Origin: Yuukianura sp. NJ FZ-2021
Taxonomy: Eukaryota
NCBI GenBank assembly: GCA_046563655.1
Contig: CM102285.1
Coordinates: 9,486,001-9,550,000, forward strand
Direction of reading: 5' to 3'
Length of the DNA: 64,000 nucleotides
Part shown: positions 1 through 64,000 of the stretch, piece by piece
Layout: each line of letters begins with the position of its first letter
Position numbering within the stretch: the first letter of the stretch is position 1
The notes under the pieces: model-generated
What the model saw: the letters and a program-made list of their open reading frames with translations, nothing else
Told to the model about the DNA's origin: nothing
Database searches by the model: none
Program-made: the position numbers and the translations under genes

Positions 1-1862
1 TCTTTCTGCCTGTTTGTGTCATTTGAACCAATTCTGTTTCCAAGATTGATGATTTATTGCACAAAGGTCACTCAACCCATCTTCAAAGGAACCAATCCTT
101 GGTGTCTTTCCTATATCTTCGTTCTATTTAGTACTTGCGCTGTGTCTTTTTGCACAAACCTAAACTCGTCCTTACAGAAAAATGCTAGAGGCAAAAAATT
201 TTCTTGTGCGTCTAATGAAAAACAGGTAAAAAATAAGCGTCTCTGAGAAAGTTTTAACAAAAATTTCAACTTTTTAATAACTTTGTAAAAATTAAGTCCA
301 CTTCATTTTTCAAGTTGTACAGGCGTGTGATTGTGGACAACTATGCTCATCCTGAGATCCCCGAGAATCTGCGAAAGGTCAAAGGTCAAATTCTTTGCGT
401 TCAGTGCAAATCCATTCTTCTGAAAGTAAAAAAAATCTGTTTACTTTTGTCCTGATTGCATTATGACACGAACCATCGAAAGAAAAGGCTTTGATCACTT
501 TAGTATCTTTTAAATGTCCCACACTCGAGTATTTCTTCCAGAAAAGGCAGGATGCATGATGGAACGTATTAGGGAAAATGTCAAGTTATGACGACATTTC
601 GAACTTGCTTTAATCAAGAAAAGCATGCAATTCGGTCTAAATTGTGTTGAGGTCATAATTTGAAATTACGGAAGTACACAGGTTTAGCCTAAAAAGTCTC
701 TAAAACTCCAGTAGGAAACTCGTTTTTCTTTTGAGTTCGTGATTTTTATTGTCATCTTTTCATTTGATCTCATCACCGACAAAGTTCAAAAACTGTTTTG
801 GTTTGGACTAACAGAATTTTCGTCTACTTTATTTGACATTTTGGCACGCAACTTTTTGAGAGGTCAAAAGCACTTTGTAAATCCTTTTGAAGTTTGGTCT
901 TTTTATTTTCCTTGAATTCACCAAATACGCGTTAAAAGCTCAGTGCATTTTGATCTACTGACGCAATGACTTCATGGAAAATACCGCGAATTGTGATGGC
1001 AGTTTGTTATCAATTAACACTATTGACCGTGTGTTTCGTTAACTGTACAATTCTGAAGTAGTTCTCACAAGGTACTATACAATTGACATTGATTGACCTT
1101 GCTCAAGTAGGTTTTGCTAAAAAAAAAATTTGACATCATCACAATTGAAGCTGTTTAGCCTGAGCAGGTTTCACTTCACAGTTCATTTCAACTTTAGTAA
1201 ATTTGTACAGTCAGGTTTTATTGTTCACTCACAGCAAAAGCTAACAAAAAAATTGGTAAATGTTAAATTAACCTAAAAATCACTTTCCTACGCTCCAAAT
1301 GCTCTTCCTATGATTTTATGTATATTTCCAAGAACCTGATTTTAGTTTAAAGCTTAAAAACAAGTGAAAGGCATACCAATTATTCCGTGTGTGACTGATA
1401 ATAGGAAGAGAGCTAATGAATACTTAGCAGACGCCTGTTACAACCACAACTGAAATCCTATACTCCTCTGTGCAATTATAAATTTTAAGTATTTTGAAAT
1501 TACTTTCAGTTTTAACCATCGTTTTGGCAAGTCAGCAATTGCGTATGTAGCTGTCCACCTTGGAAATTGCAGACATCACCATACTTTACCTTAAGCCAAA
1601 TCTTTGGCGTCATGTGCTTGTGCTGTTGAAACAAGACTGCGAATAGATGTAAGAATACGAAACTAGACAGTATTTGCTTATCCTTGTCGTTCTGCACTTG
1701 AACATCGCTTGTTCAGAGGTGATAATGACACTTATCTCGGAAAACAATTTTTAATTCAGCGTAAATTTCCTTTGTGGGCACAGTGGTTTCCGCGCATTCC
1801 AACGAACTGGTCAAAAATTGAGTTTATAGTTTAATTTTTCAAATTTTTAAACTTTGAAAAAA

Positions 1863-4045
1863 ATGAAAAAGGGAACAAAATTTTTCGCGACGGGTGGGGC
1901 AGTGCTGCTAATTGTTGGAGCAATCATTGGTGGAGTCTTGTATTCGACTAGTAGCTCATCTTCAAGTGAAGATGATCCTGCCACTCTGCAATTGCCACAT
2001 TCCAGAAGACAAGTACTGAAAGTGTTGCAGAACATTCCAGTAATTGATGGGTAATTTTCATTTTGATTAGTAAAAATACATTTTCGATGTAACAAGGGGA
2101 TGGATTATTCAAATTTAAGTGAAAACTTTAATAATAGATTAAATTTAAATTAAATTTTATGTTCCAGGCATAACGACTTTCCCTGGAACGTCCGAAATTT
2201 CTTGTTCAACGACTTAGCACAACTCAACTTCAATTCGCATTTGAACGAAACGGAACCGTGGGCCAGCAGTCCCAATTCACATACTGACATCCCAAGACTT
2301 CGTGAAGGCCATGTTGGAGCACAGGTAAAAATTTTCCATTCATGTTTTTCAAAAAAAAATAGAAACATAGCTTTCCAAGTGAGTAATTCCACAAAAAAGC
2401 GTCATGAACATGATTTCAAATCCTACTCTTCGTTAAGCATTTTCGTCGTGAATGATTTAAAATTTGAAAGTATTTGGCACTTTGTGTTTAGTTTTGGGTT
2501 GCGTACGTGGGATGCAGCGGCCAGTACAAAGATGCTGTGGAGCAGACCGTTGAGCAAATCGATGTCATCAAGAGATTGGCAGCACAGTATTCGGATGACT
2601 TGCAATTTGCAACCAGTGTAGCCGGTAGGCAAAATTTCAAAAGAATTGCATGAACTGTATTCATTGGTTTTGCAAGCTAATTCTCATATTTTAAAATTTT
2701 GCAAATTTTGAAATTGAAGACATTGAAGATGCAATTTCGAGAAACAAGATTGCAAGTCTGATTGGAGTTGAGGGCGGACACTCCATTCAGTCCAGTTTTG
2801 GAATACTGCGCATGCTTTATAACCTCGGAGCTCGTTACATGACCTTGACACACTCTTGCAACACACCTTGGTATCTTATTCTAAAAAAAAACGGTTTTTC
2901 TTTTTTGAGATTACACGGTGTATCTAAATTTCAAAATGTTTTGATTGTGCTTACAGGGCTGACAGTTCTCCAGTAGATGCTTTCAATGCAACAATTTTTG
3001 CAGAGAACAATGGACTGTCTGAATATGGAATCGTAAGTTCTAAACAATTCAATTTAGGCATTTGTTTGGAAAATATGTCTTAAAAACACAAAGTCTTTTC
3101 AAAGAAAACTCATTTTCAAAAAGGGAAATATGTTGCAAATGTTAAAAAATATTTTTGGTTTCAGAAAATTGTTCATGAGATGAATCGGTTGGGCATGATG
3201 ATTGACTTGTCTCATGTGTCAAAGGCAACTATGATATCAGCATTGCAAAATTCCAAGGCCCCAGTCATATTTTCACACTCTTCCGCATGGACCTTATGTA
3301 ATCATCATCGAAACGTACAGGACGATGTCTTGCAGCTTGTTGTAAGCATTTTGATATCAAAAATTGTCAAATTACGAAACAATTCGAACAAAAGCATAAA
3401 TTAGTGACTTTAAAACAGAAAGAGAAGAATTCCTTGGTCATGGTGAATTTCTACAGTTATTTTATCCAATGCGATTCTTCCAAAAATGCAACTTTACAAG
3501 ATGTTGTTCGTAAGTAAAATTTATCGTCAAGCACAACTTACAACTATTTCTCATCATTGAAAATTCGTGTTTTTGTATACTTTGAACAGGGCATATTGAT
3601 CACATTCGAAATATTACTGGTCCGGATCATGTTGGGCTTGGTGCGGACTACGACGGAATAGACAAGCCATCCCAAGGGTTGGAAGATGTCTCAAAATACC
3701 CGGATTTACTTGAAGCCCTCTATGAAACCGGGAGGTGGTCTATTTCGGATTTGGAAAAATTGGCTGGAAAAAATTTGCTTCGTGTATTTGGAGCCGTTGA
3801 GGCGGTAGGTTTAGCACAACACTTTTAGTTGAAATTTCAAACACCAATTCTGTAATCTTTTTTGAATTTAGGTCCGAGATAGTCTTAGTACTTCAGCGCC
3901 AATCCAGGAAACGATGACGCGAGCAGAATTTGAGAACCATGGTGCCAATTTGAATTGCACTACTGCAAAACTCCCGGGTGATGATGCATCTGACAATAAT
4001 GTTCGTAAAAAACGATTTGCGCCAGAAGATTCTCCAGAACTGTGA
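1863..4045 (+). CDS. Membrane dipeptidase (peptidase M19, renal dipeptidase family), copy 1; multi-exon; N-terminal membrane anchor
   Basis: Spliced exons give [63 protein letters not shown] and GLGADYDG, so all M19 metal ligands are present. Hydrophobic segment [19 protein letters not shown] 1863, TGA 4043-4045, GT-AG introns. Confidence 0.92.
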
Positions 4046-4772
4046 AGCTCAAGTTTAGAACGTTCGGGAATAATAAATTATGTAGTAACTTGTTTCGCGA
4101 ATGACTTGCCGCCCATTTATTATCGTTACTAACAAGGCTAAAATATAGTAATATGTTATAATAAATAATTTTTAAGGTATAATTTAGTTTCATGTTTTTG
4201 GGTGCAACGTTGATAGGAACAAACGTTGTGTTTCATGTTGTTCGTGCAAAGCGTAGACCAAAATATAATACTTTTGGTAATTTTTTATTCTGTTAGTGAA
4301 TAGTTATTTTGAGGTTTGCATTCTATGTATTTAGATTTAATGGGAATTTTCTTTTTGATTTGGAATTTGGAAGTTAATTTCTTTCTTAACCTCTTTGTTT
4401 TCATCTCGTCGAAAATCACAATCTGAGATTTCGGGGTTGACGGACTCTTGTCAAAATCAAAATCGGACGCCGCGCCCCTTTCTACGTTAAAGAAAGTTGG
4501 ATTAAAGTGTAGGACTGGACACTGGACAGGCCTGCGGCGAAACCACAACAAGCAAAGGTTGTTGTGTAAAAAAAAAAATGCTTAAAATTTTTTAAAGCTA
4601 CGAGCGTGGCATGTTGGGCACAAAGAACAATCAATAATTTACAGCTTAATTCCGGGTAACGAAAAGGTGTTAATTGCTAACACTTAAGTTCAAGTGGGTT
4701 AAGCGATTCGGTAGTCAAGCCTTGGTCAGTTGAACTGACTTTCTTAAAAACAGCATACGCTACGAATCAAAA

Positions 4773-6718
4773 ATGTTTTCCCTAAAAATTCAATCGTTGC
4801 TTTTGCTTTCCATTTCATTGTACTCGGTAAATTCAGCTCCACCTTCATCCGCGTCTTTGAAAAGAGTTCATAAAATTTTGGCCCAACATCCGCTGATAGA
4901 TTGGTAAGTATTTTCAGAAACAATGAATCTTGAATATTTCTATATATGTATTTCTAATGTCTAGCCACAACGACGTACCATGGAACTTGCGCCATTCTCT
5001 GTACAACGACATTTCCAACTTCGATTTCAAATCTGATTTGAAAAATGATGCGTCGTGGATGAAATTCACGCCAGAGGAGAAGCATACAGACATTCCCAGG
5101 CTTAGAACTGGTGGCGTCGGAGCTCAGGTTTAAGAAACCTAAAATTTTGGAATCTCTTTTATTTTTCAAATTTCAAATTTTAGCCGTAATTTCAATTTGC
5201 AGTTTTGGGCTGCCTACGTGAAATGTGAGAGCCAGTATAAGGATGCCGTGGAACAGACTTTGGAGCAAATCGACGTTGCAAAACGCTTAATCCAAAAGCA
5301 CAGTGCGGATTTACGGTTTGCTACTAGTGTCCAAGGTATGGAATCATTTTTAATACAAATTTCGACTGGAAATCTGTATTTTCCTATTTTTGAAATAATT
5401 TTTTAGACATTCGAGACAGTTTCAAGAAGAACAAAATCGCGAGTTTAATTGGTGTTGAGGGAGGGCATAGCATTCAAAGCAGTTTAGGAATTCTGCGAAT
5501 GTTTTACGAATTAGGTGTCAGATACCTCACGCTTACACACAACTGCAACACCCCATGGTATTAATTAATATATTTAAGTATATTATTAGTTAATAAAAAC
5601 TTAATTACGTTAACAACTTAATGACTTACGATGTATTTAATTTAGGGCTGACTCTTGGAATGACACTGGGGCAAACGCTCACCTTCCGACAAATCACGGG
5701 CTGTCAAAGTTCGGAGTGGTAAAAGTTCACTTTTTCAGCAATTTAGCAGGACGCGAGCGAATTTCATATTTCGCGTTGTAAATCATTTTGTTGAATTGCA
5801 TTTACTGTTTAGCAAATTATTCACGAAATGAATCGTTTGGGAATGATGGTCGACGTGTCACATACTTCGCATGACACGCAGATTCACGCCCTCCAGCACT
5901 CCAAGGCACCAATCATCTTCTCCCACACGGGGATCTTTGCCAAGTGCCCCAAAGGACGCAACGCTGAAGATGATGTTCTAGAACTTCTGGTTCAAATTGA
6001 ATTTCTAGGAAAATTATCAAAAAATCTGTCTCTAATTGATCAAAGTTTGAAAATACTTGTAAATATATGTAGGCGAAGAACAAGGGCGTGGCAATGATAA
6101 GCTTCTATGCTCTGTACGCACGGTGTGACGGAAGCGGAACGAAGGCTACTATGGAAGACGTCATTGGTAACATTACTTAATTTCAAATGTGCTTTGGACT
6201 TAGGTTTACAAAGTGAAAAGTACTTGGGTTTGCAAAATAGGGCACATTGAACATGCTCGAGCAAAGGCCGGTGTCGACAGCATTGGATTTGGAGGAGACT
6301 TTGACGGAGTCGATGTGTACGGTTTATTTTAGATTTTAAACTTCGTTTTGTAAGGTTTTAACTGAAATTTCAAAAAATTCGAAGGTTACCGCAAGGCCTG
6401 GAAGATGTTTCCAAGTATCCAGATCTACTGGCTGCCCTGATCGACACTGGACGCTGGACTGATGAGGACATTCGAAAGATTTCCAGCGGAAATATTCTCC
6501 GCGTATTTTCAGCCGTGGAGGAGGTATTTTCTAAGCAATTCCACTGCACTTTTGTTCAAATAATCAATTTGTATTTGAAATTTCGTTTTTAGGTGAAAAT
6601 ACAATTGGAAAATGACCCTCCTATACAAGATTCGATGACAAGAGCAGAGTTTGCGGAGAAACTAGCAGATCTTTCGGCAATTAAGGCCAAATTCCCAGGA
6701 GATCCAATGGAACCTTAA
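4773..6718 (+). CDS. Membrane dipeptidase (M19), copy 2; predicted secreted
   Basis: Signal-like [22 protein letters not shown], then [39 protein letters not shown] and GFGGDFDG. Intron layout closely parallels copy 1. TAA 6716-6718. Confidence 0.9.
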
Positions 6719-7244
6719 ACTTTACATTTCCTTGCCCCAATTCATCAATTTCTGACGTAAATTATTGAAATTCTTTGCAATTTAATTTATTGCTGACCTC
6801 CTAGACCTAGAGTTCAGAATCATGTTCATTAATTTGGTCACAGGAAAATAAACAAACCCAAAATTAATAGCTTTGAATCTAAGTTTAGAAAACAAGCAAG
6901 TTTAGCGAACGAGGAAGCAAATTTAGAAGGATTACGAGATTTATTTGCAACATTTACGTCTCCGAAAGACGCAAATAGACCATGATTTAATTTCAACCTT
7001 ATTTTTAATCTTTCAAAAGTGATGACTACGCTTTGGAATGACGATGATCGCAAAAAATGACCCCGAAGGTCTAATTCATTAAAGTACAATTGGATTTTGC
7101 AAGCCTGAACTGTTGACACTTCTGCTTGAGCCAAGATATTTGAAAGAATCGCATTTGCAACAAGTTGGGACAGTCGTGAAAGCATTTGAAAATTGCTGGA
7201 CAATGCATTTGTTAAGCGTACCCGCAAATTGTATTAGTTAGGTC

Positions 7245-9508
7245 ATGGAGTGGTACTACGTGTGGAGTAAGAAACAATTTCAACAACTAAACTTTTTAAA
7301 TATTTTTAAGTTATAAATAAAATTTTGAAATTGATTTTAAATAATTTAGGGAACCCTGGAGTTCGGCTCTGCGCTATTCTCATTGTAGTAATTGCAGTCA
7401 TCAGTGCTATTAGTACGATTTTAGTGTATGCCCTCAGTGAAAACCTTACGGCTCAAGAAAAAGCTGAAAGACTTTTAGCCGAAGTGCTGCTATTTGACGG
7501 GTTGGCTGACAATATTCTAAGTTCGAAATTTTGGGAATTTTGAAAATTTGAGTTTTTTCATTTTAGACATAATGACTTCCCGACTAATGCCCGGCTTTTG
7601 GTTCGTAATGATCTAAGTCTCTTCAATTTTTCACAAAATCTGACAGAAGATGAACATTTTTCGAAAAGCAACTACTCAAAAACTGATTTACTTCGACTTC
7701 GAACTGGAGGTGTCAAGGCTCAGGTGGCGATTAGACATTTTGTCAAAATTCAAAATTTTTTTTTTATCATATTTTTTTTTTATTCGAAATTTTGTTTATT
7801 TAAAATTTAAAGTTTATTTAAAATTTTGTTTATTTAAAATTCAAAATTTTGTTTTTTGGAAACTATATTTGTATTGGCAGTTTTGGGTAGCGAGAGCGGA
7901 ATGTGACAGTCAGTTCAAAGACGCAGTGGCGATTGTGATGGAACAAATTGACTTGATTAAGAGACTTGCTGCTAACTACAGTACAGATATGGCTCTGGTG
8001 ACATCATATGAAGGTAAATTACAAATCATGATTTACTATCATTTTGATTACCTTAAATAAATAAATGTGCATTCCAGAGTTGATGGCTGCAACAGAGGAA
8101 AATAAAATTGCGAGCATGATTACAGTTTGTTGTGGAAATTCAATCCAGTGGAGCTTTGCCATTTTGAGACAGTTTTATGACCTTGGTGTACGGGCTTTGA
8201 CCTTAGTTCCAGCTCTGTGTTCCACTCCATGGTAAATCGAAAAAATCAAAATTTATTTCAAAATGCTAAAAATTTGGAAATACATAAAGCTTACGGTTGG
8301 TTTTGCTTATTTCATATTATTCTGTTCAGGGGAGACTCATCTGTAGTAGATAGACCAAATCTCACCCATAAAATGCGACCTTGGAACAGCGGCCTTTCAT
8401 CTTTTGGAGAAGTTTGTCAAAATCAAAAATTTTGAAAAAAGAACCATAGTTTCACGATTTAAGTTTCTGAAAATATTTATATGCTCACTAGGAAATTATT
8501 TATGAGATGAATCGGCTTGGGATGATCGTTGATGTTTCTGAGTCTTCGGTGGGAACGATGAAGGAAGTTCTGATTCTATCCAGGGCTCCAGTCATATTTT
8601 CCCATTCTGCTGCAAATTCTATTTGTAACAACGAAAGGAATATTCCAGACGATGTTCTCAAATTAGTAGTACGGAAAATTTCAACCAACAATTACGTTTT
8701 TTTTTAAATTGCGAAACCTAAAAACTGTTACCACCATTTCAGAGACAAAAGGATGCTCTGATAATGGTCACATTTGATCCAAGCGTCCTCAGATGTGATG
8801 ACCAAAATGTTACAATTGCTGACGTCGTCGGTGAGTCAAGCACAATTTAAGCTGAACTTTCGACGTTAAAATCGAAATAGTCGTTAAAACATATTCTACT
8901 TTCAAATTTTTACACTGTTTAATACTTCCAGAACACCTTGAGTATTTGCGGGACAAGACGACTATTGACAACATTGGGATTGGAAGTGACTTTGATACTA
9001 TCGATTCGTATGTTTTCAGTTTTAGGATTCAAAACTGTCGGAAATTTCAGTTTTCAAACATTTTTCAAAAATTTTGAGTCTAACTTTAACCAAAATTTGC
9101 TTTACTTTGTGTAGAGTGACTGAGGGACTGGAAGATGTTTCAAAATTTCCTAATCTGTTTGCAGCCCTAATTGAAACGGAGCGTTGGTCGGACGAAGATT
9201 TAGAAAAATTGGCAGGAAAAAATATGTTGCGGGTTTTGCAAGACGTTGAAGCTGTAAGGAAACGAAAATATCAAGTTTTTCTGACTTTTTATTTCTGAAA
9301 TTTTGAAAGAAATTTTGAATTCCAGGTGAGAGACAAGATGTCAGACGTGAGTCCGGTACAATCGTTCATCAAACTGGGAGACTTGAAGAAATTAGGTTAC
9401 GATCTTTCGTGTTCCTCTAACATTTTACATGAACCACAACCACAACCGCAATTTGATCTTTCGAAATTGGGTCGATTGGTTCCAAAAACCAACTATGACC
9501 TACCATAA
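7245..9508 (+). CDS. Membrane dipeptidase-like protein (M19), copy 3; probably catalytically inactive
   Basis: Short first exon MEWYYVW, then TM segment [33 protein letters not shown] and GSDFD are kept. VEGGHS becomes VCCGNS, TLTH becomes TLVP, and DLSH becomes DVSE. Start exon is inferred. Confidence 0.82.
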
Positions 9509-9943
9509 TCAAAACCGTAAAATAATTTCACGAGAAGAAAAACAACACGAACAATAAATGATTCCGTTCATTTCTTCCAAATTTTTCAAAAGCCAACTGT
9601 TTTCTAAATTTTTATTATGAAAGCTGTTTGCATAACAAGAAAGAGTTACTTACTGGGCAATGTTTAAAACATCACTCAATCTTGAAAGTTAAGGCGAAAC
9701 GCTTCTAATTCTAAGTTTAACTTGTTTACAACTAAAATTGTTAATATAAACAACAACAAAGGCAATAACAATGACCTGTCCAAGCTCTTTTTCTAAAGAC
9801 ATGATTCAACGTGTATTGCTCACAGGGTTAGTCATCAGTCCATTAGAAAAGGCACTCCATTTTCGCGAATTCGCGAATTTTGAATAAACCGATTGATCTG
9901 ATTGGCTATTTTTCAATAAGTTATGTTTGGAGACAAGTAAAGT

Positions 9944-12900
9944 TTATCTGTACAGGTAATTCTTGGACTCCAAGGCTGGTTGTCCACATTTTCCGTGGTG
10001 TTTTTTCGCCACCTAAAAGTGAAATCACAATTTCTAGTAGACAAAAATTTTTAAAAATCTCAGATACGAAGAACCTGGAACCCCGCAGTTTGGCAATCAA
10101 CATTTTTCAAAATTTTGACACTTACGAGAGATCGAGATCGGCAATTTTCAATGTCTAGAAAGCATGCGTTTGAATAAGTTTTGTTATCCGTTCCACAGAC
10201 GGGGTCATACTCCATGGGACACATCTTGGAACAACCTCGAAATTGAAACGCCGCAAGACATCGCTTCATCGGAGTCACGTACATGTGTCTCCTACAGTTC
10301 AAAAATATTTAAAAACTGTAAAACCCCGTAAATAGAAAACATAACATTTCAAAAACATGGTCGAATCGTGCGAATAATTATTTGGGAAGACAATAGGAAG
10401 GATCGTTAAATCCCGAATGCATCCCTGCATTTTCCAAATCCATTAACCCTCCTCCTGGGATCCTCATGTTTATTTTACATCTCTCAAAGATCTTCTAGAG
10501 ATCTCAAAGACTCATGTCCACTTATGAAGACTTGATTCCACTTGAGGACTGAAGTTTTAGCACAATGGACATTGCATATGTACTCACCCGCAATTTGCCT
10601 TCTTCATCTCACATTCATTTCTGTAGAATTTGTTGTCTGACCCACAAACAAACTCACGACGACTCTCACAGTCCGCTTTGCAGAACTTGGTCGTTTGGCA
10701 CCTATCCAGAGACACGGAAACCACTTTTTGACCACAAGTCTCCTTCTTCATGTCACATTCGGACCTGTAAGGAACCGAAACTTTAGGAAGAATTCCACCA
10801 ATTCACAAATAATTGGGACAATCGTAACAATGGACTTTACTACGGAATCTGACAAGGGAGACCCATTAACTATTGATATGGGAAACGGTTTACGATGAGA
10901 TTCTTGAAAAACTGGGTAGAAACGGGACAAAAACGGGTAGTAAGAAAACACGCAAGAAAATTTTAATTGATTGAGTGGGCAATTAAGTAATCATCGCCTT
11001 ATTGAGGCCCGCTTAGGCAGACGGAACAACATCTCATCTTCACAAGTTATTCATTCCTGATCGTTAGTGATTTTTAATGTTTTTTTAAATTTCTTAATGA
11101 TTTTGTATATATTTTAATGATCTTACTTGTACACATTCCCGTCGGAACCACAAACGATGCGCTCATGCTCTGGTCCGTCGGGACACTTCTGCTGGACGCA
11201 AGGTTCAGAGATGCTCAGATTCGTACAAGCTCCCCAGTGAGCCATTTGAATTCCTTTTCTAAAATATTTCAAAAAATCTTGTTAAAAAACCAGAAGTTTT
11301 AAAGTTTTCAATAATGTAACGGTAGATCATAAGTACAAAGCCTAAAGACAGGTAGCATTTGTTTATGCGTTTTAAGTATTCGTTTAATAGTGTCTTGTAT
11401 GTTAGTTAAATTCCCAAGTACAATGCAAGGACAATAAAAGTTTTTTTGGCAAATGAGTAGTTAAAGTGTCAGAAAAATCTAAATTTTTGCCGTTACGTTT
11501 CATAACTGTACTGCTTAGACTACAGACTACTGGCAAAAAGTGGAATTTTGTTGCGAAAAATTTGTACCGAAAGTTTTACTGTTCAAAAAAAGTTAATATG
11601 TGTGGAGATTTGAGTTTATTAGGAACGAGCAGAATTTGGAAAGATTTCGAGTCAAGATTTTTGTATGATTTGATGAATCATTTTCTAAAGCGTGAACTGT
11701 CACGCTTTAAAAAATTTGCAGATTTTTAGTTTAAAATGCAATTCTAGCACGCGTTTCCGAAACAAAAAAAAGTCATTGCTTTGTCGCCTTTTCATTAGTA
11801 TGCAACTCGTTTTTTACTTTTCGTAGCGGAACCGAAAGTTTCCGCTTCGTTTTTTTCAAACTTTTTCAAAATCGTAACTTACCTGCATGTAGCCAATTGA
11901 AGTTGACACCAGTTCTTGTACGTGATATCGTCAGTGCCTGTTCTCGATTCAGAAAAAAAAGTAATCAAAATTTGAAATTTGGAAAATTCAAATTTTGAAA
12001 TTACGAGCTATTAATCTTCGTGGAAATTCGTTCCAAGAAATAGCCTTACCGCATACTGGGTCATAGTTATCACCACATCTGATAATTTTGCATCGTTCGG
12101 CTTTGGCGACACATTTGCTCATGGGTTCCTGCGTCACTTGGAACCGTGAAGGCCTATTAAAATAACTTATTTTTTTAGGTAACAAAAACATAAACATAAA
12201 ATTTTTGCAAATGTTCCCTTTTCCGAGAAGTGTGCAAATTCCGCCACCTCCTACCTATTACCCGGCTACATGATGGTGATTCATGGTTGACATTTTAGCG
12301 CCTCTAAAATCATCAACTTAATGTATGCAGAGAGGCAAGAAAGCACCGTTAGTATGCGACGCTGTTTTAGCTAAATGCTAACCTAAATGCTGCTTTGGGT
12401 GCTACAAAAGCACCAGAATTTTAAAAACTTTCAAAACGTAAGGGGAGGACATTTTTATATTTTAGAAATATCAAGTTGTTTATGGTTTTCCGACTACTTT
12501 TTTTCTTCTTTTGGAAAACTTTTTAAAACCGTTTCAGAATTCATGTCCCGAATTGCCGAATTTGAAATAATTTTTCAATGCTTTCTTAAGAAAGTGTTTT
12601 AGAAAAACAAGTGACTCACCCGCAATTAATTTTCTGCAACTCACAAACAGAGTTGTAAATATTTCCATCCGAACCACAAGTAAAGTTGACCGGTTCATTT
12701 TCACATGTGAATGACGATGGACATCCCATTTCAGCACGTCTCTCACGGACACAGAAGGACATTGGAACTTCATAAACATGTTTTCTAAGGAATCATAAAA
12801 TCAATCCCAGTTAATCATAATTTTAACTACGATTCGAGACAATCACGATTCACAAACAGAAGTTGAGCAACAAGGACATTAAGATGTCGATTTCTGATAT

Positions 12901-15900
12901 AGTAAAACTACATCGTAAAATTCTTTCAAATTTGAACGTGTCACACAAACTAGCTTTAGATTCAGCATTTCCTAGTTGAAGATGATTTCAATTTTACTTT
13001 GCGTTCTAATTATTTTAAATGTGCATTTTGATAATTACTTTTCCTTTATGAAACCAACATTAAAAGTGAAGATGCAAAACGTTTAGGAATTCCTGATCTA
13101 CTTATTTGTATTTGTATTTGTATTTATTTCACTCCAAGTTCACTTTTTCACTTAAAAGTAAAAAAATCGATTTAATTACTTGAACTCTTGAAAGGTTGTG
13201 AGTGACCTTGAAACTTGTGGTGCATGACCTTTGACTTCGAAAAACCAGCACAAAAATTCTTACGAGGTACAGTTGCTTATTGTTAGAGAAATAAATAATT
13301 ACCAAAGAATGATCAATCATCATTTTTTGTGACCCAGAAAATCGTTGAAGTGAACTTGAAATCAATTAATTGAAAAAATGAGAAGGTGCTAAATGATGAG
13401 GTAGGAACAATGTAAGAGCAGAAATTGAACGTTTAGTGGCACCCATTGTGAAATTGGGATCACTCGACCAGACTACGGTTCGTTTCTTTTGCAAATACTT
13501 GTAAAAGACAGAGTGGAAAAATTGTTCAATTTGCAAAAATTTATAGGGAAAACGTACCCACAGTTCTTCATCTTCATTGCGCATCCATTGTGATAGAGTT
13601 TACGGTCTGAACCACAAGTTGGTTTTGAAATCCGCCAACAAGATTCACCGCAATGTCGTGTGGTCTGACAGAGTTTCAAATTAGTCCGAACTACTCCTTG
13701 TCTGCGGAAATTCAAAGTAGAAAAAAGGAATAAGCAACAAACAATACCAAAAGAAAACAATTCAACGGTTTAGGGTTCGCAAGTGCATCCTCTCAATGCA
13801 TTGTTTTTTGCTTAATTCGATTTCCTCTCGAGAAACAAAGGAAGTGGCACAATTTGCAAAAAGTTAAATGATTTGCAAATAGCAAGCTTAGCATTCTACT
13901 TTCTTGACAAAACTTGTAAAAACTCTCTGAACTTCTTGAAAAAATAGACTGTCTTACCCACAAGTTTTAAATTTCATCCAACATGTTGACTTGTACCTAA
14001 AAGTTTACAAACGGAAATTTGGTTTTTCGAAATTTGTCTTTTGAATTACGACGAGAACTAAAATTTTGAAAAGTTTCTTACACATTTCCATCACTCGCAC
14101 AAATTGGCCCGTCGATTGGAGCATACTTGCATGAAACAGGACAGTTCTCCCTAGATGCAGTTGAATTCATACATGGTCCCATATGCGCTTCGTGAATTCC
14201 TCTCCTGAAACATTAAAACATAACCATCAAATTTTCATAATTTCAAAATAAAATTGAAATTGGCCAATTTTGGATGCACTCAGAATTGACCTTTGACCTT
14301 ACATGCAACTTTCCACTTGGAGAATGCATCTATTTAAGTAGGTGTGTCCATCCGAACCACAGACGCTGTCAAATTCGTTGTTGCATCTATGCTCACACTT
14401 GGAGCCCCTCATCTGACTGCAAGTATCCATACTCACGGCTGTAACGCCTACATCAATTTCAGAATGACATTGAATTCCAAATTGGAAAGGTTAAGGATTT
14501 TTCAAATGTTCGACAAAAACGGAAGAAGTGAATTTGGGTTGATGGGTGAAAGGTCAGGACGTTGGAGTCATTTTGTGTTGAAGTTTTATGATTCATGATG
14601 AAATTTGATCTTCTCGACAGGAGATTTCTCGTTACTGAAAATTAATTGGCCTTCAAACGAGATTCCGCCAAAGGAATAGAAGGTGGGTTACGACCACCCG
14701 AAGGTAGGATTCACGTAAATTAATTGCAGGCAAGTTATTAATTAACTCTTTTTGCAAGAAAAACTCATTTTTTTGCAAGTTCTTTCTAATCCGGCACGTA
14801 CGGAACGACATTTCAACGTTGAATTGAGTTGCTTGACATTACCTGTTCCACATGTTCTTCTCTGCATGTCGCAAATATTTGGATAGATGATGCCTTCATT
14901 TGAACAAACGGGTTCACTGATCTTGGAACACGAACGAGGACAAGGTTGCTGCTGGACAGATCCATCTCCAAGTGCTCTGTGATCACGAACTAGTAGAAAA
15001 AAATGTAAAAGTTGTAAGAAAATTCCAATGAAGAATGACAAGTAATTTCCATAAGACACACTGTTAAGTGAATGTAAAAATTTTGACACTGATAGTAGCC
15101 AAGTCGTGGTTAAAGTTAAGTGATTTTCAGTTGATTGAAATCTACAAGTTTTTTTTTCTAACAAAAATTTCACACGAGTACTCTCAGACATTACATTTGC
15201 TTAAATTGACCTAATTTTGAAATGTACCACTCATGACTTGAATTTTTAATTTCAAAAATTAACACACGTCAATTTTTTCTTCTAAAAAGTCAAACCTACT
15301 CACGCATCAACACAGTTTAAGAGAAAAGTGTTGTGATGTTTGGGTGTTAGTTTTTGATTAAAATTTTTAATGATTTTGAAATGATATTTGAATTTTTTGT
15401 TTTCTTTTTATTACGTTAACTGTGGATTTGTCTTTTGACTAAACTTAAATGTTCTGCTCATGAAAAAGGAAGAAAGCAATTTAGAACCGAAATGATTTAC
15501 TGTCTAGCAGAAGATTGAGGTAGGTTATGGAAGAACACTCGAACAAAACAAACAATTTACTTTTTATTTGCACAAGATGCACAAAATCCAATTACAAAGT
15601 CAACCTTAACTGTAGAAGTGAAGTGCAATTTAAAGTTGGCCAATTTGAGCTAAGGTCCTCCTCCCAAGACCCATTTCCCGTTGAATTGGAAGTGAAATTA
15701 GGTCAGGTTAAGACAAAACTTGAAATTGGAAATTGTTAGGAGATTTTGTGGTGTGCCGAGGATTTTCGCATACAACTTGTCCTTCTTGCTTTTGAAAAAA
15801 GTTAAACGATTAAGTTTTAGGAACCGCGGAGGCTAACGACCTACGAATCCTTGTACACGTTGACAAAGGTTGACAACTATGCCAAGTTGTTTGCCAACGT

Positions 15901-18129
15901 TCCAAACCTAATTACAATTGATCAAAGAGCTCCACGACATGACAAGAGATCAAGTTTCAGAAGATCACATCAACAACATCTTGCGTCCGCATCCAATCTT
16001 AGGATGAGGTCAACTAAAGAGACTAAACCTTGTCAATTTCATGGTCATGGGTTTCTAAGCCTACCTATCAATTTTAACTCTTTTGTGAAAGTCAGTAGCT
16101 TTCTCCTGCTTCTTTATTTACCAATCTGTGTCAAAACTAAAGTCACGAAGAGCGGATATCAAACAATTGGTTTTCCAATTGACATGATTCATCACAATCA
16201 AATTCTAAGACTATAGTAAGTACGATTCCCATTGTTTTAGTTAACCTCTTTGAAAAAGCACTGCGTCACTACGGACTCCCACTTTCGCAATGACACGCCG
16301 CTAATTTTTGCCGTTGGTAATAGGACTGAACAAGCAACTAAATGTTACCCCCCGGATTTGGGTTTTCGTTGTGTGATTAATGTGCAAGCACAAACAAACC
16401 AAAAAAAAATGTGTAAATATTTTTCAAAAACACAGGTACAATTTTGGTCAGCACCTTTTGGACAAAAAGAAAGGTACTAAAAAGTGTTTTGAAAAAGTGA
16501 TTTCCATTAGCGAGGTCAGAGGTCAACAGAGATTAAACAGAAGGATTGGAGGACAACTCATCTTTAAGAGTGTTTTTGGTAATTACAGGTTAAATCCACT
16601 TCCCAATTCCGATCATTTTTTTTTGCAACTATGAATGTACTACTGGAAATGGGAAACTATTTTTTGATGAAGCAAAGGAAGGGTGGATCCTCATCTTTTT
16701 TTTTCATGTGCCAAACAATGTACTTGTTTCCTTTTTTGTTTGGTGGTAGGAAATGATCTTGAGTCATTCCCGCATCTGCCTTTACGCAAAAAGTATTCTT
16801 TTTGGCCAAAAATTTCAAGCTAAGCTCATCCCGAGATGTAATCATCACAAAAAGTTGGCAAAGTTCAGACAAATCACTAAATCCATTTCCGTTTCACGTA
16901 AAAAGCTAAGAAACGGCTCCTTTCCTGAAACTTTAAAAAGAGTGAAAGTACAACTTCATTTTTTCTCTCGTAATTTTATGTTATTTGAACCATAGCAAAT
17001 TAGGACCATTACGCCGTTGTTCAAAATTTTTACACAGGTACACGATTAATGTACAGATCAAACAGATTTCGAAGTTTCTCAACGTATTTTTTGGCAACTT
17101 TTTAGACACTTTTTAGCAAAAATTTGGACTCGCTGAAAAGTAACTTCTACCAACAGTAAAAGGCTTTTCTAAACTAACACAAAAGGAGCATCATTTATCC
17201 ACCACTACCCCGACTACCAATTTATACCGTCAGATTCAAAATCTGCATTTTGAGCTCACGCCGCGTGTAGCACTTAAATTCAATTGTCGTGAGCCAGAAT
17301 TTGCAAAAAACTTCATGTGGAAAATGTTGTAGGGCCAATGGAAACAATAGGGAAGTGAGAAGTGTGTCGGAATTGAGACTGACTTAAGGACTTTACTCCG
17401 CTCATGCATATTTTCATGACAATCTTCCTAAGCTGAGGCTTCTCTTTAATTTGAAGTGATGGGAATGAATGATGGGAAGAATTCAAACACGTTTTGGACG
17501 AACAACAACCAGGTCATCCTGAATTCACCCTTCACCTTTTTAGGACTCACATTAAGTGCTTCAAAAGGACAATTTGTGCAAAATTGGCCAATTTTAAGAA
17601 AGTTTTAATCATTTTCCAAACACATTTCATTAGCAAGTGGACGCGAAAAAGATGCGAATTGTAAAAAAGGAAGGAAATATAGGACAGGATTTGAATTTTT
17701 AAGTTGAAAAACAGGAGAAAGCGGTGGTGGGTCAGTGGACTTAATTCGAATTGCACTTGCGAAAACAAGAACAGTAATTTCTGCACTTGTCGAATTGAAA
17801 TTGAAAACTACTTGATTGATAGTGCGTAGTTCAAATGATTAATACTCACACAAAGTGCCTGCCAATTATTCACACCAATAAAGTTTAAATTCTAACCTCA
17901 ATTTTTCAATGTCAAGTTTTCCTTTTCTAAATTGCACAGATTAAAATTTGAAACAGATACAAGTATAATAAAAAAAGCACTAAAGCGTGTAAGGTGAGAA
18001 GCATGTTTCATTTCATTCAAAGTTGTGACTGTTCAAAAAGGAATGCTTACGGATGGTGAGAATGGAGATCAGCAACAAGAATTCCACTGGCGCAGACGAA
18101 AATTTAAAATTTTTTGATGATTTCGTCAT
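9944..18129 (-). CDS. Secreted multi-Kazal-domain protein (9 Kazal/follistatin-like repeats; arthropod 'agrin-like' type, resembles Drosophila CG32354 from memory)
   Basis: Signal exon 18051-18129 ([26 protein letters not shown]) splices in phase to [28 protein letters not shown]. Successive exons give C-x-C...(P)VCG(S/T)DG/N-x-Y-x-C repeats, e.g. [24 protein letters not shown] and [24 protein letters not shown]. Last exon [22 protein letters not shown], stop 9944-9946. Confidence 0.85.
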
Positions 18130-19446
18130 TTTGGTGCTTTTGCTTACAAGTCTTTAAATCCTTGTTTAATTTTCAGTTTAGTTGAAAATTCCGGAGCACA
18201 TAACTGTCCAAATTGATTAAAAAAATGACAAATCACTCGCCCTAAATTTTTTAGGTTCACTTACTCTGGTTCGAAATTCTTAATCTTCTTGTTTTAAAAA
18301 TTTGAAAACACTATTCAATTGTCTTTGTCTGAACAATGAAAAGCTTGTGTCATTGAGTTCCTTGAAAGATGATACCTGCCAACTCCTTCTGGCTCAAGTC
18401 TGAGACTAAAGTGAAAATTTTTCTTCCGCTTCAAACCATCATCATCATCTTCTTCATCCCATCGACTTTGATGCATCTTCAAATGGTTTAAAAGTTAGGT
18501 GTACTCTGTACATTAGAGTCCATTAGTTACTCCCTTTCCCATGCAAAAAGGGACGCTAAAGTATAAAATTTCCCGAAGCTTTCAAAAATGTAAAAAAAAA
18601 AGTAAATCGAATAAATTCAAGAATTTATTCGAATTCGCATTTTTACATCTTTTCTTTAGCTTTTGAGCTTGTCATAGCTTTACTTTTTTCAAATTGTAAA
18701 TTAATCAGATTCATGCTGATTTACTGATGGTTATCTTTGATTTTCAGATTTTGAAAATTTACAATACAAAGGAATTCAGCAGTTTAAGGCGCAAAATTAT
18801 TACTTTGTTCCCAGGATTTCGATGCGTGTTTCAAAACAAGTTATTATTGTTGATGTGTTTGTATTTCTGCAAACTAAAGAAATCGCTGATTTAATGGCTG
18901 TTCCCAGGATTTGTGAAAACATTTCGACTGAAACTAGAACTGGAACAAGGGATAATGCGAAGTCTTTAAATGTGGGACAAACAATCATGACGAAATGTGT
19001 CACTTGAATTTCTGCTTAAGGACATTCTTCAAAGTGTGAGAACATGCTCAGACCGTATTAAAAATGAAGTGATGATTTGTTTATGATTTTTATGAATATT
19101 TTTATGAATTATTTACCATTCTGAGGAACTGAAATTGATGGAGCATTCTCGAACTGCGTCATATTCTATTATCCAGGAAGAATAAAATGACTGAAACTGA
19201 GCCACTTTGGTCAGTTCAGCAGACAAAGTACTCAAATCAACTCGGACAAGAAATGTGACAATCAATTGCCAAAAGACTTAGACATTTTTAGATTCCAGTT
19301 TTCTAAAGTTTGGTTAAAAAGTCAAATTTAGTCAAAAGCCTAAAGTAGAAAACGTATGTAAAACACCGTAAACTCAGGCTTAAGAGTTTGCGGTAATCTC
19401 TGCTCACGCGTCGTCAAATTCGCGTCGTATTTTTTTCGCAGCAATC

Positions 19447-19452
19447 TCAGTT
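19447..19452 (+). promoter_or_regulatory. Initiator-like element (TCAGTT) upstream of the RelA/SpoT-like gene
   Basis: Matches the arthropod Inr consensus TCAGTY and ends 40 nt before ATG 19493. CGCGTCGT occurs twice just upstream. Confidence 0.45.
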
Positions 19453-19492
19453 CTCAACAAGTACAAATTCAGATTTACAAAAATCTGAAAAA

Positions 19493-20297
19493 ATGAATGT
19501 CCAAGAAAGTTTGGATTCTACCTCAAAAGAAATGGTGAGCAAAATTCCAGACTTTTAGAACAATAAATTGTTTAGAACTGGGGACAAATCCTGCTAATTT
19601 CAATCTTAAAGTCTGAAATTCAGTTTTCCAATTCTTTTAGTCTCTTTTACTGGAAAGGCTGGAATTGCTGGAGAAATTGAGCAACTCTCCAGGCCCAGTG
19701 GCTCCAAGTTCCAAAAAAGTTGCAAAGGAGACTTTGCAGCGGTATACGACGCGCGCAGAGGACCTCGGTTTGAAACAACTCAAAGATCGACTAGAAGATC
19801 TTTGTTTCCAGCTACTCCACCCCGTCGAACGAAATCGAATTATCGAAAAAGTCAGATGCATCTTCGGTCTTCCAGGTCGTGACACCTTGAGACTCATTTT
19901 GGACAACTTGACCAAAACGCTTTTGTCCAATGGCCTTGGTCACTTTGAAATTCTGGGAAGACAGAAAACTCCATTTTCAATTTACCAAAAACTGAAGCGG
20001 AAGTCACTAGAAGTAGAACAACTACGAGATGTCCTTGGTTTCCGAGTAATCGTTTCGTCTATTCCGGAATGCTACATGACCATGTCCATTCTACATGACA
20101 TTTTCCCTATGGAGATCAGTGGATTCAAGGACTACATTATGTTTCCCAAGGATGAAGGGTACCAGTCCCTCCACACGACCATCATTGGTCCTTACCAGAA
20201 ACGAATCGAAGTTCAAGTGAGGACTGTGGACATGGACACTTACACCAAGGCCACTTTGTACAAGGAGTACTGGAAACAAAAGACTTCATTTGTCTAA
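19493..20297 (+). CDS. RelA/SpoT-family (p)ppGpp synthetase, synthetase-domain only (~232 aa), two exons; likely horizontally acquired from bacteria
   Basis: Exon 1 is 19493-19534 (MNVQESLDSTSKEM|GTGAGC). The intron 19535-19640 ends TTCTTTTAG and exon 2 (19641-20297) is in frame. Synthetase motifs: GRQKTPFSIYQKLKRK, LRDVLGFRVIV, FKDYIMFPKDEGYQSLHTT, IEVQVRT. The upstream helices VAKETLQRY..AEDLGL..LKDRLEDLCF match the end of the Rel hydrolase domain. There is no HD motif and no TGS/ACT domain. Confidence 0.9.
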
Positions 20298-23050
20298 AGT
20301 CTGTTTTAGACATTTACACATGTTACTACATGCTCAAATACACCCACGTCCAATATTTTCTAAGCACAGTTTTTGAATTCTGAACAATCGTGTCCATTGA
20401 ATACGTTTTCTAAGAAAATTTTGTTTGAAAATGTTTAGGTTTTTTATAATGAAAAGCCTAGATTCAAAAAGTATTTTTAAAAGTTCTGCGCATTGTGTAC
20501 TTTACAATTTAAATATTTGCAAAACAAGTTTAAGGTAGGATAGTCACGGATCCAGTTCTCAGAAACTAAAAAATGGTCCAATTTCTTAGAAAAAATAAAC
20601 ACAATTTTAACTACAATTTGCAGTATGAAATAACTCCATTCATTAACTATGTTCCTTTACTACGAAACTAAAAAACCGAAGAAGCTCATAAAGTAAATGA
20701 ATGATACTCACACAATGCAGACAAACTCCCACGTCACATTATCCAAAATTACATGATTGTTAGCTTGAAATGCAATTCGTTCGTCTAAAAACTCCGTTGT
20801 TTTCAGAACTACAATTTGAAAACGGCATAACCTTATGAATTGTGAAAATTACAAATTGTGAGAATACGCGGATTCTGAAGCGTGTCACTCCAGAATTCAG
20901 AGGCTACATTGCATGTCATGTCACCTCAAGAATTCTTAAGTTGAGAAGCTTGAGATTACGTGGACTGTTATGTTTCAATTTCCTAAGAAACTTAACCAAA
21001 GCCACCTTGTCTCTGACTTGACCTACAAAGGGTGACCAAGAGAATGCAAAAATTTAAGAGGGATGCATAACGGAATCAAGACTTAAATCTTTAATCCCAA
21101 CAAAAGACAATACATTTTTATGTGATCTGTCTCTTCTCAAAAGGAAACAATAAAAACCTGAATGTAGATCTACCCCCTTCTGCACCTCATCATGGCTCTA
21201 ATCACTTGGAATGTCAAAATGCCTCTTGCCAACTTGAGGTAAAACTGATGAGGGTGGAGGATAAGTTGACCTTTAAGAAACAGTAAAGGTCAAAGGTCAA
21301 TCAATTTACCAGATCTTGGAATTGGCCTCCTTGGTGGAAGAACAGCGGAGAACAGAATCAACGAAGCACCAAAAGCTGTCAGTGAAGTTAGGAATCCCAT
21401 TTGGAAAGCCAACGGAAGCTGAAATTTGAGGAATGTGCTACTAAATTGACAAAACAAATCTAGAAAATCTTTGTAAGATGGAACCACTGTTAACGATTAA
21501 ATTAGAACTGATGACTGATTTCAAATGTGGACTTGCCTGTGCCAAATACTAGTTAAAAATTGAAGTAGTAATTGATCTGAATTGGTGTGCTACAAGGAGG
21601 ACACACCTTAATTGAAAGTGAACTTACGCCACAAGAGCAATTGCTATAAGATTCACGTAACATCGACCATAAATTCATCTTTAACGTTTAATTTTTGCAC
21701 TAGGCAATCCTGGGGGTGTTACAAATAAGGAACATGTCTTCCGCAATTGCCCTAATTAAGGGCTAACGGTATGAAGAAATGTAAGCTTAAGGCGCAAGGG
21801 CGACAACTTTCACTCGCATAACTTTAAGTTGCAATGAAAACAAATTCCAACGCAAGGAAATGGAAGAAAATAAAAGAAAGCAGAAAGACCTGGAGAATTT
21901 TTTTTAACAGCAAATAATTTGATTGGCCGATTAGCAAATAGCAAAGTCTAAAAAAACAGACGCTGGAATTGCTGCAATCCTCGGTTTCTCCTGCGTAACT
22001 CACGCATGTAGGGCGTGGCCTTTCAATTTAGCTTCGTCTTATAACTGGTCTCCGGCTTCGACTAGCAGGACAGCTACGGAGAAGTGATTGGCTGCTTGCT
22101 AGTCTGAATCCCCAATTTTAGTTAGACAAGTACTAAGGTGGTTGATGTAGCGCATCAACTGATACAAAATTTCCGCATTTTTATTGGTTATTTTACTATT
22201 TTCACACAGTCTTATTAATTATTGCATTAAGCATTTGTTTTTATACATTCCTAGCATTTATGTACGTTTATGTTCAGTGAGTGAAAGTTGTCGCCGTTGC
22301 GTTTGCAACTTCTGTTTAGTTACATTTAGTTACATTAGCTTCTTTCGGTTTAGTTTTAGTTTTAGGCTTTTTCTATTGGCTGGCCACGGGGTCGTTTATG
22401 CCTTTCTCAGAGACACACCTCACTTTACCTGAATATTCGGATATGTGGCAAGAGCTGGACAAGAGAATTTAAGATGTCGATGTTTAGTTTCCGCAACATA
22501 GGTTTATTGAAATTGGGTGGCGAAAGGCTGATGAAGGTCACTAGGTCAAAAGGTCAACAACCTGAACGTTTTGGTAGAAAGAGGATGGCGCAAGTTTCCT
22601 CCCCAGTCCCCATTTGTTCATGTTTGCCCCGCCCGACTCTATCAAAGAAAAGCACACATCACGTGGTATCTCATCCCGCGTTGAACGTTTTAAAAACTAT
22701 TCGAATTGAATTGAATTTCATTCATTTGAACCGAGACCGAAATAAGTTTTAAAATTTAATTGGACTCAATTTAACTGAACAGCTGAGAAAGGTATCGTTG
22801 AAATTCCTAACTTTTTGTAGTTTTGTTAATTTGCATTAATTCATGCTTTTTTATAGCGTTGAACATTCTTGGTTTTGATTGTTCTGGACATTGAGTTGAT
22901 GTTTTAATTCTATTTGACCTTTGAGGACTTTACTAGTAACCGTCACCTTAACCGTTGTCGTCTAAATATTCTGCATCCATTACCACCCGAAGTCACTTCG
23001 TCGGTCATCGTCTTGTCAGTCGTCGCCCACCAGAGAGAACATAAGCGATT

Positions 23051-26000
23051 ATGTCAACCAAATTGTATCAAGAGTTGAACTCTTCGACAGCGGAAGACGA
23101 AGCCAACGATTCTGAATTGAAAAATCAGCTGGAATTTGATGAAAAATTTTCGGAAAACGAGGCTTGGATCATTGTTGACAGCTACTTTAAGAAATTCAGC
23201 ATCTCAACTCAACAAATAGAATCTTATAACGACTTTGTGGACAACATGATTCCAAGGATTTTGGACGACGTTCCTGAAATCAAAATTGAAGATCCAGTCA
23301 AGAAGGTAAGTCATTCCAACTCCAGCATTGTTAAGCCTAAAACCAAATTGTCTATTGTAACCTGATGACAACATGTCACCTTATGAAAATCTAATATCGT
23401 TTTTGGTCGTTTTCAGAAGATACATCATTTTGAGTTTACTTCTGAGGGATATGAACTGAGACAGCCCTGTTTTATCGAATGTGACGCAGAGGTATCGGCA
23501 ATCTACCCTAATACTGCACGTCTTCGGAATATATCCTACGCTGGAGACCTGTCAGTTAAAGTCAAATACATGACAACGGTCGAGCGGAAGTTGAAGAAAG
23601 AAGTTACTCCTGGTAGAGCAACCACGAAGAAGAAGAACTTTGTCATAGGGAGAATCCCTATAATGGTCATGTCGAAATACTGTCGACTGGCGAGCTTGGA
23701 TCCTGCATTGCTTCAGAATACTCGAGAGTGTCCAATGGACCCAGGAGGATACTTCATTATCGAAGGCAAAGAAAAGGTAAGCCCTGAATGGTTCCTTGAA
23801 ATGATATGATATACTTGTCCAATATGCTTTCAAGAAATGCAATGCGAACATTTTTGCTGGTAGGTGGTGATCTCACAAGAACGTGCTGCTAACAATACAC
23901 CGTTTGTGTTTCGAAAATACTCGAACTCGAAATCATTACTGGAGTGCGAAATCAGGTCTGCCAAGGAAGACACCTCTGCCTCTGCTAGAGCGTTTTGGGT
24001 GAAACTGTTTCAGCAGAAAAAAAGAATTGACGACAAACGTGGTATTTGGAAAAAGACAAGCGAGATGTTCTGCAAGGAGTTCATAATCAAAGTACATTTT
24101 CCCGGACTTTCGTCAGATGTTCCGCTTCATGTTCTCTACCAAGCAATTGGATTCGATAACCCGAAACTCGTGTACGAATCTATTGTCGAAGTATGCTCCA
24201 ACCATGTCACCAGCCTTGAACAAGCTAGTCTAAGTTGTATTGTGCCAATGTTACTGCCATCACTCCAAGCTTGGAAATCTCTATCCGCAGATGAAGCCAA
24301 AGATGAAATAGGTACTTACCATCATTTCTGCCAGTAGTAATGTGATCTTAAGCTTCGCTGAACTTTTGTTTCGGTTTTTAGGCACTTATTATGTTCGACC
24401 TAAAACAGACTACAGCAGATACAGCGTTGACGAAGAAATGTTCGAGGAGCAGACGAGGCAGGAACGACATAGATTTGTTTCTGATTTGTTGTTACACGGA
24501 TTCTTGCCTCATATTGGAACGGAGGCTTCGGTAGAGTGTTTCAGGAGGAAGGGCTTGTTTTTATCGTACATGGTTTGGAAACTTCTCATGGTGTTCGCTG
24601 GCAAAATCCCACATGATGACAGGGACCACCTTGAAAACAAACGTTATCAGTGTAGCGGACCCTTACTGGCACAAATTTTTCAACAAGGCCTGCACTCCCT
24701 ACGACAAGAAATGGAAAAACTGCTACGAATGCAGATTCGTAAGGGCGAGGATCCGGATATTGGTAGAGCAATGTCGCCTACATTTATCACTAACTACATC
24801 AAGCACTGCCTGGCTTCCGGAACATGGGGAAATATACGTGAGATGCGAAGCAAGAACAGTCGCATTTATTCCAACGTGACGCAGGTAAGTCGTAATTAAA
24901 CCAGTTCACTTTGACATTTTTTTCATTTGATGATTTTTCTAATCTGCAATACTTTCAAAATAGGAGCTGAACAGATACACACGAAATTCTCATTTGTCGT
25001 CTCTCCGTCGATTGAGCAGCGCAGAAGACAAACTTTCACTCATGACAGTTCCACGACAACTCCATTCCACTTACTTTGGATTCATTTGTCCGTTCGAGAC
25101 TCCCGAAGGTGTATCAATTGGGTTGAGCAAGAATATGGCACTTTTGGCCCAAATCACAGTTAGCGTTCCTATTCAAAAAGTAATCGAGTTTACCATATCA
25201 GAAGGTGGAGTGACTCTACTTGAAGATGTGGTAAATAACAAACTTTACAGAACGTGGTAAGCCTCTGAACTTTTTCTTTGGAAATACTGAACGTCGCAGT
25301 TTCATTGAAATGTCAATTTTCTGTTTTAGTGTCACCAAAGTTTTTGTGGATGGGCGATGGATTGGGTCGGTGGAGCATCCAACAGCATTTGTTACAAAGT
25401 TCAAGGCGGCAAGAGTATCTGGCGAGCTGAGCCACTACATCTCTATCTGTTGGGATCGTTCAACCAGGGAGATTTACATTAGAGCAGACGCAGGGAGACT
25501 TTGTCGTCCCTTACTCGTGGTTCGTAATAACTGCCTTGTTCTGCAACCTGAACACGTCAGTAAACTGAAAACAGGGGAGTTAGGGTGAGCGGTTACATAT
25601 TTTCTTTCCTGAGATTTAAGTTAATTTTTTAAGTTAATGTTAACTGAATTACCATAAACTTAATACAATCATTTTTAAGGTGGAGCGATCTTATTCGGCT
25701 GGGATGTGTTGAGATAATCGATGTTCGAGAATCTGAATCCTGTCTGATTGCAATGGATTTACCTACATTGAAGAGTTCAACCGATTCAAATTCAAACCTA
25801 AAGAAATTCACGCATATGGAGATTCATCCAGCACTCATAATGGGGATATGTGCCTCAACCGTTCCGTTCCCAAATCATACCCAGTCGCCTCGGATTGTCT
25901 ATCAGGTTAATTTTTTATATTCTAAGTGATTTGTTTCATTTGATCAAAATCTTTGTTTGAAAAGGCTGGAATCGCAAAGCAAGCAATGGGTATTTACGGA

Positions 26001-28180
26001 GCAAACCTGTTCAATCGGATGGATACAACATCACATTTCTTGAACTACGGTCAACGCCCTATTGTCCAAAATAAGTCGATGAGATATTTCAATTTTGATG
26101 AAGTTCCGGCTGGAACTGTCTGTACAGTGGCTATTGCGGCATATACCGGATATAATATGGAGGACTCCATCTTGCTCAACCGCTCTTCTGTGGAAAGAGG
26201 ACTCTTTCGAGCCACGATGCTCAACACGTATCAGGAGAAGGCAGAGAAAATTCGTTACGCCGATTCGGCAAGCGTAAGACCCGATTTTGTATTACAAGAT
26301 ACTAAAAAAAAGCATTTTAGAATTTTTGAAACAAATATGATGACAGGAATACGTGTTCACCTATCCAAGCTGTAAGGTAACACAAGGAGTAAAAGTCATT
26401 GGTACCGGATGCAGCGAAGAAGAAAAAATGAAGTTGTATAGGAATATTGGAACGGATGGGCTTCCTACCCCAGGGGAGAGGCTTGGCTATCGTGACATTG
26501 GCAACGTCAAACGTAAAAGTATGTCATCATACTCTAGAGACTACGATGCGTTGGAACAGCAGGCCATCATTGGTACGTTACATTCAATGTTTTCAAAATG
26601 GCGGGTTGATGAACTTTATCATTTCCAACTTTGTTGCATTTTTTGGTAAATGCTTAGGAAAAGTGAGGTGTCTTACCGAGAAAGAAATTCAGGAAGCCTC
26701 AGCAAAACTGAGCGGAAGGGACCCACATAGACTGAACAAAATCGAAAGTCCATTCGTCTTCCAAGACGCAAGCAAGTTCGATCGGAAACCAATATTTTCA
26801 TGCATTGACAACGTTCTCGTAACGATGAATTCGATCGGGGAACGACTCGTGAAGGTTCGAACTCGGAAGCAACTGAAGCCACAAGTAGGAGATAAGTTTG
26901 CTTCACTTCATGGCCAAAAAGGTGTCATTGGATTAGATTACCATGAAGTTGTAAGTTTTAATTTGTTATAATTTTAACATCAGCAGTTTGACATGAATTA
27001 GCTATCGTAATTATTGGAATGAAATTTTTTGCAGGATTTGCCTTTTACCAGTCAAGGCATTATTCCAGACTTGATAATGAATCCGCATGGGATCCCCTCC
27101 CGGATGACAATTGGACAGCTATATGAGTCACTTTATGGCAAGGCTGCGTGTTTGGCGGGTAAAATAATGGACGGTACGACTTTCCATGCTCGAAACCGCC
27201 AAAAAATGGAAGATATACTGAAGGCTCACGGTTTTTACGAAGACGGAACAGAAGTAATGTACTGTGGGCATACCGGGAGAAAGATGAATTCTCGAATTTT
27301 CATTGGACCCACCTACTATCAGGTTAGAAGCGTCTTACTAAAAAAAATTATGGAGTTAGCTTCCGCAAAACTGGTTCTGTGGTACTTTATCACGTACAGA
27401 CATAATGTTGCATTAATCGGTTTGGTTTCAACTTGTTTTTTTAGCGTTTGAAGCATTTGGTCGACGACAAAATTCATTCTCGAGCCCGTGGAACCGTCGA
27501 AGTCCTTACACAACAACCTGTCCAAGGCTTTTCTCGTGAAGGAGGCTTGAGATTTGGCGAAATGGAGCGAGACTGTATCATTTCCAACGGCTCCTTTCTG
27601 TTTTTGATGGAACGACTAATGGATGTAAACCACCAATATTTTCAATTCTTTTGTGCTTTCAAACATCTCGAAAATTATGGAAGTGTTCACTACTTAACAT
27701 CTTACAACTTAAAATTAGTAGCTTAAAACGTGGTGAAATACCAAAAGTACACACGTTAGTCGTCATGGATTGCTTGCTGATTCTGATCTCTTATAGGTCT
27801 CGGATGCCAAGAAGTTTACGATCTGTTCAGAATGTGGATTTGTTGGTAGCAAGAGTCCGCTGTGGGTGGAAGAAGCGAAAGACAAAGGAGCCCGCAGAGC
27901 AGTGATAAAGAAGTCTCCAGTTTGCACGTCATGCGGCAAAGAAACCGATACCAGGATCCATAACCCTCAGGTAAGCCTAGCTGTGTTGTTTTAGTGTGTG
28001 CTAGAGTTTGAAAATATCAACCGATGTGTGATGGGAGACTTTTTAAAAAACGTTTTACTTTGAATGTAGTGTTACACGGTACGAATTCCTTATGCCGCCA
28101 AATTGCTTTTCCAAGAGCTCATGTCGATGAATATCGCTCCCAGAATTGTTCCCGCTGAAGGCAGGAGCACCACTTCATAG
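23051..28180 (+). CDS. Divergent RNA polymerase II second-largest subunit (RPB2/POLR2B-like) paralog; ~14 exons, ~1,300 aa
   Basis: Approximate exons: 23051-23305, 23417-23776, 23864-24311, 24382-24884, 24964-25256, 25330-25584, 25680-25905, 25965-26273, 26348-26572, 26658-26950, 27035-27321, 27445-27624, 27797-27970, 28070-28180. Motifs: [123 protein letters not shown], Zn ribbon [28 protein letters not shown]. Confidence 0.92.
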
Positions 28181-28391
28181 TGAAATGAGCATGTGGGAGG
28201 ATCTTATCGTTAGTTGCTTATTTTTAGAGAATTTTAGTGAAGAAATTCAGAGATTTAAATTATACGTTATAAAACGACTTTATAAAATAGTTATACCGAA
28301 GGCGTTATAAATAAACCGAAATTCCAAATTCTCTCGACCTTCAGCTTTTTTTTTTGAAACAACTAATATTTTATTTGATAAATTAACGAAT

Positions 28392-31300
28392 CTAACCGCT
28401 AGAATGAATAACATATAGGATCCAGTCGATAATATCTTGAAGCGGAGTGACAGTGATCCTCTTGTGTTGACCATGGGGACCATACGAGCATTCCGTTCCG
28501 TAGGAAACGACTCCAACGATGACAGCACGACTGTAGTCGTCAGCTTCATATTCCGCGGGAATTGCGGAGATCTTGTACTCGTGTTTGTACTCCGGTTGAG
28601 GATAGTAAGGCGCTGCCGCTTTGTACTCCTGCTTCGGTTCGTAGGAAGGCTTGTACTCTGGCTTGGACTGGTAGGACGGTTTCGGATAAGACGCTGGCTG
28701 GTAATACTCTGCTGCCCGCTTGTATCTTGGCTGGTACGGTTCCGAGTACTCCGGCTGATACACTGGTGCATATTCCGGTTGATACGTCGGTTGATACTCT
28801 GGCTGATATGGAGGTTGGTACTCCGGTTGATACTCTGGCTGATATGGCTGGTACTCGGGTTGGTAGCTCGGCTTGTACTCCGGTTCGTACGCTGGCTTGT
28901 ATTCTGGCTGATATGGCTGGTACTCGGGTTGGTAGCTCGGCTTGTACTCCGGTTCGTACGCTGGCTTGTATTCTGGCTGATATGGCTGGTACTCGGGTTG
29001 GTAGCTCGGCTTGTACTCCGGTTCGTACGCTGGCTTGTATTCTGGCTGATATGGCTGGTACTCGGGTTGGTAGCTCGGCTTGTACTCCGGTTCGTACGCT
29101 GGCTTGTATTCTGGCTGATATGGCTGGTACTCGGGTTGGTAGCTCGGCTTGTACTCCGGTTCGTACGCTGGCTTGTATTCTGGCTGATATGGCTGGTACT
29201 CGGGTTGGTAGCTCGGCTTGTACTCCGGTTCGTACGCTGGCTTGTATTCTGGCTGATATGGCTGGTACTCGGGTTGGTAGCTCGGCTTGTACTCCGGTTC
29301 GTACGCTGGCTTGTATTCTGGCTCGTAAGATGGTTTGTACTCAGGCTGGTAACTGGGCTTGTACTCCGGTTCGTAGGATGGTTTGTACTCCGGCTCGTAA
29401 GATGGTTTGTACTCAGGCTGGTAGCTCGGCTTGTACTCCGGTTCGTACGCTGGCTTGTATTCTGGCTCGTAAGATGGTTTGTACTCGGGCTGGTAGCTCG
29501 GCTTGTACTCAGGTTCGTACGCTGGTTTGTACTCCGATTCGTAAGCTGGCTTGTACTCCGGTTTGTACTCGGGCTGGTAGCTTGGCTTGTATTCTGGTTC
29601 ATACGACTTGTACTCCGGCTTGCATTCGGAATGGTATTCTGGTTTGTAGTAAGCCTCATCCTTCGGCTTGTACTCGGGTCCATAGGCTGGTTTGTACTGG
29701 GATTTGTACTCTGGCTCGTACGAAGGCTTGTATTCGTGCTGGTAGCTCGACTTGTATTCTGCGTGATAAGGTGCGTAGTGGTATTCGTATTTCGCAGGAA
29801 CTAAACAAAAGACCGGGGCTCCTTCGTCAGCCTAAAATTAAAATTCCAATTATTCTCCAATTTTGGATTACAAGTATTCAAAATTCCAATGTCGGTTTGC
29901 TTACATGACAAGTGTCGTAGTAATCCTCAGCTTCCCAGTTCTCAGTCTTGTAATGTTTTTCGTAGCCATAGCCCTGTTTGTAGGAAGGCGCGTAGTTTTG
30001 GTACTCGTACACCTTTGTGATTTGCGCTTTCCGTGGAGTTCTGCTGGGTTCGTAGTAGTCGTAATAGGTGGTGGGTTTGTAGGAGTAACCGTGGCCATAC
30101 TGCGTCGATTCCTCCTTCTGCTGCTTGTACTAAAATTATTTTTCAAAAGTTAAGAGTTTGGTCATCACATTTTGAGCGGTATTGCCAGTTTAGCAAAGAG
30201 AGAGAGAGTTACTTACTGAAATTTTCTCAACAGGAGAATGCTTCCACCCGGCGGTCCAGCAAACTACATCATTGTCCTTGGAACGGCGAGGTAGCCCGAA
30301 GTACTTGTTGTAATACGGTTTCTCTTGGTAGTATGACTTTTGCTTCTGGTAGTATTCCGGAAGGCAGATGGGATCTGCGTGTGGATGGACATCGAAGTCA
30401 ATTTCTTCGTAAAGTTCCAGAATGACCACGTCATACTCGTATTGGTTTTCCTTAGGATACCCCTTTTGCGCTGCAAAGTTAAAGTAAATCAATTGAGTGA
30501 GGTTTCATTCAATGGTTGAGTAGTGGCTGAAAACGAGCATTGGAAAACTTTGGCCAAGATAACATACCAGGGTTGTAATGATGAATTTTGCTAACAGCGA
30601 ATTCATGATTTCTGTAGGCCTCCAATGAATTGTGGTCCGACAGAAGATCGAATTCTCCAATGCGTACAACTACCTCGCCCTCGCGTCTCCCATGAATGGC
30701 CTTGGAAGAAGTCAAGATGTGTCTGTAAAGATGAAACAGATTACAATGATAGGTAAAGTTATCTCTTATGACAATTTCTAATTACACACCAATTTGCATT
30801 TTAGCAAAATGAATACCTGGGTGAGATGATGGTTCCAGCGGCCAGATAGACATGTCGCGTGTCCAGAACTGCTACAAGCCATGGAAACTCACCGAATGCC
30901 AATCGTTGCAGATCATTACCATATTCAATACGGTGAACCGCTGGAAGAATGCCACACTGTCGACTCGAATTGGCTGGCCGATACTGGAAATAAAAAAAAA
31001 TCTACGTGACCTTCTGAAATTCCAATAAACTAGGCTACGGTCAGTCTAAAAAGGAGGTGAACAAACTCTGAAGGTCATTTCAACTTACGTCGATTTCAGT
31101 CTCGTACGTTGGCTTTTCGTAGTAAGTCGGCTTTTCATAGCTCGGTTTCTCGTAGTACGTTGGCTTTCCGTAGCTCGGTTTTTCGTAGTACGTTGGCTTT
31201 CCGTAGCTCGGTTTCTCGTAGTACGTTGGCTTTCCGTAGCTCGGTTTCTCGTAGTACGTTGGCTTCTCGTAGCTAGGCTTTTCGTAGTGCGTTGGCTTCT

Positions 31301-31637
31301 CGTACGCAGGCTTCTCATAATAAGTTTTTGGCTTCTCGTAGCTCGTTTTCTCGTAGTACGCTGGCTTTTCGTAGCTAGGCTTTTCGTAATGGGCAACTGG
31401 GTAGACTGGTCCAGGCGGAAGACTGTAAGCGGGGTCGTATTCAGCTCCGCTTCCGCTTCCCACGAACACCAAAACGATTAGCAACATCTTCGCTGCTCCG
31501 AAGATCCAGCCGCGATGGGTTTGTATTTCAGCTGAAATAAGAACAGAATGTTAGCTAGCTTGTAAAACTGGAGGACAACCAAATGTATGTACAGTAGCGA
31601 AACTAAAGCCAGGTCAAGAGGTCAAATGCTTACCCAT
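28392..31637 (-). CDS. Secreted non-catalytic serine protease homolog with Tyr/Pro/Lys/Glu-rich repeats, copy A
   Basis: ATG 31637 in a micro first exon (ATGG|GTAAG). Signal MLLIVLVFVGSGSG, then YEKPS/YEKPT repeats. Trypsin-fold motifs: FGEFPWLVAV, AAGTIISPR|HILTSSKA (His lost), YDVVILEL, PICLP, CWTAGW, DTCH|ADEGAPVFC (Ser lost). A long EYKP(S/A)Y(Q/E)P array follows, then VIVGVVSYGTEC...IIDWI. TAG 28392-28394. Confidence 0.85.
28837..29319. repeat. Coding minisatellite: 7 copies of a 69-bp unit (23 aa, EYKPAYEPEYKPSYQPEYQPYQP on the minus strand)
   Basis: Unit starts at 28837, 28906, 28975, 29044, 29113, 29182 and 29251. It is flanked by more degenerate 12/24-bp periodic repeats. Confidence 0.9.
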
Positions 31638-31679
31638 GATGACTTCAGAGAGATACACAGCCGCTGAAATCCGAAACAC

Positions 31680-31716
31680 GTCTGACCCGTGAATGCCATT
31701 TCCACTCCTATTTATA
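31680..31716 (-). promoter_or_regulatory. TATA box and Inr core promoter of SPH copy A (duplicated near 36065-36101)
   Basis: Minus-strand TATAAA at 31716-31711 and TCAGAC at 31685-31680, with canonical ~30-nt spacing. Confidence 0.65.
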
Positions 31717-32603
31717 AGCTTCGTGTGGCTGACCTCGTACCTTACTGGAGGAAATTTTCTTCTGCAATTGCAGTGGTCAGATCCAGGCAAAGTCACAAGC
31801 CAACTGTAAACTACCTCCGTTGATTAGAGTAAGATAGTACATCGTGAGTCAAAATTTAATTAACTTAGGTTTACATATTCCTTTGAAATTTTTATCTTGA
31901 GTTGCAGCCTTCGAAGAGGAGAGCGTGGATGCTGTTGAAAAACACAAGTCAAGGCTACCATAAGCAGACAAGTAAGAGGTCAAGCCCTAACCTTCAACCT
32001 TGTGCCAATGTCAACGTTAAATGGTAATGATGCCTAGTTAGTATTTAAGCAGTCCAAGGCTTCTAAAATTTCTGGAAGCCGATAGAAACCTTCAATGTCA
32101 CCGGACTTTTTCTCTGACGAGGTCAAACATTCGGTGCAGAAAATATGCTTGTGGTTGAAAATTTATTCTTTACTTTTTGGTAAAATTCATATTCAACAGG
32201 GTTTGATATTTGAACAAAAATTAAAAAAAAAACTGCCAACCAAAAATAACTTGCAGTTCATTGTACTTTATTTGCGACAAACCCCACGTAAATAGGATGC
32301 GATCGTAACGAAATGGACAGGGTCAAATTACACTAGCGAAGTTTTCTATATAATGAATTTTAGTATCATACATGCCTAAAAATTACATTGAAATCGCTAT
32401 TTCCAAATATTATAATGATTTTTTGCGCAAATTATTGTTAGCTTTTTTTTTTTGCTTTCTGCAGTGCGTCATGTCTATTGTGCTTTTGTTCTGTAAAATT
32501 TCCTTATGCATATGACGCTTGGCTTGTTGAATCTGTTTCTATCTTATTAGGTTACTTGTGCAAATTCAAGGACTTTCGGAATGACCTGAGCTGAGTGCAA
32601 TTC

Positions 32604-32822
32604 TACGTACAATTCTACGCTCAAATCGTTTCGTCCTACGCTGAAACCAGAATTCGTGGTTTAATATGGTTCTAATAATTTTATTTGTGATGAAACTAGT
32701 CAAATTGCTCTCTGATCTTCCAAATGAACTTTTGCTTCGTCTGACGACATATCTGGATCCCTCAAGGTTAGCATCCCTTTCTAAGCTGAAATGTTTCATT
32801 GTTGCAAAAATTTTGAAGTTCA
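32604..32822 (+). pseudogene. Degenerate fragment of the FBXO30/40-like gene (F-box start, splice donor and intron start)
   Basis: Copy of 38501-38720 with an in-frame TAA and an indel. It lies at the duplication junction. Confidence 0.85.
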
Positions 32823-32847
32823 AAATGCTTTTTGTGAAATAATGTAG

Positions 32848-32958
32848 TGTTACACGGTCCGAATTCCTTATGCCGCCAAATTGCTTTTCCAAGAGCTGAT
32901 GTCGATGAATATCGCTCCCAGAATTGTTCCCGCTGAAGGCAGGAGCACCACTTCATAA
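32848..32958 (+). other. Duplicated terminal exon of the RPB2 paralog (intact acceptor AG, identical peptide)
   Basis: Encodes [36 protein letters not shown]. It differs from 28070-28180 only by GTA>GTC, CTC>CTG and TAG>TAA. Confidence 0.88.
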
Positions 32959-33167
32959 TGAAATGAGGAGGTGGGAGGATCTTATCGTTAGTTGCTTATT
33001 TTTAGAGAATTTTAGTGAAGAAATTCAGAGATTTAAATTATACGTTATAAAACGACTTTATAAAATAGTTATACCGAAGGCGTTATAAATAAACCGAAAT
33101 TCCAAATTCTCTCGACCTTCAGCTTTTTTTTTGAAACAACTAATATTTTATTTGATGATTAACGAAT

Positions 33168-36022
33168 CTAACCGCTAGAATGAATAACATATAGGATCCA
33201 GTCGATAATATCTTGAAGCGGAGTGACAGTGATCCTCTTGTGTTGACCATGGGGACCATACGAGCATTCCGTTCCGTAGGAAACGACTCCGACGATGACA
33301 GCACGACTGTAGTCGTCAGCTTCATATTCCGCGGGAATTGCGGAGATCTTGTACTCGTGTTTGTACTCCGGTTGAGGATAGTAAGGCGCTGCCGCTTTGT
33401 ACTCCTGCTTCGGTTCGTAGGAAGGCTTGTACTCTGGCTTGGACTGGTAGGACGGTTTCGGATAAGACGCTGGCTGGTAATACTCTGCTGCCCGCTTGTA
33501 TCTTGGCTGGTACGGTTCCGAGTACTCTGGCTGATATGGCTGGTACTCGGGTTCGTACGCTGGCTTGTATTCTGGCTCGTAAGATGGTTTGTACTCGGGC
33601 TGGTAGCTCGGCTTGTACTCCGGTTCGTACGCTGGCTTGTATTCTGGCTCGTAAGATGGTTTGTACTCGGGCTGGTAACTCGGCTTGTACTCCGGTTCGT
33701 AAGCTGGTTTGTACTCTGGTTCGTAAGCTGGTTTGTACTCCGGTTCGTAAGCTGGCTTGTACTCCGGTTCGTACTCGGGCTGGTAGCTCGGCTTGTATTC
33801 GGGCTCGTAAGCTGGCTTGTACTCCGGTTTGTACTCGGGCTGGTAGCTCGGCTTGTATTCGGGCTCGTAAGCTGGCTTGTACTCCGGTTCGTACTCCGGC
33901 TGGTAGCTTGGCTTGTATTCTGGTTCATACGACTTGTACTCCGGCTTGCATTCGGAATGGTATTCTGGTTTGTAGTAAGCCTCATTCTTCGGCTTGTACT
34001 CGGGTCCATAGGCTGATTTGTACTGGGATTTGTACTCTGGCTTGTATTCGTGCTGGTAGCTCGACTTGTATTCTGCGTGATAAGGTGCGTAGTTGTACTC
34101 GTATTTCGCAGGAACTAAACAAAAGACCGGGGCTCCTTCGTCAGCCTAAAATTAAAATTCCAATTATTCTCCAATTTTGGATTACAAGTATTCAAAATTC
34201 CAAATTCGGTTTGCTTACATGACAAGTGTCGTAGTAATCCTCAGCTTCCCAGTTCTCAGTCTTGTAATGTTTTTCGTAGCCATAGCCCTGTTTGTAGGAA
34301 GGCGCGTAGTTTTGGTACTCGTACACCTTTGTGATTTGCGCTTTCCGTGGAGTTCTGCTGGGTTCGTAGTAGTCGTAATAGGTGGTGGGTTTGTAGGAGT
34401 AACCGTGGCCATACTGCGTCGATTCCTCCTTCTGCTGCTTGTACTAAAATTATTTTTAAAAAGTTAAGAGTTTGGTCATCACATTTTCAGCGGTATTGCC
34501 AGTTTGGCAAAGAGAGAGAGTTACTTACTGAAATTTTCTCAACAGGAGAATGCTTCCACCCGGCGGTCCAGCAAACTACATCATTGTCCTTGGAACGGCG
34601 AGGTAGCCCGAAGTACTTGTTGTAATACGGTTTCTCTTGGTAGTATGACTTTTGCTTCTGGTAGTATTCCGGAAGACAGATGGGATCTGCGTGTGGATGG
34701 ACATCGAAGTCAATTTCTTCGTCAAGTTCCAGAATGACCACGTCATACTCGTATTGGTTTTCCTTAGGATACCCCTTTTGCGCTGCAAAGTTAAAGTAAA
34801 ATCAATTGAGTGAGTTTCATTCAATGGTTGAGTAGTTGCTGAAAACGAGGATTAGAAAACTTTGGCCAAGATAACATACCAGGGTTGTAATGATGAATTT
34901 TGCTAACAGCGAATTCATGATTTCTGTAGGCCTCCAATGAATTGTGGTCCGACAGAAGATCGAATTCTCCAATGCGTACAACTACCTCGCCCTCGCGTCT
35001 CCCATGAATGGCCTTGGAAGAAGTCAAGATGTGTCTGTAAAGATGAAACAGATTACAATGATAGGTAAAGTTATCTCTTATGACAATTTCTAATTACACA
35101 CCAATTTGCATTTTAGCAAAATGAATACCTGGGTGAGATGATGGTTCCAGCGGCCAGATAGACATGTCGCGTGTCCAGAACTGCTACAAGCCATGGAAAC
35201 TCACCGAATGCCAATCGTTGCAGATCATTACCATATTCAATACGGTGAACCGCTGGAAGAATGCCACACTGTCGACTCGAATTGGCTGGCCGATACTGGA
35301 AATAAAAAAAAATCTACGTGACCTTCTGAAATTCCAATAAACTAGGGTACGGTCAGTCTAAAAAGGAGGTGAACAAACTCTGAAGGTCATTTCAACTTAC
35401 GTCGATTTCAGTCTCGTACGTTGGCTTTTCGTAGTAAGTCGGCTTTTCGTAGCTCGGTTTCTCGTAGTACTTTGGCTTGTCGTAGCTCGGTTTCTCGTAG
35501 TACGTTGGCTTTTCGTAGCTCGGTTTCTCGTAGGGCGTTGGCTTTTCGTAGCTCGGTTTTTCGTAAGCCGGCTTCTCGTAGCTAGGTTTCTCATAGTACG
35601 TTGGCTTCTCGTAGCTCGGTTTTTCGTAAGCCGGCTTCTCGTAGTACGTTGGCTTCTCGTAGCTAGGCTTCTCATAGTACGTTGGCTTCTCGTAGCTCGG
35701 TTTTTCGTAAGCCGGCTTCTCGTAGCTAGGCTTTTCGTAGTACGTTGGCTTCTCGTGCGTAGGCTTTTCGTAATGGGCAACTGGGTAGACTGGTCCAGGC
35801 GGAAGACTGTAAGCGGGGTCGTATTCAGCTCCGCTTCCGCTTCCCACGAACACCAAAACGATTAGCAACATCTTCGCTTCTCCGAAGATCCAGCCGCGAT
35901 GGGTTTGTATTTCAGCTGAAATGAGAACAGAATGTTAGCTAACCTGGTAAACCTGGAGGACAACCAAATGTATGTACAGTAGCGAAACTAAAGCCAGGTC
36001 AAGAGGTCAAATGCTTACCCAT
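33168..36022 (-). CDS. Secreted non-catalytic serine protease homolog with Tyr/Pro-rich repeats, copy B
   Basis: Same exon structure as copy A, with a longer N-terminal YEKP array and a shorter internal EYKP array. ATG 36022, TAG 33168-33170. Confidence 0.85.
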
Positions 36023-37279
36023 GATGACTTCAGAGAGATACACAGCCGCTGAAATCCGAAACACGTCTGACCCGTGAATGCCATTTCCACTCCTATTTAT
36101 AAGCTTCGTGTGACTGACCTCGTACCTTACTGGAGGAAATTTTCCTCTGCAATTGTCAGATCCAGGCAAAGTCGCAGGCCAGCAGCAAATTACCTCCGTT
36201 GATTAGCTAAGATAGTACATGTTGAGTCAAAATTTAATTAACTTAAGATTTACATATCCCTTTGAAATTTTTATCTTGAGTTGCAGCCTTCGAAGAGAGC
36301 GTGGATGCTGATGAAAAACCCAAGTCAAGGCTACCATAAGCAGACAAGTAAGAGGTCATGCCCTAATAACCTTCAACCTTGTGACAATGTCAACGTTAAA
36401 TGGTAATGATGCCTAGTTAGTATTTAAGCAGTCCAAGGCTTCTAAAATTTCTGGAAGCCGAGAGAAACCTTCAATGTCAAATGTCACCGGACTTTTTCTC
36501 TGACGAGGTCAAGCATTCGGTGAAGAAAATATGTACTAACTCATATTCAACAGGGTTTGATATTTGAACAAAATTTAAAAAAGCTCCGAACCAAAAATAA
36601 CTTCTGCAGTTCATTGCACTTTACTTGCGACAAGCTCCTCGTAAATAGCATGCGATCGTAGCGAAATGGACACGGTCAAGGTCAAATTACATTAGCGAAG
36701 TTTTCTATCCAATGATTAATGAATTTTAGTATCATGCATGCCTAAAAATACAGTGAAATCGCTATTTCCAAATTATTATAATGATTTTTTTGCGGAAATT
36801 ATTGTTATCTTTTTTTTGCTTTCTACAGTGCGTCATGTCCATTGTGCTGTAAAATCTGCTTATGCCTGCCTATGACGCTTGGCTTGCTTGTTGAATCTGT
36901 TTCTGTTTCTATCTAATATTTAGTAGGTACTTGTGCAAATTCAAGGACTTTCGGAATCAGCTGAGTGCATTCTGCACACAAGGAAGATTTTGGAAGTGTC
37001 AAATTGCAAATAATAAACACATCTAATTTAACACTTAAAAAATTCAAGTTATAATTTAACACTGTATTTTTTTCCCTACACCAGAACAGTGACTATAAAG
37101 TACTATTTACTTAATTGTTGGACCTTTCCAAAAGAATTTAACTTATTGACCAACGAATTCATAGTTTAGGCGACTTTTAAACAGAATATTCGCTAAAACT
37201 AACGACAATACATTTGGTTGAGTGAAAGCATAGCCTTCGACTTAAGCTGTTTCCGGAAAGTGATTAAGGGTGAAAGGTA

Positions 37280-39242
37280 ATGAGCGATTTCATTCATAGT
37301 CATTGCGCAACTTGCATCAATCTTAAAAAATGTCATGCCTATGTCGAATTTACCAAAAACCGGAAAGTCTTGCGGTCAACGTCGGACCGTGTGCCAAATG
37401 GACCAGCACGTCAACGTAGTAGCAATGACGATTCCAGAACAAGAGTAGACAGCGGCAGTAATTTAGAGTCCTTAAATGAATTCGTAAAGTGTGAAATAAT
37501 TTCCTGTCCTAAACGTTGTGATTTTGCATTTCATTCGTGCAAACTTCGTGAGCATTTGCTGCTGTGTCCAAAGCAAATTGTCGAGTGCATCAATGCTGGA
37601 TATGGATGTGACATGGTTATGGAGAGACGATTTACTGGCAAGCATTTGGAATACTGCCCAGCATCGTAAGGGACGCTAGCTGAAATGAATAAAAAAAAAA
37701 TACTGCAATTCATTTTTTAGTTCAAGTCTTCAATTTTTTAGAGTCGTCGTTTGTTCCATGGAGTGGAGCAGGAGATGCGCCGAAAGCGTTCCTTTTGAGA
37801 AAAATTCATCTGACCTTGGTAAAATTTCAAAAAAAAAGTCTCAATTTTTTAAATACATATACTTTCTATCTCTTTAAAGTACTTTTTGGATTTTTATTTA
37901 AGATGTTGCAGCTTTGAATGAAGACTTGGAAACTGTGAAAGCATTCAGAAGAAATGTTCCAGCAGCACTGCGTCGCTTGTTACAAACTCGCATTCATGAG
38001 ATTGCTCTAATGCCCCTGGGGGTAGCAGGTCACAGAATACCTGACTGCATTTCTTGTGAAGTCGAAGTGCAAGGCAAAGCACAAGAGAATGGTTGTGACC
38101 TTGGTGACCCCTTGCCAGTACAGGAACGTGTGGATAGAGTGTCTCCACCGGCTGGACTGCAAGGAAGTCTTGTTGAACAACTAAAGCAGCTACCAGCCAC
38201 AACCAGTTTACATTGGAAGGAAAAACTAAACGAACCGGAAGAGAGACTTTTAAGTTTGAACTTTGAGGTCACTTCGAAACACTCGGGTCGATCCATGGCC
38301 TGTTCTACTTTTATGTGTTCTCAGGAACTGAGACGAGATGAATTTGCCGATCACTTCCGAAATGTGCACTCTGAAATCCGAACGCAACTTGATGGGTGGT
38401 TGTTCCGACGGTGCCCGATGGCTTCATATGGTTGTCCTTACGGATCTCTCAAATTCTTTCCGGTGATGGAAACCAATCGTCCAACTAACTCGTATGAAAT
38501 TACGTACAATTCTACGCTCAAATCGTTTTGTCCTACGCTGAAACCAGAATTCGTGGTTGGATATGGTTCTAATAATCCTGTTTGTGATGAAACTAAACAA
38601 ATTGCTCTCTGTGATCTTCCAAATGAACTTTTACTTCGACTTACGACATATCTGGATCCCTCCAGGTTAGCATCGCTTTTTAAGCTGAAATGTTTCATTG
38701 TTGCCAAAATTTTGAAATTCGAGATACGTTTTGAGAAATATGAGCTCTACTGAATTGCTTTTTTATTTATAGCTTGAAATGTCTCACACTGACCAGTGCA
38801 CGAATGCGCGACATTTGCGGTGAAGTTGTGTCCAAACGGGGAATCGTTGTTTTGGATTGGGAAAAAGAAACCAAGGAATTCGGAAAGTTTTGGCGTTATA
38901 GAGGAAAGGTTAGTCTTAAATTTATTAAATTTAAAAACATAACATAATCAAAAAATAAGAATTTACTAAATTAAAATTAATTTGTTTCTACTGTAGCGCT
39001 GGATATTTTCATCCGCGTTTAGCCCAATTCGAAATTGGAGTATGAGCAAAAGTCCGTCCATTGGGAGCCACTTACTCACTTGTCCATTTTACTCAAAACG
39101 TAATTTACAACAATTCTGAAAATTTTACCAGAAATTCTAGGATTTTGACACTTTAAAATTAAAATATTTATTTCCTCTAGATCATATCAACCAACCCAAG
39201 TTTGCGTACGCCAGCCCGCAAGACCTAAACCCACACTTGTGA
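37280..39242 (+). CDS. F-box only protein 30/40-like (N-terminal TRAF-type zinc finger, C-terminal F-box)
   Basis: HCATC...CPKRCDFAFHSCKLREHLLLCP..VECINAGYGC..HLEYCPAS|VVVCSMEW, RRDEFADHFRNVHSEI..LDGW..RCPMASYGC, F-box LCDLPNELLLRLTTYLD, and C-terminal WIFSSAFSPIRNW...HLLTCPF. TGA 39240-39242. Confidence 0.88.
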
Positions 39243-39365
39243 ATTACTGGTTGTGTTTGACGGACTAAGAAACGTTGGAAGTGAATGATTGAACCTGATT
39301 GGTAAGTTGTGTTAACAGTGACACATGAAAAGACAACAACAATTTCTAGTCCTCGTACTAAAATT

Positions 39366-40131
39366 TTAAGCTTGAAGGACACAAGCTCCAGAAGTCCAGA
39401 GTCGCTTCCAAGCATTTTCTTGAATGATTTTAATCTCGGATTTAGAAGGAAGCAGAGGGTAGTAGCCAGTTTCCGCCAAATTCTTGCATTTCCTTCGCTC
39501 TGGTTCGATGCAATCTAAAAATTCCTAAGGAAATTGCGACAAGTTTTAGAAAGTTGAATTTTGAGGAAATTTTACACTACGGTTAAACAGATTCTTGGAA
39601 ATTCCCTGTAAGTTTGAATTCTTTACTTTTCTAGCTTGGCATCGCTCCCATGTGTCGTCAACGTTTGCTGCATCATCATCTTCAGCAATATTCAAGAACT
39701 CAATCTTCCTGGCACAAGTAAGCGAAGAACTAGTTCCACACAATTCTAAAAGTTACAAAAAATATTGTGAACAAAATAAAATCCTCCAAACCTTCAAAAT
39801 TCAAACCAAAATTTTTAAGTTTGAATTCAATACCTGTAATCGCTTTAGGCGTGCTAGTAATTTCCACCAACTTCTCTCCTGCTGTTGGAATCAGTCCATA
39901 ACGCGGTTCTTGTCCTAGTCGGCCCAAAAATTCTCTCACAAACTTTTCCAGCATTTCCTCTTTGACCTTGACCTGGTGACCTTTAGCTGGAAAGCCAGAG
40001 TCTACTTCATGATTTTCAATCTGATGCAAAAGGGGAGATCTGACTTCATTGCTTAAAAAATTCTCTTGTGCGTTTATCGATTGGCCAGTGACGGCAAGAA
40101 GGCTAGCAGCTAACAACAAAAGCGAGCCCAT
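39366..40131 (-). CDS. Uncharacterised secreted protein (about 3 exons, several Cys)
   Basis: Signal peptide MGSLLLLAASLLAVTG, with TATATAAAAG at ~40197-40206 on the minus strand. Exon 1 ends ACAG|GTATTG and exon 2 begins ELCGTSSSLTCARK. The frame of the 3' exon and the stop are uncertain. Confidence 0.55.
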
Positions 40132-41027
40132 TTTTTTTACCACTTTCTTCCTGGACTTCTGGAAAGTGAAAGTCAAAGATCTAAAGTCAACGCCTTCTTT
40201 TATATACTTTCACTTCTGCTTTTCAGCGAACACACCTAATGTGACTCACAAAAGTAGTATCTAATTGTCAATTAATTTTAATTTTTCTCCAATTAACTTT
40301 CTCTGGACTTCCGCTCTTCGGGTTAATTCCTCCCTTACTGAAATCTCTTCGGATTAGCTTCGGTTGGACAACAACAAAATACAGAGATCGTTCTGCCTAC
40401 GTCCTTTTGGCATTTCAAGTGAACGGAGAGAACAATGGAAATGTTTTGAGTCTTTCTTATAGCCAAAAGCAGTAACTATTTTTGTGGTTCCGAGAAGCTC
40501 TAATCCCTTTGAGCCCTAAAGCTTATTCTTAGAAAATATCGAGAAAAAATTAGTGCGATTGAGGGCTTCCAGGCGACTGACTAAGCCCAATCATTTCTAC
40601 AAAAAATGACCTCCTACGTGAATTTAATGATTGCAATTTGCTAACAAAAAGTTGTTGCTCCGAGAAAGGTTTTGGCAAGGTCGAATGCAGTTTTTGACTT
40701 TAGGGAGTTGCAGTATTGGATGTAAAAACATCCTTGGCTTGAGTAGCCTCTCCTTGGTTGACTTCGGTTCAAATACCTTTGCATCTCCTGACATGACACT
40801 TTCAAATGTTTTTTTTATCCCTGAATGATCCTGGAGTTGATTCGCCCTTGGGCGACTGTTCACCCCAAACAAGTTTTGGAATTCAATTTCAAAACATCTC
40901 GGAGAGATCTTACAGTAGGTTCAGATTTTGGCTTCTGTCATTTAGTTGTCCTGTTCCAGTCGAAGACAAAGCAGTTTAGTTTAATTTTCTAGTAGAAATC
41001 AAAGAAGTCCAAAAAGATTGGAAAAGT

Positions 41028-41942
41028 ATGGAGAAAGCAAGACTTTTTGCAATTTTCGTAGTCGCTGTTTCATGCATGCTACCCCTGCAAATCCAATGCA
41101 GAGGTAAGGCATTCTCAAAATTTTAAAAAGCGTTTTCGAATTCTAAATTTTCAGATTTTTTGAATGCTTTTCATTAGGCGTTGCTGGAAATATAAAATTG
41201 GTGATGATGCGGAATAACCAGTACTGGTTCAGTACTACCTCCCCGTTTTCTCCTACGCTGAACTTTTTCCTAGCGTACGAGTACTGCCGAAACCTGGGCC
41301 TCCAATTGGCCACCCTAGAAACAAGGGAAGAAGTTGACACAATTGCAGCCTACTTGTCTACTTCAGAAGGTCAACTTCAAAAATTTACACAAGATTTAAG
41401 CAATAATTTAAAAATCAAGTTTAATCCAATGTTAACTTTGACTTTGTCTAACAGCCAGTAGTGGAAATCAGCCGAGGGAGTACTGGACAAGTGGAAATAA
41501 GTTAGGCGCAGAGTCATGGCTGTGGATGAGCAATGGAGAGCAAATGAATTCATCCTTTGTAGCTGAAAATGCTCTTCAACAGCGACAGAATATTCACGGA
41601 GCGTAATGCACCCTGCAAAATAACTTTTAAATTGGGGTTGATTGACATGGACAGATTTTGGCAATGATAAAATTTTGCAACTTTAACTTTGTCCTTAGAC
41701 CGGCACGAAACTGTCTGACAATGCGGGCTATGAATACAAGGCGTGCAGTGTTCAATCCTGAAATCTGTGAGAGGTCATTGCCCTTCATCTGTGAACAAAT
41801 TCGGTGTTTGTCCTACTATTACCCGACAGTAGAATACCCTGAAGCACAACAACCGGGTAGCACTGACCCCGAATTTGCATCTCCCACAGGACAACGCTCC
41901 GAAGTCGTAGTGGCAAACGAAACTGTTTCAGCTTCCGCATGA
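41028..41942 (+). CDS. Secreted C-type lectin domain protein (CTL-X type, no EPN/QPD motif)
   Basis: Signal MEKARLFAIFVVAVSCML, then LNFFLAYEYCRNLGLQLATLET, YWTSGNKLG..WLWMSNG and NCLTM...EICERSLPFICEQ. Four exons. Confidence 0.88.
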
Positions 41943-43228
41943 ACATCCGAGGTTATGTCCAACGTGCAAAATCTTTTGCCAAATTTTTTTTTATTCATGT
42001 TAAATTTTGAAAATAAAAGCAAGGCAGTGATTTACAGAAAAAATGTCTCAAACCAAGCACATTGCACAACAAACTCGTTTTGATTTTAATTAACATGACG
42101 TTTTTACACATGTCAAAGGTGAATTTGGCAGACTATAAGCAAAAAAGGGATGAAAGTCCAACAAATGTGTACAAAACAAGTAAGTTTCAGCAGAATTGTT
42201 GACTTTAAGTGACGTTACTTAACCTTCCCCGTCATCCCTTTCCTTCTTGCTAAATTATAACAAGATTTCGCACTCGTTATTAGTGTCATTACAAATACCT
42301 TGCTCTTGCAAATCTCTATCTCGAATTACTTGGGCATACACTTTTGAATGTGACCTCAACTCATGCAACTTGACTTTGCATTTTACCCTTGGTACATATT
42401 GTATACAATAGGTTTTACAATGTTCCGCAATTAATTATAAACTTCCACCAAGGAAATTTTAGAATCATGAAATTTTAATGATGAAGATCAATATGACATG
42501 TGGGTATGTGGGTTTTTCCTTCTTTCAATTTTTGCAATTCTTTTTTTGCACAAATCTATTGTTTTGGCTTGACTTTCGGCCGGATTCGACTGTTGCCGTT
42601 TTCCTCATCCTTGTCATTTCTTTAGTATATTTCCATATACCTCCAACCCAATTGCCATCATTCACTCTGTCGGCTCCATTCAAGCCGGAAAGTCCTACTT
42701 TATTTGACTGAATTTTTTTTCATTAAGCTAAATCTAACTCAAATTGTTTCCATGTAATGCTGATCTCATCCCTGCAATTTTAACACTTTCCAGCTTGAAT
42801 CTGTGTCCAGACAAACCTTGCTAGCTCATCTCCCCTCATTTTTTACGTCACAATCTTTTCAGTATTAAAGTAAGTCTGTCAATTTCTAGTCATTCTGTGA
42901 TAGGGAGAGGTAGGTAAAGGTTATCAAAACAGCTCTACATAATTTCCTAGTCAAAAGTGTGCTCAATTCAAGTGCAAAAATTCAAATACATCACAGAGCT
43001 ATTGGTATTGATAATATCAAAAAGGTAAATACTTATGAATATGATTCACGGATTCCCTGCAGCTAAACTAAACCACGTCGTAATCTCGTGATTTGCTCAC
43101 TTGCCAACAAAGTCGTTGCAATTATCAAAACAGGTACAAATTCAGCTGAAATTATTCAAGCCAAATTGAAATCACATTAAAAATTTGAAACATTTTTGTG
43201 TTTTTGATTCTAAATTAGAAATTGCAAG

Positions 43229-45813
43229 ATGAGTGAAGAAGTGGAATCAAATAATTTTGTGTTTTGGACATCGGCAGCATCCAGTCTAACTCTACTTTCA
43301 CTCTATTATGTTTTCAACGTAGCACACGTACGTTCATTTCAATTGAATTCAATTTTGTAATTCTGTAGTATAGAAAAGTTCGTGTTTAGAAAAAGTTACT
43401 ACCATATAATTCCCCTTATCACACTACGAGAATTGGTGACGGAGAAAGTTAGATTAGTTGCCAATCAGGCTTTTAATAAGTTAAGCATAGACATTTCTAT
43501 TTTGGACTTTTAGAAATTGCTTTTTCAAAAGTTATAAACTGCTTTCTCCCAAATTGTTTTTTTTTTTTTTTTGTGTAAACTGTTGATATTTTTCTAGGGA
43601 AATGGAAAATCGAATTTTGTTTTTAATTCTTAATTTCGTAGTAGCAAATGCCCACGAGCCAAAAATTTCCATCGAGTCAATCAATAACTTTCTCCGCCTC
43701 TGTGACTTTAATAACCTTTTACGTTGCGACAGTTTTTAACTCCCCTTCACTCGCTCTAAAATGGCTTTAAATGTTTAAATTATTGTTATTAAGATAGGGA
43801 AAGTGGAGCTTTCTTTGCAAAAAGGGAGAAAGTTCTGGAATATTTTCCATCACGGAACTCGTGTCATATTGATCAATACTTTTGCATGGGAGGATAAAAC
43901 TATACTTCATTTCCAAAATAATACTAGGGAATTGAGCCTTCATGTGTGGTAAACGACCTATGACCCTTCAATTAATCGATCACAAACAAAACTTTGGTAG
44001 AATTTATTTTGGAAATGTTACGAAAACATTTTCAGACTGTGCGAAATACGGAATTTGAGCAGGGTTTTGCGAAATTTACCATTTAAAGGTTTCATAACTT
44101 CATAAATAAAGAGTATGGCGAGCATCTTGGAAAAACCTATCAAAATTATTGGCAAATTGATTAGGTTTGGCAGACATTCGAACCTGGATCGAAACTCTCC
44201 TTTAAATTTCATGACCTTTAAGAAACTATAAGTGTTTGAATGCTTACAATTAAAATTTGTTTGATATTTTTAGAAACCGAAAATTTATGCCAGCAACAAA
44301 TTGAAGGCATTCCTTATGGAACACGTTCCAATTCTGAATGAAAAGTACTGGCCTACGTGGTACAACTGGGAAGGGCGACTTCAGTCTCTGATGGGCTTGT
44401 TCCAGCGTATTTCAGACTCTCAACTGCTGCCCTACACTAGGGAAATCGTGACGCTTCAAGATGGTGGTGAACTGGCTCTCGACTGTCTCGAACCAATAAA
44501 TGACAAGCGATCGACCGCCCAAACATTGGCTGCTGACGAGTAAGCAGCGATTTTGCTACGGGATCAATAGTTGTTTGTTCCATTTCTAAAAATAAGTTCT
44601 TATTGAATAATGTAGGGAGCGAGTCATCGTTTTCCTCCTTCCTGGACTCACCAGTTGCTCACAGACTTCTTACGTCAAGTCACTGGCTCTCGCCTGTACT
44701 AAGGTGGGGTGTACCGTGTATGTGCTGAACAATCGTGGACTCGGTGGCGTACCGCTGAAGACTCCGCGGACGTACTGTGCCACCAAGTATGAAGACGTTA
44801 TGGAAGTCATTGCTCATCTCAAGGGGAAACATCCAAAGGAAAAAATGATTGCCATTGGAACATCTCTTGGAGGGTGAGACTAAAAAAAGTAGAAGGTCAA
44901 AGGTCATGTCAAATCCAGAATGTTCCAGGAACTGGAGCAAAAGTTGTCAAGTCCATGCCCAATTCCAAGAAAATTGTGAAATTGTTATTTAGAATGGTGC
45001 TATGCCAATACCTGATTGGACATGCAGAAGAAGCTAAGGAAAACTTCGCAGCAGCTTTTGTGCTCAGCATTTGTTGGGATCCTTTGGCCGGAACGCGAAG
45101 CCTGGAGACTCCCTTCATCAACAGATACATTGTCAACTACACGCTGACGTCAAATCTAACGGAGTTGGCTGTGAAGTAAATGAATTTTTTGAAAGCTAAC
45201 TAAAAGCAAAAGCTAACATTTTTTGAATTTTGCTGAGACTAATTTTTTGTTTTGGTAATTTTAGACACCGTGAGGTTCTCCAACGTCGTGACTGCTGGGA
45301 CTTTGACAAAGTTCTAAGTAGCCGAACACTTAGGGAATTCGATTCCCACTTCACTGCTCCGCAATTTGGATACTCGGATGTCCTGGACTACTACAACGAC
45401 GCAGTAGTTTCCAAGCGTATCAATCAATTCTCCATTCCAGTATTTGCTCTGAACGCCGTCGATGACCCATTGATTCCTGGAGAATGTACGGTTTTCAAAA
45501 CTCCAACAATTTAATGATAAACAATTGATAAGTGAACTTTTTTTTAGACCTGCCAACTAAAGAGGCTGAAGTGAGTGGATCCAATTTGGCATTGATCGTC
45601 ACAGAACGTGGAGGTGAGTGACTTTTTGAAAATTTTGTCAAAAAGCAAATGCAGGAAAAATTTCAATTTCAATTTGTCGTTTTTGTTTCCAAAGGTCATC
45701 TAGGCTTCCTGGAAGGCGTGCTACCCGTAAAGAAACCATTCCACTACATGGAACGAGTTGTGATGGACCTGTTGGTTTCTATCCAATCTCATTCAGATGA
45801 TCTCAAAATATAA
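43229..45813 (+). CDS. Alpha/beta hydrolase of the ABHD1/2/3 family (phospholipase ABHD3-like)
   Basis: N-terminal anchor exon, then YWPTWYNWEGRLQS, DGGELALD, LPGLTSCSQTSYV, NNRGLGG..LKTPRTYC, nucleophile GTSLGG, NAVDDP (Asp) and GGHLGFLEG (His). TAA 45811-45813. Confidence 0.88.
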
Positions 45814-46819
45814 AGTGAAGATATCGTTGTTGTAATTACAAATTACAACGTAATTACTATGGGATCAAGAACTCGATTCTCTCATCTCATCAGTCTCACT
45901 TCTAGTTTTTGTCCTAAAAATTTAGTGTGATGTTCCAGCTAAAATTTTATGTGCTGAGTAACACAAACCTTGTTAAACTTTACAACTGCGATGTGTCTGG
46001 CTGGCTAGGTGCTCGTTCTTTCGTTTTAAATGTTGAAAGTGATACAAAGGAACAAAACGGAATCTTTGGAAATAGGATTTCCGTTTGCGTTCATCTTCTT
46101 GGTTGTCTCAAATTTATCAAAAGGCGACACTATTTGTAATGAATTTATTTCAATTTCTATGATTGTTTCGAAGGTAAACGAAATATGTAATAATGGTTGC
46201 GTTTAAATAAAATTGGAAAGTATACTAGGCACAATATAAGAATAAATCTTGGAAGAAATATAATACTATAAACAACACAGTGTGAATTCTTTCACTTTCA
46301 CGTTATGTTAACCTTGTTTACATAATTTAACCTTGTTTCAACCTCACAAGTTACCCGCTTGACCTTACAACATCGAAGCGTTGGATGGAAATGGTTGCGC
46401 TGTATTAGCTTGGGGCGGGTGTGGGGGGAGTCAGTTTGCCCAATGATGCCCATTTTCTGCGTATCCGCGAATCAGCTAAATAGTCAATCTTTTTTCTTCG
46501 GTTGGGTTTATGGCAGTTTATGTGCTCGTTGCTTTTGAGTGGAGATGAGATCGTGAGGCAGATTTGTGGAGTCGAGTCGAAGCGAAGTAACAAAACGGAT
46601 CGTAAAGAAGTAGGAAGTACCTTGACCTCAACTGGACGTTGACCTCTTCGAACTCAATTAAAACGACTACTGCAGCGCTTTTGGAGTTAATCAATCGTGC
46701 TCCGTTCCTCCAGTCCTGCTCCAAGGTCGATTCGTATCCCTCTCAGTCTGAGTCTCAGAAGTTATCACCGCACGAAAACATCACTTTCGCTTTCATTCAG
46801 GTTCAATTTACGTAAGATA

Positions 46820-47765
46820 ATGGCACAGAATGTCAGTCCCAGAGGTGGTGTAGGAGGATCAAGGAAAACGAATGAAGGTACATCTGGAACTTCACGGGAT
46901 ACTCACTCTGTGAGCAAAAGGTAACCATTACACCCCCACAAGTTGTAAATGTTGAATATTTATGGTATTGGTAATGGAGTTAAAACGTCACTGTTTTCAT
47001 GTTTGCAGGCTACAGTCTGAATTGATGTCGCTAATGGTAAGTCAGTTAAACCCTCGCATATAATTTACAAAGTTCACACTAAAACACAATTAACCTGAAT
47101 TCTCTTTGTTTAGATGAATAGTCGAGAAGGAATCAGTGCTTTTCCAGATGGCGAGAACTTGTTCAAGTGGATAGGAACTATCTCTGGCCCAGAAGAAACA
47201 GTATGCTTGCTAAAACAATCGAATACTCTGCTTCATTTTGCTCCATTTGCAACACTCTTGAGGCTTAATTGATAATACAGTGTAAAATCTGAAACAGGTA
47301 TTTGCTGGTCTCACATTTAAACTTGCATTGGAATTTCCAAGCGGATACCCGTATGTAGGTAAGGGTGTCAGTCAACTGCACTGATAATTGAAAACTTTGT
47401 TGTCAATTAAATTAATCTTCCATTTTGCAGCTCCTTTGGTCAAGTTCACGAGCCCATGCTTTCATCCCAATGTTGATACTGCTGGCCATATTTGCCTGGA
47501 CATTCTAAAGGACAAGTGGTCCGCCCTACTCGACGTCCGTACTATCCTAATATCAATCCAGTCGCTTCTGGCAGGTCAGTTACTACTTCCTTTTCCTAGT
47601 AAAACGTTCTGCTGGTGCTCGGTGTAATTACATTGATTCTTTATCTTCTTAGAACCAAACATCGAGAGTCCCCTGAACATAAAGGCTGCTGAATTATGGA
47701 AAGATCAAGCTGCATATAAGAAGCACCTTCTAGATACGGCAAGTAAGGCTCCAGCGAGCAACTGA
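46820..47765 (+). CDS. UBE2C: Ubiquitin-conjugating enzyme E2 C (UbcH10/vihar)
   Basis: MAQNVSP N-terminal extension, [79 protein letters not shown] 47763-47765. Confidence 0.93.
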
Positions 47766-48242
47766 ACTGTACTGGATTACTGGATACATTTGTATTTAAG
47801 ATGATAACGTTTTAGGGTAAACTTTCATAAGTACGTCATCCTATTTTGTAGAATAAGCAATAGTAACGAATGGTTCCCAACACAAATTCAACTGTCAGTT
47901 CTTTGATGTTGGATTCCTTGCTTATTAGAACAAATGTGCTCAGGCTGAACCAGGTTTATAATTCTACTATTCTACTTAACAGCAAACACCTAAGTTTCTT
48001 AATTTTTTCTTACCATTGGCATTCACATTTTGTAATGCCAATTATTTTAAAGTAACTAGACGTACTACTACTTTCCTTTCATAATTCATATTGTCAATTC
48101 AATTTTTCTTTTAATCCCAAATAACTTTAATTTGCCATTTTTTCTATTTACTTTGCCCTGTGCGGCTTTTTAGCAAACCTTGTCAAGACGTACTAATCCA
48201 ATATTAAGTAAAATTACTTTCCATTTGTTAGTTCTCACGAGT

Positions 48243-49254
48243 TTAAGGTTCTTTGGCTTTGTAAAAGACAAAGTAGCAGGTATGAGTTGCTTCATGTTCC
48301 CCTTTGTAATGCAGTTTGAGTGAGTTATGGTTTTTAAGGTAAACCATTGAACATGGAATCAGTGATGTTTCCGCAATCAAGTATTGAACAAGCTTCTGGA
48401 AGCACGCATGACCAAGGCCCTGTCGCTGGAACGGCTCATTTGTAACAATTCCAACATGGCCGCTGGGATTCAGCAACGCTCCACTTACAACTTCTTCAGT
48501 GTCCTTCGCATAGGCGCCTATAGTTGGACAACGCTCGGCCAATTTAATTCGAAATGCTTTGGAGTTTTCATTAAGAGAGTTGAACTGAGAGGAGACGGAT
48601 ACGAGAAACTTAATTCCGGGTTCAGATTTCAGTGATTTCAATTCAAACTTCTCCAGAACGGGACTTCAAAAAGCAAAATGGACGTAAATTAGCCTTATTT
48701 CATTTCTGAAGTAGAAATTAAGTTTAACTGACCTTGGTTTCGTAATTACAGGCTTATTTCGGGGGAAGTGGAAAAATTGGCATGGGAGTACTTCTGTGCA
48801 GTTTCCATTTTTCATGGATATCTTGATGACAAGTTCCGTCACGACAAGGTCCAATCCAATGAACTCAAATTGTTGGTTCCAGTTCAAAATATTCGGGTCT
48901 ATAGCTTCAAATGCTTTTTCAATTGGAGCTTCCAGTTTATCAGTGTCGTTCGGGGTAGACATGGCAAGCTGCTGTCCAGTATCCTCTCGAAGGTACTTTG
49001 CCAAAATCCAAGTACTCTCGGGCTTTTCACTCGTCTTGAGTTGGTAGAAACTCATTTCCGTTGGGAACGTAGGATGTAATTTAATCATATTGAAAATCTG
49101 CAACATTAAAACAGTTATAAAGTAAAATACTTTTTGCCTGTTTTCAGCTTTTCATTTTCCAGTTTACATGCGTTGATCTCGGTAGTCTCAGGTTCACGAT
49201 CTCCAGAAGTGCCTCGGGAGTGTCTACCGCTTCGAACTGGAGAATGCTGTCCAT
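48243..49254 (-). CDS. GNAT-fold acyltransferase (glycine N-acyltransferase/FR47-like), 3 exons
   Basis: ATG 49254 (MDSILQFEAVDTPEALLEIV). The C-terminal exon has acetyl-CoA motif A (VTNEPFQRQGLG) and NHNSLKLHYK. Confidence 0.65.
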
Positions 49255-49688
49255 TTTTATTTCCCCGGATGCACTGAGTTGCAAATTCTGAGCAAGAAAA
49301 ATGTCTTCCGTTGAACCAAATCAACGTTAATCTGTTTTTAGCCTGAAATTATCTTCAATACATTAAGGCTGAAGTGGAGGTCGCTATCAAAATTTTAAAG
49401 CTGATACAAGTACACAATTGGAATTTGGGATTGTTTGCTTGCGATTTGTGATTTGCAAACACTTCATAAACGTTGATCAGATCTGCGGATGTATTGCTCA
49501 TATAGTTCTGCCGCTGCACTTTATGTTTATTGGATAGCATGTTTACGACATGGTGGAAACAGACTTTTTGAAACTTTTAAATTAAAACACATGTAAAGCT
49601 TATGTATTTAATCATTGAATTCAACACAGAATTTTAAGAAACGTCAGATTACAAAATTATTTTGACGTTTACACATTCTCGTTGCGCG

Positions 49689-52600
49689 CTACGACCGACA
49701 TTGTCTCCCGATTCTAGATTCATACTGAATCCATTGTAGGTATTCTGAAAATCACAATTTTTCAAATGAATTTTCTCAAATAATTGAAATTAGTTGCTTA
49801 ATTTTTTTTTTTTTTTTTTTCTTAAATTGTGTTAAAAAGTTAGCTCACTGAAAACTCGTGTGTAGACGCCTGGTCTCATAATTTCTCCACAGCGGACTCC
49901 AAATGAACAGATCCCAACGATTTCGTAGTTTCCAGTTTTACTGTTTCTGGCAAATAGACCACCGCCACTGTCACCTTAAGGAGAGACAGGAGGTCAATAA
50001 AAATAAACCGGTTGTAAACCGCACATAATGATAATAGCGAAGCAATAAGGGGATTTTCCCCCGGCTCCCCCCACTTCCCCGCCCCCCGGGGGGAGTGGGG
50101 TTGTGTTCTCCATACTTTCCCGAACCCACCCCCGGGGGAAACGGGGTGGGTTCCCCGGGGAAAGAGGGGGTGGGTTCCCCGGGGGGAGACGAAGTGGGTT
50201 CCCCCACTTCCTCACCCCCCATGGGGTGTCGCAGTGACTTCAAACAGAGATGTGGAGAAGAGGTGGGATCCGGATGAAGCAACAGAACGAATGGATAGGC
50301 GACACTGGACACAGTGCATGAGTGTGTAATGTCAACTGCGTAATAGATTTTTTGCTAAGCAGAGAATCAAGTCCCATGCCAATTGCCTTTCCAGTCTCAC
50401 AAGCAGTTTTTTTTACCCACACTTCCTCCATCCTCCTTCCTCCATGCCAATGCAATTCAATCGACTTGGAAAAATTTTGAGTTGCGGGTGAATGACCTCT
50501 CCAGACAACCCAAAAAATGACCTCTACAAAAGTTGTTCAGCCCGATGAGAGGATCATTTTGTCCCCTATGCCCTATGACCTTGTGACCTATCGCTAAGGC
50601 CACAGGTCGGTTTAAAGATAGCTGAAAAACTTCGGAATTACCTATGACCTCAGGGATAGGTCACAGGGTCATAGGTCATAGGACAAAAAATGATCACCTT
50701 GTCGAGCTGAACAACTTTTGTAGAGGTCATTTTTCCTGTCGTCGCTTGGTTACTGAGTTATCGGGGGAAAACGGTTGGCCTTGACCTTTGACCCAATGGG
50801 ATAATATTCAATAGTGATCATCTCCCGGTCATGAGATGTCGATTGGTGAAAACCGGAATGAAATTGGACCGGTAGTTTCTGAGAGGACTGCGCTAACTTT
50901 TCAGACAAACCACTTTTATAATAATAGCTTCGCTATTATAATAAACCGGTTGTAAACCGCCCATAATGATAATAGCGAAGATAGGGCCCCCCGAAGGGGA
51001 TGTGTTCCCCCCACTATCCCGCCCCCCCCCGGGGGAGTGGAGGTGTGTTCCCGCCACTTTCCCGCCCCCCCCCCGGTGGAGTGGGGGTGTGTTCCCCCCA
51101 CTTTCCCGCCCCCCCCCAGGGTGAGTGGTTGTGTTCCCTCACTTTTCCGACCCCCCTCTAGGGGGAGTGGGGGTGTTCCACGCACTTTTTTGCTCCGCAC
51201 CCCAGGGAGCGCGGGGATGTGTTCCCCCAATTTCCCGCCCCCCAAGGGGAGTGGGGGTGTTCCCCGCACTTTTTTGCTCCGCACCCAAGGGAGCGCGGGG
51301 TGTGTTCCCCCCACTTTCCCGCCCCCCCCAAGGGGAGTGGGGGTGTTCCTCTACTTTTTTGCTCCGCACCCCAGGGAGCGCGGGGTGTGTTCCCCCCACT
51401 TTCCCGCCCCCCCCCCCAAGGGGAGTGGGGCTGTTCCCCTACTTTTTTGCTCCGCATCGCAGGGAGCGCGGGGTGTGTTTTCCCCAATTTCCCGCTCCCC
51501 AGGGGGAGAGGGGGTGGTTCCCCGGGGGAGAGGGGGTGGTTCCCCGGGGGAGAGGGGGTGATTCCCCGGGGGAGAGGGGGTGGTTCCCCGGGGGAGAGGG
51601 GGTAGTTCCCCGGGAGAGAGGAGGTGTTTCCCCCACTTTCCCGCCCCCCCCCCAGGGGGTGCTGACAGGTGAGACGTGACAGCTGAGGCGTGACAGGTGA
51701 CACCCGGCAAGTGACAGGTGACAGGTGACACCCGGTATGTGACAGGTGACAGGTGACACCCGGGAAGTGAGAGGTGACAGGTGACACCCGGCAAGTGACA
51801 GGTGACACCCGCTGGACACAGTGCACGAGTGTGTAAAGTGTATACTATGCCAACTGCGTAATAGATTTTTTGCTAAGCAGAGAACCAAGTCCCATGCCAA
51901 TTGCCTTTCCAGTCTCACAAGCAGAGTTTTTGTTACCCACACTTGCATTACAAATGACCTTTGAAATCCATTTTGACCCGGAAGCAGGTGACCTAGGGTC
52001 ACACATTACGCACAAAAGTTGTTCCCCTCGATGAGATGAACAACTTTTGTAGAGGTCATTTTCTGGGTTACCGGGGATGAAACCGGTTGACCTTGACCTT
52101 TGACCCGGAAGGAGTTGCCCCACGGGGGTCATATTCAATAGTGAATAGGTCCGGGTCATGACATGGTCACTGGTGAAAACCCGGTTGAAATTGGTCCAAC
52201 AGTTCCGGAGAAAATCGTTCTAATGTTTTCCGGGACAGACGGACAGACAGACGTCTTCTATAATAATAGCTTCGCTATTATAATAACCCCAAAGAACGTT
52301 TTGTAGACATGGCAACGACTGAGAATTTAGAATTTACACACCACGTCATCATGCAAAACCCGAACGAATGGATTCTTTCGACTTAAATTTTGCACAACAG
52401 GCAAAAAAGAGCTATTTACAGCATAAAGCAAAGCATAGACTTTAAATAACAAACACCAAAAAATTGGAAAAAATCCTTCGGCGACAATTAAAGACAAAAA
52501 TAAGGGGTGAGAACCCAAAACTAAGCTCACAACGATTTGCCCCTGATTCGGCTCTATTAACTTTGATTCGGGGTTAATGAAGTCTAGTTTTAAAAGTTCA

Positions 52601-55600
52601 TTCACCCTGAAAAACCCTACTTCCAGACATGTTGCCCCCGCCCCCTTCCCAAGGATATTGTCCACACTCCTGGATATGTAGTCCTCAGTTCACAATATTG
52701 TCTACACTCCAGGACATGTTGTCCTCCCTTCCCAAGATATTGCCCACTCAATAATTTAACAATCAACCATGCATCGAAGTGCTTTTCTGCTCTTGGTGTG
52801 TTACGGTGGCCCTTAAAAGGGCCTTTGGCTGATGAGATCAGATGATGTAGGCTATTGATTTCCGCACCAGCGCTGATACTCCTGTCGCGTAATTCTCTAC
52901 TAAGGAATCTAATGAGTAATGACGATTTTGATGACGAAATGATGAAGATTCGCTTGGAGGGTGATTAACAGTTATTCTTGCTTTCTATCGAAATTTCATA
53001 ATAGGATTGTTATTTCTCAATCTATTTTCTAAGATTTGGTTGTGCCTCTTCCCATCATGGCTGGCATCCACAACGATGGCTCATTTGTCTGTGCGGAGCA
53101 TGTCAAAGTTGAAGCGTTTGAAGAATCAGTGATCTCTGTTAGCCATGTACTTCAGGAGCCCAAGCCCCCATTCGAAGCGATGAGATTAGTCAGCATTCAA
53201 CTACTTTGGTTCCTGTTCATCGCTCTAAGCGAACGAAGAAGTTATATTACCGTTATGGGTTCTCTTAAATGCTTAAGTTTGCTATATTTGTACTTATACA
53301 ATTTCTGTAAGAATTATACTTTGTTGAGTTAAGAGCCTCATCGGTGCCACATCGTTGTGAGCTTAGTTTTGGGTTCTCACCCCTTATTTTTGTCTTTAAT
53401 TGTCGCCGAAGGATTTTTTCCAATTTTTTGGTGTTTGTTATTTTATAATTTTTTTCCTCATAGGTTCCTAAAGGTTATAAGCCCACTCTATACTCGCCAT
53501 TTTTCGGGGAATTTTCCTGGCAGCGAATGGGAAACTTAATTTATGCTTTTTTTTCCTCGATGGCAAACAGTTTCCCGGGGGACGCGAGGGAAAAGGATTT
53601 CATAGGAACACAATATATGCTTTTCCATAACTTTGTCTTCTCCTTGCGTTTTCCAAAGTTGAACTCAATCCTACTTTTTTCCCGGGAAAGCGTTGATTAT
53701 CAGACTTTGACTGTCTGATTCAGACAGTTGTCAATTCGATTTTGTACTTTTTTGTCTCGACAAAGACACCTTCCACACATTTTTCCTCTACCAATTTATA
53801 CTTTCTCCAGGACAAAGGTCCAAATTTGTGTGAGAAAATCCCTGGGAAATTGTTGAGGGAGAGTTGAGAGGAAAAGTATAAATTGGTGAAACTCAAAAAA
53901 TTACAAAAGCAACTTTGCCCGGCTTTTTTCCTTGGGAAAAGGAAAAAAGTATAAATTGGGCTATAAATCTTCATATGAAGTTTGACTTGCGATATTAGTC
54001 TCAATTCGTATTCAGTGAGACAACTTAACTTGGCAAACTCCTGACAGCGTATTGAGTGGGAAGTTGTTGCTCACATTTGTTAAGATTGCTTATTGAAAAT
54101 GGTCAATGGTCAATGGTCAATTGCCTATTGATCGTTATCAAAGTGAGTTTTAAATTATTTTGAATTTTCTCAAATCTTCAAATCAAAATTTCGGCTCTTG
54201 AAGAAAAGCTTTTGGGTATGCCAATTATGCAATCCTATACGAAATTTGCTGCTGATTCATATTTTCGTGGTCTCTACTTGGGGCAAGCCTTAGTTCTGTT
54301 AGCAACGAGCCATAAAACACTGTTGCAATGAAATTTTGTCATTGGAAACTTCACTAATCGATTCAGAACCCTCGAGATATGCCAGATTCAAATTTTCAGC
54401 TATTTACTAATTATATTGCCTGAGTTATTAATTAAAAACCGGAAAAGTCGACGTTCAAATTCCATTCCTGAGGTTTACCCCATAGTAGGTTGCTAACGGC
54501 AACCACCTTAATTCGTGTTTGTTGTCACCTCAGGAAAAAGGCAATTTGTTACTCAGAATTGTTGGAATTGTTACTGTAGAATGCCTAGTTGTCATAGTGA
54601 ATTTTGAAAGTATTGGATCGAAAGGATTAAAATCAAAATTTTAAAATGGAATTTTCTAAAATATATAACCGAATTTGCTTATCTATTTATGTCAATTCTA
54701 CAGGAAATGAGTTGCTGCGTCATATTTTTTTGGTGTCTAGTTGGGTCGAGCCGTATTTCCCTTAGCAACGGGCCGTAAAACCCTGTTGCGCTGAAATTTT
54801 GTCATTGGAAACATCACCAATCGATTCAGAACCCTCGAAATATGTCAGATCCAAATTTTCAGATTTTTATTCATTAAATTGCCTGAGTTATTAATTAAAA
54901 ACCGGAAAAGTCGACGTTCAAATTCCATTCCTGAGGTTTACCTCATAGTAGGTTGCTAAGGGCAACCAACTAATTCGTGTTTGTTGTCACCTCAGGAAAA
55001 AGAGCTTTAAAAAACACTGAAAATGCTTCACATTCACAAGTTGTGAGTCAAACAACCTTCTATCTACCAGTTATTTGGAATTATATGTTTACTCAAAGCT
55101 TATTTTACTTAGAAGTGTATTTGTACTTTGATTTCTTCCTATCGCTGATGTGCTATTTTTGCATTTTCGCTGCGTTTGAAGCGCGTCAGTCCAGCGTATA
55201 AACTAGAGAATCGGAATTGTTCTTACAAGCACTTCAATCGGAACAACTGAAAGGTACGTAACTCTGGGTATGTTACTACTAATTTAGACCAATAACATCG
55301 CTTCTTTGGTAAAACATATCCTAATTTAGTGCTCCAGCGATTCATTTTGATTTGGTTACGTTAGAAAACGAAACGGAACTTGCGACTCCAAAACGAAAAC
55401 AGTACGGTCAACACACTGCTCCAGGTAATTTGGAGAAAAGAAAAACCAAATAAGCATCAAACGGCTATTTTCCTTGCCTACGGCTATTTTCTATCAATTA
55501 CTTTTTCAAAAAATTTACATACTTTTCTTTTATTTCTTTGAATGAACTAATGGGAACACTTATTCCTTCTGGAAAAGATCTTTTTGACATCTTAGGATTT

Positions 55601-57998
55601 AGGTACGCAAGGTTGTTGTAATCGAGATTTTTCTTAACATGATATGCCATAACTCCTATTTTTTAAAAGTTGTTTTGAAATTTTTCTGAGATTTGTTGAC
55701 CCCGCGCCTTGTAAAGTAAATGGGATTGGTCCAAAAGTTGCTTGTTTCTATTTTCTTCTTTTTTTTTAAATCGCACTTATGGCATAACCTGTTACGGCAT
55801 TTGTAAAAATGGCCACTCACTATAGCGACCTTGAAGGTACGTAACCATTTCCACCCACACATTGTACGGCTGTCACTGTCAGTATTTTTTACTCTTATTA
55901 CTGTGTATCTGTTCTCGCGGTTCTTAAATAGAGAGTTGAAAAAAGTATGAATCCGCTTGATAGAGTGAGAACACTTAGTTTAAACTTTCTCAAATTCAGT
56001 TTTTTTTTTCAAATTCTATGGCATTACTGTGTGATACAAAATTCTCCAAAGTTCAAAAATCATAAGCTTGTCCACGTCCTTAGAGGCACGTTGTAATGTT
56101 GATTCGATGTTAGACTAACGACACTACTTTGATTATAGGTTTTGGTAGAGACATGGTCGTTGCTACCCTCGCACTTGCCGCTGCACCAGTCGTTTTGGCT
56201 ACGGCCACTGCAACAGCTGGTGGTGCTGCTGCAACTGGTGGATTCGCTGCGGCTGCTACTGCTACAGCCAATGGTGGAACTATTGGTGGTGCTATTGCAA
56301 TTGGTGTGTCAGTGGGGCCAGTGGGGTGGTTTATACTTGGGTCGAGCCAAAATGAATCGGGTTACACGTTCGACTGTTGGAAGCCAGTGTTGCATGACGA
56401 ATCCGCCGAAGCGTCCAGCGGAATGATACTCAATGACGTTATGGCTGACCCACGTATTAAGAACGTAAAAGTAACCACCGAGGGTAGTTCCATGCCGGAA
56501 ATCTTTCTGGAGAACATTTGGGACGAACAATTTCGAATTGAATACATGGAGCTTCCGACTGCTAACGGAAATACTATGACTGCTCTTCATGCGAAGCGGA
56601 TTTAGAATGCAAGGCAATTATTCCATTTTAAACATTTTCTGCTTAACCGTTCCCGAATGTGAACTGCTTTCTCTTTCTCAACGTTTCTAACAAATCTGTT
56701 GAATATCCCACTACTATAATTGTGATTATTTGAAAATCTTTTGACGTTAAATTAAATGAGTGCAAATTAATTACAGTGAGTTTCTGAAAGTGGGAAGACG
56801 GGAGTTAAAGTTAACTTAACCAAAAATTAGTTAGGATTTGCACAAATATCAGCAGGAATTTTAAGTCACTTACAAATGAAATAGGGAATTTACCTGGGCA
56901 AGTGTCTCTTTGACCATGTTGTAAGTCACCGGCACAAATGGAGTGTTCTGTTACCCGGCGTTTGTAGTAAGCGACCGATGAATTTATACACTCCGAATTT
57001 GTGATTATGGGCAACTCCACTCTCAACAATTTATCCGATTTTGGGCCTTCGAACCAAACTTGGCCCCATCCAGCTGAAGTTGAAATTTGGAATTTTTAGA
57101 CAGAATTTTGAAATTCTATTTCAGATTAGAATTGCAAAACGTTTCCTGATTTACCTGTTATGGCTTCACTTTGGAGCATTTCAGGTTCTTTGGGTAAGCA
57201 AACTGACCTCAAACGAGAATCTGATATGTCAATGTCTTCATCTAGTTCAATCAGAGCCAGGTCATTGTAGTGCATGAACTTGTTGTAGTTGGGATGCAAT
57301 ATGAAGGTCACTGCTTGTCGCTTGATAGTTTTTCCACATGTTTCGGTGGACAGCAAAAGGTCATGCTCGTTAATCCAAACTTCAGTTTGGTTGACATTCA
57401 TACCCAGAAGACAATGTTGGGCTGTTAGGACAAAGCGATTGTTGATGAGTGAGCCACCACAAAAATGACGCTTCAGAATTGTTCCGTTGGCAAATTCATG
57501 TCGCTGGATTAAGGCTACCACCCAAGGGAATTCATTCACTTCTGCTTCTGATCCACCATAAATTAAAGGCGTCACTGTCTCCGAACTTTTAGCATCATGA
57601 GGCTGAACTCCGCAAACTGTACATTTTTGACATTAATATTTTAGAGTCATTTTTTTTTCTAAAACTCGATAAACTTACTACAGTTTGAGAATTCAGTGAC
57701 TTTTGAACCGAGATCATTAAATTCATACTCTGTCGGATGAAATTCTGGGAGGATTTCATTTTCTTCTCCTTCTGTTTCTGGAGGATGAACAAATTCCTGG
57801 GAAAAAGTTGTCAACTCTTCCACTTCTGTGAGATCATCATCCTACGTATGCATAATTGAAAAATTAAATCTTGAATTTGAAAATTTAGTCGCTACAAGTT
57901 AAAAGTAGAATTTCAGTACTTACAGTATGTGCCGTAAAACAGTCCAACTGAAACCCAAGTATCAGAAGCACAATGACACCGTTAAAGCTTTGCTTCAT
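49689..57998 (-). CDS. Trypsin-like serine protease (S1A) with intact triad, split by a 6,919-bp intron
   Basis: Signal MKQSFNGVIVLLILGF, IYGGSEAEVNEFPW, FCGGSLINNRFVLTAQHC, NDLALIEL. ICAG..RDTCP G|GTAAAT (donor 56893) joins TAAG|GT GAC AGT GGC GGT (exon from 49974: DSGGGLFAR...GICSFGVRCG..RPGVYTRV). Last exon KYLQWIQYESRIGRQCRS*, stop 49689-49691. Confidence 0.88.
50002..50944 (-). mobile_element. Non-autonomous Helentron/DINE-1-like element (HINE), unit 1
   Basis: On the minus strand it begins TTATTATAATAGCGAAGCTATTATT (subTIR plus adjacent IR). It ends CTTCGCTATTAT-CATTAT-GTG-CGGTTTACAACCG-GTTTATT (3' subTIR, short stem-loop, T tail). Internal GC-rich block and TGACCT-rich region. Confidence 0.75.
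50940..52286 (-). mobile_element. Non-autonomous Helentron/DINE-1-like element (HINE), unit 2, with internal tandem repeats
   Basis: Same termini as unit 1, sharing AATAA at the junction. (GTCY)n microsatellite near the 5' end at 52233-52252. GC-rich ~80-bp and ~22-bp arrays at 50990-51660 and GTGACAG repeats at 51660-51810. Confidence 0.78.
52444..53443. mobile_element. Segment bounded by 93-bp inverted repeats (putative non-autonomous TIR/foldback element)
   Basis: 52444-52536 is the reverse complement of 53351-53443. No transposase is recognisable inside. Confidence 0.65.
52803..52828 (-). other. Replication-dependent histone mRNA 3' stem-loop motif (orphan)
   Basis: Minus strand reads CCAAA-GGCCCT-TTTA-AGGGCC-ACCGT, followed by purine-rich CAAGAGCAGAAAAG. 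No histone ORF upstream. Confidence 0.6.
54299..55002. repeat. Pair of ~240-bp direct repeats (54299-54540 and 54762-55002)
   Basis: Shared blocks such as TGAAATTTTGTCATTGGAAAC, AATCGATTCAGAACCCTCGA and TTATTAATTAAAAACCGGAAAAGTCGACGTTCAAATTCCATTCCTGAGGTTTACC. Confidence 0.8.
56129..56605 (+). CDS. Uncharacterised protein (Ala/Gly-rich hydrophobic segment plus ~90-aa globular domain), nested antisense in the protease intron; 5' end uncertain
   Basis: 158-codon ORF: ATATAGGAAATGG...GPVGWFILG, then YTFDCWKPVLHDES..SSGMILNDVMADPRI...LENIWDEQFRIEY. There is a possible acceptor TATAG at ~56138 and an in-frame ATG at 56153. Confidence 0.6.
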   Translation: MIIGFGRDMVVATLALAAAPVVLATATATAGGAAATGGFAAAATATANGGTIGGAIAIGVSVGPVGWFILGSSQNESGYTFDCWKPVLHDESAEASSGMILNDVMADPRIKNVKVTTEGSSMPEIFLENIWDEQFRIEYMELPTANGNTMTALHAKRI

Positions 57999-58329
57999 GA
58001 TTGTTGTGACGCCAATTGGAATGTAAATGCAAGTTAACTTCTTTACGGGTTTCAGCAAAACTCGTTTCTTAGAAAAGTAATAGGTAAAACCTGAAACTAA
58101 CGATAAGTCCAAAATTTCTTTTGAAAACTCTTGAACTACTGCTTGTTCCGGCACTACTTACTTTGGGAAACATTATTTTTCTGAGGTATTACGTGACCAC
58201 AAAAATGAACGTCTCATGTAACATGTAAAATGTAAACCCACCACTATTCCAACGTTTATTGACGTCATAAATTATACTGTTGCCCAAAATTTGTAATTCT
58301 TTCACTACAATGCAAACACCGTAGAAGTA

Positions 58330-60699
58330 TCAAAGGCTACACCATTCAGCATCATCAGTGTTATGCAAGATCCAATCAGCGTAAGTCCCCACACGCGTGT
58401 ACACTACGGGAGTGAATGCCTGTCGATTGATATATCCGTGTGACACTAAACCAATCAGTGTGTAGCGTCCATTGTTCGGAAGCATCAGAGGACCTCCGGC
58501 TTCCGCTGCGCAAGACTCAGCCGGTTGTTGTTTTGCCAAAGAGCCTGCGCACATTTGGTTTCCAGTGACCTATAAAATGGAAGTTCTAAATTTCAGACTC
58601 TTGAATTCAAAATTTGAAAATAGTGAATTGAATTGGGTTTGACCCTGTTGCGATGAGCTGTGTCTCTGTTGCAAACGGGATTGGAAATCACTTGAATGTC
58701 TTCCTTACACATCCTGTTGGTCGCAAATCGATTCGCCGAGGAGCCCCATCCAATAACCCTAAAGAACTTTTCTAAATTACACGGATAAGGCATTTCTTTT
58801 GACCTTTGACCCTACAGCTTACCTTGCAGTCATGCCATCGTATGTACTCATTCCAGCAGGAAGACATGCTGGGACATAGTAACTGGATGTTGAAATGTCA
58901 ACTGGATGTGACAGTTTTGCCAGAGCAATGTCATTGTCGTGTGTCGTCCGATCATAGTTTGGATGCATAAAAATTTCTCGTACGTCTCGTTTCAAAATTC
59001 GATCTGAGTGGATGGCATTGTCAATTGACTGAAAATTATTGTGGGCCGTCAACCAAACTTGGACTGTGTCGGCGTTAAAGGATACAAAACATGAAGCACT
59101 CGACAGTACATAGGCGTTGTTGATCAAGACTCCAGCGCACTATTACGAAATTCAAAAATAAACCAAGCACCAAGTTAGCCTATAAACAATTTTGAGGAAT
59201 CTCATATCGTGTTACAGAATTTTTTGAACAAAGATTTTGTTGCCAACTTACAAAAGGGCGACCTGCTCCACCAAAAATTCCTGTTCGGACTAATGCAACT
59301 GTCCAAGGATATTCGTTAATTCCAGATCTGTCAGCATTGTCTACTTTAAACGGTGTTTTTCCGCACTCTAAAATAATTTATTTTCAAAACCTCGATTATT
59401 TCGAAACAATTACAATGTTGGCAATTTTTGATAAAAAAAGATATAGATTCTTAGCCAAATTCTTCAACAAGCTGTACCACAAGATGCTCGTCCTTGAGGA
59501 GACAGCGTGAAAACGCTATTCGTGATGTTCCATTCGTCTGAAATGGTCAGGGGTGAATCCGGATCAGCAGGCGGTTGTTTCGGAAACAGAACTGCAGCAG
59601 CTTCCGGAACTTTCGGCTTCGTAATTTTGTATTTTCCAGTCGCTGGAGGCAAAACAGCAATTTTGTCATTCTCGGTCGACGTTTCCACTTGAACGGGTAC
59701 TACTGGCAGTGGAGCCTCCTTGACAGGAAGCACTGATCCCGGATTTTCTTCTACCGGAACTCCAGGAACTTCTGGTTCAAAAATCGGTTCTGGACGAGCA
59801 GAGGCTACTGGTGGCTCAGTTGGTTTTGGCCTTTTCGTAAACTCTCCAGGTTCCTGGACTGGGACAAATCCTGTTTGAACTGTTTGAATGGAAGGTGCTG
59901 GGGGCGGTTGAGACGGTTCTTCGACCAATCCAGACTCTTCTTGAACGTCTTCCAGTTCTGACGGATTTGGTGATGACGGAACGGCAGGCGAAAGACCTTC
60001 AAAATTGTCAAGGTTCGGAACTTCCGGCACGGTAGCAGCCGAAGACGATTCGACATTTGGTACTGGCGAATTCGCTGATACTGGCTTTTCAGGGATTTTG
60101 GGGGGTGGCAGCTCCTCTTCCTCGGGAACAGGACGCTGCGAAGATACTTTCGGGCGGACAGTACTGCTACTAGTGCTGCTTGCAGTTGTTTCTTCGGAAT
60201 CTTCTTCGTCCGTCTCATCTTCTTCTTCTTCTCCTTCTTCTTGTCGGAATACGACGACGACTTCCTTGACTGGGTCCTTGACCTCTTCAGCCGGAAGGAG
60301 TGTCAACTTTAAGTCAATGTCCTCTGTTGAGTCAGTCATATTCATTTTCTCTTCCTTTAGTGCCACGATGAGATACTCTAATGAATCCTTGACCTCGGCG
60401 TTTGCAGCGAGCGTCGGTTTTACATCGTCTACGCTAGAGTCGCTGGTGACTTCATCGCTTGATACGACACTCAAAATAATCTCGTGCTGTTCAGTTGTTG
60501 TTTCAATTTCATCGGAGGAGGACTTTGGCTAACATGCGAATTGAACATTTCAAATAAGTATAAATTCGATTAATTAATTACCAAATTGATAACTACCAAT
60601 TGTTCTTACCTCAGTATTAATTGGAGATCCCAAAATAGGAGAAATTAAACATTGGAAAATAATAAAACCTATGCCTAACTGTGTGTTTAATATTTTCAT
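58330..60699 (-). CDS. Non-catalytic serine protease homolog with a long acidic/Pro-rich N-terminal stalk
   Basis: Signal exon MKILNTQLGIGFIIFQCLISPILG and a ~350-aa E/P/S/T-rich exon. Then NEYPWTVAL, CAGVLINNAYVLSSASC (His>Ser), DNDIALAKL, SCAAEAGGPLML (Ser>Ala) and VYTRVGTYADWI. Confidence 0.85.
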
Positions 60700-61101
60700 T
60701 TTAGTTCTCTTTTAAGTTATTGTTTCCAATTTTTGAACTCTGTATGAATAAATGACCTTTGCAATAGTAATGCTAAGTTTCTGCAATCTGAAATCTTCTG
60801 TAAGGAACAAAAGATGAAAGCAGATCCACAGGACATGGACATGAAATGAGTACCGGTTTTTCGCGAATGAATTTAGTGCAAAAAATCATGTAATTCCAGT
60901 TTGTTCAGATTGGATGATAAGGCAAGCATTTGACGTTAAAATTGTATGAGTTCAAAAGGTAAATAAACTGTGAGAAGAAAAGTCAGAATTAACGGGAGAT
61001 TAATAGCGATTCAGGAGATTAGGATTTAAGATTGACATTTAATTGAAAATGCTTAGTCGAATGCGAATGGGAAGATGATGGTCAGAAGTTTTCTATGTCA
61101 A

Positions 61102-63269
61102 TCATCCTTGGCACCATACTGAGTTTGGAGAGTTTTTCAAAATCCAGTCCCCGTAGTTTTGAACTTTAGTGTAAACACCGGGAGAATCTTTGAGAACGAT
61201 ACAATTTTATTGGCGTTAGCATACATAAGTTGCGTAATCGAAATTTGAGCTTTAGGGTGAACTTACTTGGTTGAGCGCATCTGATAGATTAATTCAGTAA
61301 ATTTTTAGTTCTTGTTGTAATTTCAATTTGATTTTTAAAAAAAATTGTGTTTTACCCGTATCCCCAGCTCACTATTCCTAAAATATCGAAATAGACAGAG
61401 AGTGTATATCAATTCAATCAGAAATGAGGCAAAAATGAGAAAAAACTAATGTAATGTTAAGAGTTCTTACCAATCAAGGTTCTTCTTCCACTGTTTTCAA
61501 TGATCATAGGACCTGTTTATTAAAAAGTCACACTTTAGAGTTCAAAATCAAGCTTGCAACAGAGACCTCAAGGCTTTAGAATTTTTTAGGTCAACCAGAT
61601 TCCTTGCGTGAAAAAAATCGGAAGTTGGCTGGGATGGTCCGAACCATTTTTTTTTCACAAGAATTTGTAGCGTCAAACGAAAATGTACTTACCTCCAGAA
61701 TCTCCCTGGATTACATCAAAAGAAAAAAAAAAACAATTGCTATTTGCTTTCTTTTTTCCTCGTTTATGTGCTTAACAAATAAGTGCTTACCTGACAAGAA
61801 TCTTGACCTGGATAAAATAAAATAAAAATTAATAAAAAGTTTTTCTTAAAATAATGTATAGGCTTACCGCCACTTAATAAATTTCCAGCGCACATCTAGA
61901 GCATTCCATATTTAAATGCATTAGAAAAATCAATCGGTTTGTAAACTAATTAAGTAATTATTCCCAATTCATAGTGATTCATCAATTGCGCACCATATTT
62001 TGTGTAATTCTTCCCGCGTATTTGCTTCCATTGCACTCGTCAAAACTGAGAATAGGAATGGTGACCTTCCGAAGTACGTCAGATATGGAACCGCCTTGAG
62101 ACGTCGCTGGAATCACAATTTTGGTTGCAATTGGAATAAATTTTTAGAGTGACGATTGAATCTCGAACGAACATAAATCTTACCTCCAAACCCTACCACG
62201 GTGGCATACGTTCCTGTAAAATCAAGGTACCTGGAAGCCACTACACAAGCGGGAACAATCGGACTGGTGCGCTCTAAGTCCACTGGAGGAGAAATTCGCA
62301 AAATTGCAATGTCGTTGTCCACTGTCTTCCGGTCATATCCAGGATGCATTTGAATGTTAGTGACAATGTGCCGAGAACCTCCGCCACTTACTGTTTGCTG
62401 ATTCAGAATTACGTTGATACCCGAAGCAGACATTCCATCGACACAATGACTTTTGCAAGAAATGAAACAACATAAAGCATAATTTTAAAAGAAGTAGTAA
62501 TAGTTGATTCCGAAAACCTGGCTGTTAGAACGATTCTGTCTGCAATCAACGTTCCACCGCAGTAAGGACGGCTGCCTCCTCGTGTCAACGCTGCTGTCCA
62601 CGGATAATCCGAAATCCGGGCAACATCTCCTCCCACAATACGACTCGTTGGTCGTCCGCATTCTTTTCATATTGAAAAATTGTGAATAGAAAATAACAAC
62701 AAGGTTGTAAAAAAAATTGAGAGAGAAGTTCTCGCACCACACGCGGCTCTGTAAGGCGACGGCACATCACTGCTCACATTTGCATCCAGAATGTCGATCA
62801 TAGTTTGCATTAAATCTGGAAACTTTTCGTAAGAAATGGAAGTTGGATCCGATTCAGAATGGTTAGTGACTACAACAATTGTATCGTCTGTGGGAGACTG
62901 TGTTGGTGGAGTTTCGTCAAGGCCTTCTGGAAATACTGTCACTGGGCCATCAAATTCTGAAGTGTAAGCATTCGAAACTTAGTGATTCAATTTTAAAACC
63001 CAAGAAAAGTTGGAATATATTTCGCAAGAGTCTTTTACCGTTAATATTTGTGTCTTCCGACTCAGAGGAAGCTTTGGCGTAGTTTGCCTTTAGTGAAAAG
63101 AATTCACACCAATTGGATTATGCAATATTCCATAATTATTTCATCTATTTTTGTCAAATTATTTATTTAGTTATAAAACACTATTCGTTTTCAACATAAT
63201 CGTTTACTAGGAATGATTTCTTACCTTAAATGATAGCAAACTGAAGAGAAAAATCTCCAATGTTTTCAT
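61102..63269 (-). CDS. Trypsin-like serine protease (S1A) with intact triad; C-terminal part encoded by microexons
   Basis: ATG 63269, SRIVGG, YPWTAAL, YCGGTLIADRIVLTA|SHC, DNDIAILRI. Microexons give MCAGNLLSG|GQDSCQ|GDSG|GPMII..LI|GIVSWGYG|CAQP|NSPGVYTKV..WI. TGA 61102-61104. Confidence 0.88.
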
Positions 63270-63751
63270 CTTTGATTTTCAGAGGTTCTTGTTTTGAAAA
63301 AAAAAATGCAGAACTGGAAATGCACCCTAACTTCAAAAAAATTTACCAAATGTAAATCATACAACTAAATGACGCGCAAAAGTTTTTGGAGAAGTGGAAA
63401 CAGAAGAGGTCATTACTCCCACTTAAATCTTAGCGTGAAGATAAGCACCTTTGGTGTCTTTACTATTTCCGTAATTGTTTTTACGATGTTGTAAGAATTC
63501 TAATGATCTCTAGGGTTCTCTGAATTTTGAATGCAAGATGTGTCAGAAGAACAAGCCAAAGTGAATTCCGTTCAAGAGCATGGAAAATTCGAAAATTGCT
63601 TTGTGGAAATCCATATTTACACAATCCCAAGAAGTAATTTATTACAAACCAAATGCAAAGAATATTGTTAGCAGAAGTGGAAAAGTTTTAGCGATTACTG
63701 AAGAAATAAGTTATTAAAAATAGTGGAATTTCTCCTCAGAACACATTAGAG

Positions 63752-64000
63752 TTACTCGGAGCACCAGTTGGCATCACTCGTACGTGCCAAAATCCACTCA
63801 GGATATTCTGAAATTAAAAAAATTTAGACACCTTAGCAGTACTTTTCGTGTTTGTGTCGGATTCAAAAACTAGATTTTTAGAAACATAATCTAACGTAAT
63901 ATGTATTGTAACATTCTCTTACTTGCAACTCGTGTGTAGACACCGGGAGCTTGAGCCTTAGCACACCTACGGCAAACCGAGTTAAGCGCGGTTAGTTGAA
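63752..64000 (-). CDS. 3' end of another trypsin-family gene (partial; continues past the window)
   Basis: Exons CAKAQAPGVYTRVA and KYPEWILARTSDANWCSE*, TAA 63752-63754. Confidence 0.8.

Follow-up and report, generated by a model that had tools for sequence, protein, structure and literature searches.

The window, which is the whole stretch of 64,000 nucleotides analysed here, contains on its forward strand a gene that is probably (at a probability of about 0.6) of bacterial origin and now a fixed part of an animal nuclear genome, and that would encode a regulator-less, constitutive (p)ppGpp synthetase. By profile and structure matches, the encoded region is the middle piece of a long bacterial Rel/SpoT protein, comprising the last helix of the HD domain, a helical linker and the synthetase domain. 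The gene is physically linked to host genes in independent data.

Gene model and genomic surroundings

The simplest model that accounts for the coding frame is a two-exon spliced gene with predicted splice and transcription signals. Its parts, and the larger neighbouring genes, are the following:

19447..19451, + strand: Initiator-like TCAGT, predicted transcription start with A+1 at 19449 (sequence prediction only)
19449-19492, + strand: leader of 44 nt with no upstream ATG (sequence)
19493..19534, + strand: coding part of exon 1, 14 codons (MNVQESLDSTSKEM), ATG at 19493 (sequence)
19535..19640, + strand: predicted phase-0 intron of 106 nt, GTGAGC...TTCTTTTAG, GC 31% (sequence)
19641..20297, + strand: exon 2, 218 codons plus TAA, with the degenerate last HD helix, the helical linker and the synthetase domain (profile and structure matches)
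19956..20249, + strand: RelA_SpoT synthetase domain, residues 106-203 of the exon-2 protein (Pfam match)
19959-19991, + strand: RxKxxxSxxxK motif
20028-20045, + strand: DxxGxR motif
20130-20174, + strand: DY..K..GYxSLH motif
20208-20225, + strand: EVQVRT motif
20594..20599, + strand: AATAAA, the first downstream of the stop, candidate poly(A) signal giving a 3' UTR of about 300 nt (prediction only)
2.7-9.3 kb: tandem split Peptidase_M19 (dipeptidase) genes
10.1, 13.5 and 14.9 kb: Kazal inhibitor exons
23.1-28.2 kb: RNA-polymerase second-largest-subunit gene with many exons, Rpb2 domains 1-7

Exon 2 corresponds to an open stop-to-stop frame of 218 codons (19641-20297, +), whose product is named P0001 and whose stop codon is the TAA at 20295-20297. 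The first Met in this frame, residue 146, comes only after the ATP-binding motif, and the frame is closed just upstream; a functional product would thus require an upstream exon. The ATG of the predicted exon 1 shows an A-rich start context (AAAAAATGA), and the exon-1 peptide has no bacterial counterpart. The predicted intron starts with GT at 19535 and ends with AG at 19639-19640, and the introns of the neighbouring polymerase gene resemble it in size and ends. Two elements put forward in the earlier note are thus present in the letters of the window: the 19534/19641 junction, a predicted splice that is exact and gives 232 aa, and the Inr-like element, predicted from the TCAGT at 19447. The coding sequence has a GC content of 43.8% (GC3 49.4%), the neighbouring host exons 41-44%, and the intron and flanks 31-36%. 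The predicted two-exon product contains 232 aa (about 27 kDa, pI 9.0); since its N-terminus is acidic and a hydrophobic stretch is absent, this 27-kDa product is probably located in the cytosol.

The window is eukaryotic and invertebrate-animal-like, with multi-exon split genes around the synthetase gene, and the setting among ordinary animal genes that had been claimed for it holds, the neighbours being split eukaryotic genes. Besides those in the list, the window contains a TRAF-type zinc finger gene, an alpha/beta hydrolase, a ubiquitin-conjugating enzyme, a GNAT gene and several split trypsins. The segments on either side of the synthetase gene (15.2-19.4 kb and 20.3-23.0 kb) show no Pfam matches. 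No other bacterial gene was found around the synthetase gene within the window, and no gene for the hydrolase Mesh1/HDDC3 is present in it. A tblastn search of the window with four long Rel proteins matched only 19695-20291 and recovered no HD, TGS or ACT remnants and no second copy; elsewhere in the window its matches were at chance level. When 100 aa of the neighbouring polymerase gene product were searched, the best identities reached only 51-59%, too weak to assign a taxon; the best named match is a crayfish 'RPB2-like' protein. Arrival of the synthetase gene with a viral island beside this odd polymerase gene was considered and dropped, as the 168 pattern matches in viral contigs include no relative.

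Synthetase domain and comparison with known families

The P0001 protein matches the Pfam profile PF04607 (RelA_SpoT) with an E-value of 3.3e-29 and 101.9 bits (cut-off 27), over profile positions 1-99 of 113, and the TIGR00691 spoT_relA profile at positions 131-308 of 687, with an E-value of 3.6e-49 and 167.7 bits. PF04607 is the only domain found in the 232-aa protein, which thus shows the single RSH domain in a short protein that is used to recognise small alarmone synthetases (SAS). All four synthetase motifs that had been read from the sequence are found in P0001 (exon-2 residue numbering): RxKxxxSxxxK with R107, K109, S113 and K117; DxxGxR with D130 and R135; the guanine-loop motif D164-Y...K-x-x-G-Y174-x-S-L-H178; and ExQxRT as E190-V-Q-V-R-T195, with Q192 and R194 also present. 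Ten columns (K109, K117, D130, R135, Y145, D164, Y174, H178, E190 and Q192) are invariant in an 80-row alignment formed by P0001, two short relatives and 77 bacterial matches, an invariance that includes P0001 by definition. The catalytic columns are conserved in all three short proteins when compared at the protein level. In Rel enzymes, ATP is bound by the Arg/Lys/Ser motif and Mg by the Asp, while the Tyr loop stacks against the guanine and the Glu serves in catalysis. Since all of these elements are kept, the protein would be expected to move pyrophosphate from ATP onto the 3'-OH of GDP or GTP, giving (p)ppGpp.

Other positions differ from the bacterial proteins. The hydrolase-side helix is degenerate, L-L-E-R-L-E-L-L in P0001 against L-A-D-R-L-H-N-M in bacteria, and the helix after EVQVRT reads K-E-Y-W-K-Q-K against the bacterial A-A-H-W-x-Y-K. 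The residue preceding FKD is G in P0001 and R in bacterial proteins; the FKD-type motif itself we take to be that of bifunctional enzymes.

The AlphaFold2 model built from the 80-row alignment shows a pLDDT of 93.3 and a pTM of 0.85, and contains five N-terminal helices, a five-stranded sheet with helices and one long C-terminal helix. Foldseek against the PDB places Rel catalytic regions first with a probability of 1.00: S. aureus 7oiw (E 1.9e-17) and, among the other top matches, T. thermophilus 6s2u and B. subtilis 8acu_B (TMq 0.79). RelQ/RelP structures are matched at E-values of about 1e-7, versus about 1e-17 for Rel. The best PDB match by sequence is to residues 162-347 of the M. tuberculosis Rel NTD. 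The T. thermophilus Rel catalytic construct 6s2t (355 residues) extends over no more than query residues 5-198 in the alignment. The C-terminal cut is thus located beyond a crystallised catalytic region, and the window protein has, at its C-terminus, everything that such constructs require. On the predicted model, the synthetase fold is kept.

Alphaproteobacterial long Rel/SpoT proteins (TIGR00691) show a linker and synthetase region 38-43% identical to the window protein and 47-49% identical to one of its short relatives, P0012. The nearest named ones, from uncultured Rickettsiales, Magnetospirillum, Azospirillum and Holosporales, have the same catalytic motifs and fold. In contrast to them, the window protein shows no HD catalytic core and no TGS, helical, zinc-finger or ACT/RRM regions, it has 232 aa instead of about 700-800, and its gene is eukaryotic and intron-bearing; as a whole protein it falls outside the long-RSH family, the 167.7 bits lying below the TIGR00691 cut-off of 499.2. 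In long Rel enzymes, synthesis is restrained by the HD domain and by the TGS-to-ACT region at the C-terminus. Since the window protein has neither the hydrolase half nor the ribosome-sensing TGS/ACT region, its activity would be expected to be constitutive.

The RelQ/RelP proteins (YjbM/YwaC) of Firmicutes are likewise single-domain, synthetase-only proteins of about 210-230 aa without a sensor domain, and for this reason regulation of the window protein, as theirs, would be expected to act via expression. However, the window protein gives only 39.3 bits with the NF053588 GTPPhKinYjbM profile (cut-off 320), and its N-terminal part of about 100 residues is made of Rel linker helices instead of the SAS N-terminal elements. 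Unlike RelQ/RelP, it has a single helix after the EVQxRT strand, and the SAS tetramerisation helix is therefore presumably absent. The origin from a long bacterial Rel that had been proposed agrees with the 167.7 bits for TIGR00691 against the 39.3 bits for YjbM, and with the preference of Foldseek for Rel NTDs. By these comparisons, the window protein is a SAS by architecture and a long RSH by descent, outside both the RelQ/RelP and the long-RSH profiles.

Three other groups share part of this organisation. Rel catalytic fragments without the C-terminal regulatory half stay active and are toxic. Engineered fragments of this kind (E. coli RelA' 1-455 and Rel NTD constructs of solved structure such as 6s2t, 5xnx and 7oiw) likewise show no C-terminal regulatory half, but they retain the HD domain, whose core is absent from the window protein, and the truncation of the latter is natural. 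Mesh1/HDDC3, the small alarmone hydrolase of animals, represents the other RSH half, with the opposite activity and a different domain, and would be the presumed counter-enzyme. Divergent SAS ('divRel') of Aspergillus, Gibberella, Dictyostelium and diatoms are also synthetase-only RSH in eukaryotic nuclei, a likeness by description rather than by sequence comparison, none of them being among the proteins that the searches recovered; the survey that describes them attributes these non-animal genes to transfer from bacteria and lists none in animals (PMC3153485).

Short relatives and ancestry

A HMMER search of 1.84 billion representative sequences gave 8431 matches at E <= 0.001, of which the best 150 were listed. 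The two best are both short: P0002, with 203 aa and 253.9 bits, is about 61-62% identical to the window protein, and P0012, with 218 aa and 176.6 bits, about 44-45%. The remaining matches among the best 150 of the 8431 show 32-45% identity and are mostly of about 700 aa; some are shorter and probably partial. A profile of the three members, run against 5.8 billion proteins of 111-382 aa, again recovered only P0002 and P0012 (397 and 380 bits), after which the score falls from 380 to 219 bits and the lower matches are fragments of bacterial long RSH. Both termini are common to the three proteins: the N-terminus lies at the L-L-x-R-L helix, which is missing in P0002, and the C-terminus at Y-W-K/R-Q-K-T-x-x-stop. 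P0002 comes from one contig of 5276 nt. P0012 comes from one contig of 3652 nt, present in four sources and annotated as 'GTP pyrophosphokinase'; its ORF is complete and starts with an ATG of its own at the N-terminal boundary that the family shares.

A pattern-guided scan of prokaryotes, biased by its patterns, gave ten loci, all from Alphaproteobacteria, including uncultured Rickettsiales (43%), Magnetospirillum, Rhodospirillaceae, Fokinia and Midichloriaceae. Because of this bias, trees were built from the unbiased top matches together with named anchors: one of 97 rows from a quick search, and another of 49 rows, searched carefully under the LG+C20 model. In both trees, P0001 pairs with P0002 (100/98), and P0012 groups with this pair (100/99). 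The stem of this short-protein clade is long, with 0.87 changes per site in the 49-row tree. The named non-alphaproteobacterial rows, which comprise Bacillota, Acidimicrobiales, Bacteroidota, two Steroidobacteraceae, Caldimonas, Ghiorsea, Anaeromyxobacteraceae and Moraniibacteriota, form a separate clade with support of 99/97 in the 49-row tree, and the 97-row tree gives the same picture. The short clade joins a comb of alphaproteobacterial Rel/SpoT in which neither tree resolves its sister group. The alphaproteobacterial look ascribed to the motifs is thus borne out by the position of the protein with named Alphaproteobacteria, apart from the non-alphaproteobacterial clade, and the trees support an alphaproteobacterial long Rel/SpoT as the ancestor. 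P0012 is closest to Rhodospirillales, with 47% identity to Magnetospirillum and 48.6% to Azospirillum chromid genes.

Matches were present in 294 of the 301 sampled genomes of the donor phylum. Among the matches listed from these 301 genomes, every frame is uninterrupted, nearly all frames have 635-874 aa and two about 390-410 aa, and none is as short as those of the three-member family. In the proposed course of events, the part of an alphaproteobacterial long Rel/SpoT that begins with the last HD helix and ends shortly after the EVQxRT strand would have been transferred, and it would then have gained a host promoter, a short first exon with a start codon and a spliceosomal intron. The earlier note had proposed capture of a long Rel followed by loss of the HD site and the TGS/ACT domains. 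The absence of these domains stands; their loss after capture is only one possible order of events, and the flanks contain no remnants of them. Because P0002 and P0012 show the same N- and C-terminal boundaries as the window protein, the truncation could have preceded the transfer.

Integration in host DNA, alternative readings and significance

This stretch of DNA is present in five runs from two studies, and the assembled contigs of four of these runs were aligned to positions 12000-28000; three of the four represent one sample, which may be the window's own source. In the second study (X4), which has another organism label, a contig of 883 nt covers 19402-20275 contiguously and contains the leader, exon 1, the intron and nearly all of exon 2, with 26 differing letters and 11 gap letters. 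A second X4 contig of 4442 nt extends from 20246 to 24640, ending inside the polymerase gene, and shows a small replaced piece at 22382-22414. In run X1, one contig covers 18786-19999 and another 20067-20692, which join the synthetase gene to the non-coding DNA upstream and downstream; the depths of these two contigs are 213 and 201, compared with 209-223 for the neighbouring ones. An intron-less 19534-19641 joint was found in none of the DNA contigs aligned from either study. The X4 contig that carries the gene shows a depth of 18.7 versus 6.6 for the next contig (about 3x) and breaks near both gene ends; this excess and these breaks could reflect extra copies of the gene in that organism.

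Contamination is a frequent source of bacterial-looking genes in animal assemblies, and Atkinson 2011 (PMC3153485) judges the RelA/SpoT sequences of Capitella to be of this kind, so that a join of bacterial or symbiont reads to animal DNA has to be weighed here. Since the gene, its intron and its flanks are present in contigs of two studies under two organism labels, with a second X4 contig that reaches the polymerase gene, a contaminant or a chimeric join is very improbable. The coding frame also needs a spliceosomal intron, no other bacterial genes or domain remnants lie nearby, the flanks are AT-rich non-coding DNA like the remaining window, and no bacterial sequence found is more than about 45% identical to the protein. 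The gene could instead be a relic of inserted bacterial DNA, silent or in decay, with exon 1 and the intron arising as a coincidence of sequence. The tiny family of three members, with its drop from 380 to 219 bits, and the exon-2 frame without a start codon of its own would fit such a relic. However, a 218-codon frame is open within DNA of 36% GC, ten invariant catalytic columns are kept in three proteins 44-61% identical, and these proteins have common ends and a long shared stem that implies age. The base composition is like that of host exons, and the model is coherent in its Inr, ATG-free leader, A-rich start context, GT-AG intron of host size and AATAAA; a relic is therefore unlikely.

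A route of origin other than that proposed above is somewhat more probable than a relic, although still on the unlikely side: the short form may have pre-existed in an unsampled bacterial, protist or viral lineage and spread more than once, with P0012 as such a source form. The identity of P0012 to Rhodospirillales Rel (47-48.6%) is as high as that to the window protein (44%), the annotation of P0012 is of prokaryotic style, and its complete ORF starts at its own ATG on the shared N-terminal boundary. Against this, a scan of 185,579 prokaryote species genomes with two patterns that both fit P0012 did not find it, nor did a scan of 241 million metagenome records with its own peptides, in which the best matches are bacterial loci at 35-40%. 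Viral contigs contain no relative, and none of the 79 plasmid records that matched P0012 reaches 60% identity, the best listed being long chromid-borne Rel genes. This alternative concerns only the route of origin and is compatible with the gene being a host gene now. Toxic SAS subfamilies act on adenine nucleotides, giving (p)ppApp, or on tRNA 3' ends. In the same way, the window protein might be a neofunctionalised nucleotidyl-pyrophosphotransferase with an acceptor other than GDP or GTP, used as a toxin or immune effector. The long stem branch, the altered C-terminal helix and the G in place of R before FKD indicate that substrate or product could have changed; the protein also gives a weak match of 59.6 bits to the candidate defence family PADLOC PDC-S33, and its gene lies beside protease and protease-inhibitor genes. 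Nevertheless, the G-Y-Q-S-L-H guanine loop and the other Rel-type motifs are unchanged, the long-RSH score of 167.7 bits is far above that for PDC-S33, the protein nests within alphaproteobacterial Rel/SpoT and not among SAS, and no signal peptide-like hydrophobic stretch is present. It shows no bacterial-type neighbour gene and falls outside the toxic SAS, and such a change of acceptor has a low probability, similar to that of a relic.

Under the preferred reading of a host-fixed, constitutive (p)ppGpp synthetase, transcription of the gene, together with hydrolysis through Mesh1 or Nudix enzymes, would determine the output. In Ito 2020, a bacterial SAS expressed ubiquitously is lethal in flies, and for this reason an unregulated animal synthetase would need tight control, of which no sign is seen here. 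The domestication that the earlier note assumed, and the roles it offered (a stringent-like signal, a dormancy switch or an antimicrobial effector), are hypothetical. According to the literature, ppGpp has been found in flies and in human cells, and the hydrolase Mesh1 is retained in animals. A 2023 review describes SAS as 'absent in the metazoa' (PMC9965611), and no animal synthetase is known in papers up to a preprint of December 2025, in agreement with what the earlier note had stated. The full-text literature searched contains no report of an animal (p)ppGpp synthetase, although large HGT catalogues could list one. Tentatively, and with less confidence than the synthetase itself, a native animal (p)ppGpp synthetase together with Mesh1 may form a rebuilt two-enzyme alarmone circuit, switched by transcription under conditions such as starvation, dormancy or infection.

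If such a circuit exists, this would be the first animal in which ppGpp synthesis can be assigned to a gene and manipulated. Since the family is tiny and lineage-restricted, the synthetase of the window would not explain the ppGpp of flies or humans. It would offer a natural system for asking what effects host-made (p)ppGpp has within animal cells, by what means an animal withstands an enzyme whose ubiquitous expression kills flies, and in what way a housekeeping regulator of bacteria is shortened and put to new use once transferred. Small alarmone synthetases would also have a further route of origin, the truncation of a long Rel, that does not depend on the SAS subfamilies described so far.

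Features around the synthetase gene

Features annotated in the window outside the synthetase gene include:
2695-9295, + strand: split membrane dipeptidase (Peptidase_M19) gene, in two or three tandem copies
23045-28150, + strand: gene of many exons for the second-largest subunit of an RNA polymerase, spanning Rpb2 domains 1 to 7
28280-29910 and 33140-34222, with 31050-31550 and 35362-35934, - strand: duplicated gene pair with long tandem peptide repeats
49876-52219, both strands: GC-rich block with several open frames

The polymerase subunit shows only about 38% identity to animal RPB2 over its full length, and, across its most conserved 100 amino acids, 51-59% identity to any match found. Its top named match is a crayfish protein annotated as 'RPB2-like', and its gene is either the one for this subunit of Pol III or a paralogue that has diverged.

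Repetitive regions

The duplicated gene pair contains repeats of two types, P-E-Y-K-P-S/A-Y and Y-E-K-P-S/T-Y, and, reading along the - strand, each pair shows about 90 non-repeat residues at the end of its first gene. The Pfam scan of the single ORF scanned from these genes (33168-34145) gave no match. The GC-rich block, with a GC content of 56% versus about 37% in its surroundings, shows G-G-V-P-R-T-F/P-P-P-R-G-type repeats and probably represents satellite DNA or a repeat of low complexity.

Flanks and possible extra copies of the synthetase gene

Upstream of the synthetase gene, a direct repeat of CGCGTCGT with a spacing of 8 nt is located at 19400-19430, approximately 20-45 nt before the initiator-like TCAGT, and is a possible promoter element. 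Just downstream of the gene, loose contig ends at positions 20599 and 20840 are common to X1, X2 and X5, three assembled-contig runs from one sample, and their coincidence suggests a haplotype difference or an insertion/deletion in the 3' flank. In X4, an assembled-contig run of a second, independent study under another organism label, the contig containing the synthetase gene (window 19402-20275) has a depth of 18.7 versus 6.6 for the adjoining contig and breaks off close to both ends of the gene. The X4 organism may carry extra copies of the synthetase gene.

Follow-up and report, generated by a model that had tools for sequence, protein, structure and literature searches.

An intact, highly divergent RPB2-type gene in an animal-type genome, a candidate subunit of an extra RNA polymerase

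Animals possess three nuclear RNA polymerases and, to our knowledge, extra enzymes derived from RNA polymerase II (Pol II) are established only in plants. The plant enzymes Pol IV and Pol V share NRPD2/NRPE2, a lineage-specific, Pol II-type second-largest subunit. In Haag et al. 2009 (PMC2605557), NRPD2 is described as evolving 10 times faster than NRPB2; it keeps metal B, and its hybrid-binding region has diverged. Another known case is the ciliate Oxytricha trifallax, which has two Rpb2 paralogues, the second being differently used according to PMC5312943. Giant viruses (Nucleocytoviricota) also encode Pol II-like RPB2, including the Rpb2 pairs of alga-infecting Mimiviridae, which is about 30-37% identical to the cellular protein. 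As for animals, no report of a divergent RPB2 paralogue was found in the literature searched.

The gene described here, RPB2X, lies in a window of 64,000 nucleotides (the whole stretch of DNA that was analysed, to which all coordinates refer). It runs from an ATG at 23051 to a TAG ending at 28180, and its coding sequence of 3921 nt has no internal stop. The 13 introns are 59-172 nt long, and all of them (13/13) are bounded by GT..AG. The intact 14-exon ORF reported in the preliminary description is thus confirmed in its ends, splice sites, frame and domain order. The features are as follows.

23051..28180, forward strand: whole coding span of RPB2X, RPB2-type and divergent (14 exons, 1306 codons)
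23051..23305, forward strand: exon 1, start codon and N-terminal protrusion; weak Rpb2_1 match of 17 bits
23417..23776, forward strand: exon 2, protrusion, Rpb2 domain 1 (96.2 bits); its end coincides with a break in the relatives P0121, L001 and L002
23864..24311, forward strand: exon 3, lobe with family-specific insertions; P0121 is 56% identical
24382..24884, forward strand: exon 4, end of the lobe, fork, and fork loop 1 with a 4-residue insertion
24964..25256, forward strand: exon 5, Rpb2 domain 3, with fork loop 2 altered
25330..25584, forward strand: exon 6, Rpb2 domain 4 (79.1 bits)
25680..25905, forward strand: exon 7, Rpb2 domain 5, with QSPR
25965..26273, forward strand: exon 8, start of domain 6, with AGIAKQ and GYNMEDS carrying the metal-B Glu-Asp
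26347..26572, forward strand: exon 9, wall region with insertions; kept in L001
26658..26950, forward strand: exon 10, hybrid-binding motif with Arg>Leu
27035..27322, forward strand: exon 11, domain 6 with PSRMT (131.8 bits), the most conserved among the long exons
27445..27624, forward strand: exon 12, altered stretch replacing TRQPxEGRSR, and GEMERD
27797..27970, forward strand: exon 13, zinc ribbon CxxC...CxxC with insertions
28070..28180, forward strand: exon 14, C-terminal clamp helix and stop codon
32841..33176, forward strand: stray copy of exon 14 and its 3' flank (97.6% over 338 nt)

Rpb2 domains 1-7 were found in the correct order across 11 of the 14 exon translations (Pfam, E<=0.01), with exons 1 and 14 scoring under Pfam's own cut-off; exons 3, 9 and 13 gave no Pfam match. 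The stray copy of exon 14 arose when the downstream genes were duplicated in tandem, and it belongs to no second RPB2X gene. RPB2X is native to its genome, as seen from its intron-rich structure, with AT-rich introns, and from its neighbour-like composition (GC3 of 0.46, inside the neighbours' range of 0.36-0.52). The neighbouring genes are animal-type, which is consistent with the animal source proposed earlier. No viral hallmark family was detected among the 136 window ORFs scanned, the window showed no RPB1 paralogue that could be a partner, and an Rfam scan of the window returned no match. A foreign-looking RelA/SpoT ORF is located 2.8 kb upstream of RPB2X, and no other RSH domain was present among 27 ORFs near it. 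For an FBXO-like exon of the window, no match was obtained among 25 candidates, and no word-sharing relative was present in the protein collection.

The class of the polymerase was read from phmmer searches of PDB chains with exons 8 and 4. For the two exons respectively, animal RPB2 scored 97.2 and 73.5 bits, yeast RPB2 83.8 and 69.9, archaeal B 89.7 and 58.5, RPC2 69.9 and 35.1, and NRPD2 46.4 and 38.9, while RPA2 scored 52.8 bits with exon 8 and had no match with exon 4. The best-scoring RPB2 outscores the Pol I, Pol III and archaeal subunits in both exons, and this upholds the Pol II type claimed earlier. As RPA2 and RPC2 score below RPB2, identity with a Pol I or Pol III subunit is ruled out. 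The NRPD2 chains fall below RPB2 and archaeal B in both exons and below RPC2 in exon 8; Judged from these PDB chain scores, RPB2X is therefore not orthologous to NRPD2. With the full-length protein, the best blastp matches are again animal RPB2s (807-811 bits), and the giant-virus rows reach about 510-560 bits.

RPB2X resembles canonical RPB2 (POLR2B / RpII140) in its seven ordered domains, its Pol II-type motifs, the metal-B Glu-Asp, the Lys pair and the 4-Cys ribbon. It differs in being longer and faster evolving, in eight near-invariant changes, and in its place outside the canonical clade in maximum-likelihood (ML) trees. Only 457 of 1161 positions (39%) are identical to Lingula RPB2, which falls short of the conservation among the canonical RPB2s sampled (57-64% between distant eukaryotes and 81-86% between animals). 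A UBE2C-like exon of the same window shows ordinary conservation, with 38 of its 54 positions identical to human; this single exon of 54 residues is the whole calibration of the lineage's rate. The earlier statement that this is not the housekeeping RPB2 thus gains indirect support from both comparisons, which suggest that RPB2X is too divergent to be the housekeeping copy.

RPB2X is also not alone. A near full-length relative on a metagenome contig, L001, is 61% identical to it over 1204 residues, has its frame open over the aligned exons, and carries 12 of the 13 introns in place, the first intron lying outside the comparison. Four further members are known as fragments (P0121, L002/P0135, P0123 and P0207). 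The members differ pairwise by 34-65%, with L001 and L002 coming from one metagenome, and they had no name in the annotation look-ups. A whole-library search with exon 4 gave fragments only, the spliced product of RPB2X being absent. Between RPB2X and L001, the catalytic exons are 74-80% identical and the other parts 48-56%. Their tree distance of 0.58 exceeds the 0.22 that separates brachiopod and crustacean RPB2. At four-fold sites, the two genes are 28% identical. The dN between them is 0.30, whereas dS is saturated (2.6 by LWL85, with no estimate from NG86 and YN00 owing to saturation), giving an omega of about 0.12 or less. RPB2X is therefore under purifying selection, and the neutral decay that the preliminary description had considered is refuted.

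The protein is ~130 residues longer than canonical RPB2, with 10 internal insertions of at least 4 residues and extensions at both ends. The insertions lie in the protrusion and lobe (residues 141-147, 263-272, 315-321 and 359-373), in fork loop 1 (510-513), in the wall region (901-911, 930-951 and 975-985) and in the zinc ribbon (1235-1249 and 1262-1268). The alignment bears out the lobe and wall insertions noted earlier, and all the insertions are found in L001 as well. A mis-spliced canonical gene is ruled out, since the insertions and the odd motifs recur there.

In an alignment with 20 comparison rows, RPB2X keeps 133 of the 141 near-invariant core columns. Its 8 departures are fewer than those of the giant-virus rows, which depart at 9-13 of these columns, though the numbers are comparable. 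The metal-B Glu-Asp, both Lys of GDKF..HGQKG, GEMERD and the 4-Cys zinc ribbon are all present; along with QSPR and PSRMT, they establish the retention of catalytic residues that had been claimed. Seven of the changes are family-wide; they affect the fork loops, the site that binds the hybrid and the residues preceding GEMERD. RPB2X adds an eighth. The strongest cluster, absent from the preliminary description, is found in TRQPxEGRSR, where three positions with little or no variation among the rows (19-20 of 20) are replaced in both RPB2X and L001; the Arg/Glu/Arg triplet before GEMERD is altered. The hybrid-binding GDKFASRHGQKG motif carries Arg>Leu (SRHGQKG>SLHGQKG). This Arg is present in 19/20 comparison rows, and L001 shares this change, just as it shares the fork-loop-2 change. 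The changed positions listed in the preliminary description are all real, but they do not carry equal weight. L001 retains NQED where RPB2X has NMED, a position where Met or Ile is seen in archaeal rows as well, and the replacement of SAMGKQ by AGIAKQ resembles the archaeal AGMAKQ/AAMVKQ.

Where did such a gene come from? The preliminary description had raised a domesticated viral gene. In such a scenario, an NCLDV-type or other viral RPB2 would have been captured by an ancestor of these animals, acquired introns and been retained for a task in the host, for instance in silencing or in defence against viruses. The trees tolerate this origin. FastTree joins the family to archaea (support 85), and in a quick PMSF tree it falls outside the canonical eukaryote clade (support 92), in a polytomy that also holds viral and metagenomic clades and gives it no supported viral sister. 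AU tests were run on a 22-row set with fixed trees, namely the saved best tree of IQ-TREE and fast constrained searches. A giant-virus sister obtained p of 0.32 under LG and 0.29 under C20, the eukaryote split 0.092 and 0.227, and an animal sister 0.009 under LG+F+G4 (rejected) and 0.094 under C20. With the site-heterogeneous C20 model, therefore, neither the animal nor the giant-virus sister is rejected. The phylogeny proposed as a check tolerates both origins, although its ML trees leave RPB2X outside the canonical eukaryotes. The most conserved exon finds its best matches, at up to 61%, in metagenomic proteins that resemble those of giant viruses, and the RelA/SpoT ORF upstream could be taken as a further foreign element. 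Against capture, the better model cuts the likelihood penalty of the animal sister by half, from 49.9 to 24.6 log units, as would be expected for long-branch attraction. Animal RPB2 also outscores the giant-virus rows over the full length, and in exon 4 the best IMG/VR relatives reach just 30-33% identity (116 pattern matches, from which 6 loci were confirmed). The absence of viral hallmarks among the scanned ORFs and the neighbour-like composition point the same way. Moreover, viral RPB2 genes lie in viral genomes and lack spliceosomal introns, whereas RPB2X sits among animal-type neighbours with 13 introns, 12 of which predate the split from L001. The phase-0 intron after ..VTQ, at the end of exon 4, coincides with a break after GVSQ in the canonical-type fragments P0132, P0137, P0184 and P0257. 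This shared position we count as support for a probable cellular ancestry, although P0124, also of canonical type, lacks the intron, and the CAG|GT at which the RPB2X intron sits is a site where introns are readily gained. The comparison of introns with canonical RPB2, suggested earlier, thus succeeded in part: of two comparable introns, one is shared and the other is not. Signature columns common to the family and animals (3/33) are too few to decide the origin. Taken together, we regard a viral origin as unlikely.

The remaining explanations concern what the gene does. One of the two Rpb2 paralogues of Oxytricha reportedly acts independently of transcription, in genome rearrangement, and RPB2X could similarly be a protein working outside any polymerase. 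This precedent, attributed to Khurana et al. 2014, would fit the replacement of three near-invariant positions in nucleic-acid-contacting segments and of one hybrid-binding Arg. The kept core, with its metal-B pair, its two Lys and its zinc ribbon, counts against it, as such residues would drift freely if catalysis and assembly were lost; conservation between RPB2X and L001, moreover, peaks in the catalytic exons. Such a moonlighting role appears quite improbable to us. It could instead be argued that RPB2X is the sole RPB2 of a fast-evolving lineage, so that a whole clade lives with a hyper-divergent Pol II. The kept core residues agree with this, and the isolated FBXO-like exon hints at such a lineage. 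However, the identity to animal RPB2 is far outside the range of even distant eukaryotes in the sampled rows, RPB2X departs at residues that archaea, giant viruses and eukaryotes keep with few or no exceptions, the UBE2C exon shows ordinary conservation, and the family members differ widely, two of them within one metagenome. We therefore consider a sole, hyper-divergent RPB2 very unlikely. That RPB2X is a decaying or dead duplicate, no longer transcribed and left to drift, is scarcely credible in view of the 1306 open codons, the 13 intact splice-site pairs, the open frame of L001, the low dN beside a saturated dS, and a conservation that is graded by functional region.

We therefore favour, with fair though not high confidence, the reading in which RPB2X is an additional RPB2 paralogue, intact and evolving fast yet maintained by selection, and a member of a small, previously unannotated family in several animal-type genomes. 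From its sequence, it probably serves a specialised extra polymerase. A canonical RPB2 would then coexist in the same genome, and RPB2X would be expressed and would pair with RPB1, or with an as yet unseen paralogue of it, as largest subunit, in a complex that includes the shared small subunits. The resulting Pol II-derived enzyme would still catalyse RNA synthesis. The remodelling of fork loops 1 and 2, of the hybrid-binding Arg, of the Arg/Glu/Arg before GEMERD, and of the lobe, wall and zinc-ribbon loops should alter the holding of template and hybrid as well as factor binding, as in plant Pol IV/V.

The likeness to NRPD2 lies in rapid evolution, a retained metal B and changes at invariant residues of the hybrid-binding region, as documented for NRPD2 in PMC2605557. 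The Pol IV/V-like subunit proposed in the preliminary description therefore fits in pattern, being fast but constrained, with its changes in nucleic-acid-contacting elements, while its role itself is inferred. Unlike the plant subunit, RPB2X sits in an animal-type genome. The likeness to Oxytricha is that of a second RPB2 gene in a eukaryote; the lineages are unrelated.

For annotation, the family matters because its members are nameless in look-ups. On a bolder and quite tentative view, an animal clade may possess a fourth nuclear multisubunit polymerase, with the RPB2X family as its catalytic second-largest subunits, independent of plant Pol IV/V. An atypical template or product, perhaps one belonging to RNA pathways of the germline or of transposon silencing, would then go well with the remodelling of the fork and of the hybrid-binding elements. 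The testable question is whether there is such a fourth polymerase in some animal lineage, on what template it acts and for what RNA. If true, a remodelled, catalytically equipped family of animal RPB2 would represent a second, independent duplication and specialisation of a polymerase.

The divergent RPB2-type gene, called RPB2X here, is a complete gene at 23051-28180 on the forward strand. Reading frame and splice sites define its 14 exons; the 13 introns, each GT..AG, measure 59-172 nt, and the joined coding sequence of 3921 nt gives 1306 codons up to a TAG, with no internal stop. On exon-by-exon translation, 11 of the 14 exons matched Pfam Rpb2 domains in the order 1, 1, 2, 3, 4, 5, 6, 6, 6, 6+7, 7, the top match being that of exon 11 (E = 4.5e-38); exons 3, 9 and 13 had no Pfam match. 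As the exon model is intact and its domains are ordered, the coordinates, exon number and motifs of the preliminary description are correct. In a 22-row alignment, the protrusion/lobe, fork loop 1, the wall region and the zinc ribbon all carry insertions. Those of the lobe and wall had been claimed before, and each recurs in L001, a metagenome contig carrying a relative of the gene. The protein is ~130 residues longer than the canonical animal reference, Lingula RPB2 (1174 residues).

The class of polymerase was addressed by phmmer comparison of exons 8 and 4 with all PDB chains.

Scores (bits) of RPB2X exons in the phmmer search of PDB chains
Animal Pol II RPB2: exon 8, 97.2; exon 4, 73.5
Yeast RPB2: exon 8, 83.8; exon 4, 69.9
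Archaeal subunit B: exon 8, 89.7; exon 4, 58.5
Pol III RPC2: exon 8, 69.9; exon 4, 35.1
Pol I RPA2: exon 8, 52.8; exon 4, no hit
Plant NRPD2: exon 8, 46.4; exon 4, 38.9
Poxvirus and ASFV subunits: exon 8, about 30; exon 4, about 22

With the spliced protein, the top blastp matches among 120 collected proteins were Trinorchestia RPB2 (811 bits) and Lingula RPB2 (807 bits), each at 37% identity; in the same set, the score was 684 bits for an archaeal-type row and about 510-560 bits for giant-virus-type rows. Judged on sequence, RPB2X is of Pol II type. In the 22-row alignment it has the same residue as Lingula RPB2 at 457 of 1161 positions aligned (39%). By blastp, animal RPB2s are mutually 81-86% identical, and canonical rows taken as distant eukaryotes show 57-64% identity to the Lingula protein (60% for a named apicomplexan).

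A column was counted as near-invariant when no more than one of the 20 rows from outside the family (eukaryotes, giant viruses, archaea and unlabelled metagenomic sequences) differed. Among 141 such columns, RPB2X keeps 133 and L001 130, two or three of the departures of L001 lying at projection edges. At these columns, the departures number 9-13 in giant-virus rows, 4-29 in archaeal rows and 0-2 in canonical eukaryotic rows. The alignment blocks bear out the retention of the catalytic-site residues: the metal-B Glu-Asp, QSPR, both Lys of GDKF..HGQKG and PSRMT are kept, as are GEMERD and the CxxC...CxxC ribbon. The changes common to RPB2X and L001 (Lingula numbering) include T450S and G465N, on either side of the lengthened fork loop 1, an altered fork loop 2, N570D, and R938L in the hybrid-binding motif. 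They also include R1072Q, E1076Q/K and R1078F in the segment before GEMERD; we take that segment to be in or near switch 3. Thus, of the near-invariant changes listed earlier, that of the HGQKG motif and that of fork loop 2 hold in L001 as well, but two others are weaker examples. NMED in place of NQED is present in RPB2X but not in L001, and archaeal rows have Met or Ile there; AGIAKQ in place of SAMGKQ is present but similar to archaeal versions.

RPB2X belongs to a small gene family. A word search of 151 candidates with the Pfam-silent lobe exon gave P0121 as the sole match (56% identical). Searched by HMMER against 1.84 billion representatives, exon 4 returned P0122 alone below 1e-30 (65% identity), followed by the weaker family fragments P0135 (56%), P0207 (49%) and P0123 (40%); the remaining matches that were listed and compared with the window protein were ordinary RPB2-like, near 27-42% identity. 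Each of these five proteins is a nameless singleton cluster in a collection of 15 billion proteins. Metagenomes scanned for peptide patterns specific to the family yielded 22 loci. Two of these, L001 and L002, come from one common metagenome, contain P0122 and P0135, respectively, and are both 51% identical in the best segment; the other 20 are giant-virus-like, at 28-36% identity. L001 (6456 bp) holds a near full-length relative, identical at 737 of 1204 aligned residues (61%), in which all the insertions and almost all the odd motifs are repeated. By tblastn alignment breaks, 12 of the 13 window introns lie at matching places in L001, intron 1 falling at the contig edge, and L001 has two introns more. 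Its last exon (4692-5366) is extended by an acidic stretch of about 90 residues absent from the window gene.

Pairwise identity is 50-57% among the window gene, L001 and P0121, 53-65% among L002, P0123 and P0207, and 34-52% across the two sets, which suggests two groups within the family. The groups seem to be old, and since one metagenome has a member of each, two paralogues per genome are possible.

The gene is under constraint. Over 1161 aligned codons, dN between the window gene and L001 is 0.30, and synonymous sites are saturated (LWL85 dS 2.6; four-fold sites 28% identical; NG86 and YN00 unusable), so omega is about 0.12 or lower. Identity to L001 is 74-80% in the catalytic exons and 48-56% in the lobe, wall and C-terminal ribbon. 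Neutral decay, which the preliminary description had named as a way for its reading to fail, is excluded by the low omega and the conservation graded by region.

The neighbours of RPB2X are animal-type: an FBXO30/40-like gene, trypsins, Kazal inhibitors and M19 dipeptidases. Other features of the window are as follows.

2695-9295 (+), membrane dipeptidase gene (Peptidase_M19), three in tandem
19641-20294 (+), lone RelA/SpoT synthetase ORF, 218 codons (Pfam 101.9 bits; TIGR00691 positions 131-308 of 687)
28063-28400, last RPB2X exon and 3' flank, copied at 32841-33176, 4.8 kb downstream (97.6% over 338 nt)
32848-32955, orphan exon 14 left by that copy, which was made when the downstream genes were recently duplicated in tandem
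28395-29831 (-), 33171-34145 (-), 31083-31550 (-) and 35395-35934 (-), two tandem pairs of repeat-rich genes
50996-51523, GC-rich tandem repeat, 85-88-nt units, 5-6 copies, GC about 0.56, giving long Pro/Gly-rich ORFs on both strands

In this animal-type genome, the RelA/SpoT ORF precedes RPB2X by 2.8 kb on the plus strand that both occupy, and 27 plus-strand ORFs in the vicinity included neither a hydrolase nor a TGS exon. The ORF may have come by horizontal transfer, may be a fragment, or may encode an animal alarmone synthetase of an unusual kind. One repeat-rich pair was read by eye as a trypsin-like protease homologue with ADEGAP for the active-site GDSGGP (no Pfam match), interrupted by a long PEYKPSYE-type repeat run with units of 24 nt and of 69-72 nt. 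The other carries YEKPSYEKPTYY repeats, which resemble those of Tyr/Lys/Pro proteins with adhesive or structural roles. In L001, the ORF downstream of the RPB2X relative (6085-6336) has a thrombospondin-type-1-like WGSWSAC motif, also read by eye, which would fit an animal source.

The origin of the family was examined through trees. Its stem is long (0.94-1.14 substitutions per site), and a FastTree analysis of 123 rows grouped the family with archaeal B (local support 85). An IQ-TREE quick search under LG+C20+F+G4 (PMSF), with 43 rows hand-picked from the 123 rows plus L001, set it outside the canonical eukaryote clade (SH-aLRT 92), in a polytomy with viral and metagenomic clades. AU tests were run on 22 hand-selected rows and 1109 columns.

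AU p values for placements of the RPB2X family
Sister to or within three animal rows: LG+F+G4, 0.009; LG+C20+F+G4, 0.094
On the eukaryote side of the split: LG+F+G4, 0.092; LG+C20+F+G4, 0.227
With four giant-virus rows: LG+F+G4, 0.32; LG+C20+F+G4, 0.29

Under LG+C20+F+G4, the better model, none of the three placements is rejected and the penalty on the animal placement is halved, as long-branch attraction would give, though this is not proof. Signature columns carry little weight here: the family has 3 of the 33 that mark animals, 2 of the 138 for Megaviridae-type rows and 1 of the 20 for archaea. A viral origin, to which the polytomy and the AU values with giant viruses lend some weight, is unlikely in view of other evidence. 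The introns of RPB2X are dense and older than its split from L001. Its phase-0 intron after ..VTQ corresponds to Lingula Q468/V469, and in four canonical-type fragments (P0132, P0137, P0184 and P0257) the match ends after GVSQ and continues with Val exactly there, as expected if translation runs through a GT donor. In the comparison of intron positions, proposed in the preliminary description, the 468 site is common to these four, but a second comparable intron, at Lingula 321/322, is not common to canonical-type fragments, and another such fragment, P0124, is without the 468 intron. The 468 intron also sits at CAG/GT, a favoured site of intron gain. No viral hallmark family occurs among 136 further ORFs of the window, the IMG/VR loci confirmed (6 of 116 pattern matches) reach 30-33% identity in exon 4 at best, and GC and GC3 are in line with neighbouring genes. 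Together, the intron, viral-neighbour, IMG/VR and composition evidence hints at a cellular origin.

It is confirmed that RPB2X is real, intact, conserved across species and non-canonical. Its standing as an extra copy is the weakest point of this reading. That it is the sole RPB2 of its genome is improbable on indirect grounds, given its divergence from canonical RPB2 and the replacement of residues kept even by archaea and giant viruses. Moreover, a UBE2C-like exon in the window is identical to human UBE2C at 38 of 54 positions, so the host lineage does not look generally hyper-divergent. These same points speak indirectly for an extra copy. A non-catalytic role is also improbable, if a little less so, because the catalytic and assembly core is wholly kept under purifying selection; for this reason RPB2X would most likely still be at work inside a polymerase. 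From the structure of Pol II, the changed elements presumably contact the template, the non-template strand or the hybrid, or serve initiation factors.

The literature searched contained no account of a paralogue like this from an animal. Plants offer a matching pattern: according to PMC2605557, NRPD2/NRPE2 change at ten times the substitution rate of NRPB2; they retain a metal-B site that they need, and substitutions cluster in the hybrid-binding region. RPB2X likewise combines fast change, a kept metal B and an altered hybrid-binding region, and by the phmmer scores of exons 8 and 4 it is an analogue of NRPD2 outside the NRPD2 family. An Rpb2 paralogue pair in Oxytricha is another eukaryotic precedent, as described in PMC5312943. 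As far as its sequence can tell, RPB2X is probably an extra, specialised subunit of Pol II type.
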